From: a virus | Length of the DNA: 64,000 bases | Strand: one strand, 5' to 3' | Virus record (IMG/VR): IMGVR_UViG_3300042448_000646 | Location: 1 to 64,000 of that record | In this document: positions 1 through 64,000 of the stretch, piece by piece | Position numbering within the stretch: position 1 is the first letter of the stretch | How the letters are laid out: each line of letters starts with the position of its first letter | Notes under the pieces: generated by a model | Seen by the model: the letters and a program-made list of their open reading frames with translations, nothing else | Databases searched by the model: none | What the model was told of the DNA's origin: nothing | Made by a program: the position numbers and the translations under genes

Positions 1-1
1 T

Positions 2-2665
2 TGGGATACTAGAGACTTTACTTCAACTAACGTAAGTAACTGGAACACCGCATATGGTTGGGGAAACCATGCATCTGCAGGATATTTAACAAGTGTTACA
101 AATATTTCAGGATATGCTGGAACTTTAATTAGAGAAGATAATAGAACAATATCTCCTAGTGAATTAACAGCTGGCCAAATGAAATTTGGTTTCACATCTT
201 GGAATAATGACAACTCATCTCCTTATGCTGATTTCATACACATGCGTTCTTATACAGATTCTTCTGGGGGGAGTGACAATCTTGTTATGTTCCTTAAGAG
301 TGGTATTGGAATGCGTATTTACCAACAAACATTTGGATCTGGTAGTGCTTACAGTTCTTATGCAGATGTATGGCATTCTGGAAACTTAACTAATCTTAAT
401 CAATTAAGTAATGGACCAGGTTACATTACAGCATCTGCATTAAGTCCTTATTTGCCTTTAGCTGGAGGTACAATGAGTGGTAGTCTAACTTTTAGTTCAG
501 CGTATAATGCTTATATATATACATTTAGTAGAGTAGGTCTTGCCAATCAAGGCAGAATTATATACAATAATGGTACAGGATCTAATATGTTTTTTGGTGA
601 ACTTGCATCAAATATATATGGATTTACATCAAATGCTTATACAGATACACCAGCACTATCTTTTAATTTATCAACAAATAACGTAGGTATTGGAACAAGT
701 ACTCCAGGTTCTAAATTACACGTTATTAGCAATGAGAATTCTGATGCAGCTGGAGCTATAAGAACTACGGCACTAAATTTAAGTCAATATGCTGACTATA
801 GTTTTGGGGGTATAACTTCTTCATATTTTTATAGAATTGTAAGTGGAACCAATCAACATATTAGTTTGATGCCTGGTGGCACAGGTAACGTTGGTATTGG
901 TACAAATAGTCCAACAGAGAAACTTCATGTAGTTGGTAATCAATATATTACAGGAAATATTACTGTTGGTGCTTCTGGTAATTACAGCAATGTTAATTTT
1001 ATTAGAAATGATGGATCTGGTGTAGGCGGTATTGGTTGGAGAAGTGATGGCATTTTTTATGTTGGAGGGCATCTAGATTATGGTCCTAATGCAGGAAATG
1101 CTGTAAGAGTATATGGCTTTGGTGCAAATCTTTCTTTAGGAAACAATACAGCTGGAGATGTACTAACTGTTACAAATGGAGGCAATGTTGGAATTGGGAC
1201 TACATCTCCTTCGGAAAAATTTCATGTATTAGGAAGAGGAATATTTGACGGAGGATCAGGAGATTCTTCTACAGATGCTGTATTATATGTAACTAAGTCA
1301 AACAATAATGACTGGGGATTATATGTAAATGCCGCAGCTCTTGACTATGGTATGTACGCTAGAGTGTCTCCTTCTGCAAACTATGCTATTGCTGTAAATA
1401 ATGGAACTAGTTGGACTACGAGAATTACTGGTAATGCTGTAATTTATTTAGGTGAGAAAAATGCAATAGAAGGTAACTACGATACTTGGCTTAGATTAAA
1501 TAATCAAAATCATTATGCTTCAGGCGTTTACACTCCAGGAGTAATGAGAGCTGATGGAGGATTTAATGTAAGTGGAAGTACAGTATGGCACTCAGGTAAC
1601 GATGGAAGTGGAAGTGGTTTAGATGCTGATTTACTTGATGGACAAAATTCTACTGAGTTTTTACGTTTATTATCTGGAGGTGCTGAAGCAAGTTTAGATA
1701 GTTATACAGACAATGGAATCAGGCCGGTAAGTTTTGCTGGGCACTCCCAACATCTTTTGTCTTGGAATGCGGGTGGATCAACAGGAACAGTTCAACAATT
1801 GTTTCATTATGGTGTACCCAATAACGGTTGGAGAATTAGAAATAAAACTGATAACTCTTCTTGGAGTGATTGGGGATATGTTGTTATGGCTAGTTCTAAC
1901 CAAGGACTTATTTCTGGAACTATTGCTACTCAATCTTGGGTGGGGTCTCAGAGTTACGCTACTACATCTTATGTAACCACCCAAATCAATAACTTAATTG
2001 CAGGAGCACCAGGAGCACTAGATACACTAGATGAATTGGCTGCTGCATTAGGAGATGATGCTTCATTTGCTACTACAGTAACTAATAGTATTGCAGGTAA
2101 GGTATCTAAGGCTGGTGATACTATTACAGGTAAAATAACCTTTCCTCCTGCCGTAGCTAATAGACCTCAATTTCCAGGAGGTATTTTAGGCTTAGATGTA
2201 GGTGACGGAAATTTTGATATTTGGGGAATCTCTAGAGATTACTATCCATCTCATCCAACTCCTTCTAGTGCATGGGGACTTAGATGGAATGGAGATAATA
2301 ATGATTTTGAATTTGTAGGAGCTGGAGCTAATCGTATAGTTCTAGATATGGATGCAGGTAATTTAACTATAGCAGGATTTCTTACAGAATCATCTTCACT
2401 TAAACTAAAAGAAAATGTAAAAACAAGCGAGGGAAATTTAGAAAAGGTAGTAAATTTGAGACCAGTAACTTACAATAAGATTGGGTCTCAGACTAAAGAA
2501 TTAGGACTTATTGCAGAAGAAGTTGCTACAGTCTACCCAGAGTTTGTACAATATGATGAGAGTGGAGAACCTGTAGGGGTCAACTACTCACGCTTAACTG
2601 CTGCTCTTATAGGTGCAGTAAAAGAATTAACCCAAAGAATTGAAACACTAGAAAACAATGGCTAA
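2..2665 (+). CDS. Tail fibre/spike protein with C-terminal intramolecular chaperone (peptidase S74-type); 5'-truncated by the window edge
   Basis: The frame is open from position 2 (WDTRDFTSTNVSNWNTAYGWGNHASAGY...) into the ATG at 179. It carries GNVGIGTxxP repeats, GSGLDADLLDG, the APGALDTLDELAAALGDD fibre motif, and a C-terminal SSLKLKENV...LRPVTY...GLIAEEV...VNYSRLTAALIGAVKEL chaperone signature. Confidence 0.88.
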   Translation, partial: WDTRDFTSTNVSNWNTAYGWGNHASAGYLTSVTNISGYAGTLIREDNRTISPSELTAGQMKFGFTSWNNDNSSPYADFIHMRSYTDSSGGSDNLVMFLKSGIGMRIYQQTFGSGSAYSSYADVWHSGNLTNLNQLSNGPGYITASALSPYLPLAGGTMSGSLTFSSAYNAYIYTFSRVGLANQGRIIYNNGTGSNMFFGELASNIYGFTSNAYTDTPALSFNLSTNNVGIGTSTPGSKLHVISNENSDAAGAIRTTALNLSQYADYSFGGITSSYFYRIVSGTNQHISLMPGGTGNVGIGTNSPTEKLHVVGNQYITGNITVGASGNYSNVNFIRNDGSGVGGIGWRSDGIFYVGGHLDYGPNAGNAVRVYGFGANLSLGNNTAGDVLTVTNGGNVGIGTTSPSEKFHVLGRGIFDGGSGDSSTDAVLYVTKSNNNDWGLYVNAAALDYGMYARVSPSANYAIAVNNGTSWTTRITGNAVIYLGEKNAIEGNYDTWLRLNNQNHYASGVYTPGVMRADGGFNVSGSTVWHSGNDGSGSGLDADLLDGQNSTEFLRLLSGGAEASLDSYTDNGIRPVSFAGHSQHLLSWNAGGSTGTVQQLFHYGVPNNGWRIRNKTDNSSWSDWGYVVMASSNQGLISGTIATQSWVGSQSYATTSYVTTQINNLIAGAPGALDTLDELAAALGDDASFATTVTNSIAGKVSKAGDTITGKITFPPAVANRPQFPGGILGLDVGDGNFDIWGISRDYYPSHPTPSSAWGLRWNGDNNDFEFVGAGANRIVLDMDAGNLTIAGFLTESSSLKLKENVKTSEGNLEKVVNLRPVTYNKIGSQTKELGLIAEEVATVYPEFVQYDESGEPVGVNYSRLTAALIGAVKELTQRIETLENNG

Positions 2666-5600
2666 TTTATTAATAAATACCACAGTAGGCGGAAATGCCG
2701 TAATCACAACAAGTAACATTGGGAGTTATGCTTTAACAAGTATACCTGCAACCATTGGTCCTACTAATATTAATATTGGTAATGCAATATATTTTGGAGG
2801 CGGAAACAATTATCTAAACTGGGATGGTGCTCGTATAAACTCTAATGTTGGCATTCAGAGTACCTCTGATATGCGTGCTCCAATTTTTTACGATTCCGCA
2901 GATACTAGTTATTACCTTGACCCCAATGGTAATAGTGTATTAACTACCGCAACATTTAACGTAAATGCGTCTTCTATTATAACACTTACATCAGCTGGAA
3001 CAAATGCTTCTATGATAAAAGCTGGGGCTGGTGATGAGTTGTATATTGGTGGTAATAACACTTGGCAGATGAGATTTAGTGGTGCTAATGTTCTAATGGA
3101 CAATGGTGGTTATCTTCAAAATAACGAATCTCTAAGAGCACCTATTTTTTACGATTCTAATGATACTGGATATTACCTTGATCCTAATGGACTTTCAGTA
3201 CTTAGTCATATTCGACTAAATAATAACTGGGCTAATGCTGGGATTAACCAAGGAGCTATAAACATTAGAGGACAGTATCCTTCAATGCAATTTAGAAATA
3301 CTGTTTCTGACAGTATGTGGTTGAGACACATGGATGCAAGTGGAACCATACAACATTATTATGCTTCAGATGGAGTTGATTCATCTAATTGGAGTATAAA
3401 ACATTCAATGTTTGGTAATGGAAACTTCTCTTCTGTAGGAACACATACAGCATCTCAATTTATTGGATCAGGAGCAGGGTTAACAGGAACAGCCAGTTCA
3501 TTAAGTGTAAATTATGCTACGGGTGCAGGTGCTTTAGGAGGCTATAGTCTAGATACTATGAAGAAGTATATCTGGTCTAGAGGAGAAAACTTACTTAGTA
3601 ATGGAACAGGTTTGATGGGTAACAACACAAACTTTACTTCATTTACATTTGATGGTAGTCAAGCGTATTTCTCAAGTGGATCATTTAGATATACTGGACA
3701 ATACCAAGCTCCAAATACTGATGAGTTAATGCCTGTCAATCCAGAGAAAAGATATCGTTTAGATTTTTGGGCAAGAACTACAAATGGACAAGGTGCATAT
3801 TATGCTTATTTAAACTTTTTTGATGTAGATGGTAATACAATTACTGCAGTTACTCATATGTATTATGCTAACACTCTTACTACGTTGGCACAAACTCTTA
3901 ACCCTGGGGATACAGTTGTTTACTTAACTAGTGCTGCTAACTGGGAAAATGGGGGAACAGCAGGAGTATCTACCCACATCAGATCATTTATATTCTGGAA
4001 CTATGTTAACTCATTTGGATATGCTTATCCCCCAGAAACTTATTCTCAAAACTGGTACGGAGGAAGATGGGATCCTGGAGCTGTTAACTACGCCACTAAT
4101 ACTATTACTCTGATTAGTCCTTGGAATGGTCCTTCTATTGCTTCTGGTACTAAGTTAAGTAATGGTAGTGCAGGTGGTACATATAAGTACATTGCTTTGG
4201 GATACACTATTGTACCAACTACATGGACAAACTATGTAGGTATAATGGACGGTGTAGATTATAGTGGTACAAATGCTGGAGGTAAGTTTCCTCCAGGTAC
4301 AGCTTCTGCTAAATTAGGATTCTTAACCGATTACAATGCTAGTGGTGATACAATTTTTCTTGCAAATTTATTTGTTGGAGTAGATACTGATTATCCTATT
4401 TATGACAAAACAATTGGAAATACTAAAATAGAAAAGAGTGGTGCTTTTTATGGTACTATTTTTTATGATTCAAATAATACTAGTTACTATTTAGATCCTA
4501 ATAGTACTAGTAATTTATATCGTGTAGATGCAGCCTCTCAAATGAGAGCGCCAATTTTTTATGATTCACAGGATACAAATTATTATTTAGATCCTAATAG
4601 TACTTCTAGATTAGTTACTGTTAATGCTGACACACTACGTTCTTATAGTAATGTTTACACAGATGGAAACTATGGTAATGGTCTTGTAGGTCTTTATTCT
4701 GCTGAGAGATACCAAGGTGTATTTGCAATGGGGGACTCTTATAAGTTGGCTGCTAATGGTACAACTACTGGAAATCTTTATGGTATTGCATGGACACATA
4801 CAAATGTAGGAGGACAATCTAAATCTGGCTTAGGGCATCAGGCTTTATTCATGGATAATGGTGTTACCCAAACAGCTATTGGTTCAGGTATCTGGACTTC
4901 AGGACTTATTACTACAACTTCTTATGGAACATCCTCTAACTGGAATACCGCATTTGGTTGGGGTAACCACGCTAGTGCAGGATACTTAACAGGAATAACA
5001 TCAGGACAAGTAACAGGTGCTTTAGGATATACTCCTTATAACTCTAGTAATCCTAGTGGATATATTACATCATCAGGAAGTATTAGTGGTAGTGCGGGTA
5101 GTGTGACTAATGGAGTTTATACAAATGTTACAAATACAATTGTAAATGGGGATGCTGCTGCATTAATAGTTTATGGAGCTAGCTCATATAATGCTGCTGC
5201 GGCTTTACATCTTGGTGGTTGGTCAACAGATACAACATATGCTCGTATAAGAACTTCTAACGGTAATCTACATATAGACACTAGAGGTGGAGCAGGTAAT
5301 GTTTATCAAATGTATTTTAATCATTACTCAAGTGGGGATATGTACTTTGGCAATGGTGGTGGAACTGTTTACATATATGGTGGAAGATTAAAACACTCAA
5401 ATAATACCGATTATGTTTATAACAGTGGTACTTGGAGTATTAATGTAACTGGCAGTTCAGGAAGTGCTGGTAATGCTACAAATCTTTCTGGGCTTGGTAC
5501 TATCCAAAGTACTTCAACAGGAACATCTTATACAACGAATTATCAAGTAAGAGAGAATAGTGGAGGAAGTGGAAATACAAACGAAATATATGCACCTCAG

Positions 5601-8600
5601 TTAGCATTCCATTGGGGGGGTGTTGTTGCTTCTAGTATCATGATGGAATCTAGTGGTAGAATGGCTATTAGAAATAACCCAGGGGGATCGTATGAAAACT
5701 TTATAGCAGCTGTAATTTACTCTTCTGGTTATGGAGATTCCACACAATGGAATACAGCTTATGGGTGGGGAAATCATGCAAGTGCTGGCTATCAAGCTGC
5801 TTCAACTGCAATTACTACAAGTAATATAGGTTCACAATCTGTAAGTTATGCTACTACATCGGGTGCGTTAACTTCAATGAACATCTCTCAATTCACAAAT
5901 AACTCTGGTTATATTACAGGATATACAGAAACAGATACATTGGCTACTGTTACTGGAAGAGGATCTACTACAAGTTCTTCTATTACTGCAGAAAGATATA
6001 GAGGTAATAACAGTTTAATTCTTAATAGTTTTACAACAGTTAACCCTTCTTCAAACGTATTTTTATACAGTCAACCAAACGATAGAGACTCTTGGATTTA
6101 TCTAGATAGTGCAGACACTGGTTCAAACTGGGGTATTTACCATAGGCAAATTGATTCTGCTGTTGGTGGTATGGAAGGTAATTCAATTGGTTTTATTGGA
6201 GGTGGAGCAAATGGATTACGAGCATATATTGGTCTTAGCACAGGTAATGGATATTTTGCAGGAACATTGTCTGCATCAAATTTAAGTGGTACAAATACAG
6301 GTGACCAGACAAATATTAGCGGTAATGCTGCTACTGCTACTTATGCCACTACAGCAGGTTCTGCTCCAGCTAATGGAGGTAACTCCTCTACTGTAGGAGG
6401 ATATAGTGTATCTGTAGGAGCTAGTGCTAATACTATTCCTACTAGAAATGGAAGTGGTTATTTAATTCCTGAAAGTTGGATTCAACTTAATGGTATTTAT
6501 GGATTATACTCTCCAACAAATGGTGCTCATTTAAGACCTAATGATGGAAGTTATGGTCCCTGGCTAGTTACTGGCACTAGAAATGGATGGAACGGAATTG
6601 AGTTTAATGCATCAAATGGAAACGTATCATTGATGGTAAATCCAACCTCTAACACAACTGGATTTCACAACAACGCCTATGGATGGCAGTTCTATTGGGA
6701 AAGTGGTACATTATATTGTCACAAAAATGCATATGGCGCTGGAGCTCAAGCAACTGTACTAGACTCATCTAACTATTCTTCTTGGGCTCAACCAATTGCA
6801 TCTGCAATTAATACAGGTAACATTGGGTCTCAGTCAGTAAGTAATGCATCCACAGCAGGAGGATTAGCTGTTCATAGTAGTAGAAATAACGAAGCAAATA
6901 AAATTGTTAGAACTGATGCAAATGGATATATTCAAGCAGGATGGATTAATACTCCTTCTGGAGTATTCTCTTCTGCTATAACCAAGATATATTGTTCGGA
7001 TGATGACTATGTAAGATTTCAAACACCTGCTACTTTTATTTCTAATTTAGGATTAATTACTACTTCTAATATTGGAAGTCAATCCGTGTCTTACGCAACA
7101 ACAGCAGGTACAGCAAATGCAGTAGCATGGGGTAATGTATCAAGTAAACCGTCTTATGTAATGTATTATCAAGGATTTACTCTTGATGCTAATACAATGG
7201 ACGCTAACTCTACAGGATTTACATATTCAGTAAATGCTCCATATACAGGACCTATTGCTAGATTTAGTGAACCAGGATACTCATTACAACTTAACGCTGC
7301 CTATAGTGGTAGTGGAACAGGTATTGCCTTTAGAACAAGAAATGGCGATGCTGGTTCATTTAACCCTTGGAGAGTACTACTTAACGATGCAAACTATACA
7401 GCTTACTCTCCGTCTCTTGCAGGAACAGGTGCTTCAGGAACTTGGAGCATTAGTGTTACTGGATCTGCTGGATCAGTAGCATGGACTAACGTAAGTTCTC
7501 GTCCTACTGCCTTGTCTCAATTTACAAACGATCTAGGTAACTATGGAGGATTTTTAACTTCTATTACTGCACATACTCACGCTATATCAGATGTAACAGG
7601 ATTACAAACAGCTCTTGATAGTAAGCAGGCTTCTCTTGGATTTACCCCATACAATAGTACAAATCCTAGTGGGTATATTACAGGTATTTCATTTGCAAAC
7701 GTTTCATCTAAGCCAACTACAATTAGTGGTTATGGAATTACAGATGCAATTACAACTGCTAACATTGGAAGCCAATCAGTAACTAATTCAGCTCAGCTTA
7801 ATGGCTTGAGCAAAATACAACTTTGGAATAACAGTGGACAAGGACATAGCACGTATCAAACATTTGGAGCAATTCCAAACTTTGGTGTTTGGTTTATGCA
7901 AGGCTCTACTGCTAACGATACTCCACAATCAGGTTCTCAATACTATGTACAGACACAAGGTCTAGGCAATGATTATGCATATGGTACTTATGGATTAATG
8001 ACTGCTGTAGCAAGAGATCATGCTCGTAAGTATACTTATTATAGAACACAAGAAGGTGGTAGTTGGGGAAGTTGGACAAAAGCAGCTGCTGGATATGCTG
8101 ATGAAGCAGGTGTTTTAACTAGCATGAACATTTCTCAGTTTACGAATAACTCTGGTTATATTACAGGAATTAACTCAGGTAACGTAACCACAGCATTAGG
8201 CTTTACTCCGTACAATGCTACAAACCCAAGTGGTTATATTACATCAAGTGCTAGTATCTCAGGAACAGCTAGTAACATTACAGCATACACCATTAACCAG
8301 AGTGTAGGTACAGGTAACTCTCCTACTTTTGCTGGCTTAGCTAATACAGGAGGTTGGTACTCTTATAATGATGACGACAGAAATCCAGGTAGTGCAAATC
8401 ACTATCCTACAACATCAGCTAGATCATTTAGATTTTCATTTGTAGGAGCAGGAAGTGTAGGTGCTGTAGGTAACTATGCAGGTTTATTACAATTTAATCC
8501 TTGGGATGGCACAACTTCCTCTACAGGAGATTCTTCTTATCAGTTAGCATTTGTTAATCAAACAGGTGTTAATGGTTCTGGAAATCCTGGCTTAAGATTA

Positions 8601-9968
8601 AGAAAAGGTATTGATAGTACTTGGGGAGCTTTTTGTGATATTTTAACTTCAGTTAATTACACAAGTTATTCTCCTACACTAACGGGTACTGGGGCAAGTG
8701 GTACATGGAGTATTTCGGTATCAGGTAATGCAGCAACAGCCACCAACGTGGCTTATTCAGGATTAACTGGAACAGTTCCTACTTGGAATCAGAATACTAC
8801 GGGTAGCGCTGCCACTGTAGGTGGATATGCTCCTTCTGGTAGTGTAGGTGCAAACACAGTGGTTATTAGAGATGCTAACAACTACATCTATGCTCATTAC
8901 ATTAACTCAAACGTATCTGAAACAGAGAACCCAACTATCAACTCATTCTATACAAGTAATGGAGATGGATGGTTAAGGAAGTCTAGTGTTGCTCACGTTA
9001 AGTCTCAATTAGGATTAGGGTCTATGGCCTATGAATCTAGTGGTACTTATCAAACTGTATCTGGAGCAATTAATACAGGAAACATCGCTAGCCAATCTGT
9101 AAGTTACGCTACAGTATCACAACAGCTTACTAAGTTTGGAGATATCTATGGTCAAGATTGGAATAGCTATTTTATTACTGCTAAGTTAATTGTATCTAAT
9201 GCATTAGGTCACACTGGAGCTAATAGACCTAGTGATTCTTATGGTTATGGTACTGTTTTATCTTATGGTGAAACTGGAGGTCCTTTGATGCAAATGTACT
9301 TCCCTGAAGATGTTGCTAATACTGGAGGTGCATACAGAGCTTTGGCTTATAGATCTGGATATAATGGTAGCTGGAGTGCTTGGAAAACTGTAGTAAACCA
9401 AGTAGGTAATACTTGTACTGTTGCTGGAAGTAATGGAACAGGTTTACAAGTTCACTCTAACGTAGGGTATAACCAAAATCCTTTAACCTACTTCTTACTG
9501 AGAGGTCAAGCAGATTCTAGTTGGAAAACATTTAAGATACTTCTTACTGGAGATGCAGGAGGACAAGACATTGAGTTTAGACGTATTGCAGAGAATTCTA
9601 CAGATGCAAGAATGTTCTACGTTCCAAGAGGCTTAAACCAAGTAATCTTTGACTACACAGTTGTTCAGCCTTCAGATTCTAGACTTAAGGATAACCTCAC
9701 TCTTATCACTACTCCTGTAGATAAGATTAAATCTCTACGTGGTGTAGAGTTTGATTGGAACTCAGGTGAGCACGTAGGCACACATGATGTAGGTCTTATT
9801 GCTCAAGATGTTGAGGCAGTACTTCCAGAAGCAGTTACTACCCAAGAAGATGGATATAAGAACTTGGCTTACACCAAAGTTATCCCTCTATTGGTAGAAG
9901 CAATGAAAGAACAACAAACAATGATCGAGGCTTTAAGGGCTGAGATAGAACTATTAAAAAACAAGTAA
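2658..9968 (+). CDS. Giant mosaic tail fibre (2436 aa) with a CBM-like domain and C-terminal S74-type chaperone
   Basis: G/S/T/N-rich with repeated modules (RAPIFYDS..YYLDPN, WNTAYGWGNHASAGY, ITTSNIGSQSV, LGFTPYNxxNPSGYIT). A CBM-like segment ENLLSNG...PVNPEKRYRLDFWAR lies at ~3585-4400. The C-terminus reads SDSRLKDNL...LRGVEFDW...GLIAQDVEAVLPEAV...LLVEAMKEQQ. Confidence 0.9.
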   Translation: MANLLINTTVGGNAVITTSNIGSYALTSIPATIGPTNINIGNAIYFGGGNNYLNWDGARINSNVGIQSTSDMRAPIFYDSADTSYYLDPNGNSVLTTATFNVNASSIITLTSAGTNASMIKAGAGDELYIGGNNTWQMRFSGANVLMDNGGYLQNNESLRAPIFYDSNDTGYYLDPNGLSVLSHIRLNNNWANAGINQGAINIRGQYPSMQFRNTVSDSMWLRHMDASGTIQHYYASDGVDSSNWSIKHSMFGNGNFSSVGTHTASQFIGSGAGLTGTASSLSVNYATGAGALGGYSLDTMKKYIWSRGENLLSNGTGLMGNNTNFTSFTFDGSQAYFSSGSFRYTGQYQAPNTDELMPVNPEKRYRLDFWARTTNGQGAYYAYLNFFDVDGNTITAVTHMYYANTLTTLAQTLNPGDTVVYLTSAANWENGGTAGVSTHIRSFIFWNYVNSFGYAYPPETYSQNWYGGRWDPGAVNYATNTITLISPWNGPSIASGTKLSNGSAGGTYKYIALGYTIVPTTWTNYVGIMDGVDYSGTNAGGKFPPGTASAKLGFLTDYNASGDTIFLANLFVGVDTDYPIYDKTIGNTKIEKSGAFYGTIFYDSNNTSYYLDPNSTSNLYRVDAASQMRAPIFYDSQDTNYYLDPNSTSRLVTVNADTLRSYSNVYTDGNYGNGLVGLYSAERYQGVFAMGDSYKLAANGTTTGNLYGIAWTHTNVGGQSKSGLGHQALFMDNGVTQTAIGSGIWTSGLITTTSYGTSSNWNTAFGWGNHASAGYLTGITSGQVTGALGYTPYNSSNPSGYITSSGSISGSAGSVTNGVYTNVTNTIVNGDAAALIVYGASSYNAAAALHLGGWSTDTTYARIRTSNGNLHIDTRGGAGNVYQMYFNHYSSGDMYFGNGGGTVYIYGGRLKHSNNTDYVYNSGTWSINVTGSSGSAGNATNLSGLGTIQSTSTGTSYTTNYQVRENSGGSGNTNEIYAPQLAFHWGGVVASSIMMESSGRMAIRNNPGGSYENFIAAVIYSSGYGDSTQWNTAYGWGNHASAGYQAASTAITTSNIGSQSVSYATTSGALTSMNISQFTNNSGYITGYTETDTLATVTGRGSTTSSSITAERYRGNNSLILNSFTTVNPSSNVFLYSQPNDRDSWIYLDSADTGSNWGIYHRQIDSAVGGMEGNSIGFIGGGANGLRAYIGLSTGNGYFAGTLSASNLSGTNTGDQTNISGNAATATYATTAGSAPANGGNSSTVGGYSVSVGASANTIPTRNGSGYLIPESWIQLNGIYGLYSPTNGAHLRPNDGSYGPWLVTGTRNGWNGIEFNASNGNVSLMVNPTSNTTGFHNNAYGWQFYWESGTLYCHKNAYGAGAQATVLDSSNYSSWAQPIASAINTGNIGSQSVSNASTAGGLAVHSSRNNEANKIVRTDANGYIQAGWINTPSGVFSSAITKIYCSDDDYVRFQTPATFISNLGLITTSNIGSQSVSYATTAGTANAVAWGNVSSKPSYVMYYQGFTLDANTMDANSTGFTYSVNAPYTGPIARFSEPGYSLQLNAAYSGSGTGIAFRTRNGDAGSFNPWRVLLNDANYTAYSPSLAGTGASGTWSISVTGSAGSVAWTNVSSRPTALSQFTNDLGNYGGFLTSITAHTHAISDVTGLQTALDSKQASLGFTPYNSTNPSGYITGISFANVSSKPTTISGYGITDAITTANIGSQSVTNSAQLNGLSKIQLWNNSGQGHSTYQTFGAIPNFGVWFMQGSTANDTPQSGSQYYVQTQGLGNDYAYGTYGLMTAVARDHARKYTYYRTQEGGSWGSWTKAAAGYADEAGVLTSMNISQFTNNSGYITGINSGNVTTALGFTPYNATNPSGYITSSASISGTASNITAYTINQSVGTGNSPTFAGLANTGGWYSYNDDDRNPGSANHYPTTSARSFRFSFVGAGSVGAVGNYAGLLQFNPWDGTTSSTGDSSYQLAFVNQTGVNGSGNPGLRLRKGIDSTWGAFCDILTSVNYTSYSPTLTGTGASGTWSISVSGNAATATNVAYSGLTGTVPTWNQNTTGSAATVGGYAPSGSVGANTVVIRDANNYIYAHYINSNVSETENPTINSFYTSNGDGWLRKSSVAHVKSQLGLGSMAYESSGTYQTVSGAINTGNIASQSVSYATVSQQLTKFGDIYGQDWNSYFITAKLIVSNALGHTGANRPSDSYGYGTVLSYGETGGPLMQMYFPEDVANTGGAYRALAYRSGYNGSWSAWKTVVNQVGNTCTVAGSNGTGLQVHSNVGYNQNPLTYFLLRGQADSSWKTFKILLTGDAGGQDIEFRRIAENSTDARMFYVPRGLNQVIFDYTVVQPSDSRLKDNLTLITTPVDKIKSLRGVEFDWNSGEHVGTHDVGLIAQDVEAVLPEAVTTQEDGYKNLAYTKVIPLLVEAMKEQQTMIEALRAEIELLKNK

Positions 9969-9969
9969 C

Positions 9970-10000
9970 TTGACAAAATAAACTTTATTGAGTATATTTG
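9970..10000 (+). promoter_or_regulatory. Bacteroidota primary-sigma promoter (TTGAC-18-TATATTTG)
   Basis: Matches the -7 TAnnTTTG consensus with an upstream TTG element. It is intergenic and 36 nt before the ATG at 10037. Confidence 0.7.
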
Positions 10001-10036
10001 TTATGTATACAAATCTAAAATTATAATTTTAAAACA

Positions 10037-10543
10037 ATGGCACTTAAAATCACAAAAAGCATTGGGACTGATAAAGGTATCACCCAAACAGCTTACGTAC
10101 GTATTGCTGACTACCAAATTTCTAAATCTGGTAACGCTAACTTCCGCATCCAACTTTACTTAAGTGAAGCTGATGCTACTCCTAACAACGCTTCTATGGG
10201 CCCTATGGGTGGAGATCAAGCACGTAACCAAGCAATTGGTGAGTACTTGTCTGTTCCTTTGACTAAGCAGGTAGAAGAGGTAAAGACTCGCACTATGATG
10301 CAACCAGTAGAGAAGGACGTAGTTAAGACTCGTACTATCACTAACGCAGAAGGTGAAGAGGTATCAGAAGAGTACACTGTAAAAGAGTACACTACTGAAG
10401 AAGTTACCGAGGAATACACAGTAACTAACACAGTTCCTGATTTATCTTCAGCTGAAGGAGTAGACATTTTTGCATTTGGTTATAGCCACTTGAAAGCAAA
10501 ACTTGTCAGCTTATTCTCTGCTGCTAAGGTAGAAGACTGCTAA
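10037..10543 (+). CDS. Hypothetical protein, possibly tail-fibre associated
   Basis: Full ORF with an A-rich leader, directly after the fibre genes. It has an acidic E/T/V-rich insert. Confidence 0.6.
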   Translation: MALKITKSIGTDKGITQTAYVRIADYQISKSGNANFRIQLYLSEADATPNNASMGPMGGDQARNQAIGEYLSVPLTKQVEEVKTRTMMQPVEKDVVKTRTITNAEGEEVSEEYTVKEYTTEEVTEEYTVTNTVPDLSSAEGVDIFAFGYSHLKAKLVSLFSAAKVEDC

Positions 10544-10576
10544 TTTGGCAGAATTTACAGAAAAGCATTATATTTG
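10544..10576 (+). promoter_or_regulatory. Bacteroidota promoter (TTTGGC...TATATTTG)
   Basis: TTTG at 10544-10547 and TATATTTG at 10569-10576, followed by an AACCAACC leader and the ATG at 10601. Confidence 0.65.
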
Positions 10577-10600
10577 TATAAACCAACCAAACAATATATC

Positions 10601-10900
10601 ATGGCAACTAAGTTAAACGAACAAGAAGTAGAGGCAATTAAAGGCTTCCAACAAAAAACTCAAAACGTAATTATGGATTTGGGTAAGATTGAACTCCAAA
10701 TGAATGACTTGCTTTCTGTAAAAGAGAAGGTAAAAGAAGCAATGGCTGAAGTAGTAAAAGAACAGAATGAGTTCTTCCAATCTATTGAAGCTAACTATGG
10801 TAAAGGTCAAATTAATTTGGATACCTTTGAGCACATTGCTGCTGAAGCTCCTGCATCAGAAACCCCTGTGGTTCCTTTTACTAAGGCAGAAGTATTGTAA
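10601..10900 (+). CDS. Small coiled-coil protein
   Basis: The ATG at 10601 (MATKLNEQE) is preferred over the TTG at 10574, which lies inside the promoter. Heptad-like helix followed by YGKGQINLDT. Confidence 0.65.
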   Translation: MATKLNEQEVEAIKGFQQKTQNVIMDLGKIELQMNDLLSVKEKVKEAMAEVVKEQNEFFQSIEANYGKGQINLDTFEHIAAEAPASETPVVPFTKAEVL

Positions 10901-10920
10901 TAATAACTATTACGCAACGG

Positions 10921-10953
10921 AAACCCTCAGAGAAATCTGGGGGTTTTTTATTT
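10921..10953 (+). terminator. Intrinsic terminator
   Basis: AAACCCTCAGA-GAAA-TCTGGGGGTTT stem with a GNRA loop and T-rich tail. Confidence 0.8.
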
Positions 10954-10966
10954 AACTAATAACTAC

Positions 10967-10996
10967 TTGACTTATTTTTTCAAAAGTTTATTTTTG
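10967..10996 (+). promoter_or_regulatory. Bacteroidota promoter for the lysis and envelope-cassette operon
   Basis: TTGAC-17-TATTTTTG just downstream of the terminator and 20 nt before the ATG at 11017. Confidence 0.6.
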
Positions 10997-11016
10997 TTGG
11001 CAAACAAACTATACCT

Positions 11017-11289
11017 ATGAAATTACTAAACTTTATTGGAGGCCTTTTCAAAGACGAAAAGGGTAATGTCTCTATGAAACGTTTGTGCGGCTTATTTTGC
11101 ACATTGACTCTGTGTGCAACTTTGTACGCCAACTCATTTACTGAAGCTCACTTTGCTCCTTCTGTTCCTTTGGTGGATGCAGTTGCTTTGTTGGCTTTTG
11201 GTTGTTTAGGTTTGACTTCTGTTGAGAAGATCATGAAGAAACCTGAATCCTCTAACTCTTCTGAAACTACTGAAACTACTGAATCTTAA
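11017..11289 (+). CDS. Putative holin (2 TM segments)
   Basis: SMKRL followed by two hydrophobic stretches and a charged tail. It lies immediately upstream of the lysin candidate. Confidence 0.6.
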   Translation: MKLLNFIGGLFKDEKGNVSMKRLCGLFCTLTLCATLYANSFTEAHFAPSVPLVDAVALLAFGCLGLTSVEKIMKKPESSNSSETTETTES

Positions 11290-11291
11290 TT

Positions 11292-11930
11292 ATGGCATAT
11301 ACTAAAGAACAAATCGAAGCCGCTGTTAAAGCCAAAGGATACGTTTGGTTTGAAGGCGAAAAAGGTTACGACCTAAACATTGTAGGCGTACGTAACTCCT
11401 CTACTGGAAATGATGTAACTAACTTGTTTGATGACAAGATTACACTTTCTTACAAAGTAGATGGTAAATGGATGTTTCACGAATGGCAGGCTACTACTGA
11501 CCCAGGTACTAAAGGTGTAAAGGAATTTCACAACGCAGCAGGTGTTGCTCGTTTGGTTCCTAATCAATATCGTGGTTCTCACGTGATTGGTTTACACCAA
11601 GGTAAGTATGAAGCTTTGAAGCAAGCCAAGAATGTAAAAGTGTATCGTGATGCTAACAAGGATATGACTTATGACGAAAAAACCATTACTGAAGGTATTT
11701 ACGGCATTAACATCCACAAAGCTGGTGCAGATTCTAATTTTGTAGAAAACTGGAGCGAAGGATGTCAAGTGTTCAAACGTGAACGTGACTTTAATGAGTT
11801 CATGGACCTTGCTCGTAAGTCTAGATTAATTTACGGAAACTCTTTTACTTACACTTTGCTTGAATCTGGTGACTTTATTGTTGCTGATAAAGTTGCAGGT
11901 GAAGCTAAAAAAGCCGCAAAGAAAAAATAA
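11292..11930 (+). CDS. Putative endolysin with an L,D-transpeptidase (YkuD)-like His/Cys motif
   Basis: GINIHKAG...NWSEGCQVF resembles the YkuD H-x(14-17)-SxGC motif. No signal peptide; adjacent to the holin candidate. Confidence 0.6.
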   Translation: MAYTKEQIEAAVKAKGYVWFEGEKGYDLNIVGVRNSSTGNDVTNLFDDKITLSYKVDGKWMFHEWQATTDPGTKGVKEFHNAAGVARLVPNQYRGSHVIGLHQGKYEALKQAKNVKVYRDANKDMTYDEKTITEGIYGINIHKAGADSNFVENWSEGCQVFKRERDFNEFMDLARKSRLIYGNSFTYTLLESGDFIVADKVAGEAKKAAKKK

Positions 11931-12388
11931 TGAAAAATTGGAAGACACTTTGTGGTCTTCTATTCTTAGTCAACTCTTGCTTTTGTCAAACAATTTCAAA
12001 AGCAGGAGATGGCTGGGATACAAAGATTGATTCTGCAATACAGATAATTAAAAAGTACGACTACGATAAGTATGTTGTCTTTAAAGAAGTCTGTCAGCGA
12101 GTTGATTTTTGGAAAAGTTCTTTCTCTTCCACAAGTGTAGTTGAAGGAGACTACACTATACTTATAGCAGATGCAGACATTAAGTTAAACTCAATCAATA
12201 ACTTAGCATGCATTCTAGTTCATGAAAGTCAACATCTTGTGTACATAATGCAGGACAGTAATATGAGTGAACACGAGGAAGAGTTTAAATGCTATATGTA
12301 CGAATTATCCTTTCTTCAAAACATCCCAACCCCCGAGCCTTGGTTACTGGCAAACATTTATGAAAAAATACACAAATATAAACAATGA
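11930..12388 (+). CDS. Exported zincin-like metallopeptidase (HExxH)
   Basis: N-terminal hydrophobic signal, ILVHESQHL and a downstream EEEFKCY. TAATG overlap with the lysin candidate. Confidence 0.55.
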   Translation: MKNWKTLCGLLFLVNSCFCQTISKAGDGWDTKIDSAIQIIKKYDYDKYVVFKEVCQRVDFWKSSFSSTSVVEGDYTILIADADIKLNSINNLACILVHESQHLVYIMQDSNMSEHEEEFKCYMYELSFLQNIPTPEPWLLANIYEKIHKYKQ

Positions 12389-14277
12389 AAAAACTCATTT
12401 TATTTGTAGTCGGGGTGTTGTCTCTTACTACTAGTCTCTTTGCACAAAGTGCAGCTACATCTCCTGGAACAGGGCATTGGGTCGTAATTGACTCAGGTTA
12501 TCAAGTTGCTACTAATACGGTAGGTCAAACGGTAGCTCCTCTCCATTTCTACAACACTTCTACTTCAGAGAAGATTACAGGTATGCAATTTCGTGTATTC
12601 TACGACAAAACAGCTTTTACTGCAGTCGTTCCTTCTCTTAAGATTTCTACTACAGATCAGTATCTTCAGTACGTAGATAGTAACACACAAGGATTCTTAA
12701 CAGTTACCTTGGCTTATACAGGTACTAGTTCTACTTACAACTATTCTAACGGAGCTACATTTGATTTGACTTTCACTCACGCTGCTGAGTCTGTATGGAA
12801 TACTTTAGATTCTATCAAGACTTTAAAAGTATCAGGGGTTAAGTCATTCTCTAACAGAGCTGCTACTAACTGGGGTAACGATACTACTTTGGTAGTTTAC
12901 TCTTATGGTGGACGTTTCAACCAAAAGGTATTGAGATTTGCTACTAAGTTTAAAAACGTAACAGGTACAGATGCTAAGAACTTAACAGTTAGCTTAGAGA
13001 AAAGAGCTAAAGGTTCTTCTACTTGGACTGAAGTTGCTGCACAGAAAACTAACTCTAACGGGGTTACTGTATTCCGTAAGTTCTTAGATACTACTTACTG
13101 GGATGTACGTATTGCAGTTAAGGGAGACACAATGACTCCAGGTAACGTATTTTCTACGGCAGATGCACAGAAGGTTAACCAAGCTATCTTAGGTCAATAC
13201 ACTCCTGCAGGATTTGATTACTACACAATGGATGTAAACGGAACTACTGGTGACATTTCTATTGCTGATGTATACTCTGTGTATGGACGTTTGGCAGGTA
13301 GATTCTCTGCTTGGCCTAACTCAAAGAAAGATGTAATGTTCTTCACAGTTGCTGAATATAATTCAATCAACGGAGCTACCTCGAACCTTACCTCCACATA
13401 CTCTACTATAAATAACTTTACTTACAGTGTAGATGGAAGAGATTCTATCACTTACTATGTAGCTGTTAAAGGAGACGCCAACGCTACAGGATTTAAGATG
13501 GCTCGTTTGACTCCTATTAAAATCATCAACCAGAATAACGCTAAGAACTACATCATTGACAAAACAGTAAGTTACGATGACCCTACTCTTGAGACTATTC
13601 AAATCAATATGCCTAAGGTGAAGGTAGAAGATGGCAACTTGGTAAACGTACCAGTTAAAGTTATAACTAACGGCAAAGACTTAGGAGCACTTCAATTAGA
13701 TCTTAAATACGACACAACTTACTTAGAGTTTAAGAACGTAGAAGTGACTGAAAAGATTATGAAGTGGACTTCTTACACCAATCCTTCTAATGGTATTGTT
13801 TCTTGGGGCGGGGCAGACTTAACCAATTCTAATCTATTAAAAGACGGAGAGGCTGTATTTACACTTCAGTTCATTGCTAAGAAACCCCAAGATTCTTGGG
13901 CTACCGCAGCAATCTGGACATCAGAGAAATACGTAGGAGACAAAGATGCTCGGGACATGAACATCACCCCTACTATGGGCATTATTGAAGTTCGTAGAAA
14001 AGGAACTGTAACATTTAATCAAGTAGAGGAGTTAATTGCTTTCCCTAATCCTAATGAAGGAGCTTTCCAAGTACAGTTTAAGATAGCTGAAGAATCCGAT
14101 GTTAACTTATCCCTCTACAACGAAGTAGGGCAGAAGGTTAAAAATATCCTAGACAAACACATGCCTGTAGGAAACTACAGGTATAGTGTAGACTTAGAAA
14201 GACTCCCTGACGGAGTTTACATCTTAACTTTAAGAACAGAAAAACAAATCCTAGACTCTAAACTATTAATCATATGA
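12385..14277 (+). CDS. Secreted cohesin-like / dockerin-like / cohesin protein with a T9SS type A C-terminal sorting domain
   Basis: Sec signal (MKKLILF...SLFAQ). Cohesin-like ITGMQFRVFYDK. Dockerin-like STADAQKVNQAILG...MDVNGTTGDISIAD. Cohesin VNVPVKV...GALQLDLKYDTTYLEF...VFTLQF. C-terminal domain AFPNPNEG...SLYNEVGQKV...LPDGVYILTL...SKLLII. Confidence 0.8.
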   Translation: MKKLILFVVGVLSLTTSLFAQSAATSPGTGHWVVIDSGYQVATNTVGQTVAPLHFYNTSTSEKITGMQFRVFYDKTAFTAVVPSLKISTTDQYLQYVDSNTQGFLTVTLAYTGTSSTYNYSNGATFDLTFTHAAESVWNTLDSIKTLKVSGVKSFSNRAATNWGNDTTLVVYSYGGRFNQKVLRFATKFKNVTGTDAKNLTVSLEKRAKGSSTWTEVAAQKTNSNGVTVFRKFLDTTYWDVRIAVKGDTMTPGNVFSTADAQKVNQAILGQYTPAGFDYYTMDVNGTTGDISIADVYSVYGRLAGRFSAWPNSKKDVMFFTVAEYNSINGATSNLTSTYSTINNFTYSVDGRDSITYYVAVKGDANATGFKMARLTPIKIINQNNAKNYIIDKTVSYDDPTLETIQINMPKVKVEDGNLVNVPVKVITNGKDLGALQLDLKYDTTYLEFKNVEVTEKIMKWTSYTNPSNGIVSWGGADLTNSNLLKDGEAVFTLQFIAKKPQDSWATAAIWTSEKYVGDKDARDMNITPTMGIIEVRRKGTVTFNQVEELIAFPNPNEGAFQVQFKIAEESDVNLSLYNEVGQKVKNILDKHMPVGNYRYSVDLERLPDGVYILTLRTEKQILDSKLLII

Positions 14278-14621
14278 ACTTAAAAGACAAACTTGGTTTC
14301 GGCCAAGCAGAACCCGTAGTAGTACCAGACAACAATCGTTTCTACTACATGCTACAACAGATGCAAGCTAACCGTTGGAAAATTACTGCCATTGTGTTAG
14401 GTCTATTTACCCTAATCATTGTTGGTATTAATGCTGCTGTCTTCTTAGGAGCATCTATTGGAGAAGACTGGAAAGAAATGTTGCTTATTCTTTTAGGTGC
14501 ATTTGTTGGTAACTTAAACAAAGTAGTTGACTATTGGTTTAACTCTGAAGACAGAGATAAAATGTTAATTCAAAAGGTGGATGAGGAAGATGGTGTATCT
14601 TTGTCAAACACAACTAACTAA
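14274..14621 (+). CDS. Two-TM membrane protein
   Basis: Hydrophobic segments ITAIVLGLFTLIIVGINAAVFLG and MLLILLGAFVG followed by VVDYWF. ATGA overlap with the upstream gene. Confidence 0.7.
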   Translation: MNLKDKLGFGQAEPVVVPDNNRFYYMLQQMQANRWKITAIVLGLFTLIIVGINAAVFLGASIGEDWKEMLLILLGAFVGNLNKVVDYWFNSEDRDKMLIQKVDEEDGVSLSNTTN

Positions 14622-14626
14622 TAATC

Positions 14627-14830
14627 ATGGCTATACCCTGTCCGATGTGCAAAGAACCCCTAGGCTTAGACTTAAAGTTTATCTTAAACAATCCTAAGTC
14701 TGGGTGTCCACACTGCGGCACTATCTTTAATTTCAAAATAAACGAAGAAATAAAAACTTCCTTCTATTCTGCAATTAAAGAAATAGAGAGTGTCAAGAAA
14801 TCGTATGAGGGTACAGTTGAATTTAAATAA
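14627..14830 (+). CDS. Small zinc-ribbon protein
   Basis: CPMC...CPHCG pair. Confidence 0.7.
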   Translation: MAIPCPMCKEPLGLDLKFILNNPKSGCPHCGTIFNFKINEEIKTSFYSAIKEIESVKKSYEGTVEFK

Positions 14831-14852
14831 AAAACAAACTAATATATAAATT

Positions 14853-15443
14853 ATGGCAGATTCAATTGCAGACCAATTTAGAGGACTTCCTATCGAAGAC
14901 CTTATTGTAAGCCCTATTGTCGGAATGGCAAAAGGACAAGCTAAATTAAACGAAGTAACTTGGAGATACATCTCTGAGGTAGCTTTTGAGAAAAAAGGTG
15001 ATGTTAATGTTGCACGCTCTCTTGATGTAGAGATGCAACGTGTATTCACAAACGGAGACACAGGAGTTCAAGAACTTAAGACTGTTTACAGTAAAGTTCC
15101 TATGCTTCCTTTGGTTCCATTGCCTTCTTTGGCAATTACTTCTGCTGACATCAATTTCACTATGGAAGTAAAAACTTCAGACATGACTAAAGAATCTAAT
15201 GATTCTGAAACAGCTTATGAAGTAACTGCAGGTGGCAAATGGTGGGGTATGAGTTTCAATGCTAAGGTATCTGGTAGTGTAAGTGCTCACAAAGAGAACA
15301 CTAGACAGAGTGACAACTCAGCTAAGTATGAAGTAAAAGTACACGCAGAGCAATTACCTCCAACAGAAGGTATGCTTAAATTATCTGATTTTCTTACAGC
15401 AATGTTAGAGCCTTCTTTGGTTCCGTTGACTAAAGAATCTTAA
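14853..15443 (+). CDS. DUF2589-like protein (long form)
   Basis: LPIEDLIVSPIVGMAKGQAKL...KVPMLPLVPLPSLAITSADINFTMEVK...DNSAKYEVKVHAEQLPPTEGMLKL, the pattern I recognise for DUF2589. Confidence 0.75.
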   Translation: MADSIADQFRGLPIEDLIVSPIVGMAKGQAKLNEVTWRYISEVAFEKKGDVNVARSLDVEMQRVFTNGDTGVQELKTVYSKVPMLPLVPLPSLAITSADINFTMEVKTSDMTKESNDSETAYEVTAGGKWWGMSFNAKVSGSVSAHKENTRQSDNSAKYEVKVHAEQLPPTEGMLKLSDFLTAMLEPSLVPLTKES

Positions 15444-15469
15444 TTAGAAAATTTGAGTAGTTTTGTAGT

Positions 15470-15940
15470 ATGGCAAGATTAAACATTGAGGAACTTGTAG
15501 GCGGTCTATTAGAGGCCGCCATGGTTTCTCAGAGTATTAGTGAACGACAACACATTAATGCTCTACGAAATTACTTTAATGAGGACGGTACTCCAAAGGT
15601 TACAAACTTTATGATTGGAGACAAGGAGTTACTAGTGCCTCTTTACATTCTAGCAGATCACTCTTCTATCGGACTAGATGAGTTAGATATAGAGTTTGAA
15701 GCTAGATTAATTTTTGGGGATGAGGAGAAGGAAGTATCCAGTCTTAAGAAGTCTCTACTGGGACTATTTAAGAAGAAGGGGTATGAACACAATATAAAAG
15801 GAATTGAAGTAGACTCAGGAATCAATCCAAGTTCTTCAGGGATGGCTAAGATTAAAGTTAAATTTAAAGCCGATGAAAAGCCTGAAGCCGTGTCTAGAAT
15901 CATTGACTCTTATATACAAGCATTAGGACAAACAAACTAA
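15470..15940 (+). CDS. DUF2589-like protein (short paralogue)
   Basis: IEELVGGL...VPLYILADHSSIGLDELDIEFEARL...KIKVKFKADEKPEAVSRIID; shares the architecture of the upstream gene. Confidence 0.7.
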   Translation: MARLNIEELVGGLLEAAMVSQSISERQHINALRNYFNEDGTPKVTNFMIGDKELLVPLYILADHSSIGLDELDIEFEARLIFGDEEKEVSSLKKSLLGLFKKKGYEHNIKGIEVDSGINPSSSGMAKIKVKFKADEKPEAVSRIIDSYIQALGQTN

Positions 15941-15941
15941 T

Positions 15942-16202
15942 ATGAAAGAAGGATCTATAGGTGAAACATTTTTTGAGAAGCTGAAAGAGCAATCCTTCAC
16001 TATTATATTATTAGTGGGCATCTTGTACTACCAGAACATGAATTTTAAAAGTCAGTTGGAAGAGTACAAAAAGATGATAACTGATAAAGAAACTTTAATC
16101 CTTAAACTTACTGAGGACGAAAGAGCTAGAATGATTGAGCGTAATCAGTACTTAACGGAGCAAAGAGATAAATATGTAGAAGAACTCATAAATAAAAATT
16201 AA
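15942..16202 (+). CDS. Single-TM coiled-coil membrane protein
   Basis: FTIILLVGILYY followed by a charged heptad helix. Confidence 0.65.
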   Translation: MKEGSIGETFFEKLKEQSFTIILLVGILYYQNMNFKSQLEEYKKMITDKETLILKLTEDERARMIERNQYLTEQRDKYVEELINKN

Positions 16203-16206
16203 TACT

Positions 16207-16524
16207 ATGTCAGAAGAAAAAGAAGAAGGCGGTATGTCCGCTATCAAAAAAACCATCATTGGAGCAATCACTACCGCAGTAACTGCAGGTGGTGCTTGGT
16301 TTGCTACTCATTTAGGTGGGGGCGAAGAAAAAGCCGAAGGGCCAGCTGCTGTATCAGCACCTGCACCTGTGATTAACATCACTACGAACAACGAACAGAA
16401 GCAACAAGCAAACACTGGTGGTGGCGGTAAAACCATTATCATCAAAGAAAAGGCTGCACCTGCAGCTGCTCCTGCTCCAGCTCCTGCCGCTAAACCTCAG
16501 CCAGATGAAGAAGATCCTTGGTAA
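16207..16524 (+). CDS. Single-TM protein with Pro/Ala-rich linkers
   Basis: IIGAITTAVTAGGAWFA membrane anchor, AAPAAAPAPAPAAKP linker and acidic EEDPW C-terminus. Confidence 0.7.
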   Translation: MSEEKEEGGMSAIKKTIIGAITTAVTAGGAWFATHLGGGEEKAEGPAAVSAPAPVINITTNNEQKQQANTGGGGKTIIIKEKAAPAAAPAPAPAAKPQPDEEDPW

Positions 16525-17194
16525 TCTGCTATTAGTAATTTTACTATACGGTTGTGGGTCGATGAAGACAACCACCGATAGTGAGGTTATTGAAACAAAA
16601 GACATCTCTACTGTATCTGGTTATACAGATTCAATTAAAAAAACTGTACAGGTAGTAAGTGTAGATATGACTAAAGTACTTTCTTTGTATCCTGCATTAC
16701 AAGAGAAAAACGTAGGTTTAGGTTTTGCAGAATCTGTATTAGACTATCTAGATGAAACAAATCGTTTTGTATTTACTGAGGAGAAGGCTGAAATCAAGGA
16801 GAGGATGGTAACTCAATTCAAAGCTTCTAAAAAAGGAGTATTTGACGAGCCTATTGACGGCAAAGGGAAGATCAAACCTGCTCACTACTTTGTTTATGTA
16901 ACTGTGGCTGATTTTGCCGTAGATGAAGACGAAGCAGTTCAAGGAGGAAAAACTAAAGTAGTAGTAACTACTTTTATCCGACTCCAAGTTCGTTTTGTAG
17001 ATGCCAAGACTGGGCAAATCTACATTGGTTCTGGAGAAGGAGAATCTTTAAAAGTAGGGGAATCATTCTTAAAATCTCTTGATGATATGAAGTTTTCTCA
17101 AAGTACCGTAGGTAAGGCAACACGCAAATCGCTAGAAACAGCATGCACAAAAGTGATTGAAAACCTTATCAAGAACGGTGTCTTTAAGAGTTAA
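16505..17194 (+). CDS. CsgG/HfaB-like lipoprotein
   Basis: Restarted at the ATG at 16505, giving MKKILGNLLLVILLYG-C (lipobox). The core GLGFAESVLDYLDETNRFVFTE...AHYFVYVTVADF...LQVRFVDAKTGQI matches the CsgG-family pattern. Confidence 0.7.
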   Translation: MKKILGNLLLVILLYGCGSMKTTTDSEVIETKDISTVSGYTDSIKKTVQVVSVDMTKVLSLYPALQEKNVGLGFAESVLDYLDETNRFVFTEEKAEIKERMVTQFKASKKGVFDEPIDGKGKIKPAHYFVYVTVADFAVDEDEAVQGGKTKVVVTTFIRLQVRFVDAKTGQIYIGSGEGESLKVGESFLKSLDDMKFSQSTVGKATRKSLETACTKVIENLIKNGVFKS

Positions 17195-18623
17195 CATATT
17201 GTTTTTATTACTAAGTATTGGACTGAGTTTAAAAGCTCAGTCCTTTACTTATAGTTACACAGATCCGTGTACTAAAGAACTAAAGTTCATTAATGCGGAT
17301 ATGAATACGCCTATAATGATTTCTTACTACGGGCAGGTAAGAGCTTTTAGTTACGTTGAACTACAAGATGGTACGTTTGACGCTTGGTTAAGTTCTACTT
17401 TTACAAACTTCAGTACTTCCAAACCTTGTGAGGGGGTACTAACAACAACCACTACAACAACTTCTACCAATACGGTAATGGGTTTAGTAAATAGTGTAAT
17501 GACCTTGAACTCTTTAACGAGTTTAGACTTATCTTCGACATCCCTGGGTTCTGGGACTTCTGTAGGAGGAACAACCACCTCAGGGACATCGGGAGTTAAT
17601 GTAAAGACTAAAAATGGAAAGTCGAACGACAAATCAGATGGTGATGGAAGCAATAGCACTACTGGTGATGTTGGGAATACTTCTAGTTCGGGTGACCAAT
17701 CATCTGGACAAGGATCCGTGGGGTCGGAAGGACAAGTAAATAATGATGGAAGCAACTCAAATAATAACTCTAGCGGCTCTAACAATTCTGGGAGCAGTTC
17801 TGGGAGTAGCTCTGGTTCTTCTTCTGGTAGTAGTGGCAATGGTTCTAATGGAGGCAGCGGTTCTGGCACACCTTCAGATAAAAAGGCTGATGAGAAAACT
17901 CCTGAAAAAGTAGAAGAACAAAAGAGTGAGACTCAGAAAGCAGGAGGTAACTCTACGGCAAAAGCTGCTGCTAAAGGTAAAGTAGAAACTCAGAAGCCAG
18001 CTATCTTAGTCACAGGTGACATAGTAGGAATCCAAACTGCTAAGAGCGACAAGCAAGACGCAAGAGGTACAATGTCTTTTACTAGAGTAAAAGGAGATGG
18101 TACAGCTTCTGTAGGACTGTCTGGAGATTACATGGTTAATGCCAAGATAGGAAACATAGGAGCCATAAAATCTTGGATTGGATCAAACCAAAAAGGAAAC
18201 AAACATATTAACGTACTTTCAGCAGGACTAGGATTGATGCCCAAGTCATTCACTACTTCACTACTCTTTGTCAGAGTAAACTCAATTAAAAATTTCACAG
18301 CTTTGTATGGAGCTGCAGGTTCATATGGTAAACTATTTGAGGAAGAACTAATCTCTACTATGATTATAGGAGGTTTTATGTACAAGGGTCAGATTTCTAA
18401 GCATCTTGATGCTACGATTATTGCTGCTGCCGTGTACGCTCCTTACACTAAATACTACAGCGAGAGTCTATTCCAAAGCAACCCAATTATTGTTCCATTC
18501 CTAAACATAAACTATTCAATCACAAAAACTTTTAAGTTTGGACTTACAGGGGGAGGAACATACATAGCAAACCAAGACATAGTAAACTACCAAATCTTAG
18601 TAGGAGGTAAGCTGAAGATATGA
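17157..18623 (+). CDS. Exported protein with a Ser/Gly-rich linker and a putative C-terminal outer-membrane beta-barrel
   Basis: Signal-like ILFLLLSIGLSLKA-Q (exact start uncertain), a two-Cys N-domain, a long S/G/N linker, then alternating amphipathic strands ending FKFGLTGGGTY...YQILVGGKLKI. Confidence 0.6.
   Translation: MKTLSRTVSLRVNILFLLLSIGLSLKAQSFTYSYTDPCTKELKFINADMNTPIMISYYGQVRAFSYVELQDGTFDAWLSSTFTNFSTSKPCEGVLTTTTTTTSTNTVMGLVNSVMTLNSLTSLDLSSTSLGSGTSVGGTTTSGTSGVNVKTKNGKSNDKSDGDGSNSTTGDVGNTSSSGDQSSGQGSVGSEGQVNNDGSNSNNNSSGSNNSGSSSGSSSGSSSGSSGNGSNGGSGSGTPSDKKADEKTPEKVEEQKSETQKAGGNSTAKAAAKGKVETQKPAILVTGDIVGIQTAKSDKQDARGTMSFTRVKGDGTASVGLSGDYMVNAKIGNIGAIKSWIGSNQKGNKHINVLSAGLGLMPKSFTTSLLFVRVNSIKNFTALYGAAGSYGKLFEEELISTMIIGGFMYKGQISKHLDATIIAAAVYAPYTKYYSESLFQSNPIIVPFLNINYSITKTFKFGLTGGGTYIANQDIVNYQILVGGKLKI
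17640..17872 (+). repeat. Low-complexity Ser/Gly/Asn-coding stretch (SSSG repeats)
   Basis: Encodes SSSGSSSGSSSGSSGNGSNGGSGSG; degenerate at the DNA level. Confidence 0.7.
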
Positions 18624-19603
18624 GATGGGTTATTATTCTATTCTTATTTTCAAGCTCTCTAAGCGCACAGTTTACTTATTCTGGGTATCTTTATAATGCA
18701 AATGGATCTGGAGCAAATAACGTAGCTGTAAAGCTATATAGAAGGACAAACTCTACTATAACAGGATTTACTTCTCAGAGTAATTATAATGGGCACTCTT
18801 ACTATCGTTCTACAGGAACAGCTAACTGGACTACAGCTAAAGCTAACTGTGTTGCTATGGGGGGTTATTTAGTAACAGTTACAAGTTCAGGTGAAAATAG
18901 TTTCTTATTTAATCTTTGGCCTTCTGGTTGGATAGGACTAACAGATGAAGTAACAGAGGGGACTTGGAAATGGGTAACAGGAGAAACTTTTTCTTACACA
19001 AACTGGAACTCAGGAGAACCCAATAACTCAGGTAATGAAGACTATATTCAGTTTGTAAGTGGTGGAAAGTGGAATGACTTAAACAATAGTAGTAGTCTGG
19101 CTTATGTTATAGAGTTTGACTACATAGTAACAACTTCTTCTTGGACACTTTATAAAACTATTTATACTAACTCTTCGGGGTACTATTCTATCTCTGAGAC
19201 TTATGATCCTTCTAAAGAGTACTACATAGAGATAGCTGCCCCTACTAGAGTCCAGGCTTATGCAACTTCAGATATCCAAGGAGTATCTAATACTATACTA
19301 GGAAAGACTACAAGGAACGGCTTGTCCTTTCACATGTATGATGTAAACGATGACGGATTACTTTCAGTAGCAGACAAGTATTATGTGGCTGCAAGAAAAG
19401 CAGGAAGGTTTTCTAAGTGGAGAACAGCTCCTGACGTAAGAATCTTTACTACTGCTCAATACAATGCAATTAAAGCGGCTACTACAAACGTACGTGCAAC
19501 TTATCCTGGAGTTTCCACTCATACAACTTCTACTTTAACTAGTGGAGGAACTTTAAATCTCTACATAATAGCTCCTGGTTATGCTGGAGCAGTAACCTAC
19601 TAA
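18620..19603 (+). CDS. Secreted C-type lectin plus dockerin-like protein
   Basis: Sec signal. C-type lectin domain YNGHSYY...GGYLVTVTSSGEN...WIGLTD...EGTWKWVTGE...NWNSGEPNN...ED...KWNDL. Dockerin-like MYDVNDDGLLSVAD. Confidence 0.85.
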   Translation: MRWVIILFLFSSSLSAQFTYSGYLYNANGSGANNVAVKLYRRTNSTITGFTSQSNYNGHSYYRSTGTANWTTAKANCVAMGGYLVTVTSSGENSFLFNLWPSGWIGLTDEVTEGTWKWVTGETFSYTNWNSGEPNNSGNEDYIQFVSGGKWNDLNNSSSLAYVIEFDYIVTTSSWTLYKTIYTNSSGYYSISETYDPSKEYYIEIAAPTRVQAYATSDIQGVSNTILGKTTRNGLSFHMYDVNDDGLLSVADKYYVAARKAGRFSKWRTAPDVRIFTTAQYNAIKAATTNVRATYPGVSTHTTSTLTSGGTLNLYIIAPGYAGAVTY

Positions 19604-19604
19604 C

Positions 19605-20045
19605 ATGAAAAAGCTCATTATAATTCTACTCACTGCATTTGCAGTTACCCTAAACGCTCAGTGTTATAAAATTGACACTGTTCGCAATCACACGCACTTA
19701 CGTACCATAGCAGGAAGACCTGTTGATTTTGGAGTAGTGGCTACAGCAGAACAATTAATTGTAAACAAGTACTCTTTGTGCGACACAGGCATTAAAGTAG
19801 AGCTAGCAATTAACACAATTGCATTACCTCAAAGGCTTATAAACATTATAGGAATTCAACTATTAAAGAGGGATTATGTAGTCAATATGTCTATTACAGC
19901 TAATAACATTACACATTATTCTAGGAACGTAAAAACTGTATATGTTAATGCAATGTTCTTGACAGTCGAGGAGATTCCTCACAATAAAAAAGCATATTCT
20001 AAGGCAGTAGAGAAGTGTTTAATTGATTTGGTTAAGGAGCTATAG
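19605..20045 (+). CDS. Exported hypothetical protein
   Basis: Signal MKKLIIILLTAFAVTLNA-Q. The C-terminal helix SKAVEKCLIDLVKEL resembles the end of the CsgG-like protein. Confidence 0.65.
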   Translation: MKKLIIILLTAFAVTLNAQCYKIDTVRNHTHLRTIAGRPVDFGVVATAEQLIVNKYSLCDTGIKVELAINTIALPQRLINIIGIQLLKRDYVVNMSITANNITHYSRNVKTVYVNAMFLTVEEIPHNKKAYSKAVEKCLIDLVKEL

Positions 20046-20080
20046 CCCGTATTTACTGCATTCCTTACGTGTAGGTTTAC

Positions 20081-20110
20081 CTTAACTTGCCGTGTTAAGT
20101 TTTTGTTTTA
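20081..20110 (+). terminator. Weak possible terminator closing the cassette
   Basis: CTTAAC-N7-GTTAAG followed by TTTTTGTTTT. Confidence 0.35.
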
Positions 20111-20134
20111 ACTTAATTAGTTATAACTTATGAC

Positions 20135-20164
20135 TTGACTTTTTATATTGTAATGCTATATTTG
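20135..20164 (+). promoter_or_regulatory. Bacteroidota promoter (TTGAC-17-TATATTTG)
   Basis: Consensus match followed by an ACAGACAACCAACC leader and the ATG at 20195. Confidence 0.72.
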
Positions 20165-20194
20165 TAGCAGTTGTAACAGACAACCAACCACAGT

Positions 20195-20584
20195 ATGAAA
20201 AAACTTTTACGGAAGTACCCTGACCCTATTTTAATCCATAAGGACTACATTGATGTTTTGCTGAGACTAGCAGGATATCGTTTATCTGATTTATCAGTAA
20301 CAATTTTAGCATACTCTAGTTACAGAAAAGCTTTGACTTCAGACACTAAAAAAGAAATTGCTGCTAAGTTCAATACGACTATCCAAGTAATTTCAAACAC
20401 AATTACTAAACTTAGAAAACAACAGTTACTTCTGAAAAACAACTTAAACCCTAAACTAAAACCAGAGAATGACCATCAATCGGCATTGACTATTTATTTT
20501 ACTTTAGAACCTAAAACTAAAATAAGAAAAGAAGTATTAACCGAAAACACCTTTAAAGTAAAACAAGAAGAAGTTGTTGCATGA
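20195..20584 (+). CDS. Helix-turn-helix DNA-binding protein
   Basis: KKEIAAKFNTTIQVISNTITKLRKQQLL winged-HTH-like pattern. Confidence 0.6.
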   Translation: MKKLLRKYPDPILIHKDYIDVLLRLAGYRLSDLSVTILAYSSYRKALTSDTKKEIAAKFNTTIQVISNTITKLRKQQLLLKNNLNPKLKPENDHQSALTIYFTLEPKTKIRKEVLTENTFKVKQEEVVA

Positions 20585-21141
20585 GAAAAGACCTTCAAAT
20601 AGAACTTAAAGTATTTGGATTATATAGTACGGCAGCCAAAGAGTTAAAGTGCACAAGTTCAGAGGTAGACGAAGTTTATTCTTGGTATCTAGGAGAAATT
20701 ATAAACTCTCTAAAGAATACTGAAACTAAACAAGTTTACCTCAAAGGCTTAGGTCGCTTTAGGGCTAACCCTGCGTGCATTCCAAATATACTCTACTTTA
20801 ATGTTGTGAGGTATCGTGAGATGGCTAACTTTATGTTGAAATTTCCAAAGTATCATACAAAAGGTAGGGCAGTATTTATGGATAATATTTATCAAAACTA
20901 TAAAAAGCTCTATGAAGAAGGTTTAACTAAGATGGACATTCTTTTAAATGAACCTATATTTGATAAGCCTATGTATCATAAACAGAAACAAAGACTTATT
21001 GATTTTAAAAAAGACAGACTAGAACAACTATATGAATCCATTTGCAGACTACATGAACTTGCTGAAGTTGGGAGTAAAGAACGCCGACAAAATAATCGAG
21101 GGGATCAGCAACAAGACATTGAAAGAATTCAATTTACTTAA
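20581..21141 (+). CDS. Hypothetical protein with an HU/IHF-like N-terminal motif
   Basis: AAKEL...EVDEVY...II..L....QVYLKGLGRFR. ATGA overlap with the upstream gene. Confidence 0.5.
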   Translation: MRKDLQIELKVFGLYSTAAKELKCTSSEVDEVYSWYLGEIINSLKNTETKQVYLKGLGRFRANPACIPNILYFNVVRYREMANFMLKFPKYHTKGRAVFMDNIYQNYKKLYEEGLTKMDILLNEPIFDKPMYHKQKQRLIDFKKDRLEQLYESICRLHELAEVGSKERRQNNRGDQQQDIERIQFT

Positions 21142-21406
21142 AGATGATGACAAGCAACTTATCACAGACAGAATGGACATTTGTCTCAACTGTCCCTACA
21201 ACTCAAGAAATGCTAAACTATCTCCCGAGTACATGGCTCTTACGGGTGTCCCATACGCTACTGGAAGAGCCGAATTCCACTGTGCATTATGTGGTTGTAT
21301 CCTCGAATTTAAAACCGCCTGCCTAACTTGTGACTGTGGTATTACTCAATGGAATTCTAATAATTCACTAAAGAAACTACCTTTGAAGTGGGAAAAGAAA
21401 CTTTAA
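21032..21406 (+). CDS. Cys-rich zinc-binding protein
   Basis: RMDICLNCP...CALCGC...KTACLTCDC...KW; overlaps the upstream gene by 110 nt. Confidence 0.7.
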   Translation: MNPFADYMNLLKLGVKNADKIIEGISNKTLKEFNLLKDDDKQLITDRMDICLNCPYNSRNAKLSPEYMALTGVPYATGRAEFHCALCGCILEFKTACLTCDCGITQWNSNNSLKKLPLKWEKKL

Positions 21407-21417
21407 CATCTATCTAT

Positions 21418-21570
21418 ATGAAAAAACCATCAATCAAATTAAAAGGTATTACAAACCTTAAAAAAGCATTCCGTATTCTTAATGGATGTAATGGAAACAA
21501 AGGCACTAAGTGCGGAGTTGAAGTTTACTATATGCCTGCAGATAGTAAGCTCCAAGAAATTAAAGCCTAA
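21418..21570 (+). CDS. Small basic hypothetical protein
   Basis: The ATG at 21418 fills the gap between neighbouring genes. Confidence 0.45.
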   Translation: MKKPSIKLKGITNLKKAFRILNGCNGNKGTKCGVEVYYMPADSKLQEIKA

Positions 21571-21573
21571 CCT

Positions 21574-21774
21574 ATGACAAAACAACCAACCAAACGTTTA
21601 TTACCTGAGAGCTCTCCTACTTTCCAAGACAACTTGTTTATGATAACAAAAGTCTTTTGGAAAGCAGGATACTCTTATGGTAAAACTGGACGTAATGATG
21701 ATTTTTATGCTCGTCTACTTGAAGATTTTGTTAGTCTTCCACAAGAGGAGTTTATAGCCAAATACGATAACTAA
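21574..21774 (+). CDS. Hypothetical protein
   Basis: Tightly packed ORF within the operon. Confidence 0.55.
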   Translation: MTKQPTKRLLPESSPTFQDNLFMITKVFWKAGYSYGKTGRNDDFYARLLEDFVSLPQEEFIAKYDN

Positions 21775-21778
21775 TAAT

Positions 21779-22096
21779 ATGGCACAGAAAAAACAAACTT
21801 ATATCTCTGCTGAACTAGATTGGGCAGAAGAAAAACTTGCAGAGTGGAGACAGTATGTAGATGCCAACCCCTTAAACTCACTTAAAGATAGAGTAGAGTG
21901 GAAGCCTACTTCTAAAGGAGGTTCTATACCTATGGTGATTGCATCTATTGAACAACAAATTAAATCTATTCGAGATACTATGAAAGAGTATCTTGCACTA
22001 CTTGATGTAGTAGATAAACTGAGGGAGAAAGAGGAAGCTAAACTTGAGATTAGAGGATCACAAGAGGTGAATGGCAAGATGAGTAAGTTTACGTAA
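21779..22096 (+). CDS. Putative terminase small subunit
   Basis: Helical protein ending IRGSQE, located 1 nt upstream of the terminase large subunit. Confidence 0.45.
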   Translation: MAQKKQTYISAELDWAEEKLAEWRQYVDANPLNSLKDRVEWKPTSKGGSIPMVIASIEQQIKSIRDTMKEYLALLDVVDKLREKEEAKLEIRGSQEVNGKMSKFT

Positions 22097-22097
22097 G

Positions 22098-24098
22098 ATG
22101 CATTTAGATAGCCCAGAATTTTTTGTCAATGTTAGATCTGTTCCTGATAAGGAGTCTTCTGAGTATGTGGCTTTTTGGGAAGAAGAAGATAAAAAGATAA
22201 CTGAAGGTATTACCATTAATGGTTTTTACTTTTCTCCTTTTATCTATTGGCATTTAAATTATTGGTCTATTTATGTGGATACTATAGTAGGCACTAGGCA
22301 AGTTCGTAAACTTGACCGCCCACAATTATGGGATACTTATTTAGCTGTTGACGAAACAATACACAGAGCTGAAAATCATATTGAAGGTAAAAAAGGGGTT
22401 GTAATGGTGGGGTCTCGACGAATCTCTAAATCAGTATTGACTTCATCGTATATTACCCATAAAGCAGTAACTCAAAGAGGTAGTGATAATCTAATCTCAG
22501 CTTTGAATGGCCCTGACTTAAAAATTATAACAGAGTACGTAGATTTAGGTTTACGTAATCTTCCAGAGTACTTTAAGTTTCCTCGTATCGAAGATGATTG
22601 GAAACGACAAGTAACCCTAGGATATAAAGATAAACAAAACGTAAGAAATGAATGGTCTAAATTCCATATACGAAACTTTGATGAAGGCAACAATACGGAA
22701 GCGGCTGCTGGTCTTACTCTATCTTCTTTTCTCTTGGAGGAAGGAGGAAAAGGAAAGATTCTCAACTGCTTGGCGGCAACTACCCCTTGTTTTGACAGCC
22801 CATATGGATGGCGTTGTTCTCCTTTTGTCATTGGGACTTCGGGAGATATGACAAAAGCAGGGGACTTGGAAGAACTTTTCAATAACCCTGAAGCTTATAA
22901 TTTTCTTCCTGTAGAATCTACAGAGTCTGGCAAATCCTATGGTTTGTTTATTCCAGGTACTAAATCATTAAAAGTTCCAAAAGAACCAAAACCTTTAGGA
23001 CTCTATTTAGAAAAAGAACTACCCTCAGAATTAGACAACGTTGTAATTTGGGTGTCTGATGAAAAAAAAGGAAAAGAACTTATTTTAAAATCACGTGAAC
23101 AAATTAAAAAATCAAGTGGTCTTGAAGCGTACTTAAAGGAAGTAATGTATTACCCTCTTACACACGAAGAGTGTTTCTTAGAACTTTCACAGAATATCTT
23201 TCCAGTAGATTTACTTCAAGAGCAATTACAAAAGATAACTGCACTTGATGCTAACCCTGACTATGTTGAATTAGTTCAAAAAGCCGATGGTAGTATAGGA
23301 CATAAGTTTACAGAGAAGAAACCAGTACAGACCTTTCCTTCTAAACCTACGGATAATCTTGAAGGGGTTGTTCAGATTTGGGAATATCCTATCCTAGGCG
23401 CCCCGTATGGTCTCTATACTGCAGGGACTGACCCATATAAACAATCACAAGCTAAATACTCTACTTCATTAGGATCGACTTACATATACAAACGTGTGCA
23501 TGATATTGCAGGAGAGGGATGGCAAAATATTGTAGTAGCCTCCTACACAGGACGTCCTAGAAAAATTGAAATGTGGTATGAAATGACCAAGATGCTTCTT
23601 AAGTATTATAATGCTAAAAGTCTTTGTGAAAACATGGATATGGGATTTATCCAGCATTGTATTGAAAAGAATGAAGCAGCTTTCTTTTTAGAACGTACTC
23701 CTTCTTTTTTAAATGATATTCACCCAAGCAGTGCAGTGAATAGAGAATACGGAATACATATGACTAGTGACATTAAAGATTATTTGAACTCTTTAATCAT
23801 TGAGTATGTTACTGAAGTTATTGATAGAGAGGTAGATAAAGATGGAAACGTCACAAAAGAAAGACTAGGAGTAACACGAATTTTAGATCCTTTGTTGTTA
23901 AAGGAATTAATTAAATTCACCCCTAAGTTAAACGTCGATAGGGTTATTTCATTTGGACTTACTTTAGCAATGGCAAAATCTTTGAATGGAAAATCAATTA
24001 TAGTATCTTCTACAGAAGATGCACGTATGCAAGATTACTTCAAAACATCTAAAACTAAGCAACTTTTTAGAACAACTAGGAACCCATTTAGGTACTAA
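22098..24098 (+). CDS. terL: Terminase large subunit
   Basis: Walker A-like VGSRRISKS, Walker B FLLEEGGK, motif III VIGTSG, nuclease AGTDPY and NVDRVIS; crAss-type size and position. Confidence 0.92.
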   Translation: MHLDSPEFFVNVRSVPDKESSEYVAFWEEEDKKITEGITINGFYFSPFIYWHLNYWSIYVDTIVGTRQVRKLDRPQLWDTYLAVDETIHRAENHIEGKKGVVMVGSRRISKSVLTSSYITHKAVTQRGSDNLISALNGPDLKIITEYVDLGLRNLPEYFKFPRIEDDWKRQVTLGYKDKQNVRNEWSKFHIRNFDEGNNTEAAAGLTLSSFLLEEGGKGKILNCLAATTPCFDSPYGWRCSPFVIGTSGDMTKAGDLEELFNNPEAYNFLPVESTESGKSYGLFIPGTKSLKVPKEPKPLGLYLEKELPSELDNVVIWVSDEKKGKELILKSREQIKKSSGLEAYLKEVMYYPLTHEECFLELSQNIFPVDLLQEQLQKITALDANPDYVELVQKADGSIGHKFTEKKPVQTFPSKPTDNLEGVVQIWEYPILGAPYGLYTAGTDPYKQSQAKYSTSLGSTYIYKRVHDIAGEGWQNIVVASYTGRPRKIEMWYEMTKMLLKYYNAKSLCENMDMGFIQHCIEKNEAAFFLERTPSFLNDIHPSSAVNREYGIHMTSDIKDYLNSLIIEYVTEVIDREVDKDGNVTKERLGVTRILDPLLLKELIKFTPKLNVDRVISFGLTLAMAKSLNGKSIIVSSTEDARMQDYFKTSKTKQLFRTTRNPFRY

Positions 24099-24197
24099 AC
24101 TGTACTTATTTTAAAATTTTAAGTAGCAAAATTAAGATTTGGTATTATTTTTACGGCTAGTTATACTTTAAAAGTTAATACCTTAACATCCATTGTT

Positions 24198-26648
24198 ATG
24201 ATCATAGAAGCACTCAAAGAGTACACCGATGCGTTAAATCACTCATACTTTTATCCAGAGCAATTTGTCTCTGCATCCAAGAAACAAAAGCCTCAGTGGA
24301 TTAAATCTACTCTAGACTATTTTGCAAATATTGCATTTGCTCAGTACAAACAGAACGTTAAGTTCCGTAAAAACTACCGTTTGTTTAATGGGGAGTTTAA
24401 CTTTGATGATTATACTAATGAGCCTCAGATTAAAGAAATCATGGGTTATCTATCAGATACCCCTGACCAAGAGCCAGAAATTCCTCAACATCTTAAGCAC
24501 TACCCTATTGTTAACCCTCCTATTAACCAATTAAAAGGGGAGTTAATTAACCGTCCTTTTAAGTATAAAGTCAAAGCAGTAGACGATGCAAGTGTTGACG
24601 AGAACATTGATTTTCGTACAGACCTAATTAAAGAGTTCTTTATGAATAAAATGGTTGCTCGTTTAGAAGGAGTGCCAGAAGACCAGTTAGAACAAATCCA
24701 ATCAGAGATGATGGCAGAGATTCAAAACAAGATTTTGGATTATACTTCTACTGCTGAAGATTGGGGTAACAAAGTACTTAATGCTTTAAAGTACACTTTC
24801 CGTTTAAAAGAAAAGTCTAGTCAAGGTTTTTTAGATTTCTTGATTACAGGACAACAGTACCACCACTTTTACCCAGATAATTCACGTATTGGCTTTACTT
24901 ATAAAGTAGAGAATCCATCTAATGTATGGTATTTAGCGAATCGTAATGCTATGTACACTACAGATTGTTGGGCATTAGGTACAATTGAAGTTCTTTCTGT
25001 AAGTGAAATAGTTGAAAGATATAATGTTTCAGGTGAAGAAATAAAACATCTTAACTCACGTTCTCTTCAAAATCTTCGTAACAATGAATATTCTCCTTTA
25101 TCTCCTGCTCTCCCAGACCCAAACGACCCTCTGTGGCAGTTGACGTTTGAGAACGTAGGTGACTTTGCCAACGGAGGTATTGACCATAACGTATTCTCAT
25201 TTAACTCTCAGCATGCATTTACAGTAGTTACTTGTTATTGGCAGTCTAAGAAAAAGATTTTTAAGCGCCAGTACATTGACGAAGAAGGCTATTTACAAGA
25301 TCAGTTTGTTTCTGAAGACTATAAATACGATAAGACAATGGGAGATATTGCCTTAGATGAGTTATGGATTAACGAGTGGTGGAAAGGAATTAAGATTGGC
25401 GCTGATATTTATATTGACGTAGAACCTCTAGAATATAGTCAAACTCCTCCAATTGTAGGAATTATAAATACAACTAGAAACACTCAAGGTAAATCTTTAC
25501 TAGACTTACTTAAGCCTTACCAGGTTCTTTACAACATTTGTATGAACCAATTATGGGAACTACTAGAGAAAGAAATTGGAGTAGTGTTCTTAGGTGATCT
25601 TAAAGTAGTACCTAAGAAAGATTCGCAAGATCCAATTGAAACAATGTTATGGAATGCCAAGAACAGAGGTTCTTTGTTTATTGATACATCTCCAGAAAAT
25701 ACAGGAGGGGCTGTACAATTCAACCAATTATCACGAGTTGACTTAACTAGAACTGCAGAAATACAATCACGTATTCAGTTAGCCCAAGCACTTAGGACTG
25801 AAGCATACGAACTGGTAGGTATTACTCGTCAACGGTTAGGTGCAATGACTGCCTCTGAAACTGCCACTGCTACTAAAGAAGGATTAACTCAATCATTCTC
25901 TCAAACAGAAACATGGTTTGCTTGGCATGATAATATAATGCAACAAGTGTATCAAACAATGTTAGAGATGGCACAGTACACAGAATTGCAAAAACCAACT
26001 TCTACTTTAAACTATCTCAACTCAGAACTAGAGACTGTATTCTTACGTATAACTAAGAATGAGTTGCTTCGTGAATTGTTTGTATTTGTAACTTCATATG
26101 CTGAAGATAGAGTAACTCTAGAACAGTTAAGGTCATTAGCACAACCAGCACTTCAGAATGGAGCAGAACTTATTGAGATATTTGATTTGTATACTGCAGC
26201 ATCAGAACGTTCTCTTCGTAAAGTCCTTGAAGGAGTACAAGAGCGTAAGGCTTCATTGCAACAGCAACAAATGCAACAACAACAGCAACAGATGGAAATG
26301 CAAAATCAGCAGTTCCAAACTAAAATGCAAGTTGATGCTGAACAAAAAGAAACTGAAGCACGTCGTGAGGATATGAATAAAGAACTTGATCGTCAGAACA
26401 GACTTGACGTTGAGAAACTTAAAGGTATTGCTAACGAAGGTTCTTTCTCACAAGAAAAAGATTTGACTCCATTACTTATCCAACAAACCAATATGTCTAA
26501 AGAACAATCTAAGCTAAGGTTTGAACAATCTAAGAATGAAGATCAAAATAAACTAAAAAGTAGAGAGCTTGATTTAAAGGAGAAAGACATAGACACTAAG
26601 CTCCAAATAGCCAAGCAAAACAAGAATAAATACGATAATAAGAGGTAA
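24198..26648 (+). CDS. Portal protein
   Basis: 816 aa directly after terL, with HYPIVNPPINQLKGE, WINEWWKGIKIG, SLLDLLKPYQVLYN, GITRQRLG and a Q-rich coiled-coil tail; crAss-like portal pattern. Confidence 0.9.
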   Translation: MIIEALKEYTDALNHSYFYPEQFVSASKKQKPQWIKSTLDYFANIAFAQYKQNVKFRKNYRLFNGEFNFDDYTNEPQIKEIMGYLSDTPDQEPEIPQHLKHYPIVNPPINQLKGELINRPFKYKVKAVDDASVDENIDFRTDLIKEFFMNKMVARLEGVPEDQLEQIQSEMMAEIQNKILDYTSTAEDWGNKVLNALKYTFRLKEKSSQGFLDFLITGQQYHHFYPDNSRIGFTYKVENPSNVWYLANRNAMYTTDCWALGTIEVLSVSEIVERYNVSGEEIKHLNSRSLQNLRNNEYSPLSPALPDPNDPLWQLTFENVGDFANGGIDHNVFSFNSQHAFTVVTCYWQSKKKIFKRQYIDEEGYLQDQFVSEDYKYDKTMGDIALDELWINEWWKGIKIGADIYIDVEPLEYSQTPPIVGIINTTRNTQGKSLLDLLKPYQVLYNICMNQLWELLEKEIGVVFLGDLKVVPKKDSQDPIETMLWNAKNRGSLFIDTSPENTGGAVQFNQLSRVDLTRTAEIQSRIQLAQALRTEAYELVGITRQRLGAMTASETATATKEGLTQSFSQTETWFAWHDNIMQQVYQTMLEMAQYTELQKPTSTLNYLNSELETVFLRITKNELLRELFVFVTSYAEDRVTLEQLRSLAQPALQNGAELIEIFDLYTAASERSLRKVLEGVQERKASLQQQQMQQQQQQMEMQNQQFQTKMQVDAEQKETEARREDMNKELDRQNRLDVEKLKGIANEGSFSQEKDLTPLLIQQTNMSKEQSKLRFEQSKNEDQNKLKSRELDLKEKDIDTKLQIAKQNKNKYDNKR

Positions 26649-26693
26649 CAATTTCTTTTTATCTATATTCACACACTCACTTTTTTTAACCTA

Positions 26694-26723
26694 TTGTGTT
26701 AATTTTTTAATAGATTAACTTTG
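26694..26723 (+). promoter_or_regulatory. Bacteroidota promoter for the scaffold/capsid genes
   Basis: TTGTG-17-TAACTTTG followed by an ACAGACAAACCAACC leader. Confidence 0.55.
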
Positions 26724-26751
26724 AAAACAGACAAACCAACCACCCATTGTC

Positions 26752-27945
26752 ATGAATAATAACCCAGAAAACGACCAATTAGGTTTAGACAACCTAGAGT
26801 TCTTTGAAAATTTTGCTACTGAAGATTTACTACAAGATCCTCAGTTCGACCCAAACGCTAATCTTGCCCCTGATATTTTAGCAGGAGAAAAGATGGATTT
26901 AGACGATGAAGACCTTCCGATGGGAGGGCAACAGAAATCAACTGAACCCATTGCTCCTACTTCAAAACCAGAGCTTCTAGAGGATAATCCTATTGAAGAA
27001 GATGAAGAAGAAGGAACTGCTGTAGAAGCAGATGCCTTAGCGAATGAAGATGACGAGGAAATTAACTACTATGAAGCATTTGGAAAAGGTCTTCTCCGTT
27101 CAGGTCACTTTGACTTGGGCCAAGAGGTCAACCCAGATGAAGTAGAGTGGACAGAGGAATCTTTCCTAGAGATGATGTCTACAACTGTAGAGAACAAAGC
27201 TTGGAAACAACTAGAAGAAATTGCTACTGAGGCTTATGGCCAAGAAGGAATTGAATTAGTAAAAGATCTTTTTATTAATAAAGTTCCTGTTCAACAATAT
27301 CTTTCTAAGTACAACGAACAAATTGCACTAGAAAATATTGACTTGACTAATCCTCAAAACCAAGAAGCAATCTTCCGTGAGTATTTATCTCGCACGGGCT
27401 TAGATGCTGAAGAAGTTGAAGAGCAGTTAGAGTACGCTGTCAAAACAAACAAACTTGAAAACTTCTCTGAAAAGTATTATGTAAAACTTTTAGAGCGTAG
27501 TAGACAAGAGAGGGAAGCTTTGGCTGAACAGAGTGCTCAACGTCAAAGAGAAATCCAGGAAAGAGAAAATACAAGACAAGAGTCTTATATTAAAACTCTC
27601 GAAGATGCTATCAAAACAGGAGATATTAATGGGTATCCCATTAATCAAAACGAAGCTTCTACCTTGTTTGATTATGTAACTAGTAAAAACTACCAGTTAC
27701 CTAACGGACAAAAGATTAGTGAGTTTGAGTTTACTCTAGCTAAGATGCGTCAGGACGATCCTCAAAAGTTTTTAGCAGTAGCAAGATTAGTTCAATCTAA
27801 CTTAGATCTAACTCCTGTAAAGAAGAAAGGTGTAAGTGAAGAGACAAACTCAATTTTCAAAGAATTGCAAAATAAGTCTAAAAAAGGACCTAAAGGAGAA
27901 CCTAGGAAAGAGACCCAACTCTTTAGTAATTTCTTCGGAAGATAA
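26752..27945 (+). CDS. Putative scaffolding protein
   Basis: Very acidic disordered N-terminus and helical/coiled-coil body; sits between portal and major capsid genes. Confidence 0.65.
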   Translation: MNNNPENDQLGLDNLEFFENFATEDLLQDPQFDPNANLAPDILAGEKMDLDDEDLPMGGQQKSTEPIAPTSKPELLEDNPIEEDEEEGTAVEADALANEDDEEINYYEAFGKGLLRSGHFDLGQEVNPDEVEWTEESFLEMMSTTVENKAWKQLEEIATEAYGQEGIELVKDLFINKVPVQQYLSKYNEQIALENIDLTNPQNQEAIFREYLSRTGLDAEEVEEQLEYAVKTNKLENFSEKYYVKLLERSRQEREALAEQSAQRQREIQERENTRQESYIKTLEDAIKTGDINGYPINQNEASTLFDYVTSKNYQLPNGQKISEFEFTLAKMRQDDPQKFLAVARLVQSNLDLTPVKKKGVSEETNSIFKELQNKSKKGPKGEPRKETQLFSNFFGR

Positions 27946-27975
27946 TAAACTAAGCACACATAAACAAAAAATAAA

Positions 27976-29505
27976 ATGCCTAATCAATCCATTACCAGAG
28001 TTAACGGACGCGTTATAGCTAACGCCCACGTTACTAGCTCATACTATTCTAAGAATAGTTTGGGTAAACTGACTGACAAAAACTTTGTCGAGTCAATGTT
28101 GAAAACTAAGCCAGACCAGTATGACAAAGTTATGTTGCGTCTGTTTACTGACACTCGCTTGTATTCTAACGACTTGTTAGATCTTGTGATGAAGAACGGT
28201 AAACCTTTCATGGTTAACGATCCTAACGGAGTCTTCACTTACAAAATCAAGAAGCGTGCTGAATTGCCAAAGATTATCTCAAACTTTGCTACTACTGTTG
28301 CAAAGCCTGGTATCGATGGACAAGAATTTGAAATCGTATTTGACAAACAAGGTTTTGTTGCAAACGATATCATTTCTGCACACCGTTATGAGCAAGAGAC
28401 TTTGGTACAAATCGTATCTGAGCCTGAGCGTTATCAAAACGGATTCAAGTATCGTTGTCGTGCCGTTGCCGCTAGTAGCACTGATTTCGTTAACCAACGT
28501 TTCTTGGTTGTCGGTACTGAGTACTTCAAAGTAGGTAACGTACTAGGCGAATTTACCACTTCATTCTCTAGCTTGGGAATTTTTGATGGTAACTTGGAAG
28601 TTATGGCTGACGTGTTGAGTCAATATGGTGTTGAACACACTATCACTGACTGGGCTGATGCTACTAAACTTGGTATGCAAACTGATGCAACTGGTAATCC
28701 TATGGATTTGACTTACTACACTTTGACTGATCCTACTGCAGAAGCAGAAAAGACTAAGATTGTAGGTTGGGAACCAACAGTATCTCGTTTGTTGCGTATG
28801 GAAATGATGCGTATGAAAGCAAACATGATCATGTGGGGTCGTCAAGGTCAAACCAAAGACGAAAGAGGTCGCTCTACTCGTATGAAGCAAGGTTTGTGGC
28901 AGCAGTTGCACTTGGGTAATATCATCCAGTATGACCGTGGTCAGTTCTCTTTGAACTTGATTCGTACTGCAATTGGTGATTTGTTCTACAACCGTGTGTT
29001 GATTGCTGATCGTAAAGTAAAAGTTTACACCAACCGTTCAGGTATGGAGTTGGCTTCTACTGCTATCAAGAAAGACTTTAACAGTGCTAACTTCATGGTT
29101 TCTGCTGATAAGTTCATGGATGGTAAAGATCGTTTGAAGCAAGGTTATGCTCTTCAATTTGACCACTACATGACTACTGAAACTGGTCCTGTTGAATTCG
29201 TAGAATTGGAACAGTTGAACATGCATGCTACTTTCTTGGAATTAGGACCTAATAAGAAAACTCCTCCAATCTTTATCGTACTTGACGTATCTGGTCAAGA
29301 AGATTCAGGTATCCGTGAGGTTAAGTTGTCTACTCGTCCTAACATGTACTACCAGTACATTCCAGGTTCAGTAGGATTCGGATCTCAACAAACTGTAATT
29401 GCTAACAAAGATCCTTATAGCACTTACATCATGAAAGACTTCTGCGGTGTCTTCTTGGAAGATCCTACCAGAACTGTAATCATTAAAGAATACCCACGTC
29501 TCTAA
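27976..29505 (+). CDS. Major capsid protein (crAss-like)
   Basis: 509 aa with strongly biased codon usage, PGIDGQEFEIVF, GLWQQL and CGVFLEDPTR; followed by a strong hairpin. Confidence 0.88.
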   Translation: MPNQSITRVNGRVIANAHVTSSYYSKNSLGKLTDKNFVESMLKTKPDQYDKVMLRLFTDTRLYSNDLLDLVMKNGKPFMVNDPNGVFTYKIKKRAELPKIISNFATTVAKPGIDGQEFEIVFDKQGFVANDIISAHRYEQETLVQIVSEPERYQNGFKYRCRAVAASSTDFVNQRFLVVGTEYFKVGNVLGEFTTSFSSLGIFDGNLEVMADVLSQYGVEHTITDWADATKLGMQTDATGNPMDLTYYTLTDPTAEAEKTKIVGWEPTVSRLLRMEMMRMKANMIMWGRQGQTKDERGRSTRMKQGLWQQLHLGNIIQYDRGQFSLNLIRTAIGDLFYNRVLIADRKVKVYTNRSGMELASTAIKKDFNSANFMVSADKFMDGKDRLKQGYALQFDHYMTTETGPVEFVELEQLNMHATFLELGPNKKTPPIFIVLDVSGQEDSGIREVKLSTRPNMYYQYIPGSVGFGSQQTVIANKDPYSTYIMKDFCGVFLEDPTRTVIIKEYPRL

Positions 29506-29522
29506 TCTAGACGGTCTTTAGA

Positions 29523-29548
29523 AGGGGAGGGTTTCACGACTCTCCCCT
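29523..29548 (+). terminator. Strong hairpin after the capsid gene (terminator or stability element)
   Basis: AGGGGAGGGT-TTCACG-ACTCTCCCCT with no T-tail. Confidence 0.55.
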
Positions 29549-29588
29549 AATAAGGATATTAGATTAACTAAAACAATCAACCAAAATA

Positions 29589-30530
29589 ATGAAAGGACAA
29601 GAATTAGCACGCGGAACTAAGGTTATCAAACCTCACCGTAAAGAACCTGCAAACTCAAGGAGTTTGGAAGGTTCATTGTACAGGGAAGGATTTAATTTTA
29701 TCCCAGGTACATCAAAGAAATTTTACCCACGTGTTGACTCACGAGGAGTAATTAGAACAGGATTAGATGAGAACGCAATGAAATTGCGAGCTGTTGAAGA
29801 TCCTGAAGTTAGAGAGCAAGAGATGCAACGTATTAAGTCTCTAAAAACTTACTACGAATCTATTTTAGATGAATCTCTTGAACCTACAAGTACGTTCTAT
29901 GACGAAATAAAAGAAAATGGGTACACCCTAGAAGACCATGATAATATCTTCAATCTAGAGAATCCTCGTGATGCAATTAACTTTTTTTGGTTGCTTGAAA
30001 CGGATATGATTGCTCATAGTATAGAAGATCTTGAAACTGGTAAGATGGATGGTTCAGTTGTACGTTTTTATGTACACGATGGTGAAGTAGAATCTAAAAC
30101 TGCTTTTGAGCGTAAGAAGAGAATTAATAGTGCTATTGCTGCATTAGATAAAATGACTTCAGTAAAACGTAAAAAAGTACAAAAGCTTTTAGGTTTAGGA
30201 TTAGCTGGAGATTCTAGCGAAGAAGATGTGTATAATGCTCTTGATGAGTATTTGCATATTCCTGCTACTGCACTTGACCAAGACCCTATTAATGCGTTTA
30301 CAAAAATTATAAACTATACTGATGAGACTCTAGCAATTAAGAGTTTAATCCGTGAGTTGATTGATTATAACGTAATAAGAGTTAAAGGTTCTATCGTATA
30401 TGAAGGTGAACACATTTGGGCTAAGTCAGTAGAAGAATTAGAACTTCTATTGGTAGATCCTAAAAATAGTGAAATATACGATGCCTTTAAAGACAAAGTA
30501 AAAAATAAAATGAAACTATCCATTATCTAA
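29589..30530 (+). CDS. Conserved crAss-like protein downstream of the capsid gene
   Basis: 313 aa in the conserved head-block position; FNLENPRD motif. Confidence 0.7.
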   Translation: MKGQELARGTKVIKPHRKEPANSRSLEGSLYREGFNFIPGTSKKFYPRVDSRGVIRTGLDENAMKLRAVEDPEVREQEMQRIKSLKTYYESILDESLEPTSTFYDEIKENGYTLEDHDNIFNLENPRDAINFFWLLETDMIAHSIEDLETGKMDGSVVRFYVHDGEVESKTAFERKKRINSAIAALDKMTSVKRKKVQKLLGLGLAGDSSEEDVYNALDEYLHIPATALDQDPINAFTKIINYTDETLAIKSLIRELIDYNVIRVKGSIVYEGEHIWAKSVEELELLLVDPKNSEIYDAFKDKVKNKMKLSII

Positions 30531-30539
30531 TAACTAAAG

Positions 30540-31256
30540 ATGATACCAGTAGAAGAGTTGATATACGAGTTTAAGTTAAACTTAAATAAGATGGACAGGC
30601 AAGACAATGTGCAAGTCCCTCTGGAAGATATTTTAGTTTTCTTAAATCAAGCTCAACTGTCTTGGGTAAAATCTAAAGTAGGAGAAAATAACATTTTCAG
30701 AGATGGGTACGAAGGGACAAGAAAGAGAATTGATGATTTACAAATATTGAAAATTGACAACGCCTCTTTACCACTACAAAAAACAACAGACGTTCTTTAT
30801 AAAGGTTACAAAGCTGACTTAAAAACTATTCCAAACTACATGATGTACGTCATGTCTCATGTAGGTGCAAGGAAAGAAGATTGTAAGGCAGGTTTAACAG
30901 TAGATTTAATAAGACAAAACGATCTGTCAACATTATACTTTGATGCAAACTTTAGCCCCTCCTATGAATGGAGAACAACCTTAGGGACTATAGGCCAAGA
31001 TAACATCACAGTATACACTGACGATACGTTTGAAATTGAGAATCTTTATCTTACTTATCTTAGATATCCAAAGCCAATTGATTCAGATGGCTACATCAAA
31101 ATAGATGGATTGGATTCGAGTAATCAAGACTGTGAACTTCCTTACTATGCTAAAGCAGATATTCTGAATTTAGCTACTAAGTTTGCCGCACAATCAGTAG
31201 ACAATCAAGCTCAATCAACCTTTGCAGAGGACAGAAGTGTTAAAAACTCAGAATAA
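30540..31256 (+). CDS. Tail ring / head-tail connector protein
   Basis: ILVFLNQAQ...RIDDLQIL...YLTYLRYP...CELP, the pattern of crAss-type ring proteins. Confidence 0.7.
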   Translation: MIPVEELIYEFKLNLNKMDRQDNVQVPLEDILVFLNQAQLSWVKSKVGENNIFRDGYEGTRKRIDDLQILKIDNASLPLQKTTDVLYKGYKADLKTIPNYMMYVMSHVGARKEDCKAGLTVDLIRQNDLSTLYFDANFSPSYEWRTTLGTIGQDNITVYTDDTFEIENLYLTYLRYPKPIDSDGYIKIDGLDSSNQDCELPYYAKADILNLATKFAAQSVDNQAQSTFAEDRSVKNSE

Positions 31257-31273
31257 ACTAAAAATATAAAAAA

Positions 31274-32659
31274 ATGAACTACGATTTCACCCAAGTATTT
31301 GTTGCAACAAACAAATACGTAACAACTGGAAACGGATTCGATGCACTAGCTGCTCGTACTCTCGGCGTATTTACTCCTACTTATGTGTCAGGTACTGACC
31401 GTTTAGTAGGCTATCAATCTGTAGCTTATAGCTCAGGTGCTCCTACACCATCAGCAACTCAACCTTTTAAAGAGATTATTGTTGCTGTTGGAAATGCTAC
31501 TACCTTCCCTTCAAGCAAATTCGGAAGTTTCAAAACTCCTGTGATTCGTAAAGGTAAAGTAACTCAAGTATCTTATGTAGCTGCTGACGCAACTGCTGCT
31601 GCACAACAAATTACTTTTATCGGTTACGATGAAATTACAGCTACTAAAACTCCTTCTTTTGGTTGTGACGAAGAGTACGTTGTAACTTTCAAAATTGATG
31701 AGTATTGGTCTAAAGGTGTGTTTCAACCTTTGATTCAAGAGTCAGTTCGTGTTAAAACTACTAATTGCACAGAGTGTGGTGGTGGTTGCGATTCTTTGAA
31801 CTGTTGGTCTTTTATGGAAGAGTTGAAAGACAAAATCAACACTAATCCACTTTTAAGTAAGTATGTAACTGCTACTCATTCAATTGTAGGTAGTGCTCCA
31901 ACTTTCCGTTATGTATTGAACGTACCTGATATCGGGGATTCAACTGCAGAAGCTGGATTGTTGACTGCATTGCAGGCTTACTATCCTTCTGGAACTTACG
32001 GTACTATCACTGAAACCAACACTGAAGATGCTGACTCTTTAGGTCAAATCTTCTTTATCATTGCTACTCCTGTGGTTGCAATTGGTGACATGCCTACTTA
32101 CAATGGTATTGCTTGGGAAAAACAATTAGTATCTGCTAGTTCAGTAACTGCTTGTGGTATCAAAGTAACAGGTAAAGCTATGGATGCTTTTGGAAACGCT
32201 TGTGTTCCTGATGCAGTTCCTTATGTATTCAATTTGGTTAAATTCCAAGTTAAAGTACACAGAGGTCCATTTAACTCTCAAGATTTTGACATCGATGATG
32301 TACAAACTCCTTGGTATGTTACTACTGTTCAAAACATCCGTTATGCTATTGGACAAGGTTCTGCTATGGCTGAGCTAGAGCGTCATTACTTCCGCAATAA
32401 CTTGCCTAACGTAGCTGAGTCTGTTTACTATTGGAATCCAATTTACAACGAAGATGTAAACCAATTCTTGTTTGTAAACAGTACTTTGTTGTACAACGTA
32501 CTTTCTATTAAATTCTTGGATGATGCTCCTGTAGGATTTGAGAAGAAGTCTACTAATAGCCATGAAGTCTTGGTTATGGTTGACACAAGTAGCGAGACTT
32601 CAAACGGAGTTATTGGAACTGCCAACGTATTGGCTTTCTTTAACTACTTTGCTGCCTAA
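31274..32659 (+). CDS. Abundant structural protein (auxiliary capsid-like)
   Basis: High-expression codon bias like the capsid gene, followed by a terminator; CTECGGGC motif. Confidence 0.6.
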   Translation: MNYDFTQVFVATNKYVTTGNGFDALAARTLGVFTPTYVSGTDRLVGYQSVAYSSGAPTPSATQPFKEIIVAVGNATTFPSSKFGSFKTPVIRKGKVTQVSYVAADATAAAQQITFIGYDEITATKTPSFGCDEEYVVTFKIDEYWSKGVFQPLIQESVRVKTTNCTECGGGCDSLNCWSFMEELKDKINTNPLLSKYVTATHSIVGSAPTFRYVLNVPDIGDSTAEAGLLTALQAYYPSGTYGTITETNTEDADSLGQIFFIIATPVVAIGDMPTYNGIAWEKQLVSASSVTACGIKVTGKAMDAFGNACVPDAVPYVFNLVKFQVKVHRGPFNSQDFDIDDVQTPWYVTTVQNIRYAIGQGSAMAELERHYFRNNLPNVAESVYYWNPIYNEDVNQFLFVNSTLLYNVLSIKFLDDAPVGFEKKSTNSHEVLVMVDTSSETSNGVIGTANVLAFFNYFAA

Positions 32660-32669
32660 CATTTAATTT

Positions 32670-32697
32670 GGGGGGACTGAACTCCCCCCTTTTTTTA
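32670..32697 (+). terminator. Intrinsic terminator
   Basis: GGGGGGA-CTGAAC-TCCCCCC followed by T7. Confidence 0.8.
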
Positions 32698-32717
32698 ACT
32701 CTTTAAAAACTAAAAAA

Positions 32718-33191
32718 ATGGCAAAAGATATTATCCTAAAAACAGGAACCTACTTACAGACTGTCACTAATAAAGACATTGCTTCTGGTAAGATTCCTGG
32801 TGCTTCTTTGGAAAAGTTCGTTGTGAACTTACTTAAGAGTCCTACATGTTGTGTTAAGTATGTAGCTTTAAGTAAAGCAAACTATACTCAGTTAACTTCA
32901 TTAACTACTACAGTAGCAACAACTACTCCTGCAGGGGAAATTACTCCGTTCAGTACTTTAACTACTGGAGCTGGTTTAGCTGAAACTGGATTTAGTGTAA
33001 CAAATTCTTTTGTTACTGTTGATTCAATTATTTTGGCTAACGTTACTGACTACTCTGCTACTCACGGAACTTCAGGTCTTCCACAAGTAATTGTAGATGA
33101 CATTGCTGCAGGTTCTTTTAAACTAATTATAGTAAATGGAGGAGCTAACGCTCTTGCTGGTACTATAAAAATTGGTTACACAATTTTCTAA
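32718..33191 (+). CDS. Structural protein (head decoration/fibre-like)
   Basis: T-rich beta domain FSVTNSFVTVDSII...AGSFKLIIVN...GTIKIGY; flanked by terminators. Confidence 0.55.
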   Translation: MAKDIILKTGTYLQTVTNKDIASGKIPGASLEKFVVNLLKSPTCCVKYVALSKANYTQLTSLTTTVATTTPAGEITPFSTLTTGAGLAETGFSVTNSFVTVDSIILANVTDYSATHGTSGLPQVIVDDIAAGSFKLIIVNGGANALAGTIKIGYTIF

Positions 33192-33195
33192 TTAT

Positions 33196-33220
33196 AGGGG
33201 AGAGAAATCTCCCCTTTTAT
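33196..33220 (+). terminator. Intrinsic terminator
   Basis: AGGGGAGA-GAAA-TCTCCCCT followed by TTT. Confidence 0.8.
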
Positions 33221-33230
33221 TATAATCCAC

Positions 33231-33740
33231 ATGGCTGACTTACAGAGAAATATAGAAGTTTTAAAGGCAAAAGATTGTTCTTATTTGTCTATTTTAGATA
33301 CATCAGTATATCCTATTGCTCCTACTGAAGCAAACGTTCAGATTATCGTCCCTGGTTACGATACAGGTTTTGAGTTTGAGTTTATCTTGAATGAGGTAAA
33401 CGTATATAACTCTTACTCTTTTGGATTTACCACTAGCGCTACTACAGGTTTTACTGAGTTGCCTGATGGTTTATATACTTTGAATTTAACTACTTGCCCT
33501 GACACAGGAATATGTACTAGATACCACCTACGCACGTGTAGGATTGATTGTAGACTTGCTGTACAATGGGCTAAGTACGCACAAGATTGTGAAGATGAAA
33601 AGATTCTTTACTTCCTTGATAAGATAGAGTTTCTTCTTAGAGGTGGAGAAGCTAATGCAGATTTATGTAACTATAATAAAGCAATTGAACTTTATAGAAA
33701 AGCAGATGACATACTTAGAAGATTTGAACTTGACTGTTAA
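33231..33740 (+). CDS. Putative tail hub protein
   Basis: LPDGLYTL and IEFLLRGGEANA...AIELYRKA; Cys-rich; lies in the tail block. Confidence 0.55.
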   Translation: MADLQRNIEVLKAKDCSYLSILDTSVYPIAPTEANVQIIVPGYDTGFEFEFILNEVNVYNSYSFGFTTSATTGFTELPDGLYTLNLTTCPDTGICTRYHLRTCRIDCRLAVQWAKYAQDCEDEKILYFLDKIEFLLRGGEANADLCNYNKAIELYRKADDILRRFELDC

Positions 33741-33894
33741 GAAGAAACTTGCTATGGCTGCCGTTAAAGAAATGCAGCATATCAAGTATTTAACAAAACC
33801 ATACTACAAAAAGTCTAGGAAATACATGCGTTTTTTAAAATTAGCGCATTGTTTAGATTGTGTAGATACAGCTAACCTTAAAATTAAACTATAA
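33706..33894 (+). CDS. Small hypothetical protein
   Basis: Likely start at the ATG at 33706 (MTYLEDLNL...HCLDC); fills the intergenic gap. Confidence 0.45.
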   Translation: MTYLEDLNLTVKKKLAMAAVKEMQHIKYLTKPYYKKSRKYMRFLKLAHCLDCVDTANLKIKL

Positions 33895-33905
33895 ATAATA
33901 ACAAA

Positions 33906-34457
33906 ATGGCACATAACGCATACAAACCTTGCTGCGAACCTAACAACTGCGGAGAAATTATCCCTTCAAAGTGTGTTAAGTATACTGGGACTCCTACTAC
34001 AAATGGTCCTATCGATACTGAGTTTACTTGTACTCCCTATCTAAATGATGTTATTAATTTATTCGATGACAACTTTAAAGATATTATTGAAAAAATTGGA
34101 ATTAGCAAAACTGCACTTGACGGTGCTAACTCTTCTTGCGGTCTTAACTTGGTTAATACTGGTGCTCTTACGACATATACTGTTAATGATACTCGCTATG
34201 TTCAAAGTGAAGTAGTAGTACAACTTTTAAATGTGGTTTGTGCCTTACAAAAACAAGTTAATTATCTTAAAAATGAAAATGCCGCTACTGATAGTGGCAA
34301 CGTTTTTTGGATGGATTTGCCTTTAGACCAGGATTTTAAAACTTGGTTGACTGTAAATGGGCAATGTATTTTAACTGAGCCTTGTGTACCTGCAGGTGGG
34401 ATAACAACCTTGCGTGGGTTACTTCAAGCTATGATAACTAAAATTTGTAATCCTTAA
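33906..34457 (+). CDS. Cys-rich tail/fibre-associated protein
   Basis: N-terminal C..C.E.I.SKCVKYTG, paralogous to the N-terminus of the next gene. Confidence 0.65.
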   Translation: MAHNAYKPCCEPNNCGEIIPSKCVKYTGTPTTNGPIDTEFTCTPYLNDVINLFDDNFKDIIEKIGISKTALDGANSSCGLNLVNTGALTTYTVNDTRYVQSEVVVQLLNVVCALQKQVNYLKNENAATDSGNVFWMDLPLDQDFKTWLTVNGQCILTEPCVPAGGITTLRGLLQAMITKICNP

Positions 34458-34472
34458 TTAATTTAAACTATA

Positions 34473-36398
34473 ATGACTAATTGTCTTGACTGTTACGGCA
34501 CAAACATAATTGAACCTTGTGCAGAAGTAGGTTGTCTTTCCACTAACTACGGAAAGTGTATAACCTATTCTGGCGCTGGTTTATATTGTTCAGTAGGCCC
34601 AATTAATACCTTTACCTTTTCAGGTACTGCTGTTGCTATTACACCTGCTGTTACAGTAGTTGTAGCAGCTACTGGAGGTACTGGATCGGGAGCTACCTTT
34701 AGTGTGACTAGAGGCCCTGCTTCAACTAGTTATACTGTTTCTATTGTAAATAAAGGAAGTGGTTATACAGTAGGAGATACTCTAACTATTGTAGGAGCTT
34801 CTTTAGGAGGAGCTACTACAGCTAACAACTTGACGATTTCAGTAGCTACTTTATCTGCTATCATTGATAGTACTTATACAGTAGATGCAGCTATTAAGAA
34901 TCTACATGATCGTCTCTGCAGCTTAACTCCTGTTGGTCTTTTATATACTGGATTTAACTATAGTTGTCTTAGAGTTGGGGGTAACTTAGCATCTACAGGT
35001 TCTGTTATCACAACAGCACAAGGATTTGCTGAAGCTGCTTCTGCTGCTTTGTGTTCTTTGAACACTCGTCTAATAGCAGTAGAAACTCCTACGTTTACTG
35101 TGCCTGCTTGTGTAACAGGATTGACTTCTGGAACTTCTACTTTAGGAGCAATTCTTACTGAGTATGGTTCTAAGCTTTGTGCCATTGTAAGTGGTTCAGG
35201 AGGTATTACAATTACAGGAGTTACAGTTCCTGGGTCTTGTACTATGACTGCACAACCTTCAGCAACTGCTGCTATTGGTACTTGGTTTGACTGGGTGGTA
35301 GATAACTTCTGTTCAATCACTACGGGATTGAATGCAGCCATTACCTCTACTAACACAAACGTAACTACAATTACTAACTTCTTAGGAAGTACAGTTAGAT
35401 TTAATAACAGTGCCAACTGTTTAACTGCTTTGGGCGGTACTGCAACTGATTCAGCTCATGCTACTATCGGTTACTTAACTACCAAAGTATGTGCAGTAGA
35501 TACAGTGGTTACTGCAATACCTAGTTATATTAAGAATGATAGTGTTGCACTTAACTGGGTAGGTTGTTTTGGATCGGCTCCGTATAGTTATGCTAACACA
35601 GGAACTACAATACAAACTCAATTACAACGTATTGTAGCAGTATTAAATGCAGAAAAAACTACATACTCTGGAGACTTTGTAGTAACTGCAGCAGGTTGTG
35701 GTTCTAAAATTGTTTCTCTAGCAGCAGGTGCAGCATTTTCATGTGCTTCTCTATCTGCTTGTTCTATTGATTCTTTGGGAGATGTAATAGTAACTAGCCC
35801 AGCTAACCCTCACGTACTTTACTATAATGGAACTAACTGGGTTAACAAGAACATCAACGCATTAGTTACACTTTCAAGTACTGACTTGAGTGTGGGTGTT
35901 ACTGCAACTACAACTGCAGGTAATGTAAACTTTGATTTGAGTGTTACGGGACTTACTGCTACAAGAACTAACCTTACTGCAATTGCGGTTACAGGAGCAA
36001 ACAACACATTTAATGGAGCTTTCCCTACTTCTCCTGGAAGTGGTTACGTACAAGCAACTAAACAAGGCAGTATTGTAACTTTAGCAGGTAGTATTGAACT
36101 AGTAGTAACAAGTGGACTTACTTTAGCTTATGGTACACCAGTGCCTATTGCAACTGTTCCCGCTGGTTTCAGACCTGTAGCAGGACCCATTAGTTTCTTT
36201 ACAAGAGTATTTAAAAAATCAGTTGCTCCATACACAGATCCTGATGGTGCTTTTGATGCAAGAATTACTATTGATACAGGTGGTACTGTGACTCTGATTC
36301 CTTATCCTGTTTACCCTGGATCAAGTTTAATACTTACTGTTGCTGGAAATAAAGTAGAAATATTAGTAGGAGCACACTCGTATAGTATCCTACCATAA
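34473..36398 (+). CDS. Cys-rich tail fibre-like protein
   Basis: KCITYSG N-motif, VSIVNKGSGYTVGDTLTI.G..LGG module, LGDV...VLYYNGTNWVNK and a C-terminal IATVPAGFRP receptor-binding-like domain. Confidence 0.72.
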   Translation: MTNCLDCYGTNIIEPCAEVGCLSTNYGKCITYSGAGLYCSVGPINTFTFSGTAVAITPAVTVVVAATGGTGSGATFSVTRGPASTSYTVSIVNKGSGYTVGDTLTIVGASLGGATTANNLTISVATLSAIIDSTYTVDAAIKNLHDRLCSLTPVGLLYTGFNYSCLRVGGNLASTGSVITTAQGFAEAASAALCSLNTRLIAVETPTFTVPACVTGLTSGTSTLGAILTEYGSKLCAIVSGSGGITITGVTVPGSCTMTAQPSATAAIGTWFDWVVDNFCSITTGLNAAITSTNTNVTTITNFLGSTVRFNNSANCLTALGGTATDSAHATIGYLTTKVCAVDTVVTAIPSYIKNDSVALNWVGCFGSAPYSYANTGTTIQTQLQRIVAVLNAEKTTYSGDFVVTAAGCGSKIVSLAAGAAFSCASLSACSIDSLGDVIVTSPANPHVLYYNGTNWVNKNINALVTLSSTDLSVGVTATTTAGNVNFDLSVTGLTATRTNLTAIAVTGANNTFNGAFPTSPGSGYVQATKQGSIVTLAGSIELVVTSGLTLAYGTPVPIATVPAGFRPVAGPISFFTRVFKKSVAPYTDPDGAFDARITIDTGGTVTLIPYPVYPGSSLILTVAGNKVEILVGAHSYSILP

Positions 36399-36402
36399 GA
36401 TC

Positions 36403-36434
36403 TTGACAGTTTACTTGGGTTGGTTGTCTGTCAA
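36403..36434 (+). other. 3'-UTR hairpin displaying GGGTTGGTTGT in its loop
   Basis: TTGACAG (36403-36409) pairs with CTGTCAA (36428-36434). Confidence 0.45.
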
Positions 36435-36444
36435 AACCCCGAAT

Positions 36445-36470
36445 AGAGCCTAGGCAACTAGGCTCTTTTG
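36445..36470 (+). terminator. Intrinsic terminator
   Basis: AGAGCCTAG-GCAA-CTAGGCTCT followed by TTTG. Confidence 0.8.
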
Positions 36471-36486
36471 GTTTAATTAAAAGTAA

Positions 36487-36517
36487 TTGACATTAGTAAT
36501 ACTTTAAATTATATTTG
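36487..36517 (+). promoter_or_regulatory. Bacteroidota promoter (TTGAC-18-TATATTTG)
   Basis: Consensus match immediately after the terminator and 24 nt before the ATG at 36542. Confidence 0.72.
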
Positions 36518-36541
36518 TATAAAAGTAACTCTACATAAACT

Positions 36542-37171
36542 ATGACAATATCAGATATAATATCCAGAATTAAAATTTCTAATAAATTTATTAGTGACGA
36601 TGATTTCATATCTGATAGGTTTATCTATAATACTCTTAAGAGTAAAGCTAGTGCAGTACTAAGAAGAGAAATTAATCTTCGTAAGTTATTAACTTCTGAT
36701 AACGTTTACAGTGTTTATGAGTGTGTTGAGTTAATTCCTGCACCTGGAGCTGAGTGTGATTTAGGATGTGACATAAGAAGAACTAAGAAAAAGTTACCTA
36801 AGATTGAAGAAGGTTTGTATTCTTACTTTATTCAAGGTGTCTTTAACACATCTAACTCTGAGGAATTGTATCCTACAACTATACGAGATTTTATTAATCA
36901 CACTCGTCTAAGAGTTAAAACCAATAGATCTTACTATACAATTAGAAACGGGTATCTCTATGTCCTTAACCCTGACGTAGAAGCTGTTAATATGTATGCT
37001 TACTTTACTGAACCTATAAACGTAAGTCCTTGTGCTAGTATCTACGAACAAGAGTTTAAGTTTCCAGAGTATCTAATGGATTCTTTACTAGAGTTAACTA
37101 ATCAAAGTTTTATAAATTACCATAAATTACCTATGGAACCATTTAGTGATAACAAAGATGACGCAAGCTAA
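36542..37171 (+). CDS. Tail ring protein
   Basis: ISDRFI...CDIRRTKKKLPKI...YYTIRNGYLY...FPEYL crAss-type ring pattern. Confidence 0.65.
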   Translation: MTISDIISRIKISNKFISDDDFISDRFIYNTLKSKASAVLRREINLRKLLTSDNVYSVYECVELIPAPGAECDLGCDIRRTKKKLPKIEEGLYSYFIQGVFNTSNSEELYPTTIRDFINHTRLRVKTNRSYYTIRNGYLYVLNPDVEAVNMYAYFTEPINVSPCASIYEQEFKFPEYLMDSLLELTNQSFINYHKLPMEPFSDNKDDAS

Positions 37172-37598
37172 AGAAAAGTTGTCTTTGAAGTCAGATGTTA
37201 ATCCTTCTTCTTTAAAAGCTTATAAAAAGTTTTTAAAGGAAACTGGGCGTTCTGAGATTTCTTATGAAAAGTTTAGAACAATCATTGTAAAAGTAAATGA
37301 AAAGGTTTTAGAAAAAGTAATGACAGGCCGTTATAAAATACGGTTTCCTAAAATTGGCTTGTTGTCGCTCATTAAGGTAACTCCTACTAAACTCTTAAAG
37401 AAAATAGATTGGGGTCGGTATCATAAAGATGGAGTATACACAACGTTTAAAAACTACCATACGGATGGTATGATGTACCGAATCTTTTTTTATCTTTACG
37501 AAAGAAAATACCCATACTTTGGGTTCTATAATTTTAGACTAAGCAAACCTAATCAAGTAATGTTAGGACAAAAGATTAAAAATAATGAAATACGATAA
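37146..37598 (+). CDS. IHF/HU-like basic protein
   Basis: Basic; IRFPKIGLLSL...IDW...NYHTDG; occupies the position of IHF-like genes in crAss-like tail blocks. Confidence 0.6.
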   Translation: MITKMTQAKEKLSLKSDVNPSSLKAYKKFLKETGRSEISYEKFRTIIVKVNEKVLEKVMTGRYKIRFPKIGLLSLIKVTPTKLLKKIDWGRYHKDGVYTTFKNYHTDGMMYRIFFYLYERKYPYFGFYNFRLSKPNQVMLGQKIKNNEIR

Positions 37599-38415
37599 CA
37601 TTAATTATATAACTTCTGAGCCTTTAATTGCTGAGGTAAAACAAGAACTAAAGTCTTATTTTGAAGCAGGTGCAATAAGTGAAGTACTTATACCCTCTTT
37701 CATTGACCAAGCATTACGGAAATTAAAGGTCCTAGCACTTCGCCCAGAAGAAGCTATTATTCGTTTTGAAAACTACAAATCAGAATTGCCCAACGATTTC
37801 TATCTACTAGACTACGCATTGTCTTATGAAAGTAATGTATTCTGGGAAACAGGATTGCAGACATACTCTGGTTACTGGTATAAGAATATAGCAGCAAGTT
37901 GTGAGGGATGTTCAGATAACATTGAAACCTTTGAACAAATAAGTGTAGTAGGCCCAGGATATAAAATTTCCTTAAAAGTTCCTAAATGGATTAGAGTTTA
38001 TTTTGATTCATCTTCTTTGTGTGTAGAAGGGTGTGACAACCTAAGAGTAGCTAGCACAGACATTATCAAAATCAATCAGCATAAAAAAGTTAGTGCAAAC
38101 TTTATAGAAGGTTGCGTATACTTAAGATACTTTTCTAGACCTGTAGATGATTATGGCATTCCTATGATTCCTGAAGTTTTAGAAGTGGAAGAATACATCA
38201 AGTCATATTTAAAGTATAAATTTTTTGAACAAATGTGGCATTCTGTAATGGATGAGTCCACAAAACAAGTAACAGACAAACTAACGTATTACAAGAAAGA
38301 ACAACTTGAAAAACTTCAAGCTGCTTATAACTATCTGATGACTAAATCAAAACAACAGATAGCTGATTCTATTGTACGTACTCGTAATCGTTTTAGTAAA
38401 TTCCACATTAGATAA
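37585..38415 (+). CDS. Tail tubular / ring protein
   Basis: KSELPNDF...GCVYLRY...PVDDYGIPMIP...YIKSYLKYK. Confidence 0.7.
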   Translation: MKYDNINYITSEPLIAEVKQELKSYFEAGAISEVLIPSFIDQALRKLKVLALRPEEAIIRFENYKSELPNDFYLLDYALSYESNVFWETGLQTYSGYWYKNIAASCEGCSDNIETFEQISVVGPGYKISLKVPKWIRVYFDSSSLCVEGCDNLRVASTDIIKINQHKKVSANFIEGCVYLRYFSRPVDDYGIPMIPEVLEVEEYIKSYLKYKFFEQMWHSVMDESTKQVTDKLTYYKKEQLEKLQAAYNYLMTKSKQQIADSIVRTRNRFSKFHIR

Positions 38416-41400
38416 TGGAAATTAAAGGTAATCAAAATACCAAAGGTCTGAACCTTGATTCAGTAAATTGGCAGGTAGAAGGAAGCCAGCTTACTTGGGC
38501 ATTGAACGCAAACATCATGTCCCATGATGGTAATACGTTTACCTACACTAATGAAATGTCTAATCAAATTTGTGTTGATTTTAGTTCATTTAAAAACGGA
38601 TACAGAATTAATGGTCTACTTAACATAGTAGAACAGAACAAAGTAATTGTATTTTTAGTAGGGCCAGACGGCAAAGGAGAGATAGGAGTAATAACAAATA
38701 ATGGTTTAGACTGTGTTGAGTTAGATTCTGTTGAGACAGACTGTGGATGTGTAGGAGGTAAGGTAATTAAAGACTCAGTTGTAAAAGCAACTACTACAGT
38801 AACTTCAAATTCAACTACTTGTTTTTATGGAATTATTTACGAAACTATTGATGATGGCTCTGGAACTTATGTGAGTAATTATGGATTTAATTATGCAGAC
38901 TGTAACGGTAATAAAGTAAGTGGAAATACAAGTAGCTTAACATTTAAAACAATAGAACAATGGTATATTGAACTAGGTTATACTAATTTTACAAACACTA
39001 ATGCTACCTATTTAAGTCAAGTAGTATCTCTGATATGTTATGATTCTGTAGCTACTATAGATTACATTACTGAATTAGGAGCTATTTCAAGTAATGTATC
39101 TCCATTACAACATCCTAACCCTATACTATACGATACATTTCCTTGTGCTGCTACAGTTGTTGAGAAAACTTGTTGTGATTACGAACCTGTTTTAATTGAT
39201 GAGTGTTGCCAAGATTGTTGTCAGGATTGTTATACAGTAACTCTAGAAACATTTAATACCTCTGTTCCTCTTGGAGGATCTACAGGTCAAGTGGTAATTG
39301 AGTACACTGATTGTAATGGTATAGTTCGTGGTATCGAAACGCCTAACAATACATTTGAGGGATATGGTTCTTTTAACATGATTAAAGATTCATGGAGAGT
39401 TATTCAAAGAGGTAAACCTGGTGTTGAAGTAAGAGTAGCATATGAACAAGTGTTTTCTACTGGAAACTGTAAGCCTTGCTTGAATCCTGCTCCTGAAAAC
39501 TGTTGTTTAAACTTTGATATTGAGAATCCAATTTATGCTACTTACCGAGTAGACCAATGTGAAACTAGAGTTTACTTTGTAGATAAAAAGAATCCTCCTC
39601 GTTATCTTTCGTTAGAGTTTCCTTTAAACCGTGATGCTTGTGGAGAGGCACAAGATTGTGGCGGTAAGAAATTAGTAACTAAGAAGAGTTGTGGAGAGTT
39701 AAATATATTCCCAAATACTTGCCATCCTAAAGTAACTCCAATTAGAGTTTCTAATGGAGGTCAACTTAAAGCAGGTAACTATCAGTTTTCTATTGCTTAC
39801 ACAGATGAAGAAGGAGCAGAGCTTACTGATTACTTTGATTTTTGCCAACCTATTCCAATCTTTGAAAAGAAGTTAACTAATCTTACAGATTACCAAACCA
39901 ACTATGCTATTACAGTTCAAATAGATCATAAGGTTAATATCTTTGAATACTTTAGTTTAGTTGTAGCAGAGACAATACAAGGAGGAACTACTAATTATTA
40001 TTTGATTGGTACTTATAGAGTACAACAGCAATACTTAACTGATTCTATTATTTACACAGGAGAGTACAAATCAACATTTAGTTCTATAGCACCTTTAGTA
40101 AGAACTCCTTATTATAACACTGCAGGTATAGTAGAGAACCAAAACGACATTTTAATGTTGGCTGATTTGGAAAAAGAGTATCAGTATAACTTCCAACCTC
40201 TTGCTAATAAACTTAAGTTGCAGTGGGAAACTGTAAAAATGCCTCATGGGGATAAGTGGGACTACTCTAATCCCGAGGTAGTACACATGTTCCGTACATA
40301 CCAACGTGATGAGGTATATGCTTTCGGTATTAAGTTTAAACTAAAGACAGGTAAGTATACCGAAGTGTTCCATATTCCAGGAAGAGCTAAGAACGCAAGT
40401 CTAGGAGATACTACTTCTATTCCTATTACTAATACAGATTATTTTACTGAAGACGGAGATTGCTTAGATGTAGCAGCCCCTAAAGAAAAATGGCAAGTAT
40501 ATAATACAGCAGGGCAAGGTCAAGTTTTTACTGCTAATCCTCCTACTGAACTAGAAAAGCAATTCTCTTGTGCTATCTACAATGATAAGAGAGGGGAGTT
40601 TGCTTACTGGGAATCTACTGAAAAATATCCTTGTAACGAAGAGATATGGGATACAGACGCTTGGGGTAACTCATTAGCAAACCAACCTATTAGATTTCAT
40701 AAGTTTCCAGATTCTTTAGTTAATCATATTCATGATGGCATTTACGCAACAGGTAATGTATTTCCTGCTTTTGATAACAAGTCTCATATTTATCCTATTG
40801 GAGTTAGAGTAGATGCTGACGTATTTAATAATCTTATTAACACATTAGAAATTGCAAATCCTGCAAACGCTAATAAACCTTTTTATGCTAAAGATCTTAT
40901 CTGTGGATATGAAGTAGTATATGCAACTCGTGTAGGACATAAGTCTATAGTAGCAAAAGGTCTTCTTTATGACGTAGGAAAATATAGAACTGACGAGGGA
41001 AGTAAAGAATACTACTATCCTAACTATCCATTCAATGATATTAACTGGAGAGGAAGTAGTTCTGTATCTGACCCTTATTTACGAACTTCAGGAGATTGGT
41101 ATAAAAAACAAGATAGAAGAAATAAAAATGAAAATCTTGGTGACTTTAGCCATAATGGATTTACTGACAACAATATTATAAACTACAAGCACAGCAGATT
41201 CACATTCCACTCTCCAGATACTCACTTCTCCTATCCTAAGATTGGTAGTGAACTTAAGTTAGAGACTCTTGAGATTGGTAGTGTAATGGGACACTTTGTA
41301 GAGGTAGATGAGCACAGTAAAATAAAATTGTACACTGATAAGATACAAACTGTATCTAACCTTCTTTCTATCTTACTAAACATTAAAGACTACCGTATAA

Positions 41401-44009
41401 TGACTGAAAACTATTTCCAAGACAAGGAAATGTTTGCTCAGTTGATTGAAAGATTTACTCCTAAAGTAAACTTTGCTTGGCAGTATAACGGTGTGGCTAA
41501 ATACAATGGATACTTAAGTATTCCAAACTCAGGGCACAAACGTAGAAGTGTTAAGTTTGGTAATTATGCTCCAAGTGAAATTTTGAATTTTGGTCAGGGC
41601 GAAAAACCATTCCATAATAGATACAGAGAATCTAGTGTCTATTTATCTTTAAACACAACGTTTAATCATCATCACTCAAATATTATAGATAACTCTAGAT
41701 ACGTAGCGTCAGAGCATAATAAATCTCTACCTACTGACATAGATGATAGTAGAACGACAAGAGCATACTACGGGTCAATAAAAACTTACAGACCTAATCA
41801 ATATGGCCCGCTTACAAACTTGCGTTATTTGTCTACTGGGTATTCTGTAGATATTCAAATTAATCCAAATAACGGATTAGGGCAAATGCTAGAAACTTAC
41901 TATCCTGCATTTGGAGGAGATACATTTATCAATGCCTTTGCTTTAAAACGTAAGCATGCTTTCTTCCGTCAAAACTTAGCAGGTAGACCAGATGATATTC
42001 CATTTAACTATTACTTGTTTCCTAACTTAGGATATCCTAGTCACTTTTATGGATACAATGCTGCTGCTCAGGACATAGAAGCAGTTCTAAAAGACCAGTT
42101 GGACGACTTTCTTATTTGGGCATTAGTAGCGGCTGGTCTTGCAGGAGCCGCAGCTATATTTGGAGATGGTATTGCTGTAGGAGAAATAGCATTTGCTGCT
42201 TTAACTACAGGGTTTAAGTTAGCTACTTTAAATGTAGTATCCGACTTATTGGCTTCTACTAAACCTTATGTATTTTTAGATCAAGATGAAACATTTGCAA
42301 ACACTTGGTTAAGTATTGGAGTAGGTGGAACATACTTCTATTATAAGGGTATGATTTATTTATTCTCTTACGGTCTTCCTATTTTCTTTGTTGAGTCTGA
42401 CGTAAACGTAGATTTCCGTCATGGAAGAAATGACAAAGAAGAAAATTTCTATGGCTCAAAAGAACTTGGAGAAGTTCCTGACCAATGGTTGCAAGAAGTA
42501 ACTGTACCTATTAAGTACGATAACTTCTATAACTATAACTCTACTTACTCAATTCAGAATGTTATTAATCCTAACTTCCCATACAACGAAAATTACCCAG
42601 AACTGTATTGCGAAACTGACTTATACAATAGAGTAGTGTACTCAGATCCAGCAGGTAAATATGGTAAAGGAGATGCTTGGTTGAATTTTAGAAGAGGTAA
42701 CTTCTTTGACTTTCCTAAAAGTACAGGTAAATTAATTGCTTTAAATGGAGTAGAGAATGGTAAAGTGTATGCTCGTTTTGAAAATAATACTAAGGTATAC
42801 AATGCTTTAATTACTCTGGAGAGCAATAACCCTATTGCAATGGAGATTGGAAATGCTAGCATGTTTAACCAAAAGCCAATTGAGATGTCCACTGCGGATA
42901 TTGGGTATCTAGGTTCACAGCATAAAGCATTTGTAAAAACAACACACGGAGGATTTTGGGTTGACTCTCGTAGAGGTCATGTTTATCAAATTACAAGTGG
43001 AGGTATAGATGAAATTTCTTTAAGAGGATCGATGCAATGGTTTAAAGAAAACTTGCCTTTTAAAATTCTTAAGGACTTCCCTAACTTTCCTATAGACAAC
43101 ACCTTTAAAGGAATTGGTATATCTCTTGGATGGGACGAACGTTTCCACCGTTTATTCCTAACTAAGTTAGACTATAGACTAAAAGAACAATACCGAGGAT
43201 TTGTTACTTATGAGAATAAGAAACTATACTATAATGATACTGAGATTGAGTTTGGAGATTTGACCTATTTTGAAAATCATTCATTTACTATTTCTTACAG
43301 TGTACTTATTAAGTCTTGGATTTCTTTCCACTCTTTCTTACCAAGTGCATATGTTTCATTTGTAGATCACTTCCAGACTGTTACTCCCACAGGCACATGG
43401 AATCATAACCTATCTCCGTTAACCTATCAAACTTATTATAATCGTTTCTATCCTTACATCATTGAGTATACAGTAAACAATGCTCCAAATACTCACGTGG
43501 TTAACTCTATTAATTATAATCAAGATATCCACAAGTATTATAATAGGAACGATTACTATTCTTTAGGTTCGTATAACGATAAGAATACTCCTAACTTCAC
43601 TAAAGCTATAGTTTATAACAAAGAACAAACTTCAGGATTAGTTAATTTAATTGCTCAAATCCCAAATGATGCTCGTCAACGTTTACTATATCCAAGGGTA
43701 AGTAAGTTTGGAACAGAATTACTTGTAACTAAGAAAGATCTTAAAAATAACTTTAATGGATTCTGGGATGCTACTAACAATAAAGAAAACTTCCAAACTT
43801 TATTTAGCACTAAGTGGAATGATTTGAGTGCAGATTATCCAATTGACAAAGTAGTAAATCTAAAATCTGTTATTACCACAACAAGATTAGCAGGAAAACA
43901 AAAGATTCGTTCTACTTTCTGTAAAGTAAGACTTATTCAAGACAAGTTTAATAGATACAAGTTTATCAATAACCTACAATTTACACAAACAACAAACTCA
44001 ATAACATGA
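38415..44009 (+). CDS. Tail stabilization / muzzle-type protein (1864 aa)
   Basis: KGLNLD N-terminus, GQLKAGNYQFSIAY, YQRDEVYAFGI, FTFHSPD, FGGDTFI, GYLGSQH and WISFHSFLP, the layout of the crAss-like P22-gp10-like tail protein. Confidence 0.8.
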   Translation: MEIKGNQNTKGLNLDSVNWQVEGSQLTWALNANIMSHDGNTFTYTNEMSNQICVDFSSFKNGYRINGLLNIVEQNKVIVFLVGPDGKGEIGVITNNGLDCVELDSVETDCGCVGGKVIKDSVVKATTTVTSNSTTCFYGIIYETIDDGSGTYVSNYGFNYADCNGNKVSGNTSSLTFKTIEQWYIELGYTNFTNTNATYLSQVVSLICYDSVATIDYITELGAISSNVSPLQHPNPILYDTFPCAATVVEKTCCDYEPVLIDECCQDCCQDCYTVTLETFNTSVPLGGSTGQVVIEYTDCNGIVRGIETPNNTFEGYGSFNMIKDSWRVIQRGKPGVEVRVAYEQVFSTGNCKPCLNPAPENCCLNFDIENPIYATYRVDQCETRVYFVDKKNPPRYLSLEFPLNRDACGEAQDCGGKKLVTKKSCGELNIFPNTCHPKVTPIRVSNGGQLKAGNYQFSIAYTDEEGAELTDYFDFCQPIPIFEKKLTNLTDYQTNYAITVQIDHKVNIFEYFSLVVAETIQGGTTNYYLIGTYRVQQQYLTDSIIYTGEYKSTFSSIAPLVRTPYYNTAGIVENQNDILMLADLEKEYQYNFQPLANKLKLQWETVKMPHGDKWDYSNPEVVHMFRTYQRDEVYAFGIKFKLKTGKYTEVFHIPGRAKNASLGDTTSIPITNTDYFTEDGDCLDVAAPKEKWQVYNTAGQGQVFTANPPTELEKQFSCAIYNDKRGEFAYWESTEKYPCNEEIWDTDAWGNSLANQPIRFHKFPDSLVNHIHDGIYATGNVFPAFDNKSHIYPIGVRVDADVFNNLINTLEIANPANANKPFYAKDLICGYEVVYATRVGHKSIVAKGLLYDVGKYRTDEGSKEYYYPNYPFNDINWRGSSSVSDPYLRTSGDWYKKQDRRNKNENLGDFSHNGFTDNNIINYKHSRFTFHSPDTHFSYPKIGSELKLETLEIGSVMGHFVEVDEHSKIKLYTDKIQTVSNLLSILLNIKDYRIMTENYFQDKEMFAQLIERFTPKVNFAWQYNGVAKYNGYLSIPNSGHKRRSVKFGNYAPSEILNFGQGEKPFHNRYRESSVYLSLNTTFNHHHSNIIDNSRYVASEHNKSLPTDIDDSRTTRAYYGSIKTYRPNQYGPLTNLRYLSTGYSVDIQINPNNGLGQMLETYYPAFGGDTFINAFALKRKHAFFRQNLAGRPDDIPFNYYLFPNLGYPSHFYGYNAAAQDIEAVLKDQLDDFLIWALVAAGLAGAAAIFGDGIAVGEIAFAALTTGFKLATLNVVSDLLASTKPYVFLDQDETFANTWLSIGVGGTYFYYKGMIYLFSYGLPIFFVESDVNVDFRHGRNDKEENFYGSKELGEVPDQWLQEVTVPIKYDNFYNYNSTYSIQNVINPNFPYNENYPELYCETDLYNRVVYSDPAGKYGKGDAWLNFRRGNFFDFPKSTGKLIALNGVENGKVYARFENNTKVYNALITLESNNPIAMEIGNASMFNQKPIEMSTADIGYLGSQHKAFVKTTHGGFWVDSRRGHVYQITSGGIDEISLRGSMQWFKENLPFKILKDFPNFPIDNTFKGIGISLGWDERFHRLFLTKLDYRLKEQYRGFVTYENKKLYYNDTEIEFGDLTYFENHSFTISYSVLIKSWISFHSFLPSAYVSFVDHFQTVTPTGTWNHNLSPLTYQTYYNRFYPYIIEYTVNNAPNTHVVNSINYNQDIHKYYNRNDYYSLGSYNDKNTPNFTKAIVYNKEQTSGLVNLIAQIPNDARQRLLYPRVSKFGTELLVTKKDLKNNFNGFWDATNNKENFQTLFSTKWNDLSADYPIDKVVNLKSVITTTRLAGKQKIRSTFCKVRLIQDKFNRYKFINNLQFTQTTNSIT

Positions 44010-44383
44010 TACCAGAAGTAATCAGTTCAGTAAAACCCGAAGTGGTTTTAGGACAGATGTTTCAGTCTAGAGATATGATGCACATTGCACATTTTCAAAC
44101 TACATCTTACGCACAGCACACTACATTGCAAAAGTATTACGAAGGAATTCTAGGACTTGCAGATGAGATAACAGAAGTATACTTCGGTTGTCTAGGAAAA
44201 AGGTTAAATTTTAAAATTCCTTCCTCTGACTATATGAATCCTGAGACTCACTTAAAACAGTTTAAGGATTATATAAAAAAGCACCGAACTGTTTTTGGTT
44301 CTGACAGAACAGATGTACAAAATCTTATAGATGAATTAATCGCTTTAATCAATAAGACATTATATTTGCTTACCTTAAGTTAA
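44006..44383 (+). CDS. Ferritin/Dps-like four-helix protein (DUF5856-like)
   Basis: HIAHFQTTSYAQH...YY.....ADEITE...NLIDE...INKTLYLLTL. Confidence 0.72.
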   Translation: MIPEVISSVKPEVVLGQMFQSRDMMHIAHFQTTSYAQHTTLQKYYEGILGLADEITEVYFGCLGKRLNFKIPSSDYMNPETHLKQFKDYIKKHRTVFGSDRTDVQNLIDELIALINKTLYLLTLS

Positions 44384-44387
44384 ACTA

Positions 44388-45623
44388 ATGAAATCATCTC
44401 TGTTTGAATACTATAAATCCAAGTATAAGGTAGGAGGTAAAACTCCTGTCAACTCTAAGGGTATGTGGTATCAAGATGGTGATGTAGTAGTTCCTTCTAA
44501 TCAAATTACTATGAAGGGCCCTAACGGAGAAAAGGATTATTTTGATTCTCCTATCTTAGGTATAGGTATGTTATCAGGAGATAGTCAAGTAATGCAGCCT
44601 GGACAAGACTATTCATTTCCTAAGGACAATGCAGTTTTTGAAAAGAAAATGCAGATGGGAGCAAAAACTAAAGACTTAACTCTTGATCAACAGACTCGTT
44701 TAAGGAACTATATAAAAGAACCCCAAATTGAAAATATTAATTTACCCTCATGGTTAGGTCTATCCTCAGGTGCTACTGACTATGCAAAAAGAATGGGGCA
44801 AAGAAGTTCTGAACAGTTAATAAATAATCCTGGAGATATCTCAAACCAAGTAAGTGATGCTTTTAAAGAAGGTTTAGATTATTCTATAAATGCGGCATTG
44901 CCTACTAAACTAGGACAACTTAGTAGTGAAGGGACTTATAATCCTTTTGGAGAGAATACTTTACAAAGTATGTATAGTGGTTTAACTTATAATAAATCAT
45001 TCCCAAAAGGATCTATCACTTTAAGTCCAGATAGACAAGAAGTACAACTTAGAGGTAAGTCAGGTAATGTTGGATATAAAAGAAACCTATCTAATGAAGA
45101 GACTATTTCTCAATTGGCGTTTAATTTAAATATCTTGCCTGAGGCTTTGGCTTTATATGGAGAAGGTAGAATTTCAGATAAAAATATGATTCCTTCAGAT
45201 TATGATAGCGCTATGAATACTGCTAACTATAATCTGAATGCTGGTGTTAGAGGAAACGCAGGTGCGCTGACCTATGATGTGAGTGGTAATTATAATCCAA
45301 AAGAAGGTTATGCTTATCAAGGAAATGCAGAACTGTCTTTACTTAAAGATAAATTAAAACTAAAAGGAAATGTTTCTGGTAGTCAAAAAGCAGGTGTAGA
45401 ATCTATGTCTGCAGAAGCAAGAGCCCGCCTTTTGAAAAATTTAGAATTAAAAGCAGGTTATAATCAATCTGGAAAAGACCGTGGTAATTTTAACTTAGGT
45501 TTAAGTTACAGCAAAGCTTTTCAAATGGGAGGCGGTATATCTATCCCTGGGATTAATGGAAGCGTTGTAGCTAACGTTAACTCAAGTACATTAAAAGATA
45601 GCTATAAAAAGAATAAAAAATGA
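44388..45623 (+). CDS. Putative virion cargo protein with a beta-barrel-like C-terminal half
   Basis: YKVGG and FQMGG motifs, PSNQITMKG...MQPGQDYSFP domain, and amphipathic strands ending NFNLGLSYSKAF. Confidence 0.6.
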   Translation: MKSSLFEYYKSKYKVGGKTPVNSKGMWYQDGDVVVPSNQITMKGPNGEKDYFDSPILGIGMLSGDSQVMQPGQDYSFPKDNAVFEKKMQMGAKTKDLTLDQQTRLRNYIKEPQIENINLPSWLGLSSGATDYAKRMGQRSSEQLINNPGDISNQVSDAFKEGLDYSINAALPTKLGQLSSEGTYNPFGENTLQSMYSGLTYNKSFPKGSITLSPDRQEVQLRGKSGNVGYKRNLSNEETISQLAFNLNILPEALALYGEGRISDKNMIPSDYDSAMNTANYNLNAGVRGNAGALTYDVSGNYNPKEGYAYQGNAELSLLKDKLKLKGNVSGSQKAGVESMSAEARARLLKNLELKAGYNQSGKDRGNFNLGLSYSKAFQMGGGISIPGINGSVVANVNSSTLKDSYKKNKK

Positions 45624-47206
45624 AAAAGCAAATGATAAAACGGGCTGACGGTTCCTACTCTCAGAGAGGGTTGTGGGATAACATTAGAGCGAATAGAGGT
45701 AGTGGTAAAAAACCTACTGCCCAGATGCTCAAACAGGAACGTAAGATTAAATCTAACATGGCAGATGGGGGAATAAACAATCCTGGATTCCAAGCATTGC
45801 CAGGATACGTTCAAGCTAAGATAAGATCTAATATGCAAGAAGGAGGAATGACAGGTTCCCCTATTGTAGATATGATTAATAGTCAACCGCAGATGCCTAT
45901 GATGCAAATGGGAGGAAGTATGCCTCAGACTAGTGCAGGGCGTTCTGTGCTTCAAGAAGCAATGTCAATGAGTACAATGCAGTCAGGAGGTAAAATGCCT
46001 GCTGATATTGCACGTGCCCGTTTTATGGCTGCGGCTAATGGCGATGCCTCTCAAGCAAAAGAAACTGCTTCTAAGTATGGCTACAAAATGCAAACAGGAG
46101 GTTACAGACCTTCTATAAGAATTGGAGATAGAGGAAACTATAGTGGGTCTGATAATACTATGGCTCCTAACCCAGCAATCATGCAACAGAGAGTTGCAGA
46201 GGGACAAGCTTTAATAAAAAAGACAAGTACCGAACAAGGAAAAATTCAAGCTCAACAAGCAAAACAAAGAGCACAAAGTAATATTGCTGCAAACAGAGTT
46301 AAGCAAGAACAAAAAGCGGCTGCTGCTAAAGCTCAACAAGTTTCTGATATGAAGGCTAGAATTGAAGATTCTAAAGTTGTACAAGATATGTCTTTATCAG
46401 ATCAATTTAAACCTGAGAATATTGAAAGAGCTACACAAGCTACTGGTGATAAATTCCGTTTGTTTGGGCCTTCTTCTCCATTAGTTACTAGCGGATTGTT
46501 TGAAGCTGACCCTAGTAGTATGTTTGATAACTATCTAAACCCTGCAAAACTTGTAGGTGATATGGCTACTAACTTAGGACAAGGTATTAATGAAACTGCT
46601 AAGACAGGAGATTTTACAGCACTTGGTACAGCATTAGCTACTCCTGTTATTGCTGGTGCAACTATGGGATATTTAAAAGCACCAATACATTCTTTGGAAA
46701 AACAAGCAGTTAACTATTTAACTAAAAATGTAAATAGCGCAGCCTTAGGTACAGCACTTGCTAACCCAACTATATCTACTGGAGTTGGAGTAGGTGCTGG
46801 TTTATTAAGTCAAGGAATTAGAGGAAGTGTTAAAACTGCAGCACAAGCAGCTGAACATGATTTAGTACATAGAGCAACAGCTCCTACTATTTTAGCAGCT
46901 CATAAGAATGGAGGTACTATTAAAGATATGTACTACATGAAAAAAGGAGGGCAGTTCCCAGACCGTTATAAAAAGATGGGATTCTCTGGAGTAGACCAAC
47001 CAAAGAAAACTACTAGTGGTGGTAAGAGTCATGCTGTAGTTACTAAAGTTGATGGTAACTATAAGTTAATTCGTTTTGGTCAAGCAGGTGTGTCAGGGTC
47101 TCCTGATGGTTCTGCTCGTAATGAAAGATTTAAATCACGTCATGCAAAGAATATAGCTAAAGGTAAATCTTCTGCTGCATACTGGGCTAATAAAGTTAAA
47201 TGGTAA
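45620..47206 (+). CDS. Putative virion cargo protein with MxxGG repeats and a basic C-terminal domain
   Basis: MADGG, MQEGG, MQMGG, MQSGG, MQTGG and MKKGG; C-terminal KLIRFGQAG...RFKSRH...SAAYWANKVKW. Confidence 0.65.
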   Translation: MKKQMIKRADGSYSQRGLWDNIRANRGSGKKPTAQMLKQERKIKSNMADGGINNPGFQALPGYVQAKIRSNMQEGGMTGSPIVDMINSQPQMPMMQMGGSMPQTSAGRSVLQEAMSMSTMQSGGKMPADIARARFMAAANGDASQAKETASKYGYKMQTGGYRPSIRIGDRGNYSGSDNTMAPNPAIMQQRVAEGQALIKKTSTEQGKIQAQQAKQRAQSNIAANRVKQEQKAAAAKAQQVSDMKARIEDSKVVQDMSLSDQFKPENIERATQATGDKFRLFGPSSPLVTSGLFEADPSSMFDNYLNPAKLVGDMATNLGQGINETAKTGDFTALGTALATPVIAGATMGYLKAPIHSLEKQAVNYLTKNVNSAALGTALANPTISTGVGVGAGLLSQGIRGSVKTAAQAAEHDLVHRATAPTILAAHKNGGTIKDMYYMKKGGQFPDRYKKMGFSGVDQPKKTTSGGKSHAVVTKVDGNYKLIRFGQAGVSGSPDGSARNERFKSRHAKNIAKGKSSAAYWANKVKW

Positions 47207-47207
47207 T

Positions 47208-47360
47208 ATGGCAACTAAAAAATCTGCGAAAGTAACAACTAACTCTACTTCATTTAAAGAGAAGTCAAAAGTTAGTCGTCCTGGAGTTCATGCTAAAACT
47301 AAATCTTCTAAGTTAAAGCAGAGTAAGAACTACCAGAAAGCTTCTAGAGGTCAGGGTTAG
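47208..47360 (+). CDS. Small basic protein (50 aa), absent from the ORF track
   Basis: MATKKSAKVTTNSTSFKEKSKVSRPGVHAKTKSSKLKQSKNYQKASRGQG; starts 1 nt after the upstream stop codon. Confidence 0.7.
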   Translation: MATKKSAKVTTNSTSFKEKSKVSRPGVHAKTKSSKLKQSKNYQKASRGQG

Positions 47361-47367
47361 TATACTC

Positions 47368-47422
47368 TTGATTTTTATTGACAATAGAGTATATTTGCAT
47401 TTAAACTTTTTAAGTGCAAATA
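47368..47422 (+). promoter_or_regulatory. Bacteroidota promoter with an overlapping inverted repeat
   Basis: TTGAT-17-TATATTTG (47390-47397); palindrome TATTTGCATTTAAA-CTT-TTTAAGTGCAAATA at 47392-47422. Confidence 0.65.
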
Positions 47423-47458
47423 CACTTAACTTATAAAGTTAATTAATATTTGAAGTTA

Positions 47459-50400
47459 ATGAACACTGGAAAAAATAGAGTTAAAGGTCTAAAGACTGAA
47501 CTTTTTAAGAAGAAGTATCAGACTGACCCTGTAGTAACAAACCCATCAGAGGTTGTGTTGAATGCACAGGGATCAAAGTTAAGGAATGGGCAGGTAAGTA
47601 AAATAGAAGGAAGAAGTTTGTCGGATATGGTCACAGACCAAACTAAACAATTTGAAGACAAACTAGCAAGTCAGCAATCCTACTTTAATAGATACCCTGT
47701 ACAAGGAACTGCTCCAAAGCAATATACTCCAGAACAGATAAAGGCAATGCGTGAAGCATTTCCAATGTCTCCTGAAGATTTCCAAACAGCTAATAGTTAT
47801 GGAATTACAGGTATTCCTGATCTAACTGCAGGTCAAGGAATTAATGATTTTCGTAATCAAGAACAAGTACTAGGTGCTACTGAACAGCTTACCTCTACTC
47901 CTAAATCACTTCAAAATTTCCAAGACCCTGCATTTAACGAAAGAGTAAAAGCAGCCTCTGAAGAATCTCTTAACGCTAAACCTAGTTTTGGGAATAATTG
48001 GAGAACTATGGTTAATGATACTGATTGGAGAAATGTAATTCGCACAGGTACAGGTCTAGTTTCTGCTACAAAGGGAATTTATGAGGATGTTCAAACCCGA
48101 GGAGACATAAACCAACGTATTCAGAATTTAAATGATAAACCTAGGTATATGCCTAATGAATACGAGTATATGGGAAAGCCTGGAAGTCAAAGTGTAATTT
48201 ATGCTAAAGACGGGGCTATGATTCGTAGAGGTACAGACTCAGGTGCAGAGGAAGCAGAGTTAGAACGTGGTGAGATGTTTATGTTGCCTAACATGGATAG
48301 CTATGTAGTAGGAGGAAAGAAGCACTCACAAGGTGGAGAAGATTTTGTTTTGCCTGAGGGCACTATTGTATTCTCAGACTACTTAAAAGTTCCTGGTTTA
48401 AAAACCACTTTTGCAGAAGAAGCTAAGAAGTTTGATATAACTAAATACAAAGAGACTCTTGAGAATCTTCATAGCAAGTCTGTAGATAGAACTACTGCTG
48501 AAGTAATGATGGGGCGTAACACAAAGAAACTTCAAGAGTTGTTTCAGATTCAACAAGGTATTAATGGGAACTCTAATGGAGAGATGGAACCTGAAGGTAT
48601 TAGGCAAGGACAAAAAGGTTTAGTTAGTGTAGGATCCGTAGTTGCAGCAAACCAACCTCAAACTGCTTCTATGGCTCTCACTCCTGAGCAACAAAAAGAA
48701 TACTATCATAATCAAGGGATGTTTGATAACCCTAGCTATACATATGAAAATCAAGTAAAAAAGGCTTTTCCTGAAAAGTCTTCAAGTTGGAAAGAACAAG
48801 ACTTGAGTATTGTAGCAGATGAGGCGGATGCATTAACTAAACAGATACAAGATAGAGTTCAAGCTGCAGAAAATAATAGAGTAGCGGCACAAGCAACTCC
48901 TAATCCATCTGGTACTTTAGGAGCAAATCCAGTAACAGTAGCAAATAGTGCAACTGAACTAGTTAATAAAACAGCTGACCCTAGTGCTGCAGGAACTGTA
49001 ACTAATTCAAATGCAACAGATCCTTCTTCAATGCATTACAAAACTTTACCTAATGGTAAAAAAGTATTTGTAGAAGGTCAAGGAGAATTTAAAGGAAAAA
49101 GTTATAGAGACCAGTACGGAGGAGATGTATTTAACTTAGTTAGAAACAGATTAAATGAATACGGAGAAACTTTAAACCCTACTCTTTTATCTGCTTACCA
49201 ACTACAGATAAAGGATAAGAACTTAATGGTAAAAGACTCTAACGAACTTGTAGATATTATGGAATCAGGAAACCATTCTTTAGATTCTATGAGACAATTC
49301 TACAAAGGTATTGGCATGGAAGATGTTTTGTTTAATCCTGAGTTAGATAGATCTAAAGATGGAAATGAAGCTCAAAAGAAATCAGCTCAATTATTTGCAG
49401 ACTATGTTAAAAGTCCTCAGTACCTAGCGGATGTTAAAGCAGGTAAAGCGTCTCCTTATATTCCTTGGTTAAAGACTCAACCAAAAGAAGTTAAAAATGC
49501 TAAAGGAGAAGTAACAGGATATACTTTAGACGCTCCTGAGATGAGTCAGGAGTTTACTCAAAAATATCAAGCAGCTTACAAAGCTTTTGGTGCAGTTAAA
49601 CAAACGCAGAAAGGAAAGTCCACAGACATGCTGAAAGGTTTTAGGATTGCTCCTGAAGGACTTTCAGATCACATGTGGATGGGACTTCCTATATCTCCTG
49701 TAGATGAATGGGGGGGTAATACAACAATTGGGCAGATTAGTGCTTTTGAAGATGAAGAGCCTAAGAAGCCCGAAAAACCTCCAGGAACCCCAGTAAAAAC
49801 TACTGATAATGGAAATACTTATAATAAGCAACTAGAAAATGCTACTATGGGTAAGTATACTCCTGAAGGTTTTGATTATCCTCAGTTAGCTCCAGAGATT
49901 TATGGAGCAGCGGCTAGTCAAATGTTTGCTTATGCTCCTATGGATTATAATGCACCATATGTAATGCCTCAGACTTTGAACATTCAACCTCAACTTCAAG
50001 ATGTAGATAGTTCATACATGGCTGCACTTAATGCAGGAGCTGATCCTAATAGTGCATTGATTGCTACTTTAGGTGCTAAACAAAAACTATACTCAGAGAA
50101 ACAAAACTTTGATGGACAGCAAAGAGCACAAGTAGACCAAATAAATGCAAGTGCTCGTTGGCAAGAAGATGTATCTGATATGCAGTCTTTGGATAAAGTA
50201 TACAATAGTTTAATTGCACAAGCCGATGATGCTGTTACTGCACAACGTCAAGCTTTAGTAAAATCAGCATCTGATAAAAGAGCTGTTTGGAAAATGGAAG
50301 AAGCTAGAAAACAATTCTGGTATAACAACTTTGTTAAGAGTTTTGACTACGACCCTAAGACACGTTCTATGGTTGTTAAGAAAGACGCAAGTAAAGAGTT

Positions 50401-50503
50401 TGTTAATCAACTTCAAACAGTCTATGGAGATGGGTTCTCAATTCCAGAAGTAACAGGAACTGAATCCTCTACTTCAAATACCACAACTACTAAAACCAAC
50501 TAA
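47459..50503 (+). CDS. Internal virion (cargo/ejection) protein
   Basis: The ATG at 47459 is preferred over the TTG at 47450. Contains EAELERGE...GKKHSQGG...IVFSDYLK and a helical C-terminus. Confidence 0.65.
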   Translation: MNTGKNRVKGLKTELFKKKYQTDPVVTNPSEVVLNAQGSKLRNGQVSKIEGRSLSDMVTDQTKQFEDKLASQQSYFNRYPVQGTAPKQYTPEQIKAMREAFPMSPEDFQTANSYGITGIPDLTAGQGINDFRNQEQVLGATEQLTSTPKSLQNFQDPAFNERVKAASEESLNAKPSFGNNWRTMVNDTDWRNVIRTGTGLVSATKGIYEDVQTRGDINQRIQNLNDKPRYMPNEYEYMGKPGSQSVIYAKDGAMIRRGTDSGAEEAELERGEMFMLPNMDSYVVGGKKHSQGGEDFVLPEGTIVFSDYLKVPGLKTTFAEEAKKFDITKYKETLENLHSKSVDRTTAEVMMGRNTKKLQELFQIQQGINGNSNGEMEPEGIRQGQKGLVSVGSVVAANQPQTASMALTPEQQKEYYHNQGMFDNPSYTYENQVKKAFPEKSSSWKEQDLSIVADEADALTKQIQDRVQAAENNRVAAQATPNPSGTLGANPVTVANSATELVNKTADPSAAGTVTNSNATDPSSMHYKTLPNGKKVFVEGQGEFKGKSYRDQYGGDVFNLVRNRLNEYGETLNPTLLSAYQLQIKDKNLMVKDSNELVDIMESGNHSLDSMRQFYKGIGMEDVLFNPELDRSKDGNEAQKKSAQLFADYVKSPQYLADVKAGKASPYIPWLKTQPKEVKNAKGEVTGYTLDAPEMSQEFTQKYQAAYKAFGAVKQTQKGKSTDMLKGFRIAPEGLSDHMWMGLPISPVDEWGGNTTIGQISAFEDEEPKKPEKPPGTPVKTTDNGNTYNKQLENATMGKYTPEGFDYPQLAPEIYGAAASQMFAYAPMDYNAPYVMPQTLNIQPQLQDVDSSYMAALNAGADPNSALIATLGAKQKLYSEKQNFDGQQRAQVDQINASARWQEDVSDMQSLDKVYNSLIAQADDAVTAQRQALVKSASDKRAVWKMEEARKQFWYNNFVKSFDYDPKTRSMVVKKDASKEFVNQLQTVYGDGFSIPEVTGTESSTSNTTTTKTN

Positions 50504-50509
50504 CAAATT

Positions 50510-52219
50510 ATGGCTATCTCAGCACAACATACACAATTTGTAACTAGTCCTTACGTAAACGCACTCCCCGCAGAAGACCTTATTAAGGTTGCTCTGAAAA
50601 AACAGGAGATGTATGATGAAGGGAAAAAACAAATTAAACAGAACTTAGATAACTATGGAAAGTTACGTAGTAATATCATTAACGAGAACGAACGGAACTA
50701 TTTTGACCAAGAGTTAAATAAAATGGTAAAGAACGTTCAGCAAAATGCTGGCTTAGACTTTTCTAACATGTCAAATGTAGAAGCTGTAATCAACTTAGGT
50801 AAGCCTTTTGAGAATGATAACTACATTAGAACTGCTCTTGACAACGGAGCAGAGTATCAACGTCGTCAGAAAGAATTAGCATCTGTACCTAAAGACAAAA
50901 GGAATGCAGATAATGATTTAGTTTATATGTACGATATCCAAAAGCACATTGAAGGTGGAGGACTTGGGCAAAAGTTACAAAAAAATGCAAGTTACACTCA
51001 GTATGTTGATATCAAAAAGAAGTTAGCAGATATTGAAAAAGATGTACAAGGGGAGATGTCTACTGTCTATCGTCAAGGACCTGCAGGATACATTGAGAAA
51101 GTAGACATAGAAAGAAAAACTAGAGAGCAGATTGCTGCTCGTATTTCTCAAAGTCTTACACCAGACGAACAAGCGCAGATTCAAGTGCATGCACAAGCTC
51201 AAATGTATCGTATGGGTAGTGATGTTGTTTATCAAACATGGGTAGGAGCAAACAAAGAAGAGGCATTAATGGCTGACCAAGAATCAAAGAAAGCAATGTA
51301 TGCTTTAGGAGATTTAAGGAAGATTAAGAATCCAACAGCTCAACAACTTGCAGATATGCAAAATGCTGAAAGAGTTATTAAAGAAGCTCAAGATATTAAA
51401 GCTGCTACTAGAGCTAATATTGACATGGATCCTGATGAGTTTGACATGGGCGAGTATCTTCCTTTCTTTACCAATAGATTCATTTCTGGTATTGCAGGAA
51501 ACCAAGTTAAAGAAGTAATTAAGACTGACTTAAAAGAAGACAAAGTCTACTTAAAGAATATGGAGCATCGTCAAACTATGTCAGAGATATATGCAAGAGG
51601 TGCTGAGGATAGAAAAAATGCTCAGTTTGAAAATGAACTCGAATACATAACACAAAGTGGAGCATCTACCAATCTTCTTAAAGGTATTAGTAAAGTAGTA
51701 ACTAACGTTACTGGAGCTACTGGATCCGATAAAGTAAATAGTATGATTGCTCAAGTTAGAGATAATGCTAAATTAGGTGCTACTGTTAAAGATAGAATGA
51801 CAAGTCAGTTAGAAACTTTAAAAAGAACTTATGAATATGCTGAAGCTAATAAAGATAAAGGATATGTGGTTAGCATCAATCGTAGTCTAGGTAATGGTTA
51901 TGTCACTAGTGTAGAAGATTTCTTATCGTCTGATCCTGTTCAACTTATTGAAAGTGGGGTTGCTAATTCTATCGAAGTACGTGCTAAGACAGCAGGTGGT
52001 AAGTCAGGCAGTAAGACTCCTGAACAAATAGAAGCTGAAGAAGGTGCAAAGACAAGAGGAGACTTAAATGCAAAAGCTAAATTCTTTGAAACCAACCCAG
52101 AGTTAGGTAAAATGCTTTTTGGTAAAACTGGTACTGCTAGTGGAGGAAGTGATAAACCACTGACTGCAGAAGACTTAAAGAACGCAGCTGAAGCAATTAA
52201 AAAGAAAAACGACGGATAA
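50510..52219 (+). CDS. Internal virion (cargo/ejection) protein
   Basis: N-terminal F..SPYV..LP.EDL......KQEMYD, helical body; precedes the two giant ORFs. Confidence 0.65.
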   Translation: MAISAQHTQFVTSPYVNALPAEDLIKVALKKQEMYDEGKKQIKQNLDNYGKLRSNIINENERNYFDQELNKMVKNVQQNAGLDFSNMSNVEAVINLGKPFENDNYIRTALDNGAEYQRRQKELASVPKDKRNADNDLVYMYDIQKHIEGGGLGQKLQKNASYTQYVDIKKKLADIEKDVQGEMSTVYRQGPAGYIEKVDIERKTREQIAARISQSLTPDEQAQIQVHAQAQMYRMGSDVVYQTWVGANKEEALMADQESKKAMYALGDLRKIKNPTAQQLADMQNAERVIKEAQDIKAATRANIDMDPDEFDMGEYLPFFTNRFISGIAGNQVKEVIKTDLKEDKVYLKNMEHRQTMSEIYARGAEDRKNAQFENELEYITQSGASTNLLKGISKVVTNVTGATGSDKVNSMIAQVRDNAKLGATVKDRMTSQLETLKRTYEYAEANKDKGYVVSINRSLGNGYVTSVEDFLSSDPVQLIESGVANSIEVRAKTAGGKSGSKTPEQIEAEEGAKTRGDLNAKAKFFETNPELGKMLFGKTGTASGGSDKPLTAEDLKNAAEAIKKKNDG

Positions 52220-55200
52220 TGATTTCTCCAGGAACTATACGAGCAGCATCTTTAGTTAGTAAGGGTGTCTCTCCCGAAGCGGCTTTAAGAACTGCTAATA
52301 ATATTGACATCTATACTGAAAATAGAAGAAGTTTTTTGGCTTCTAATCCTAGCACAACTACAGTTACTCCTAATATAAGTATTAATGGTAGTAGTACTAG
52401 TGGAGTTCCAAGTACAGTAGTAAATACTCCAACACCTAGCCCAATGGCCAAAGGAGTATCTCTAGGTAACATAAACTCTTCTCTTAGTAACGTAGCAGTT
52501 AAGGCTAGTAAAGATTTTACAAAAGACGAAGCAGATGCAATAAGTAAATTAGCAGCTAGTGTAGAAAATCCTATTAAAAAGAAAGCAATTGTTTTTGGAG
52601 ACCCTACAGCTTTAATAGATGATCAAGCAACTTCTGAGGGGTTAGCTAAACTTAGCCCTAAACAATTAGGACAACTAGGAGCAAATCTTCAATCTACTTT
52701 ACACCAGAATTACATTGACAATCTTCCTAATGCTTCAAGTAAAATTAATTTTGTTCCTGATCAATACAAGAATAAGAATTACGAGAAAGAATTAATTAAG
52801 AGTTTAGATAAGTTATACATTGACTATAACAGTGGTTTGATGGATTCTCCTACAGTTGCAGGTTTGATGAAGGCAGAACACACTAAAAGATTAAGTAGTT
52901 ACCAAGGACTTGTAAAAGGGTTTACAACTTCAAAAGATTTTAATGGGCTATCAAAGAGCTATGAAGGTTTAATTAGTGAACTAGATCTTCAAGATAAAAA
53001 TGCCACTGATGAATTTGAGAATGCACAAAGACAATACAATCGAGGTAAGTCAGATATAAAACAAACTTCTTTAACTGTTGGGCAAGGTTCTCAAGATTAC
53101 CAAAGAAACAAGAATAAATACAAAGCATTAAAAGAAGAACTATCTAGCGTATATAATAAACGAGCTAATGCTATGTTAGCTAATGAAGTTTTAGACGTAA
53201 TTGATACTAGATATAAAGAAGCTTCAAAGGTTAATCCACAGTTATCTAAAGAAAAGTTTTTTGAGCAACAGCAAAAACAATATGGATTAGATAAGAGTGC
53301 ATTTGGACTTGGTCAGATATTAGTAGAGTCAGGAAGATTTGAAAGCTACCAAGATTATATTCGTTTCACTAATCCTACTAAATATTCTAAAAAGTCAACT
53401 GCATCAGGAAGAGAACAAGGGTTTACATTAGAAGACCCTTTTGTAAAAAATAACACAGAGGCCTTAGACCTTAGTAGATCTTACGAAGGTATGTCTAAAG
53501 TGCAAGGCTATGACCAAACTAGAAATAGAGAAACAGGTAACTATAAATATAACGATACTAAAGATGATCTTATTTTTAGCGGTATTAAGTTTGCTCAATC
53601 AATTTCAGAAGAACTAGACAATAGAACTATTAAGTCAATTAAAGAACGTGAGCAATTAAAATTAAATTACAATAAAAAAGAAATGCTGGGTACGTCTACT
53701 AAAGAAGACAAACAGCAATACGAAACTCGACTAGCAGAGTTAGATAGTCAAGTAGAGTATAGTGATACTTTTAGCAAAACAATTCCAGAAGTATACAAGT
53801 ACGATAAGATAAAAAACAATGAGCTGATAAAAAGTTTTGCGGAAGATCGTAGATTGTTTTTAGATAAACAAAAAAATTGGAATGACTTAAAGAATGCTCC
53901 CGTACAAACTGCTTGGTATGAAGATGTAGCCTTAAGTATGATGGTTGGAAACTTTAGTACAACTCAAACAGGAGCTTATTGGAATGAACTTGGTAATCGA
54001 GTATGGGGGAAATCACTTGGTATGGGTGCTGACATTGCAAAGTTTACTGACCAAACATTATTAAATGAAACGTTAGGAGTTCCTAAGAGTGCTAGTTATA
54101 ACGATAGAAACCAATTCTATAATTATATGAGGCAACGTTTAGATGTTCCTGAAGTAATTGATGAACGGGCAAGTTTAATGGCAGGCAAGCCCATTAGAAG
54201 TACAACAATCTTTTGGACAGATCCAGCAGCAAGTTGGTACAATCCTACGGGTTGGAATTTTAGTTGGAAAGGTACTTTAATGACAGGAGCTGAAACCTTA
54301 CCACAACTATATGCTTTCTCAGGAGCAGGTAGAATAGCACAGAATTTAGGAGGAGGTTTTTTAAAAGCTGGATTAACTAGCGGGATTACTGCTTCATTAC
54401 TAGGGGAAGCTAATGCTGCTAGGTTTGCATTGACCTTACAAAAGACAGGAAATACAGCTGCTGCTTGGAGTAATACATTTAGAAACAGTAACAATGTTTT
54501 TTTAAAAGAAGCATTGGCAGATCGTATTCCTTCTGCTTTAGGTATGGCTACAGTAATGTATCCAGAACAATATAATAGAACTTTAGAAAGATTAGAAATG
54601 CAAGGGGTTAAAAATGCACGTAGCATTGCAACCAATGTAGCTTTGCTAAGTACAGGTATTGAACTTATTGCTGAGAATATTATTCCTAACATTAGATACC
54701 TAGATGACTTTGCTGAAAAAGGAACTGGGTTTAAAAGTCTTTTAGGAAAAGCAGGAGCAAAAAGTTGGATAGGTAACTTTGACCAATACCGTGCATTGTA
54801 CTCTGGAGTACTTGGAGATAAGTTTTCAGAGAAGTCAATTAATTATTTAGCTCGTAACTCTGCAGAACTCTTTGGTAAAGTAGGAGCAGCAGGTAGATTC
54901 TATGCGTCACGTGGGGCAGAGGAAGGTACAGAAGAAGTATTTTCAGAACTTGTTAATGGTGTAATTGATGCTAAGACTAGTTATGCTAATTACAGACAGG
55001 AAGCCCCCAATGAATTAAGTTTTGATAGTATTGTAAATGCTTTTGCTGGAGGATTCTTTGTTCCTTCTGCAGGTGCTAGTAATCAGATGAAAATATACAC
55101 TGAGAATAAAAAATATTCTGCAATGTATGACATGATGATTAACTCGGATTACTACAAGAACAAAATCAATACAGCATTCAAAGCAGGTGAGATTAATCAG

Positions 55201-58200
55201 GAACAGGCTACTAACATGTTAAGTAGGATTCAAGATTTAGTTTCAGTTGCAGATGAGTTTGGTGTACAAAATTTAAAGAGACGCCCTGATGCTGCTAAAT
55301 TTACTGCTGACTTAGTTAATGATGAGGATAAACAGTTTGATTATTTTAAACAAGTACTTAAGGTAAGAGGTATTGAAGAAAAGTTTGGTAAGGACAATGC
55401 TGTTATAAAAGATGAAGAACGCAATGCATTACTTGCTGAGTCTGGAGAAGCGACTAAAAGAATTGATAAGTATAAAAGACAAGTGTCAGTATTTGAGAGT
55501 ATGTCTGATGATCAAAAGACTCAGATAGTCAATGACACTATTGCAGCTAAAGTTCAGACTGCTAAGTTTTCATCTACTACACAAATATTATCTGAGTCTA
55601 TCGAGAACGCAGACAATCAACTTGCACGTGCTATTCAACAGAAAGCTCCAGAGACTCGCATTAGTGCTCTAAAAGAATATCGTAATGCTTTAATACAAGT
55701 TTCTGAAGATAGAGCATCTGGAAAACAAATTGCTTTAGATAGAGGAACTTATAATCCCGTTATCAATGCTGTCACTTCTACAGGAGAAGCAGCGCCTTTA
55801 GATTTGTCAGAAGTAAGGACGGGAGAAGATGCTATAGATGTAGTAGTACAATCCATGTTAGATCCTGAAAATGGTATGGATATGTATTATCATATTACAG
55901 GACAAACCCAACAAAGTTTAGAGCAAGTAAAACAAGATAAAGAAAATCTTATTGATAATTTCTTAGATTACTTAGAGCAAACTGAAGGAGGAGCTACTGT
56001 TGATAATACAAGAGAAAGTACAACTACTACTGCTGATAGCGCTGCAGAGAGAGTTAAGTATAAAACTATTTCAGATTTGAACGATTCTCAAAAAGATATG
56101 TTTGAGGATTTAGCAGAAAGAATAGACGATGAACTGTCTGACCTACAAACAAAAGTAGAAAAGTATGATTCTGTTTTAACTCAAGTTTTACAGCATGGGG
56201 CTCTCAATGCGAATATGTCACTAGAACAACAAGAGAAGTTTAGTGATCTTATATTTAAAAAGTTTGCAGCAGTTAAAAAAGTTGGGTTTAAGACTAGCCA
56301 AGATAGAGGTTCAGAATTATTTGACCTACAAGATTTTGGTTTATACTTAGGAAGAAATCAAAAAGAAATTGAGAAAGCATCAAATGAGATTGATGCCGCA
56401 GTTAAGAAAGAAGAAAATGCCCAACAAATTCAAAGAGAAGAAATATCTTTAGATGGTTTGGGAAATGTAGATGCTATTGAAGAACTAACAGTTCCAGAAC
56501 TTACTCCAGAAGACATTACTGATTCTTTTACTAGTAACTTAAGTCTACTAGAAAGTATAGTAGAGCAGCAACAAGTAGAAGTTGTAGAGAATCAAATTAC
56601 AGGAGAAGTAGATACTTTGGTTGATTTGCCTAAAGAACGTTCTAGAATCATTAGTGCTTTAATAACAGAGATGGCAATGAATCCTGATATCAAAGGAGCT
56701 CAAGCTATGATGGCTGCAGTAATGCAAGTCTTAGGTAAATCTAATCAAGAGATTGCAAAGACTTTATCTCAGATGGCAGAGATAGCAGAAAACAAACCAG
56801 TCAATGAATCCGATTATACGCATATGTTTAATCTGTATCAATTGGCTCGTATGACTGAGAATGTTCCTGCAAGTACTGAAGCAATTGAAAATGCGGCTGA
56901 GGATTTAACTACAGTAGAACCTGTTGTTGTAGATCCGATTATAGAACCTATAGTTGAAGTTATTCCAACACCTGTTGTTACGCCTCCTGCTACAGAGAAT
57001 CAAAAAGATGAGTTAGCAGATAAGACACAAATATCTTCTACTACTCCTATGTTTAGACCTACTAGTAAAAAAGACTCTATTAATCTTGTTAGTTACGAGA
57101 TACAAGAAGCAATTATTTTTGGATTAAACAAAGAGATTAGAGACAAGAAAGATGTAAACACCGCCATAGTAGATTTATTTACTATGATAGATGAAGTTCT
57201 TGGAGAAGAAACTCTTGCAGGTTTAGAAAAAGTTTTTAATGAAGCTGTTAGTTTGGCTGTAGGAGAACAGAAGTTACAAGAGTTACGTGCAGAATTTATG
57301 TCTTTGTTTCCTAACGGATTCTTAAGACAAAGTGTATTGGACTATATGTTTGATCAGATTATTGTTAACAAAGCTGCTCAGTCTGATATTACGGAAAAAG
57401 GAAAAGAAAAACTAGATGCCAGTGATGAAGAACTAATTGCTCTTAACAAAAACAGAGCAGTATCAATTGAGATGGCAGATGGGCGTAAGTTTGCTAAAGT
57501 TAAAGTAGTAAGTAAAGATGGAATATTGTTATATGCAGTAGAGGAAGGGAAGGAAGATGGCAAAACACTTTGGTTAAAAGTAGATAGAACTAAAGACAAA
57601 ATCATTGGACTTAAGTATCCTATCTTAGGAACTAGACCTATTCAATTTACTGACTTAAATGCTTTGTTGTTTACTGTACTTGATAATAATGGCAATGTGC
57701 AGAAGTACGGAGAGGACGGGAACAGAAATGAATCAGGAGATAAATCTCTAGCATTTTATTTGCCTACTGCTAAATATAAAGCAGAACCTACAGAAACGCA
57801 GAAACAGTTTAGCGGGCTAAGACAAAAGATAGTAGCTGGAGACAGAGTAAAAGTAAGTGCTCCTGTAAAAGGTATGTCTGTAAGTAAAGGAGTAGTTACT
57901 ATTGAACAACCTGATGGTTCTACTATAACTAAGAATACAGACTATGCACTTGAGTTTAGTACTGAGAACCTATCTATAAAGGAACAAGCCCCAAGTGAAG
58001 CTACTCAATTTGCTCAAGCTAAAGAAGCAAAAGTTATAAGTGAGAACATCCCACCGACACAAGCAACTACAATTGCTGCTGTTGAGAAAATGATTGCTGA
58101 TTCTAAAAAGATTCCTGATCCAAGTAAAGAAGGTTATCTTATTAATGGTAAACGTTATGAAAGACAATCTAATTTTGTTAAACGAGCCTTAGGAGATACT

Positions 58201-59154
58201 AGTGTTGTTACCGAAGACTCTATTGTTAATATGGAGATGGGAGCAGCTGTAGGTAACTTACTTGATATTATAGGTCGTGATGTACTTGGAGGTAATAAAA
58301 TAAAGTCTTTGTCTGGGTATCTTAAAGAAGCTGAACGTATGGGCAAATCTCTTAAGGGAGGTACTGGGTATAAGATTAACTTTACTCAAGAACAGTTTGA
58401 CGAATTATTAGCAGAACTTACAGAAGTTAAAGAGGAATTAAATGCACAAGGATGGAAGTTGTTTACTGAAGGATTGATTGTACACCGTGAGTTTACTGAA
58501 AAAGAAAAAGAAGAAACTGGCTATGAAGGTGTAGCTGGAGCAATGGATATCTTAGCAGTAGATCCTGAAGGTAAAGTACACATTATTGACTTTAAGAATA
58601 AGAAGTACAGAACTCAAGATAAATTTACAAGTACTCTCTATAGTTCTAAACAGGGGTATCCTTCTAACGTAAGCAAGTGGTCTATTCAACAAACTACCTA
58701 TGCTATCTTAGGAGAGGACTTTGGGCTACCCGTAGATTCAATTAGTATCTTAGCATTTGCATCAGAGTATGCAGAAGCTAATGGCACAGTTACTATAGGT
58801 GGCTTAACTTTAGGTAGTAAGAAAGCAGAAGTACTTGACAAGCATAAGAGTCCTGTGTCAACTAATTTGATTAAACTTGGATTTGATTCTAAGATTATCA
58901 AACACATTAAACTACGTACTGAAAAGCCTTCTAAGACACCAGCTGCTGCACCTACTACTACTGAACCTGTAATTGCAGACCAAACAAACTTAAGTAAGCT
59001 AGAAGAGAATTTACCACAAATAGGTTCAGAAAATGCTGAAAACGTTTTTGATGTATTAAATTTGTTAGGTATAGAAATGGATACATTAGGAGTAATTCTT
59101 CCAACTGAAGGAAGTACTGACCCTGATGCCCTTAACCCACCCCCATGTCAGTAA
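52219..59154 (+). CDS. Giant virion protein (2311 aa) with central hydrophobic helices and a C-terminal PD-(D/E)xK nuclease
   Basis: G/A-rich helices and EEGTEEVFSE mid-protein; GVAGAMDILAVDPEGKVHIIDFK...QQTTYA at ~58530-58705. Confidence 0.75.
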   Translation: MISPGTIRAASLVSKGVSPEAALRTANNIDIYTENRRSFLASNPSTTTVTPNISINGSSTSGVPSTVVNTPTPSPMAKGVSLGNINSSLSNVAVKASKDFTKDEADAISKLAASVENPIKKKAIVFGDPTALIDDQATSEGLAKLSPKQLGQLGANLQSTLHQNYIDNLPNASSKINFVPDQYKNKNYEKELIKSLDKLYIDYNSGLMDSPTVAGLMKAEHTKRLSSYQGLVKGFTTSKDFNGLSKSYEGLISELDLQDKNATDEFENAQRQYNRGKSDIKQTSLTVGQGSQDYQRNKNKYKALKEELSSVYNKRANAMLANEVLDVIDTRYKEASKVNPQLSKEKFFEQQQKQYGLDKSAFGLGQILVESGRFESYQDYIRFTNPTKYSKKSTASGREQGFTLEDPFVKNNTEALDLSRSYEGMSKVQGYDQTRNRETGNYKYNDTKDDLIFSGIKFAQSISEELDNRTIKSIKEREQLKLNYNKKEMLGTSTKEDKQQYETRLAELDSQVEYSDTFSKTIPEVYKYDKIKNNELIKSFAEDRRLFLDKQKNWNDLKNAPVQTAWYEDVALSMMVGNFSTTQTGAYWNELGNRVWGKSLGMGADIAKFTDQTLLNETLGVPKSASYNDRNQFYNYMRQRLDVPEVIDERASLMAGKPIRSTTIFWTDPAASWYNPTGWNFSWKGTLMTGAETLPQLYAFSGAGRIAQNLGGGFLKAGLTSGITASLLGEANAARFALTLQKTGNTAAAWSNTFRNSNNVFLKEALADRIPSALGMATVMYPEQYNRTLERLEMQGVKNARSIATNVALLSTGIELIAENIIPNIRYLDDFAEKGTGFKSLLGKAGAKSWIGNFDQYRALYSGVLGDKFSEKSINYLARNSAELFGKVGAAGRFYASRGAEEGTEEVFSELVNGVIDAKTSYANYRQEAPNELSFDSIVNAFAGGFFVPSAGASNQMKIYTENKKYSAMYDMMINSDYYKNKINTAFKAGEINQEQATNMLSRIQDLVSVADEFGVQNLKRRPDAAKFTADLVNDEDKQFDYFKQVLKVRGIEEKFGKDNAVIKDEERNALLAESGEATKRIDKYKRQVSVFESMSDDQKTQIVNDTIAAKVQTAKFSSTTQILSESIENADNQLARAIQQKAPETRISALKEYRNALIQVSEDRASGKQIALDRGTYNPVINAVTSTGEAAPLDLSEVRTGEDAIDVVVQSMLDPENGMDMYYHITGQTQQSLEQVKQDKENLIDNFLDYLEQTEGGATVDNTRESTTTTADSAAERVKYKTISDLNDSQKDMFEDLAERIDDELSDLQTKVEKYDSVLTQVLQHGALNANMSLEQQEKFSDLIFKKFAAVKKVGFKTSQDRGSELFDLQDFGLYLGRNQKEIEKASNEIDAAVKKEENAQQIQREEISLDGLGNVDAIEELTVPELTPEDITDSFTSNLSLLESIVEQQQVEVVENQITGEVDTLVDLPKERSRIISALITEMAMNPDIKGAQAMMAAVMQVLGKSNQEIAKTLSQMAEIAENKPVNESDYTHMFNLYQLARMTENVPASTEAIENAAEDLTTVEPVVVDPIIEPIVEVIPTPVVTPPATENQKDELADKTQISSTTPMFRPTSKKDSINLVSYEIQEAIIFGLNKEIRDKKDVNTAIVDLFTMIDEVLGEETLAGLEKVFNEAVSLAVGEQKLQELRAEFMSLFPNGFLRQSVLDYMFDQIIVNKAAQSDITEKGKEKLDASDEELIALNKNRAVSIEMADGRKFAKVKVVSKDGILLYAVEEGKEDGKTLWLKVDRTKDKIIGLKYPILGTRPIQFTDLNALLFTVLDNNGNVQKYGEDGNRNESGDKSLAFYLPTAKYKAEPTETQKQFSGLRQKIVAGDRVKVSAPVKGMSVSKGVVTIEQPDGSTITKNTDYALEFSTENLSIKEQAPSEATQFAQAKEAKVISENIPPTQATTIAAVEKMIADSKKIPDPSKEGYLINGKRYERQSNFVKRALGDTSVVTEDSIVNMEMGAAVGNLLDIIGRDVLGGNKIKSLSGYLKEAERMGKSLKGGTGYKINFTQEQFDELLAELTEVKEELNAQGWKLFTEGLIVHREFTEKEKEETGYEGVAGAMDILAVDPEGKVHIIDFKNKKYRTQDKFTSTLYSSKQGYPSNVSKWSIQQTTYAILGEDFGLPVDSISILAFASEYAEANGTVTIGGLTLGSKKAEVLDKHKSPVSTNLIKLGFDSKIIKHIKLRTEKPSKTPAAAPTTTEPVIADQTNLSKLEENLPQIGSENAENVFDVLNLLGIEMDTLGVILPTEGSTDPDALNPPPCQ

Positions 59155-59157
59155 AAG

Positions 59158-62100
59158 ATGAACGCCTGTAGTATAAAAGGAACTTCCTACGAAAAAGAGT
59201 ACAGACAGATTTTGTCTGAACCTGCTATGATATTTGTTTGGAATGCAAACAATGAACAACCTTTAGACAAAAAGAAAGTAGGAAATGAGGTAATAGAAAA
59301 TCCTCTCTATACTGCTCTACTAAACCACCCAGTAACAAAAGGAGAAAGACAGAATGCACTTAAGTTAGTAGCACAAAGTTTTTTACCTGCATTTACTAGA
59401 GAGTACACTCCTAACGAAGAGGGCGACTATTCTTTAGAACAGGTGGTAAGTTATATAGAGAAGAGACAGAAGCAAGCACAAGATCAAAGAGAGCAACTTA
59501 AGTCAAGTATTAACTTACCAACTAGTATGGCAATTAATATTCCAGATGGTGTTATTAATGAGACTGCTCGTCAAATATTCTTTTCAGAAGAACAAGGCCA
59601 AGACATCTATGACACACTTCAGTATCTACTAGGAGTAAAGAAGTCATGGGATGGTGTGTACAGTGAGTTAGTAAATCAACGTAATACTATTCTAGGTAGA
59701 GTAAAAGCAGGACAACACTTTTCTGAAGACCCTGAGAGATTAGCATACAATGAAATCCTTGTACAAAACTTCGATAAGATTAAGTCTTGGTACGATTCTA
59801 AAGAAGGTTTAGTAGGAGAGGCAGAACTTGAAAGTCAGTTTGGAGATTCTGAAGATTGGAAATCAAAAGACAAGTCACAAGCTCAAAGGGCATCTTCAGT
59901 TATACTAGGGTTAGTTACTTCACTACCTGCTTATCGTACTGCTATTCCAGGAGAGATAGATTTTGAAACAGGAGAAGAGTATCAAGAAGTTACACAAGTT
60001 CAAGTTCAATCAAATGTAACGGGTCTACCTAAGTCAGGTGACTTTCAAAAGAATTGGAGTTTACTAGGAAGTACATTGTCAGGTATGACTAATTATTCTG
60101 ATATGTATGAAGCTATTGAAAGTTTAGCTAGTAGATATCCTCAGTTTAGTTATTTGTTGAGCAAGATACCAAATGCTAAAATCCCTGGAAGTTTTAAGGA
60201 TATTAGACAATTCTTGCTGGCTAGTGAATTTAAAAGAGTGTTTAGTGTACCTGAAGTTTCTTCTGTAGTAGTAGATGTTACATTAAAAGAAGATGGAAAG
60301 ATTGCTACAACTCAGCAACTAAAAGGGTTTCAACCTGTTAGAAATGCCGTAGCTCTTTATGATTCTCAGTATTTTAGTTATAATCAAAAGTATCTAGTAA
60401 AAGGTCTAGAAGGAAATGAAGTAAATCTAGAAGGAATTCTTGAAGACTTTCAAGCTTTATTTAATGACTTAGGAAGTGCTTTGGCTAAGAAAGTTCCTAT
60501 GCAAAACTTTTTATTCCCTACTCGGGTAGATAAGTTTGTGCAGTTTTTACAATCAGTTGGGTTAGGACTTAACAATCAAGAGTATCTTAAAAGTACTAAC
60601 GTTAACGGGACTAAAGAATTTATACAAGCAAACTTAGATAAGTTAAAAACTCTTTACGAGAAGTTAAAGATTGTTAGTATTGTAAATGAGTATCTAGTAG
60701 ATGATGCTAAGATAAAAGTAGATAAGCCTCTTTCATTTCTTAGAGATACCATTCAAGATATTTATGTATCTAAAGGTAAAGTAAGACCTGACGTAGAAGC
60801 AGCATTAGCACAAGCTTTTGCTGATAATAAGTTACGTTACAAAGGAGGTGTTCCACAAGCTATTGGATACTTAGGTATTAAGAAAACTGAAATTAAACCT
60901 TTTATCACTTTCTTTACTCAGTACGATGCCGAGTTTAGACCAAGTTCTTATATGAACGCAGCGGACAAGAAAAAGTTTGTAAGAGGTCCTTGGTTTTATT
61001 TGACTCAGCAGACAAAAGTAATTAATGCAGTAGGCAGTTACGATGAGTTAATTAACATACCAGGTTTTGAGAGATTTGATTACCGAAAGAACCCAGATAT
61101 TCTAGGGTCACTTTGGTTACAAAGAATGTTTGGATTACCTAGAACTAAGAATGCTATAGAAGCAAGCCCTCTAGCTACTTATGTACGTAAAAAAGATACG
61201 TTAGGTAATCCTATAGAACTTAACATAGCCAACTTTGATGGTATGGAGATTAAGAATTTTGGAGCTAAGTCAGGTAGGACAACTACTGACCAGCATCCAA
61301 ATGATAAAATCTTCCAAGACTTTGCTAGTTTTTTCCAATCTCTTGAGATGGAAAATATACGTTTTGGAGATAAGACATCTGCGTTTACAGTACGTGCTTC
61401 TAATCCAATTCTTTCTGAGAAGATATATGTGGCTTTAAATGCTGCTGAAATGATTACTCCTACAGAAAGAGTAGAGGCAGAGAAAGATTTAACCAATTTA
61501 TTTAATGGATACTTAGCTTCAGAAGCAACAAGAATCATAAAGCTAATAGAAGAAACAGGCAGAGGTACAACGTACGATAGATTAGGTAAGAACCTATTTA
61601 TCTTCAATGATATCCTTCCTGAAGAAACATTAAATAAGTTTAAAAACGCTACATCTAAAGAAGAAGTAATTGCAGCATACACAGAAGCTACATCAATGAT
61701 GTCTTCTGTTTTACAAGATTACTTTGCACAAGAGTCTCAGAAGTTAGTAGACAAGTTACTAGATACCTTTAGTACTTCTGTAAATATTAAAACAGGACAA
61801 GAGGTAACTCAAGCTCAGAGACTAAAGCAAACTGTAGAGAAGTTAAATAAACTTAATCTTATAAGTACTCAGTTATTGCCAAGTGAGCTTAGAGACAATC
61901 CTCCAAAGATTACAGTAGAGAACCTACCGTACCTAGCAGAAATCTATTTAAAGAACGGCTTTGTACATAACGTTGAGTTCTTGAAAATGTTTGTTGGAGA
62001 TTTATCAAATTTTAATAAGACTAATATAGATGCTCGTGAAATATTTAAACGTATTCCTTTCACCTCTTCTCCTGGTAATGTATTCTTTTGGGATGAAGCA

Positions 62101-64000
62101 GCTCAAGAGTTCTTTGATAATGATACAAACCAAGATGCATTAAGTATTGCATATACAGGAGTTGCTAATAAGTTTAGTCCAATTCTTAAAACAGTTGTCT
62201 ATAATGATGTAAATACTTTTAGTACTGAATCTTACGAAGAGTATAAGAAAGTTTATGATACTGATGACAGTTGGGATGCTTTAACTGAGAATGAGAAATC
62301 AGAATTTTCTGCGTACGTAAATAAAAGTGACGAAGAAGCCAATGCTCAAGGAGTAATTACTCTAGACTCTTACCGTAACTATCTACTAGGAATTAATCGT
62401 TGGAGTTCAGAACAGGAACAAGCATATAACAAACAAATAAGACTAGTAAAAATTAATCAAGAGTTAAGGAACAATCCAACAAATGCAGAAGAACTATATA
62501 AAGAGAAGAATGAGATTGTAGAAAACTTTGGCTCTGCGCTATTCCCACCTCTTAAGTTAGGTCACTACGGAGCTATTGTAGAAGACCCTAAGTTAATAGC
62601 ATTACATAAATACTCATTGATTCCTTTGATTCCTAGTGCCATAGAAGGTAAAGCTTTAGAGAAACAACTTGAGTTAATGTATAGGAACAAAATAAATTAC
62701 TATACATTTAAGTCTGGTTCTAAGATGGCTCAGTATGGAGAGTCTATTGATTTCTACAAAGAAGTAACTAACGAGCAAGGAGAAAAAGTACTTGTAGTAA
62801 ATGACGCACTAGGCGAAAATAACGTTACATCTATTCACCTTGAGAACTTAAGAGAACAGCAGTACCAAGCCCCTAAGTTTAAGACTCAGGCTACACTTGC
62901 TACTCAGATGATGAAGTTGGTATTTGGAGACTTCTTTGAGAATGGGGAGATATCTTCTGACTTTAGTGAAGGAACACAAAGACAGATTCAATCTTTGTAC
63001 GATTCATTTAAAAACAATATTAATGACTTAGTTACTTTTGAAACAGTTAAACTAGAAAGAAAGTTAGGAATTAAACGCAATGAAGCTAGAGAAATTGTAG
63101 GAGTAGACCAGTTACAAATGGCTAGGTTCTTTGCAGAAGAGTTAGAGAATAAAGAAGCTCCTGATGCATTACGTAGATTTATTCAAGTAAACGAAGATGG
63201 TACATTCAAGTATCCTCTAGATGCAATCAATAACAGAAATCAACTAGAGAGTCTTGTTCTAAATGTAATTAATAATAAAGTTATTTCTCAGAAAATCAAT
63301 GGGGAAAGTTACATTCAAGTAGCAGGTACAGGATTTGAGGCTAAGCGATACGTTAAACCAACAGCCGAACAGTTAAAAGAGTTTGGAGCTAACGATCTTC
63401 AATTCTATACAAGAGACCCTATTACAGGAGAAACTTTACCTATGGAAGTTAAAGTAGGATTCAATGTTAAAAAACATGGAGGCTTACTCAATCTACAGTA
63501 TGGTAAAGGAAAAGTAGAAACTTTAAAGCAGTTAAATAAAATTCTAGGATCTAAAGCTCCTTTAGATGTTGCTTGGAAAAAGAAGCACATGGATAAGTTA
63601 ACTATGGTAGGGGTTCGTATTCCTGTGCAAGGATTTTCTCAGATGGAGTATGCAATTGTTAAGGAGTTTTTGCCAGAGACTGTTGGAGCAATCATGGTTC
63701 TTCCTGCACAAATCGTGGTTAAGTCAGGAGGAGACTATGACATTGATAAGTTAACTTTCTTTGAAACAGCTTACGACAACAAAGGTGAGACTTATAAGAA
63801 AGAATTCAATATAAAGGACTACGAAAGTAAGTTAGAGAAACAAAAGGAATTAAAGAAAACCAAACAAGAACTTATAGCTTTAACTGAGTTAATAGAAAAA
63901 GAGATTGCTGACAATGACATCTTTAGAGAAAGAGAGTCTCTTAAGAAAGAAATTAATGAAATCCAAAAAGAAATTAAAGAAGCTAAAGAACTCGTAGAAG
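59158..64000 (+). CDS. Virion-associated RNA polymerase (crAss-like); 3'-truncated and absent from the ORF track
   Basis: ATG at 59158 (MNACSIKG). The same frame gives VGVRIPVQGFSQME...FLPETVGAIMVLPAQIVVKSGGDYDIDKL at 63607-63753, with the DxDxD catalytic loop at 63733-63747. Confidence 0.88.
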   Translation, partial: MNACSIKGTSYEKEYRQILSEPAMIFVWNANNEQPLDKKKVGNEVIENPLYTALLNHPVTKGERQNALKLVAQSFLPAFTREYTPNEEGDYSLEQVVSYIEKRQKQAQDQREQLKSSINLPTSMAINIPDGVINETARQIFFSEEQGQDIYDTLQYLLGVKKSWDGVYSELVNQRNTILGRVKAGQHFSEDPERLAYNEILVQNFDKIKSWYDSKEGLVGEAELESQFGDSEDWKSKDKSQAQRASSVILGLVTSLPAYRTAIPGEIDFETGEEYQEVTQVQVQSNVTGLPKSGDFQKNWSLLGSTLSGMTNYSDMYEAIESLASRYPQFSYLLSKIPNAKIPGSFKDIRQFLLASEFKRVFSVPEVSSVVVDVTLKEDGKIATTQQLKGFQPVRNAVALYDSQYFSYNQKYLVKGLEGNEVNLEGILEDFQALFNDLGSALAKKVPMQNFLFPTRVDKFVQFLQSVGLGLNNQEYLKSTNVNGTKEFIQANLDKLKTLYEKLKIVSIVNEYLVDDAKIKVDKPLSFLRDTIQDIYVSKGKVRPDVEAALAQAFADNKLRYKGGVPQAIGYLGIKKTEIKPFITFFTQYDAEFRPSSYMNAADKKKFVRGPWFYLTQQTKVINAVGSYDELINIPGFERFDYRKNPDILGSLWLQRMFGLPRTKNAIEASPLATYVRKKDTLGNPIELNIANFDGMEIKNFGAKSGRTTTDQHPNDKIFQDFASFFQSLEMENIRFGDKTSAFTVRASNPILSEKIYVALNAAEMITPTERVEAEKDLTNLFNGYLASEATRIIKLIEETGRGTTYDRLGKNLFIFNDILPEETLNKFKNATSKEEVIAAYTEATSMMSSVLQDYFAQESQKLVDKLLDTFSTSVNIKTGQEVTQAQRLKQTVEKLNKLNLISTQLLPSELRDNPPKITVENLPYLAEIYLKNGFVHNVEFLKMFVGDLSNFNKTNIDAREIFKRIPFTSSPGNVFFWDEAAQEFFDNDTNQDALSIAYTGVANKFSPILKTVVYNDVNTFSTESYEEYKKVYDTDDSWDALTENEKSEFSAYVNKSDEEANAQGVITLDSYRNYLLGINRWSSEQEQAYNKQIRLVKINQELRNNPTNAEELYKEKNEIVENFGSALFPPLKLGHYGAIVEDPKLIALHKYSLIPLIPSAIEGKALEKQLELMYRNKINYYTFKSGSKMAQYGESIDFYKEVTNEQGEKVLVVNDALGENNVTSIHLENLREQQYQAPKFKTQATLATQMMKLVFGDFFENGEISSDFSEGTQRQIQSLYDSFKNNINDLVTFETVKLERKLGIKRNEAREIVGVDQLQMARFFAEELENKEAPDALRRFIQVNEDGTFKYPLDAINNRNQLESLVLNVINNKVISQKINGESYIQVAGTGFEAKRYVKPTAEQLKEFGANDLQFYTRDPITGETLPMEVKVGFNVKKHGGLLNLQYGKGKVETLKQLNKILGSKAPLDVAWKKKHMDKLTMVGVRIPVQGFSQMEYAIVKEFLPETVGAIMVLPAQIVVKSGGDYDIDKLTFFETAYDNKGETYKKEFNIKDYESKLEKQKELKKTKQELIALTELIEKEIADNDIFRERESLKKEINEIQKEIKEAKELVE

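Follow-up and report, generated by a model that had tools for sequence, protein, structure and literature searches.

A co-conserved set of exported lectin and scaffold genes and a separable DUF2589 cassette as two probable accessory modules downstream of the lysis genes of a Bacteroidota phage

Results

Organization of the region downstream of the lysis genes

The window analysed in this study comprises 64,000 nucleotides (positions 1 to 64,000) of the 121,956-bp IMG/VR record IMGVR_UViG_3300042448_000646, which belongs to a virulent-looking Bacteroidota phage from lake water. A set of 12 genes lies 3' of the lysis genes (11930-20045), flanked by tail-fibre genes and packaging genes, and the features of this region are as follows.

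10920..10996, + strand: terminator-like hairpin and T-run, then a promoter-like site, 5' of the holin-like gene
11017..11289, + strand: hol90, small holin-like membrane protein with two hydrophobic stretches and a C-terminus that is charged
11292..11930, + strand: lys212, endolysin-like (phrog_3000, 4.1e-33; phrog_33083 'endolysin', 1e-9)
11930..12388, + strand: sprT152, small exported HExxH protein, signal-peptide-like N-terminus
12385..14277, + strand: coh630, scaffold of module E; predicted signal peptide, beta-sandwich/dockerin-like region at residues ~211-339, cohesin at 405-534, T9SS type A tail at 553-629
14274..14621, + strand: tm115, inner-membrane protein, TM-like segment at residues 40-58
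14622..16199, + strand: module D, clean insertion of 1,578 bp between the tm115 stop and the tm105 start
14627-14830, + strand: zn67, Zn-ribbon protein (module D)
14853-15443, + strand: dufA, DUF2589-A (2.8e-30)
15470-15940, + strand: dufB, DUF2589-B (1.1e-13)
15942-16202, + strand: tm86, small membrane protein (module D)
16207..16524, + strand: tm105, single-TM protein with a Pro/Ala-rich tail
16505..17194, + strand: lipo228 (module E), CsgG fold in an AlphaFold model, lipobox
17157..18623, + strand: bb488; signal peptide, Cys-containing N-domain, long Ser/Gly/Asn-rich linker, conserved C-terminal domain of ~210 aa
18620..19603, + strand: lec327 (module E); signal peptide, C-type lectin head at residues 68-163, conserved beta-sandwich/dockerin-like base
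19605..20045, + strand: sp146, small exported protein, signal-peptide-like N-terminus

The twelve ORFs and the overlaps at 12385, 14274 and 18620 reported in the first-pass annotation were recovered in an ORF check, each overlap measuring 4 nt, position 11930 being both the end of lys212 and the start of sprT152. Its count of nine proteins with an export or TM segment also agreed with a hydropathy script and inspection of the N-termini by eye: signal-peptide-like or TM-like segments were present in 9 of the 12 (sprT152, coh630, tm115, tm86, tm105, lipo228, bb488, lec327 and sp146), and none was seen in zn67, dufA and dufB by the same means. On the other hand, the single promoter proposed at 10967-10996 was not borne out, as the sigma-70-like match at 10967-10994 (9/12) is not above chance, with 41 matches of this score observed against 31.2 +/- 6.7 in shuffles. 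By eye, a hairpin with a T-run is visible at about 10924-10950, which is not among the features listed by the motif scan, together with a TAnnTTTG-type motif at about 10988-10995, which is a candidate Bacteroidota -7 element. The product of hol90 matched no family in Pfam or PHROG and is called holin-like from topology alone; its homologues adjoin lysins in other phages. No Pfam match and no PDB sequence match were obtained for lys212, and no spanin family in Pfam or PHROG was matched in the window.

The region 3' of the holin-like and endolysin genes is very probably made up of two separable accessory modules, with one (D) nested in the other (E). Module E (11930-14621 plus 16207-20045) encodes eight exported or membrane proteins, and module D (14622-16199) encodes a Zn-ribbon protein, DUF2589-A, DUF2589-B and a small membrane protein. 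No description of either module was found in the literature searched.

Composition and co-conservation of module E

The scaffold coh630 has a hydrophobic N-terminus ending in ...FAQ, as judged by a hydropathy heuristic and by eye. The cohesin and T9SS C-terminal domains assigned to it at first reading were both recovered with Pfam, the former at residues 405-534 (PF00963, 53.7 bits, cut-off 24.1) and the latter at residues 553-629 of 630 (Por_Secre_tail, PF18962, 41.8 bits against 27); the tail also matches TIGR04183 (38 bits, cut-off 23). Among 23 representatives of scaffold orthologues, Por_Secre_tail was found in all 23 and Cohesin in 22. Since coh630 combines a putative Sec signal peptide with a T9SS type A tail, its sequence predicts export by the T9SS of the host and attachment to the outside of the cell, where the cohesin would be exposed.

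The head of the lectin partner lec327 matches Lectin_C (PF00059, 60.4 bits against 22.6, 3.3e-16) over residues 68-163, in agreement with the original lectin call. EPN (or QPD) and WND motifs make up the Ca/sugar site of C-type lectins, and both EPN and WND are present in the lec327 translation, which suggests a putative sugar site. The dockerin call stood in part: a dockerin-like base is conserved, but Dockerin_1 (PF00404) gave no Pfam match at E <= 0.1 in coh630 or lec327, and the corresponding modules of orthologues reach 17.0, 20.2 and 20.2 bits, below the cut-off of 22.9. Only one canonical Ca-loop is visible per dockerin-like module, which in lec327 appears by eye as one DxNxDGxxxxxD-type loop and a degenerate earlier segment. 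This base is 37% identical to residues 211-339 of coh630. The heads attached to it vary widely, as 30 representatives of the lectin partner carry Lectin_C (12), GEVED (5), Lectin_C with Laminin_G_3 (3), PA14 (2) or no recognised domain (8). At locus L002, PA14 takes the place of the C-type lectin head while both ends are conserved, the N-terminal ~35 and C-terminal ~150 residues being held in common with the window, and the head also differs between the window and the near-identical L099. Judged from these alignments, the lectin partner is a set of exchangeable heads on a conserved dockerin-like base.

The CsgG-like assignment of lipo228 holds at the level of fold, but PF03783 gave no Pfam match at E <= 0.1. 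Searches were run with 16508-17194, which leaves out the first Met, and a profile search of the PDB returned no match. The AlphaFold model (pLDDT 71.3) has CsgG as its best match (Foldseek E 6.6e-6), with a VIA Z of 12.0 and an rmsd of 3.1 A over 159 aligned residues; the top 8 rows of the structure comparison are all CsgG, LptE and PelC follow at Z of about 9, and the atlas look-alikes are CsgG/LpoB/TolB_N (0.91-0.93). The lipobox is limited to this lineage, and a plain signal peptide is found in other lineages. The long hairpin of the model is acidic at its tip and membrane hairpins are not evident, so that a CsgG-type channel is at most putative.

Among the remaining proteins, sprT152 contains HExxH and scores 23.7 bits against SprT-like (PF10263), below the cut-off of 25.6, and sp146 matches no family in Pfam or PHROG. 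For bb488, the putative beta-barrel of the first-pass annotation, no outer-membrane barrel family in Pfam was matched by 7 members of its family, and the window protein matched none; the other members gave few Pfam matches (E 0.007-1), all to unrelated eukaryotic families, and the C-terminal domain has 1,248 database relatives, none of which is named.

Relatives of lipo228 occur on at least 523 IMG/VR contigs. The survey covered 61 loci picked through the CsgG-like gene with at least 3 kb upstream, drawn from the best 80 of the at least 523, so its counts over-represent the lineage of this phage. With that weighting, coh630, tm105 and lec327 were present in all 61 loci, bb488 in 60, tm115 in 54, sprT152 in 52, sp146 in 50 and dufA in 2. 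Module E was also identified in a 274-kb phage where this TerL has no relative, and in a record with a TerL of only 26% identity to it. A 750-aa protein bearing Plug and OMP_b-brl_3 domains belongs to the jumbo-phage version of module E. The exported, co-conserved phage envelope set proposed at the outset does exist, and consists of a cohesin/T9SS scaffold, a lectin carried on a dockerin-like base, bb488 and lipo228 with its CsgG fold, together with two inner-membrane proteins, sp146 and sprT152 with its HExxH motif. As for the predicted co-occurrence in other genomes, this set recurs in unrelated phage backbones, but the DUF2589 pair is separable from it.

Insertion and distribution of module D

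Both DUF2589 proteins claimed for the window were confirmed well above the PF11655 cut-off of 23 bits (dufA 106.2, dufB 52.2), and they are the only DUF2589 matches in the whole record. Locus L099, 94-97% identical to the window in the flanking genes, has the order hol-lys-sprT-coh-tm115-tm105-lipo-bb-lec-sp146 without zn67, dufA, dufB and tm86; its junction is otherwise collinear with the window, and the alignment shows a clean insertion of module D. The D-less junction (14621 joined to 16200) was also found among DNA contigs, one each in lake-water runs X1 and X3, and contigs containing module D occur in the same run as D-less ones, so that the module is polymorphic within single samples.

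Module D is also found apart from module E. The sister phage L006, with a TerL 79% identical, has the order hol-lys-zn67-dufA-dufB-tm86 and no E genes, D without E was likewise seen in L012, L075 and many other phages, and in L163 and L165 module D lies 4-6 kb away from E on the opposite strand. Of 80 loci selected by way of dufA, the individual members of the DUF2589 trio were retained in 77, 80 and 78, and 21 of the loci also carry lipo228. Three lineages have the trio within module E, with the tm115/tm105 genes on one side and the CsgG-like gene on the other. The order of the genes in the trio differs among phages, and module D retains 70-96% identity across unrelated backbones. On this distribution, module D is by all appearances a mobile cassette.

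Discussion

We propose that the second exported protein of module E presents an exchangeable glycan-binding head on a base that is also found in the scaffold. We infer that the dockerin-like base would dock on the scaffold cohesin, and infected cells or outer-membrane debris might thereby show lectins chosen by the phage, with the CsgG-fold protein, bb488, the two inner-membrane proteins, sp146 and the HExxH protein as putative fixed partners. The T9SS tail is absent from the lectin partner itself, which counts against surface display, and we put the chance that module E displays its heads at the surface at about even. Covering or binding host surface glycans, either for receptor masking or for capture of neighbouring cells, is ranked first among the possible purposes. 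The whole explanation, in which module E would display glycan-binding heads and module D would act at the inner membrane during lysis, is in our opinion slightly favoured by the data. A stronger version, in which module E would be a virus-encoded cohesin-dockerin display through the host T9SS, with lectin heads evolving like receptor-binding proteins and the cell or its debris reprogrammed to bind or hide host glycans, and module D a new soluble-to-membrane lysis device moving as a 1.6-kb cassette, seems to us doubtful at present.

Several other explanations have to be weighed for these genes. The first-pass annotation had regarded all twelve as building a single trans-envelope complex, in which the DUF2589 pair would be the partners at the inner membrane, and the contiguous, overlapping genes on one strand, the trio inside module E in three lineages and the loci shared with lipo228 would fit such a complex; it is nevertheless very unlikely, and a single system is not supported, as module D is a separate insertion found in 2 and missing from 59 of the 61 E loci, is missing from near-identical L099, is polymorphic within samples and occurs without E or on the other strand, while dufA and dufB have no TM segments. 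It could instead be suggested that module E serves as an outer-membrane lysis step replacing spanins in Bacteroidota phages, in which proteins of the inner membrane, a Pro-rich protein spanning the periplasm and components of the outer membrane would break the outer membrane once the wall has been cut. Its position directly 3' of the holin-like and lysin genes, the failure to recognise a spanin in the window, the TM segment and Pro/Ala-rich tail of tm105, and the relatives of lys212 or hol90 within 10 kb in 28 and 26 of the 61 E loci are consistent with this suggestion; however, it is not obvious what rapidly exchanged lectin heads or a cohesin scaffold anchored through T9SS would do in membrane rupture, and we consider such a step improbable. 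Module E is missing from the sister phage L006, whose backbone and lysis genes are the same, so E is dispensable for this type of phage. A role in nutrient capture, whereby surface glycan-binding proteins, together with a TonB-dependent-type protein in some phages, would raise the capture of polysaccharides, draws on the carbohydrate-binding types of the heads and on the Plug/OMP_b-brl_3 protein of the jumbo phage. Nevertheless, module E showed neither a glycoside hydrolase nor a SusD-like gene, the TonB-type protein is absent from the window, and the swap of heads between L099 and the window looks more like variable-target recognition, making this role rather more improbable still. Finally, the location between tail-fibre and packaging genes and the resemblance of the variable heads to receptor-binding proteins might suggest that E proteins come to sit on virions or work on released particles, for instance as lectins decorating them, but tailed-phage particles are assembled in the cytoplasm, from which signal peptides and a T9SS tail direct proteins away, and no PHROG structural family matched any E protein; we regard this as the least probable of the four.

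For module D, we tentatively favour a lysis role in which its proteins would act from the cytoplasm at the inner membrane, at somewhat less than an even chance. Of about 14 neighbourhood types distinguished by eye, 4 (L006, L012, L075 and L078) have endolysin genes immediately next to the trio, and a scan of 18 long homologues turned up one natural Amidase_2-DUF2589 fusion. The model of dufA has two strands of 16-17 residues around a disordered Ser/Thr-rich loop, and matched no solved fold (best Foldseek E 1.6; best Z 4.4 of 48,161 chains). Lysis regions are common insertion sites for unrelated genes, and module D might alternatively be an accessory insert of such insertion-tolerant regions that is unrelated to lysis, for instance a counter-defence factor, or a polymer or cage that self-assembles in the cytoplasm. 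About half of the D neighbourhood types have no lysis gene nearby, in other phages the module has genes for DNA ligase, thymidylate synthase, capsid or chaperonin as neighbours, and no recognisable wall hydrolase was found near bacterial DUF2589 genes in the 3 loci scanned; the varying order of the trio, its high identity across unrelated backbones and the lack of a PADLOC match for module D are also listed for this alternative. Against it, adjacency to lysins in 4 of about 14 types far exceeds what would be expected when only one or two genes in every 100-300 encode a lysin, an amidase-DUF2589 fusion exists, and the small membrane proteins tm86, tm115 and c39 recur beside module D. An insert without any link to lysis seems on the unlikely side, though a serious competitor to the lysis role.

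Comparison with known systems shows partial likeness in each case. Gingipains and the RemA and SprB adhesins of Flavobacterium johnsoniae are examples of T9SS type A cargo, which shares with coh630 a Por_Secre_tail/TIGR04183 domain at the extreme C-terminus, has an N-terminal signal peptide as is predicted for coh630, and often bears lectin-type adhesion domains, whereas coh630 is encoded by a phage, bears a cohesin and has seven fixed partner genes, and its T9SS export is predicted. Cohesin-dockerin assemblies include cellulosome scaffoldins and non-cellulosomal pairs in many bacteria. They resemble module E in having a cohesin scaffold that is anchored, as predicted for E, and varied heads on a shared small Ca-loop module, but the module in E is sub-threshold for PF00404 with one clear Ca loop, its heads are lectins and not enzymes, and its pairing with the cohesin is putative. 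We know of no viral example of a cohesin-dockerin system, and none was found in the literature searched.

T5 Llp and Cor are phage envelope proteins for receptor masking or superinfection exclusion, both single small lipoproteins binding protein receptors. They offer a possible working analogy for module E, that of a phage-made envelope protein covering a surface receptor, but E is an eight-gene set with predicted glycan-binding heads. Although lipo228 shares the CsgG fold with the curli channel CsgG and the phage proteins, it differs from them in lacking a PF03783 match and evident membrane hairpins, and no CsgF or CsgE relative was recognised. CsgG and CsgF are encoded by pelagimyophages and the OM43 phage Melnitz, where CsgG-like genes stand without curli subunits, and the idea of 'sibling capture' has been raised for them, as reported in PMC9004378. 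These phage genes have other partners than lipo228, whose host phylum is Bacteroidota.

With holin-endolysin-spanin cassettes, the modules share a site directly after holin-like and lysin genes, and module D often lies beside lysins; however, none of the D or E proteins has a Pfam or PHROG match among holins, spanins or disruptins, and the DUF2589 proteins are soluble by sequence. DUF2589 is not known to have a function, and the papers found to name it do so only in lists. The Pfam family itself (PF11655) is the closest comparison for module D, as dufA and dufB both belong to it by score, and Ferrimonas likewise has adjacent genes of types A and B.

Results

The twelve genes that follow a holin-like gene (hol90) and an endolysin-like gene (lys212) form two modules. 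The first-pass annotation had read all twelve as one system; what it observed is largely right, but that reading is wrong in one important respect, since Module D is absent from the related locus L099 and from 59 of 61 Module E loci, and stands without Module E in locus L006. The features concerned are listed here, and the large genes of the window are all on the plus strand.

2658-9968, tail-fibre-like ORF
11292-11930, lys212, endolysin-like gene
11930-20045, region containing both modules
14622-16199 (1,578 bp), Module D: zn67, dufA (196 aa) and dufB (156 aa), here called the trio, and tm86
Remainder of 11930-20045, Module E: sprT152, coh630 (scaffold), tm115, tm105, lipo228 (CsgG-like), bb488, lec327 (lectin partner) and sp146

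The window covers the initial 64 kb of an IMG/VR virus record of 121,956 bp rated complete. Its tail fibres (179-9968), its terminase, its portal and its major head protein were recognised by PHROG matches. Identity of the terminase is 37% with its counterpart in Leptolyngbya phage Lbo-JY46, about 30% with those in Cellulophaga phages phi4:1 and phi17:2, and 27-31% with those in crAss-like phages, thus with identities of 27-37% the phage is only distantly crAss-like. A putative Bacteroidota host is suggested by the T9SS sorting tail, and also by the ...AQ ending of signal peptides. At least half of the sequence words of 10900-20100 were present in 17 of the 22 listed sequencing runs, with labels of lake water or freshwater. 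The tail-fibre-like ORF encodes 2,436 aa with many repeats of the short motif …APIFYDS.DT.YYLDPN…, and its C-terminus matches tail-fibre PHROGs.

The ORFs and overlaps of the first-pass annotation were confirmed as written, and Pfam recovered several of the domains that it had named, namely Cohesin and Por_Secre_tail in coh630 (630 aa), Lectin_C in lec327 (327 aa) and DUF2589 in both dufA and dufB; TIGR04183, the sole NCBIfam match, corroborated the T9SS sorting tail of coh630. Hydropathy and inspection likewise bore out a signal-peptide-like or membrane segment in nine of the twelve downstream proteins, zn67, dufA and dufB having none, and the promoter claimed for the set matched no better than chance. 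PADLOC matched 0 of 14 proteins, and PDB sequence searches with coh630 returned nothing. Hol90 has two hydrophobic segments; lys212 matched an endolysin PHROG (1e-9) and had no match in Pfam or in PDB sequences, and its family (phrog_3000) is an uncharacterised lysin type found repeatedly in several lineages. Contigs from RNA libraries (runs X19 and X20) cover parts of hol90/lys212, zn67, dufA/dufB, tm86 and bb488. Because such libraries can contain DNA, this hints only weakly at expression, and the uncovered parts are uninformative.

The separation of the modules was evident from either side. Among the best 80 of 141 IMG/VR contigs with a dufA relative (70-96% identical; contigs of 4 to 334 kb, many of them short fragments), dufA was found in all 80, dufB in 78 and zn67 in 77, together with tm115 in 22, lipo228 and tm105 in 21 each, lec327 in 17, bb488 in 13 and coh630 in 8. 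At least 523 viral contigs had a relative of lipo228, and 61 of the best 80 extended at least 3 kb upstream. All 61 of these had coh630, tm105 and lec327, and bb488 was found in 60, tm115 in 54, sprT152 in 52 and sp146 in 50. The proposed co-conservation therefore held among the Module E genes and failed for the DUF2589 pair, which, like zn67, occurred in only two of the 61.

Locus L006 has the backbone of the window (TerL 79% identical) and carries hol-lys-zn67-dufA-dufB-tm86 with a small basic membrane protein and zero envelope genes. In L099, whose flanking genes are 94-97% identical to those of the window, tm115 is joined directly to tm105, and DNA alignment showed a clean insertion in the window from the tm115 stop to the tm105 start. 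Two lake-water runs each contain one contig in which 14621 is followed directly by 16200, so that 1,578 bases are skipped, and contigs containing Module D without differences were found in the same run as a joined contig. Together with the lipo228-anchored loci, these observations place D-only, E-only and D-in-E forms all on one backbone. Run X1 also shows, within 14575-16206, a second joint (14575 to 16200) as well as a contig in which 14613 and 16206 are separated by 27 other letters; several alleles lacking Module D thus seem to exist.

In L011 and in a jumbo-phage lineage too, Module D has the tm genes on one side and the CsgG-like gene on the other, and L163 and L165 have it 4-6 kb off on the opposite strand; thus the two modules are often neighbours, neither needing the other.

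Module E was found on at least three backbones: the lineage of the window, a record with a TerL 26% identical, and a 274-kb phage rated complete and without a relative of the window's TerL. Orthologues of the scaffold coh630 measure 628-656 aa, with Por_Secre_tail in 23 of 23 representatives and Cohesin in 22 of 23, and in the lectin partner the head is replaced on an unchanging frame of signal peptide and C-terminal base. Among 30 representatives of the partner, the head was Lectin_C in 12, GEVED in five, Lectin_C with Laminin_G_3 in three, PA14 in two and unrecognised in eight. Good alignment between lec327 (C-type lectin) and the partner of L002 (PA14) is confined to the two ends, and the near-identical L099 has a partner of 400 aa with an unrecognised head. 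Lec327 has the EPN and WND motifs associated with sugar binding in C-type lectins. As regards head type against tail-fibre type, upstream genes differ strongly and flanks are short in the loci compared. Module E of the jumbo phages adds LCCL domains and a Plug/OMP_b-brl_3 protein; in L072 (12817-15069; also L069 and L070) the latter is 750 aa long and combines a TonB-dependent-receptor Plug domain with an OMP_b-brl_3 domain, and these loci also encode two small CTD-like lipoproteins and a Lectin_C+LCCL protein.

A module is common to coh630 (residues 211-339) and lec327 (residues 172-295), with 37% identity (E 1e-16) and a Ca-loop-like motif. The dockerin assignment of the first-pass annotation was not upheld by Pfam, Dockerin_1 being absent from the proteins of the window and below the cut-off in orthologues. 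By alignment, bb488 has conserved N- and C-domains with a long low-complexity linker between them; the protein gave no barrel-family match, the few hits at E 0.007-1 being unrelated eukaryotic families, and its 1,248 relatives are all unnamed.

For lipo228, which had been called CsgG-like, no Pfam match was found and a profile search of PDB gave a single chance-level row (E 0.27), so the label found no sequence-family match; it held at the level of the predicted fold. A language-model look-up returned three virus-only clusters followed by CsgG/LpoB/TolB_N clusters at 0.91-0.93. An AlphaFold model built from 32 input sequences (mean pLDDT 71.3) had CsgG as its best match (Foldseek E 6.6e-6; Z 12.0, rmsd 3.1 A over 159 residues), with the top eight rows all CsgG and LptE and PelC behind at Z of about 9. 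As CsgG rows lead both rankings, the fold call stands.

Discussion

The constancy of the anchored scaffold, the docking-type module that it shares with the lectin partner, and the rapid change of the glycan-binding heads together suggest that Module E displays variable lectins on the envelope, with docking, export and purpose putative. Among purposes, we rank first the covering or binding of host-surface glycans, receptor masking and neighbour capture being taken together, and the change of head between near-identical phages is a signature of an arms race or of host-range tuning. The model does not show lipo228 to be a CsgG-type channel, a role against which stand the acidic tip of its long hairpin and the restriction of its lipobox to the lineage of the window. 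CsgG/CsgF genes without curli subunits are reported from pelagimyophages and phage Melnitz, and 'sibling capture' and lysis control are among the roles raised for them (PMC9004378).

Bacteroidota phages abound in lakes, oceans and guts. To our knowledge, little is known of the ways in which they change the host envelope and lyse the cell. In openly accessible article texts, the literature on phage-encoded T9SS cargo, phage cohesin/dockerin and crAss-like lysis described neither module, and DUF2589 appeared in two papers, each time only as a list entry. That Module E is widespread and undescribed in the literature searched is well supported, its function being putative. If it displays lectins on infected cells, it would represent a new viral control of cell-cell contact or receptor access, as well as a natural plug-and-play surface-display system.

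The DUF2589 cassette is mobile, and its function is likewise putative. It belongs to a large, unstudied family, and its copies in unrelated phages share 70-96% identity (best 80 of 141). Of 1,097 candidate clusters, 1,003 pass E <= 0.001, none with any other name than 'hypothetical protein', and clustering at 50% leaves 976 representatives; in a tblastn search with dufA, none of 50,697 GenBank phage records matched. DufA and dufB, the only two copies in the genome, could not be aligned with each other by BLASTP, though both match DUF2589. A single-protein scan of genome contigs gave only two loci, both of Ferrimonas, plus one weak match; three of 301 sampled genomes of the Ferrimonas class have the family, with two or three copies each, and Ferrimonas has an A-B-A row of DUF2589 genes. 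The dufA model (pLDDT 75.3; above 87 at residues 11-100) comprises a long helix, a sheet and two strands of 16-17 residues flanking a disordered Ser/Thr-rich loop; it matched no solved fold in PDB and one unnamed homologue in BFVD, and PDB sequence searches with dufA and its profile returned nothing. Protein P0132 (4,544 aa, no DUF2589 Pfam match) has 18 stretches matching dufA residues 134-184, probably a low-complexity artefact.

We tentatively propose, at somewhat less than even odds, that Module D is a lysis accessory acting at the inner membrane. Its main rival is an unrelated cassette that happens to be inserted here, as would fit the ligase, capsid or chaperonin genes beside the trio elsewhere and three scanned bacterial DUF2589 loci, a small sample, where no wall hydrolase was found and the neighbours are SHOCT, an AI-2E transporter and a Trans_reg_C/TPR regulator. 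Against an unrelated cassette, lysin genes directly adjoin the trio in four of about 14 neighbourhood types sorted by eye (L006; L012, GH19; L075, Phage_lysozyme with lys212; L078), holin-like genes adjoin it in the jumbo-phage lineage, and Amidase_2 is fused to DUF2589 in one of the 18 long homologues scanned. Since single natural populations include both phages with Module D and phages lacking it, the fitness effect of the module is directly testable.

Two further neighbourhoods were noted. In L054 (6851-8778), from another phage lineage, GroES-like and GroEL-like genes, read from translations, lie immediately upstream of tm115 and the trio, and in another phage (L075, 11236-11643) an S-adenosylmethionine-decarboxylase-like gene lies between the DUF2589 pair and the lys212-type lysin.
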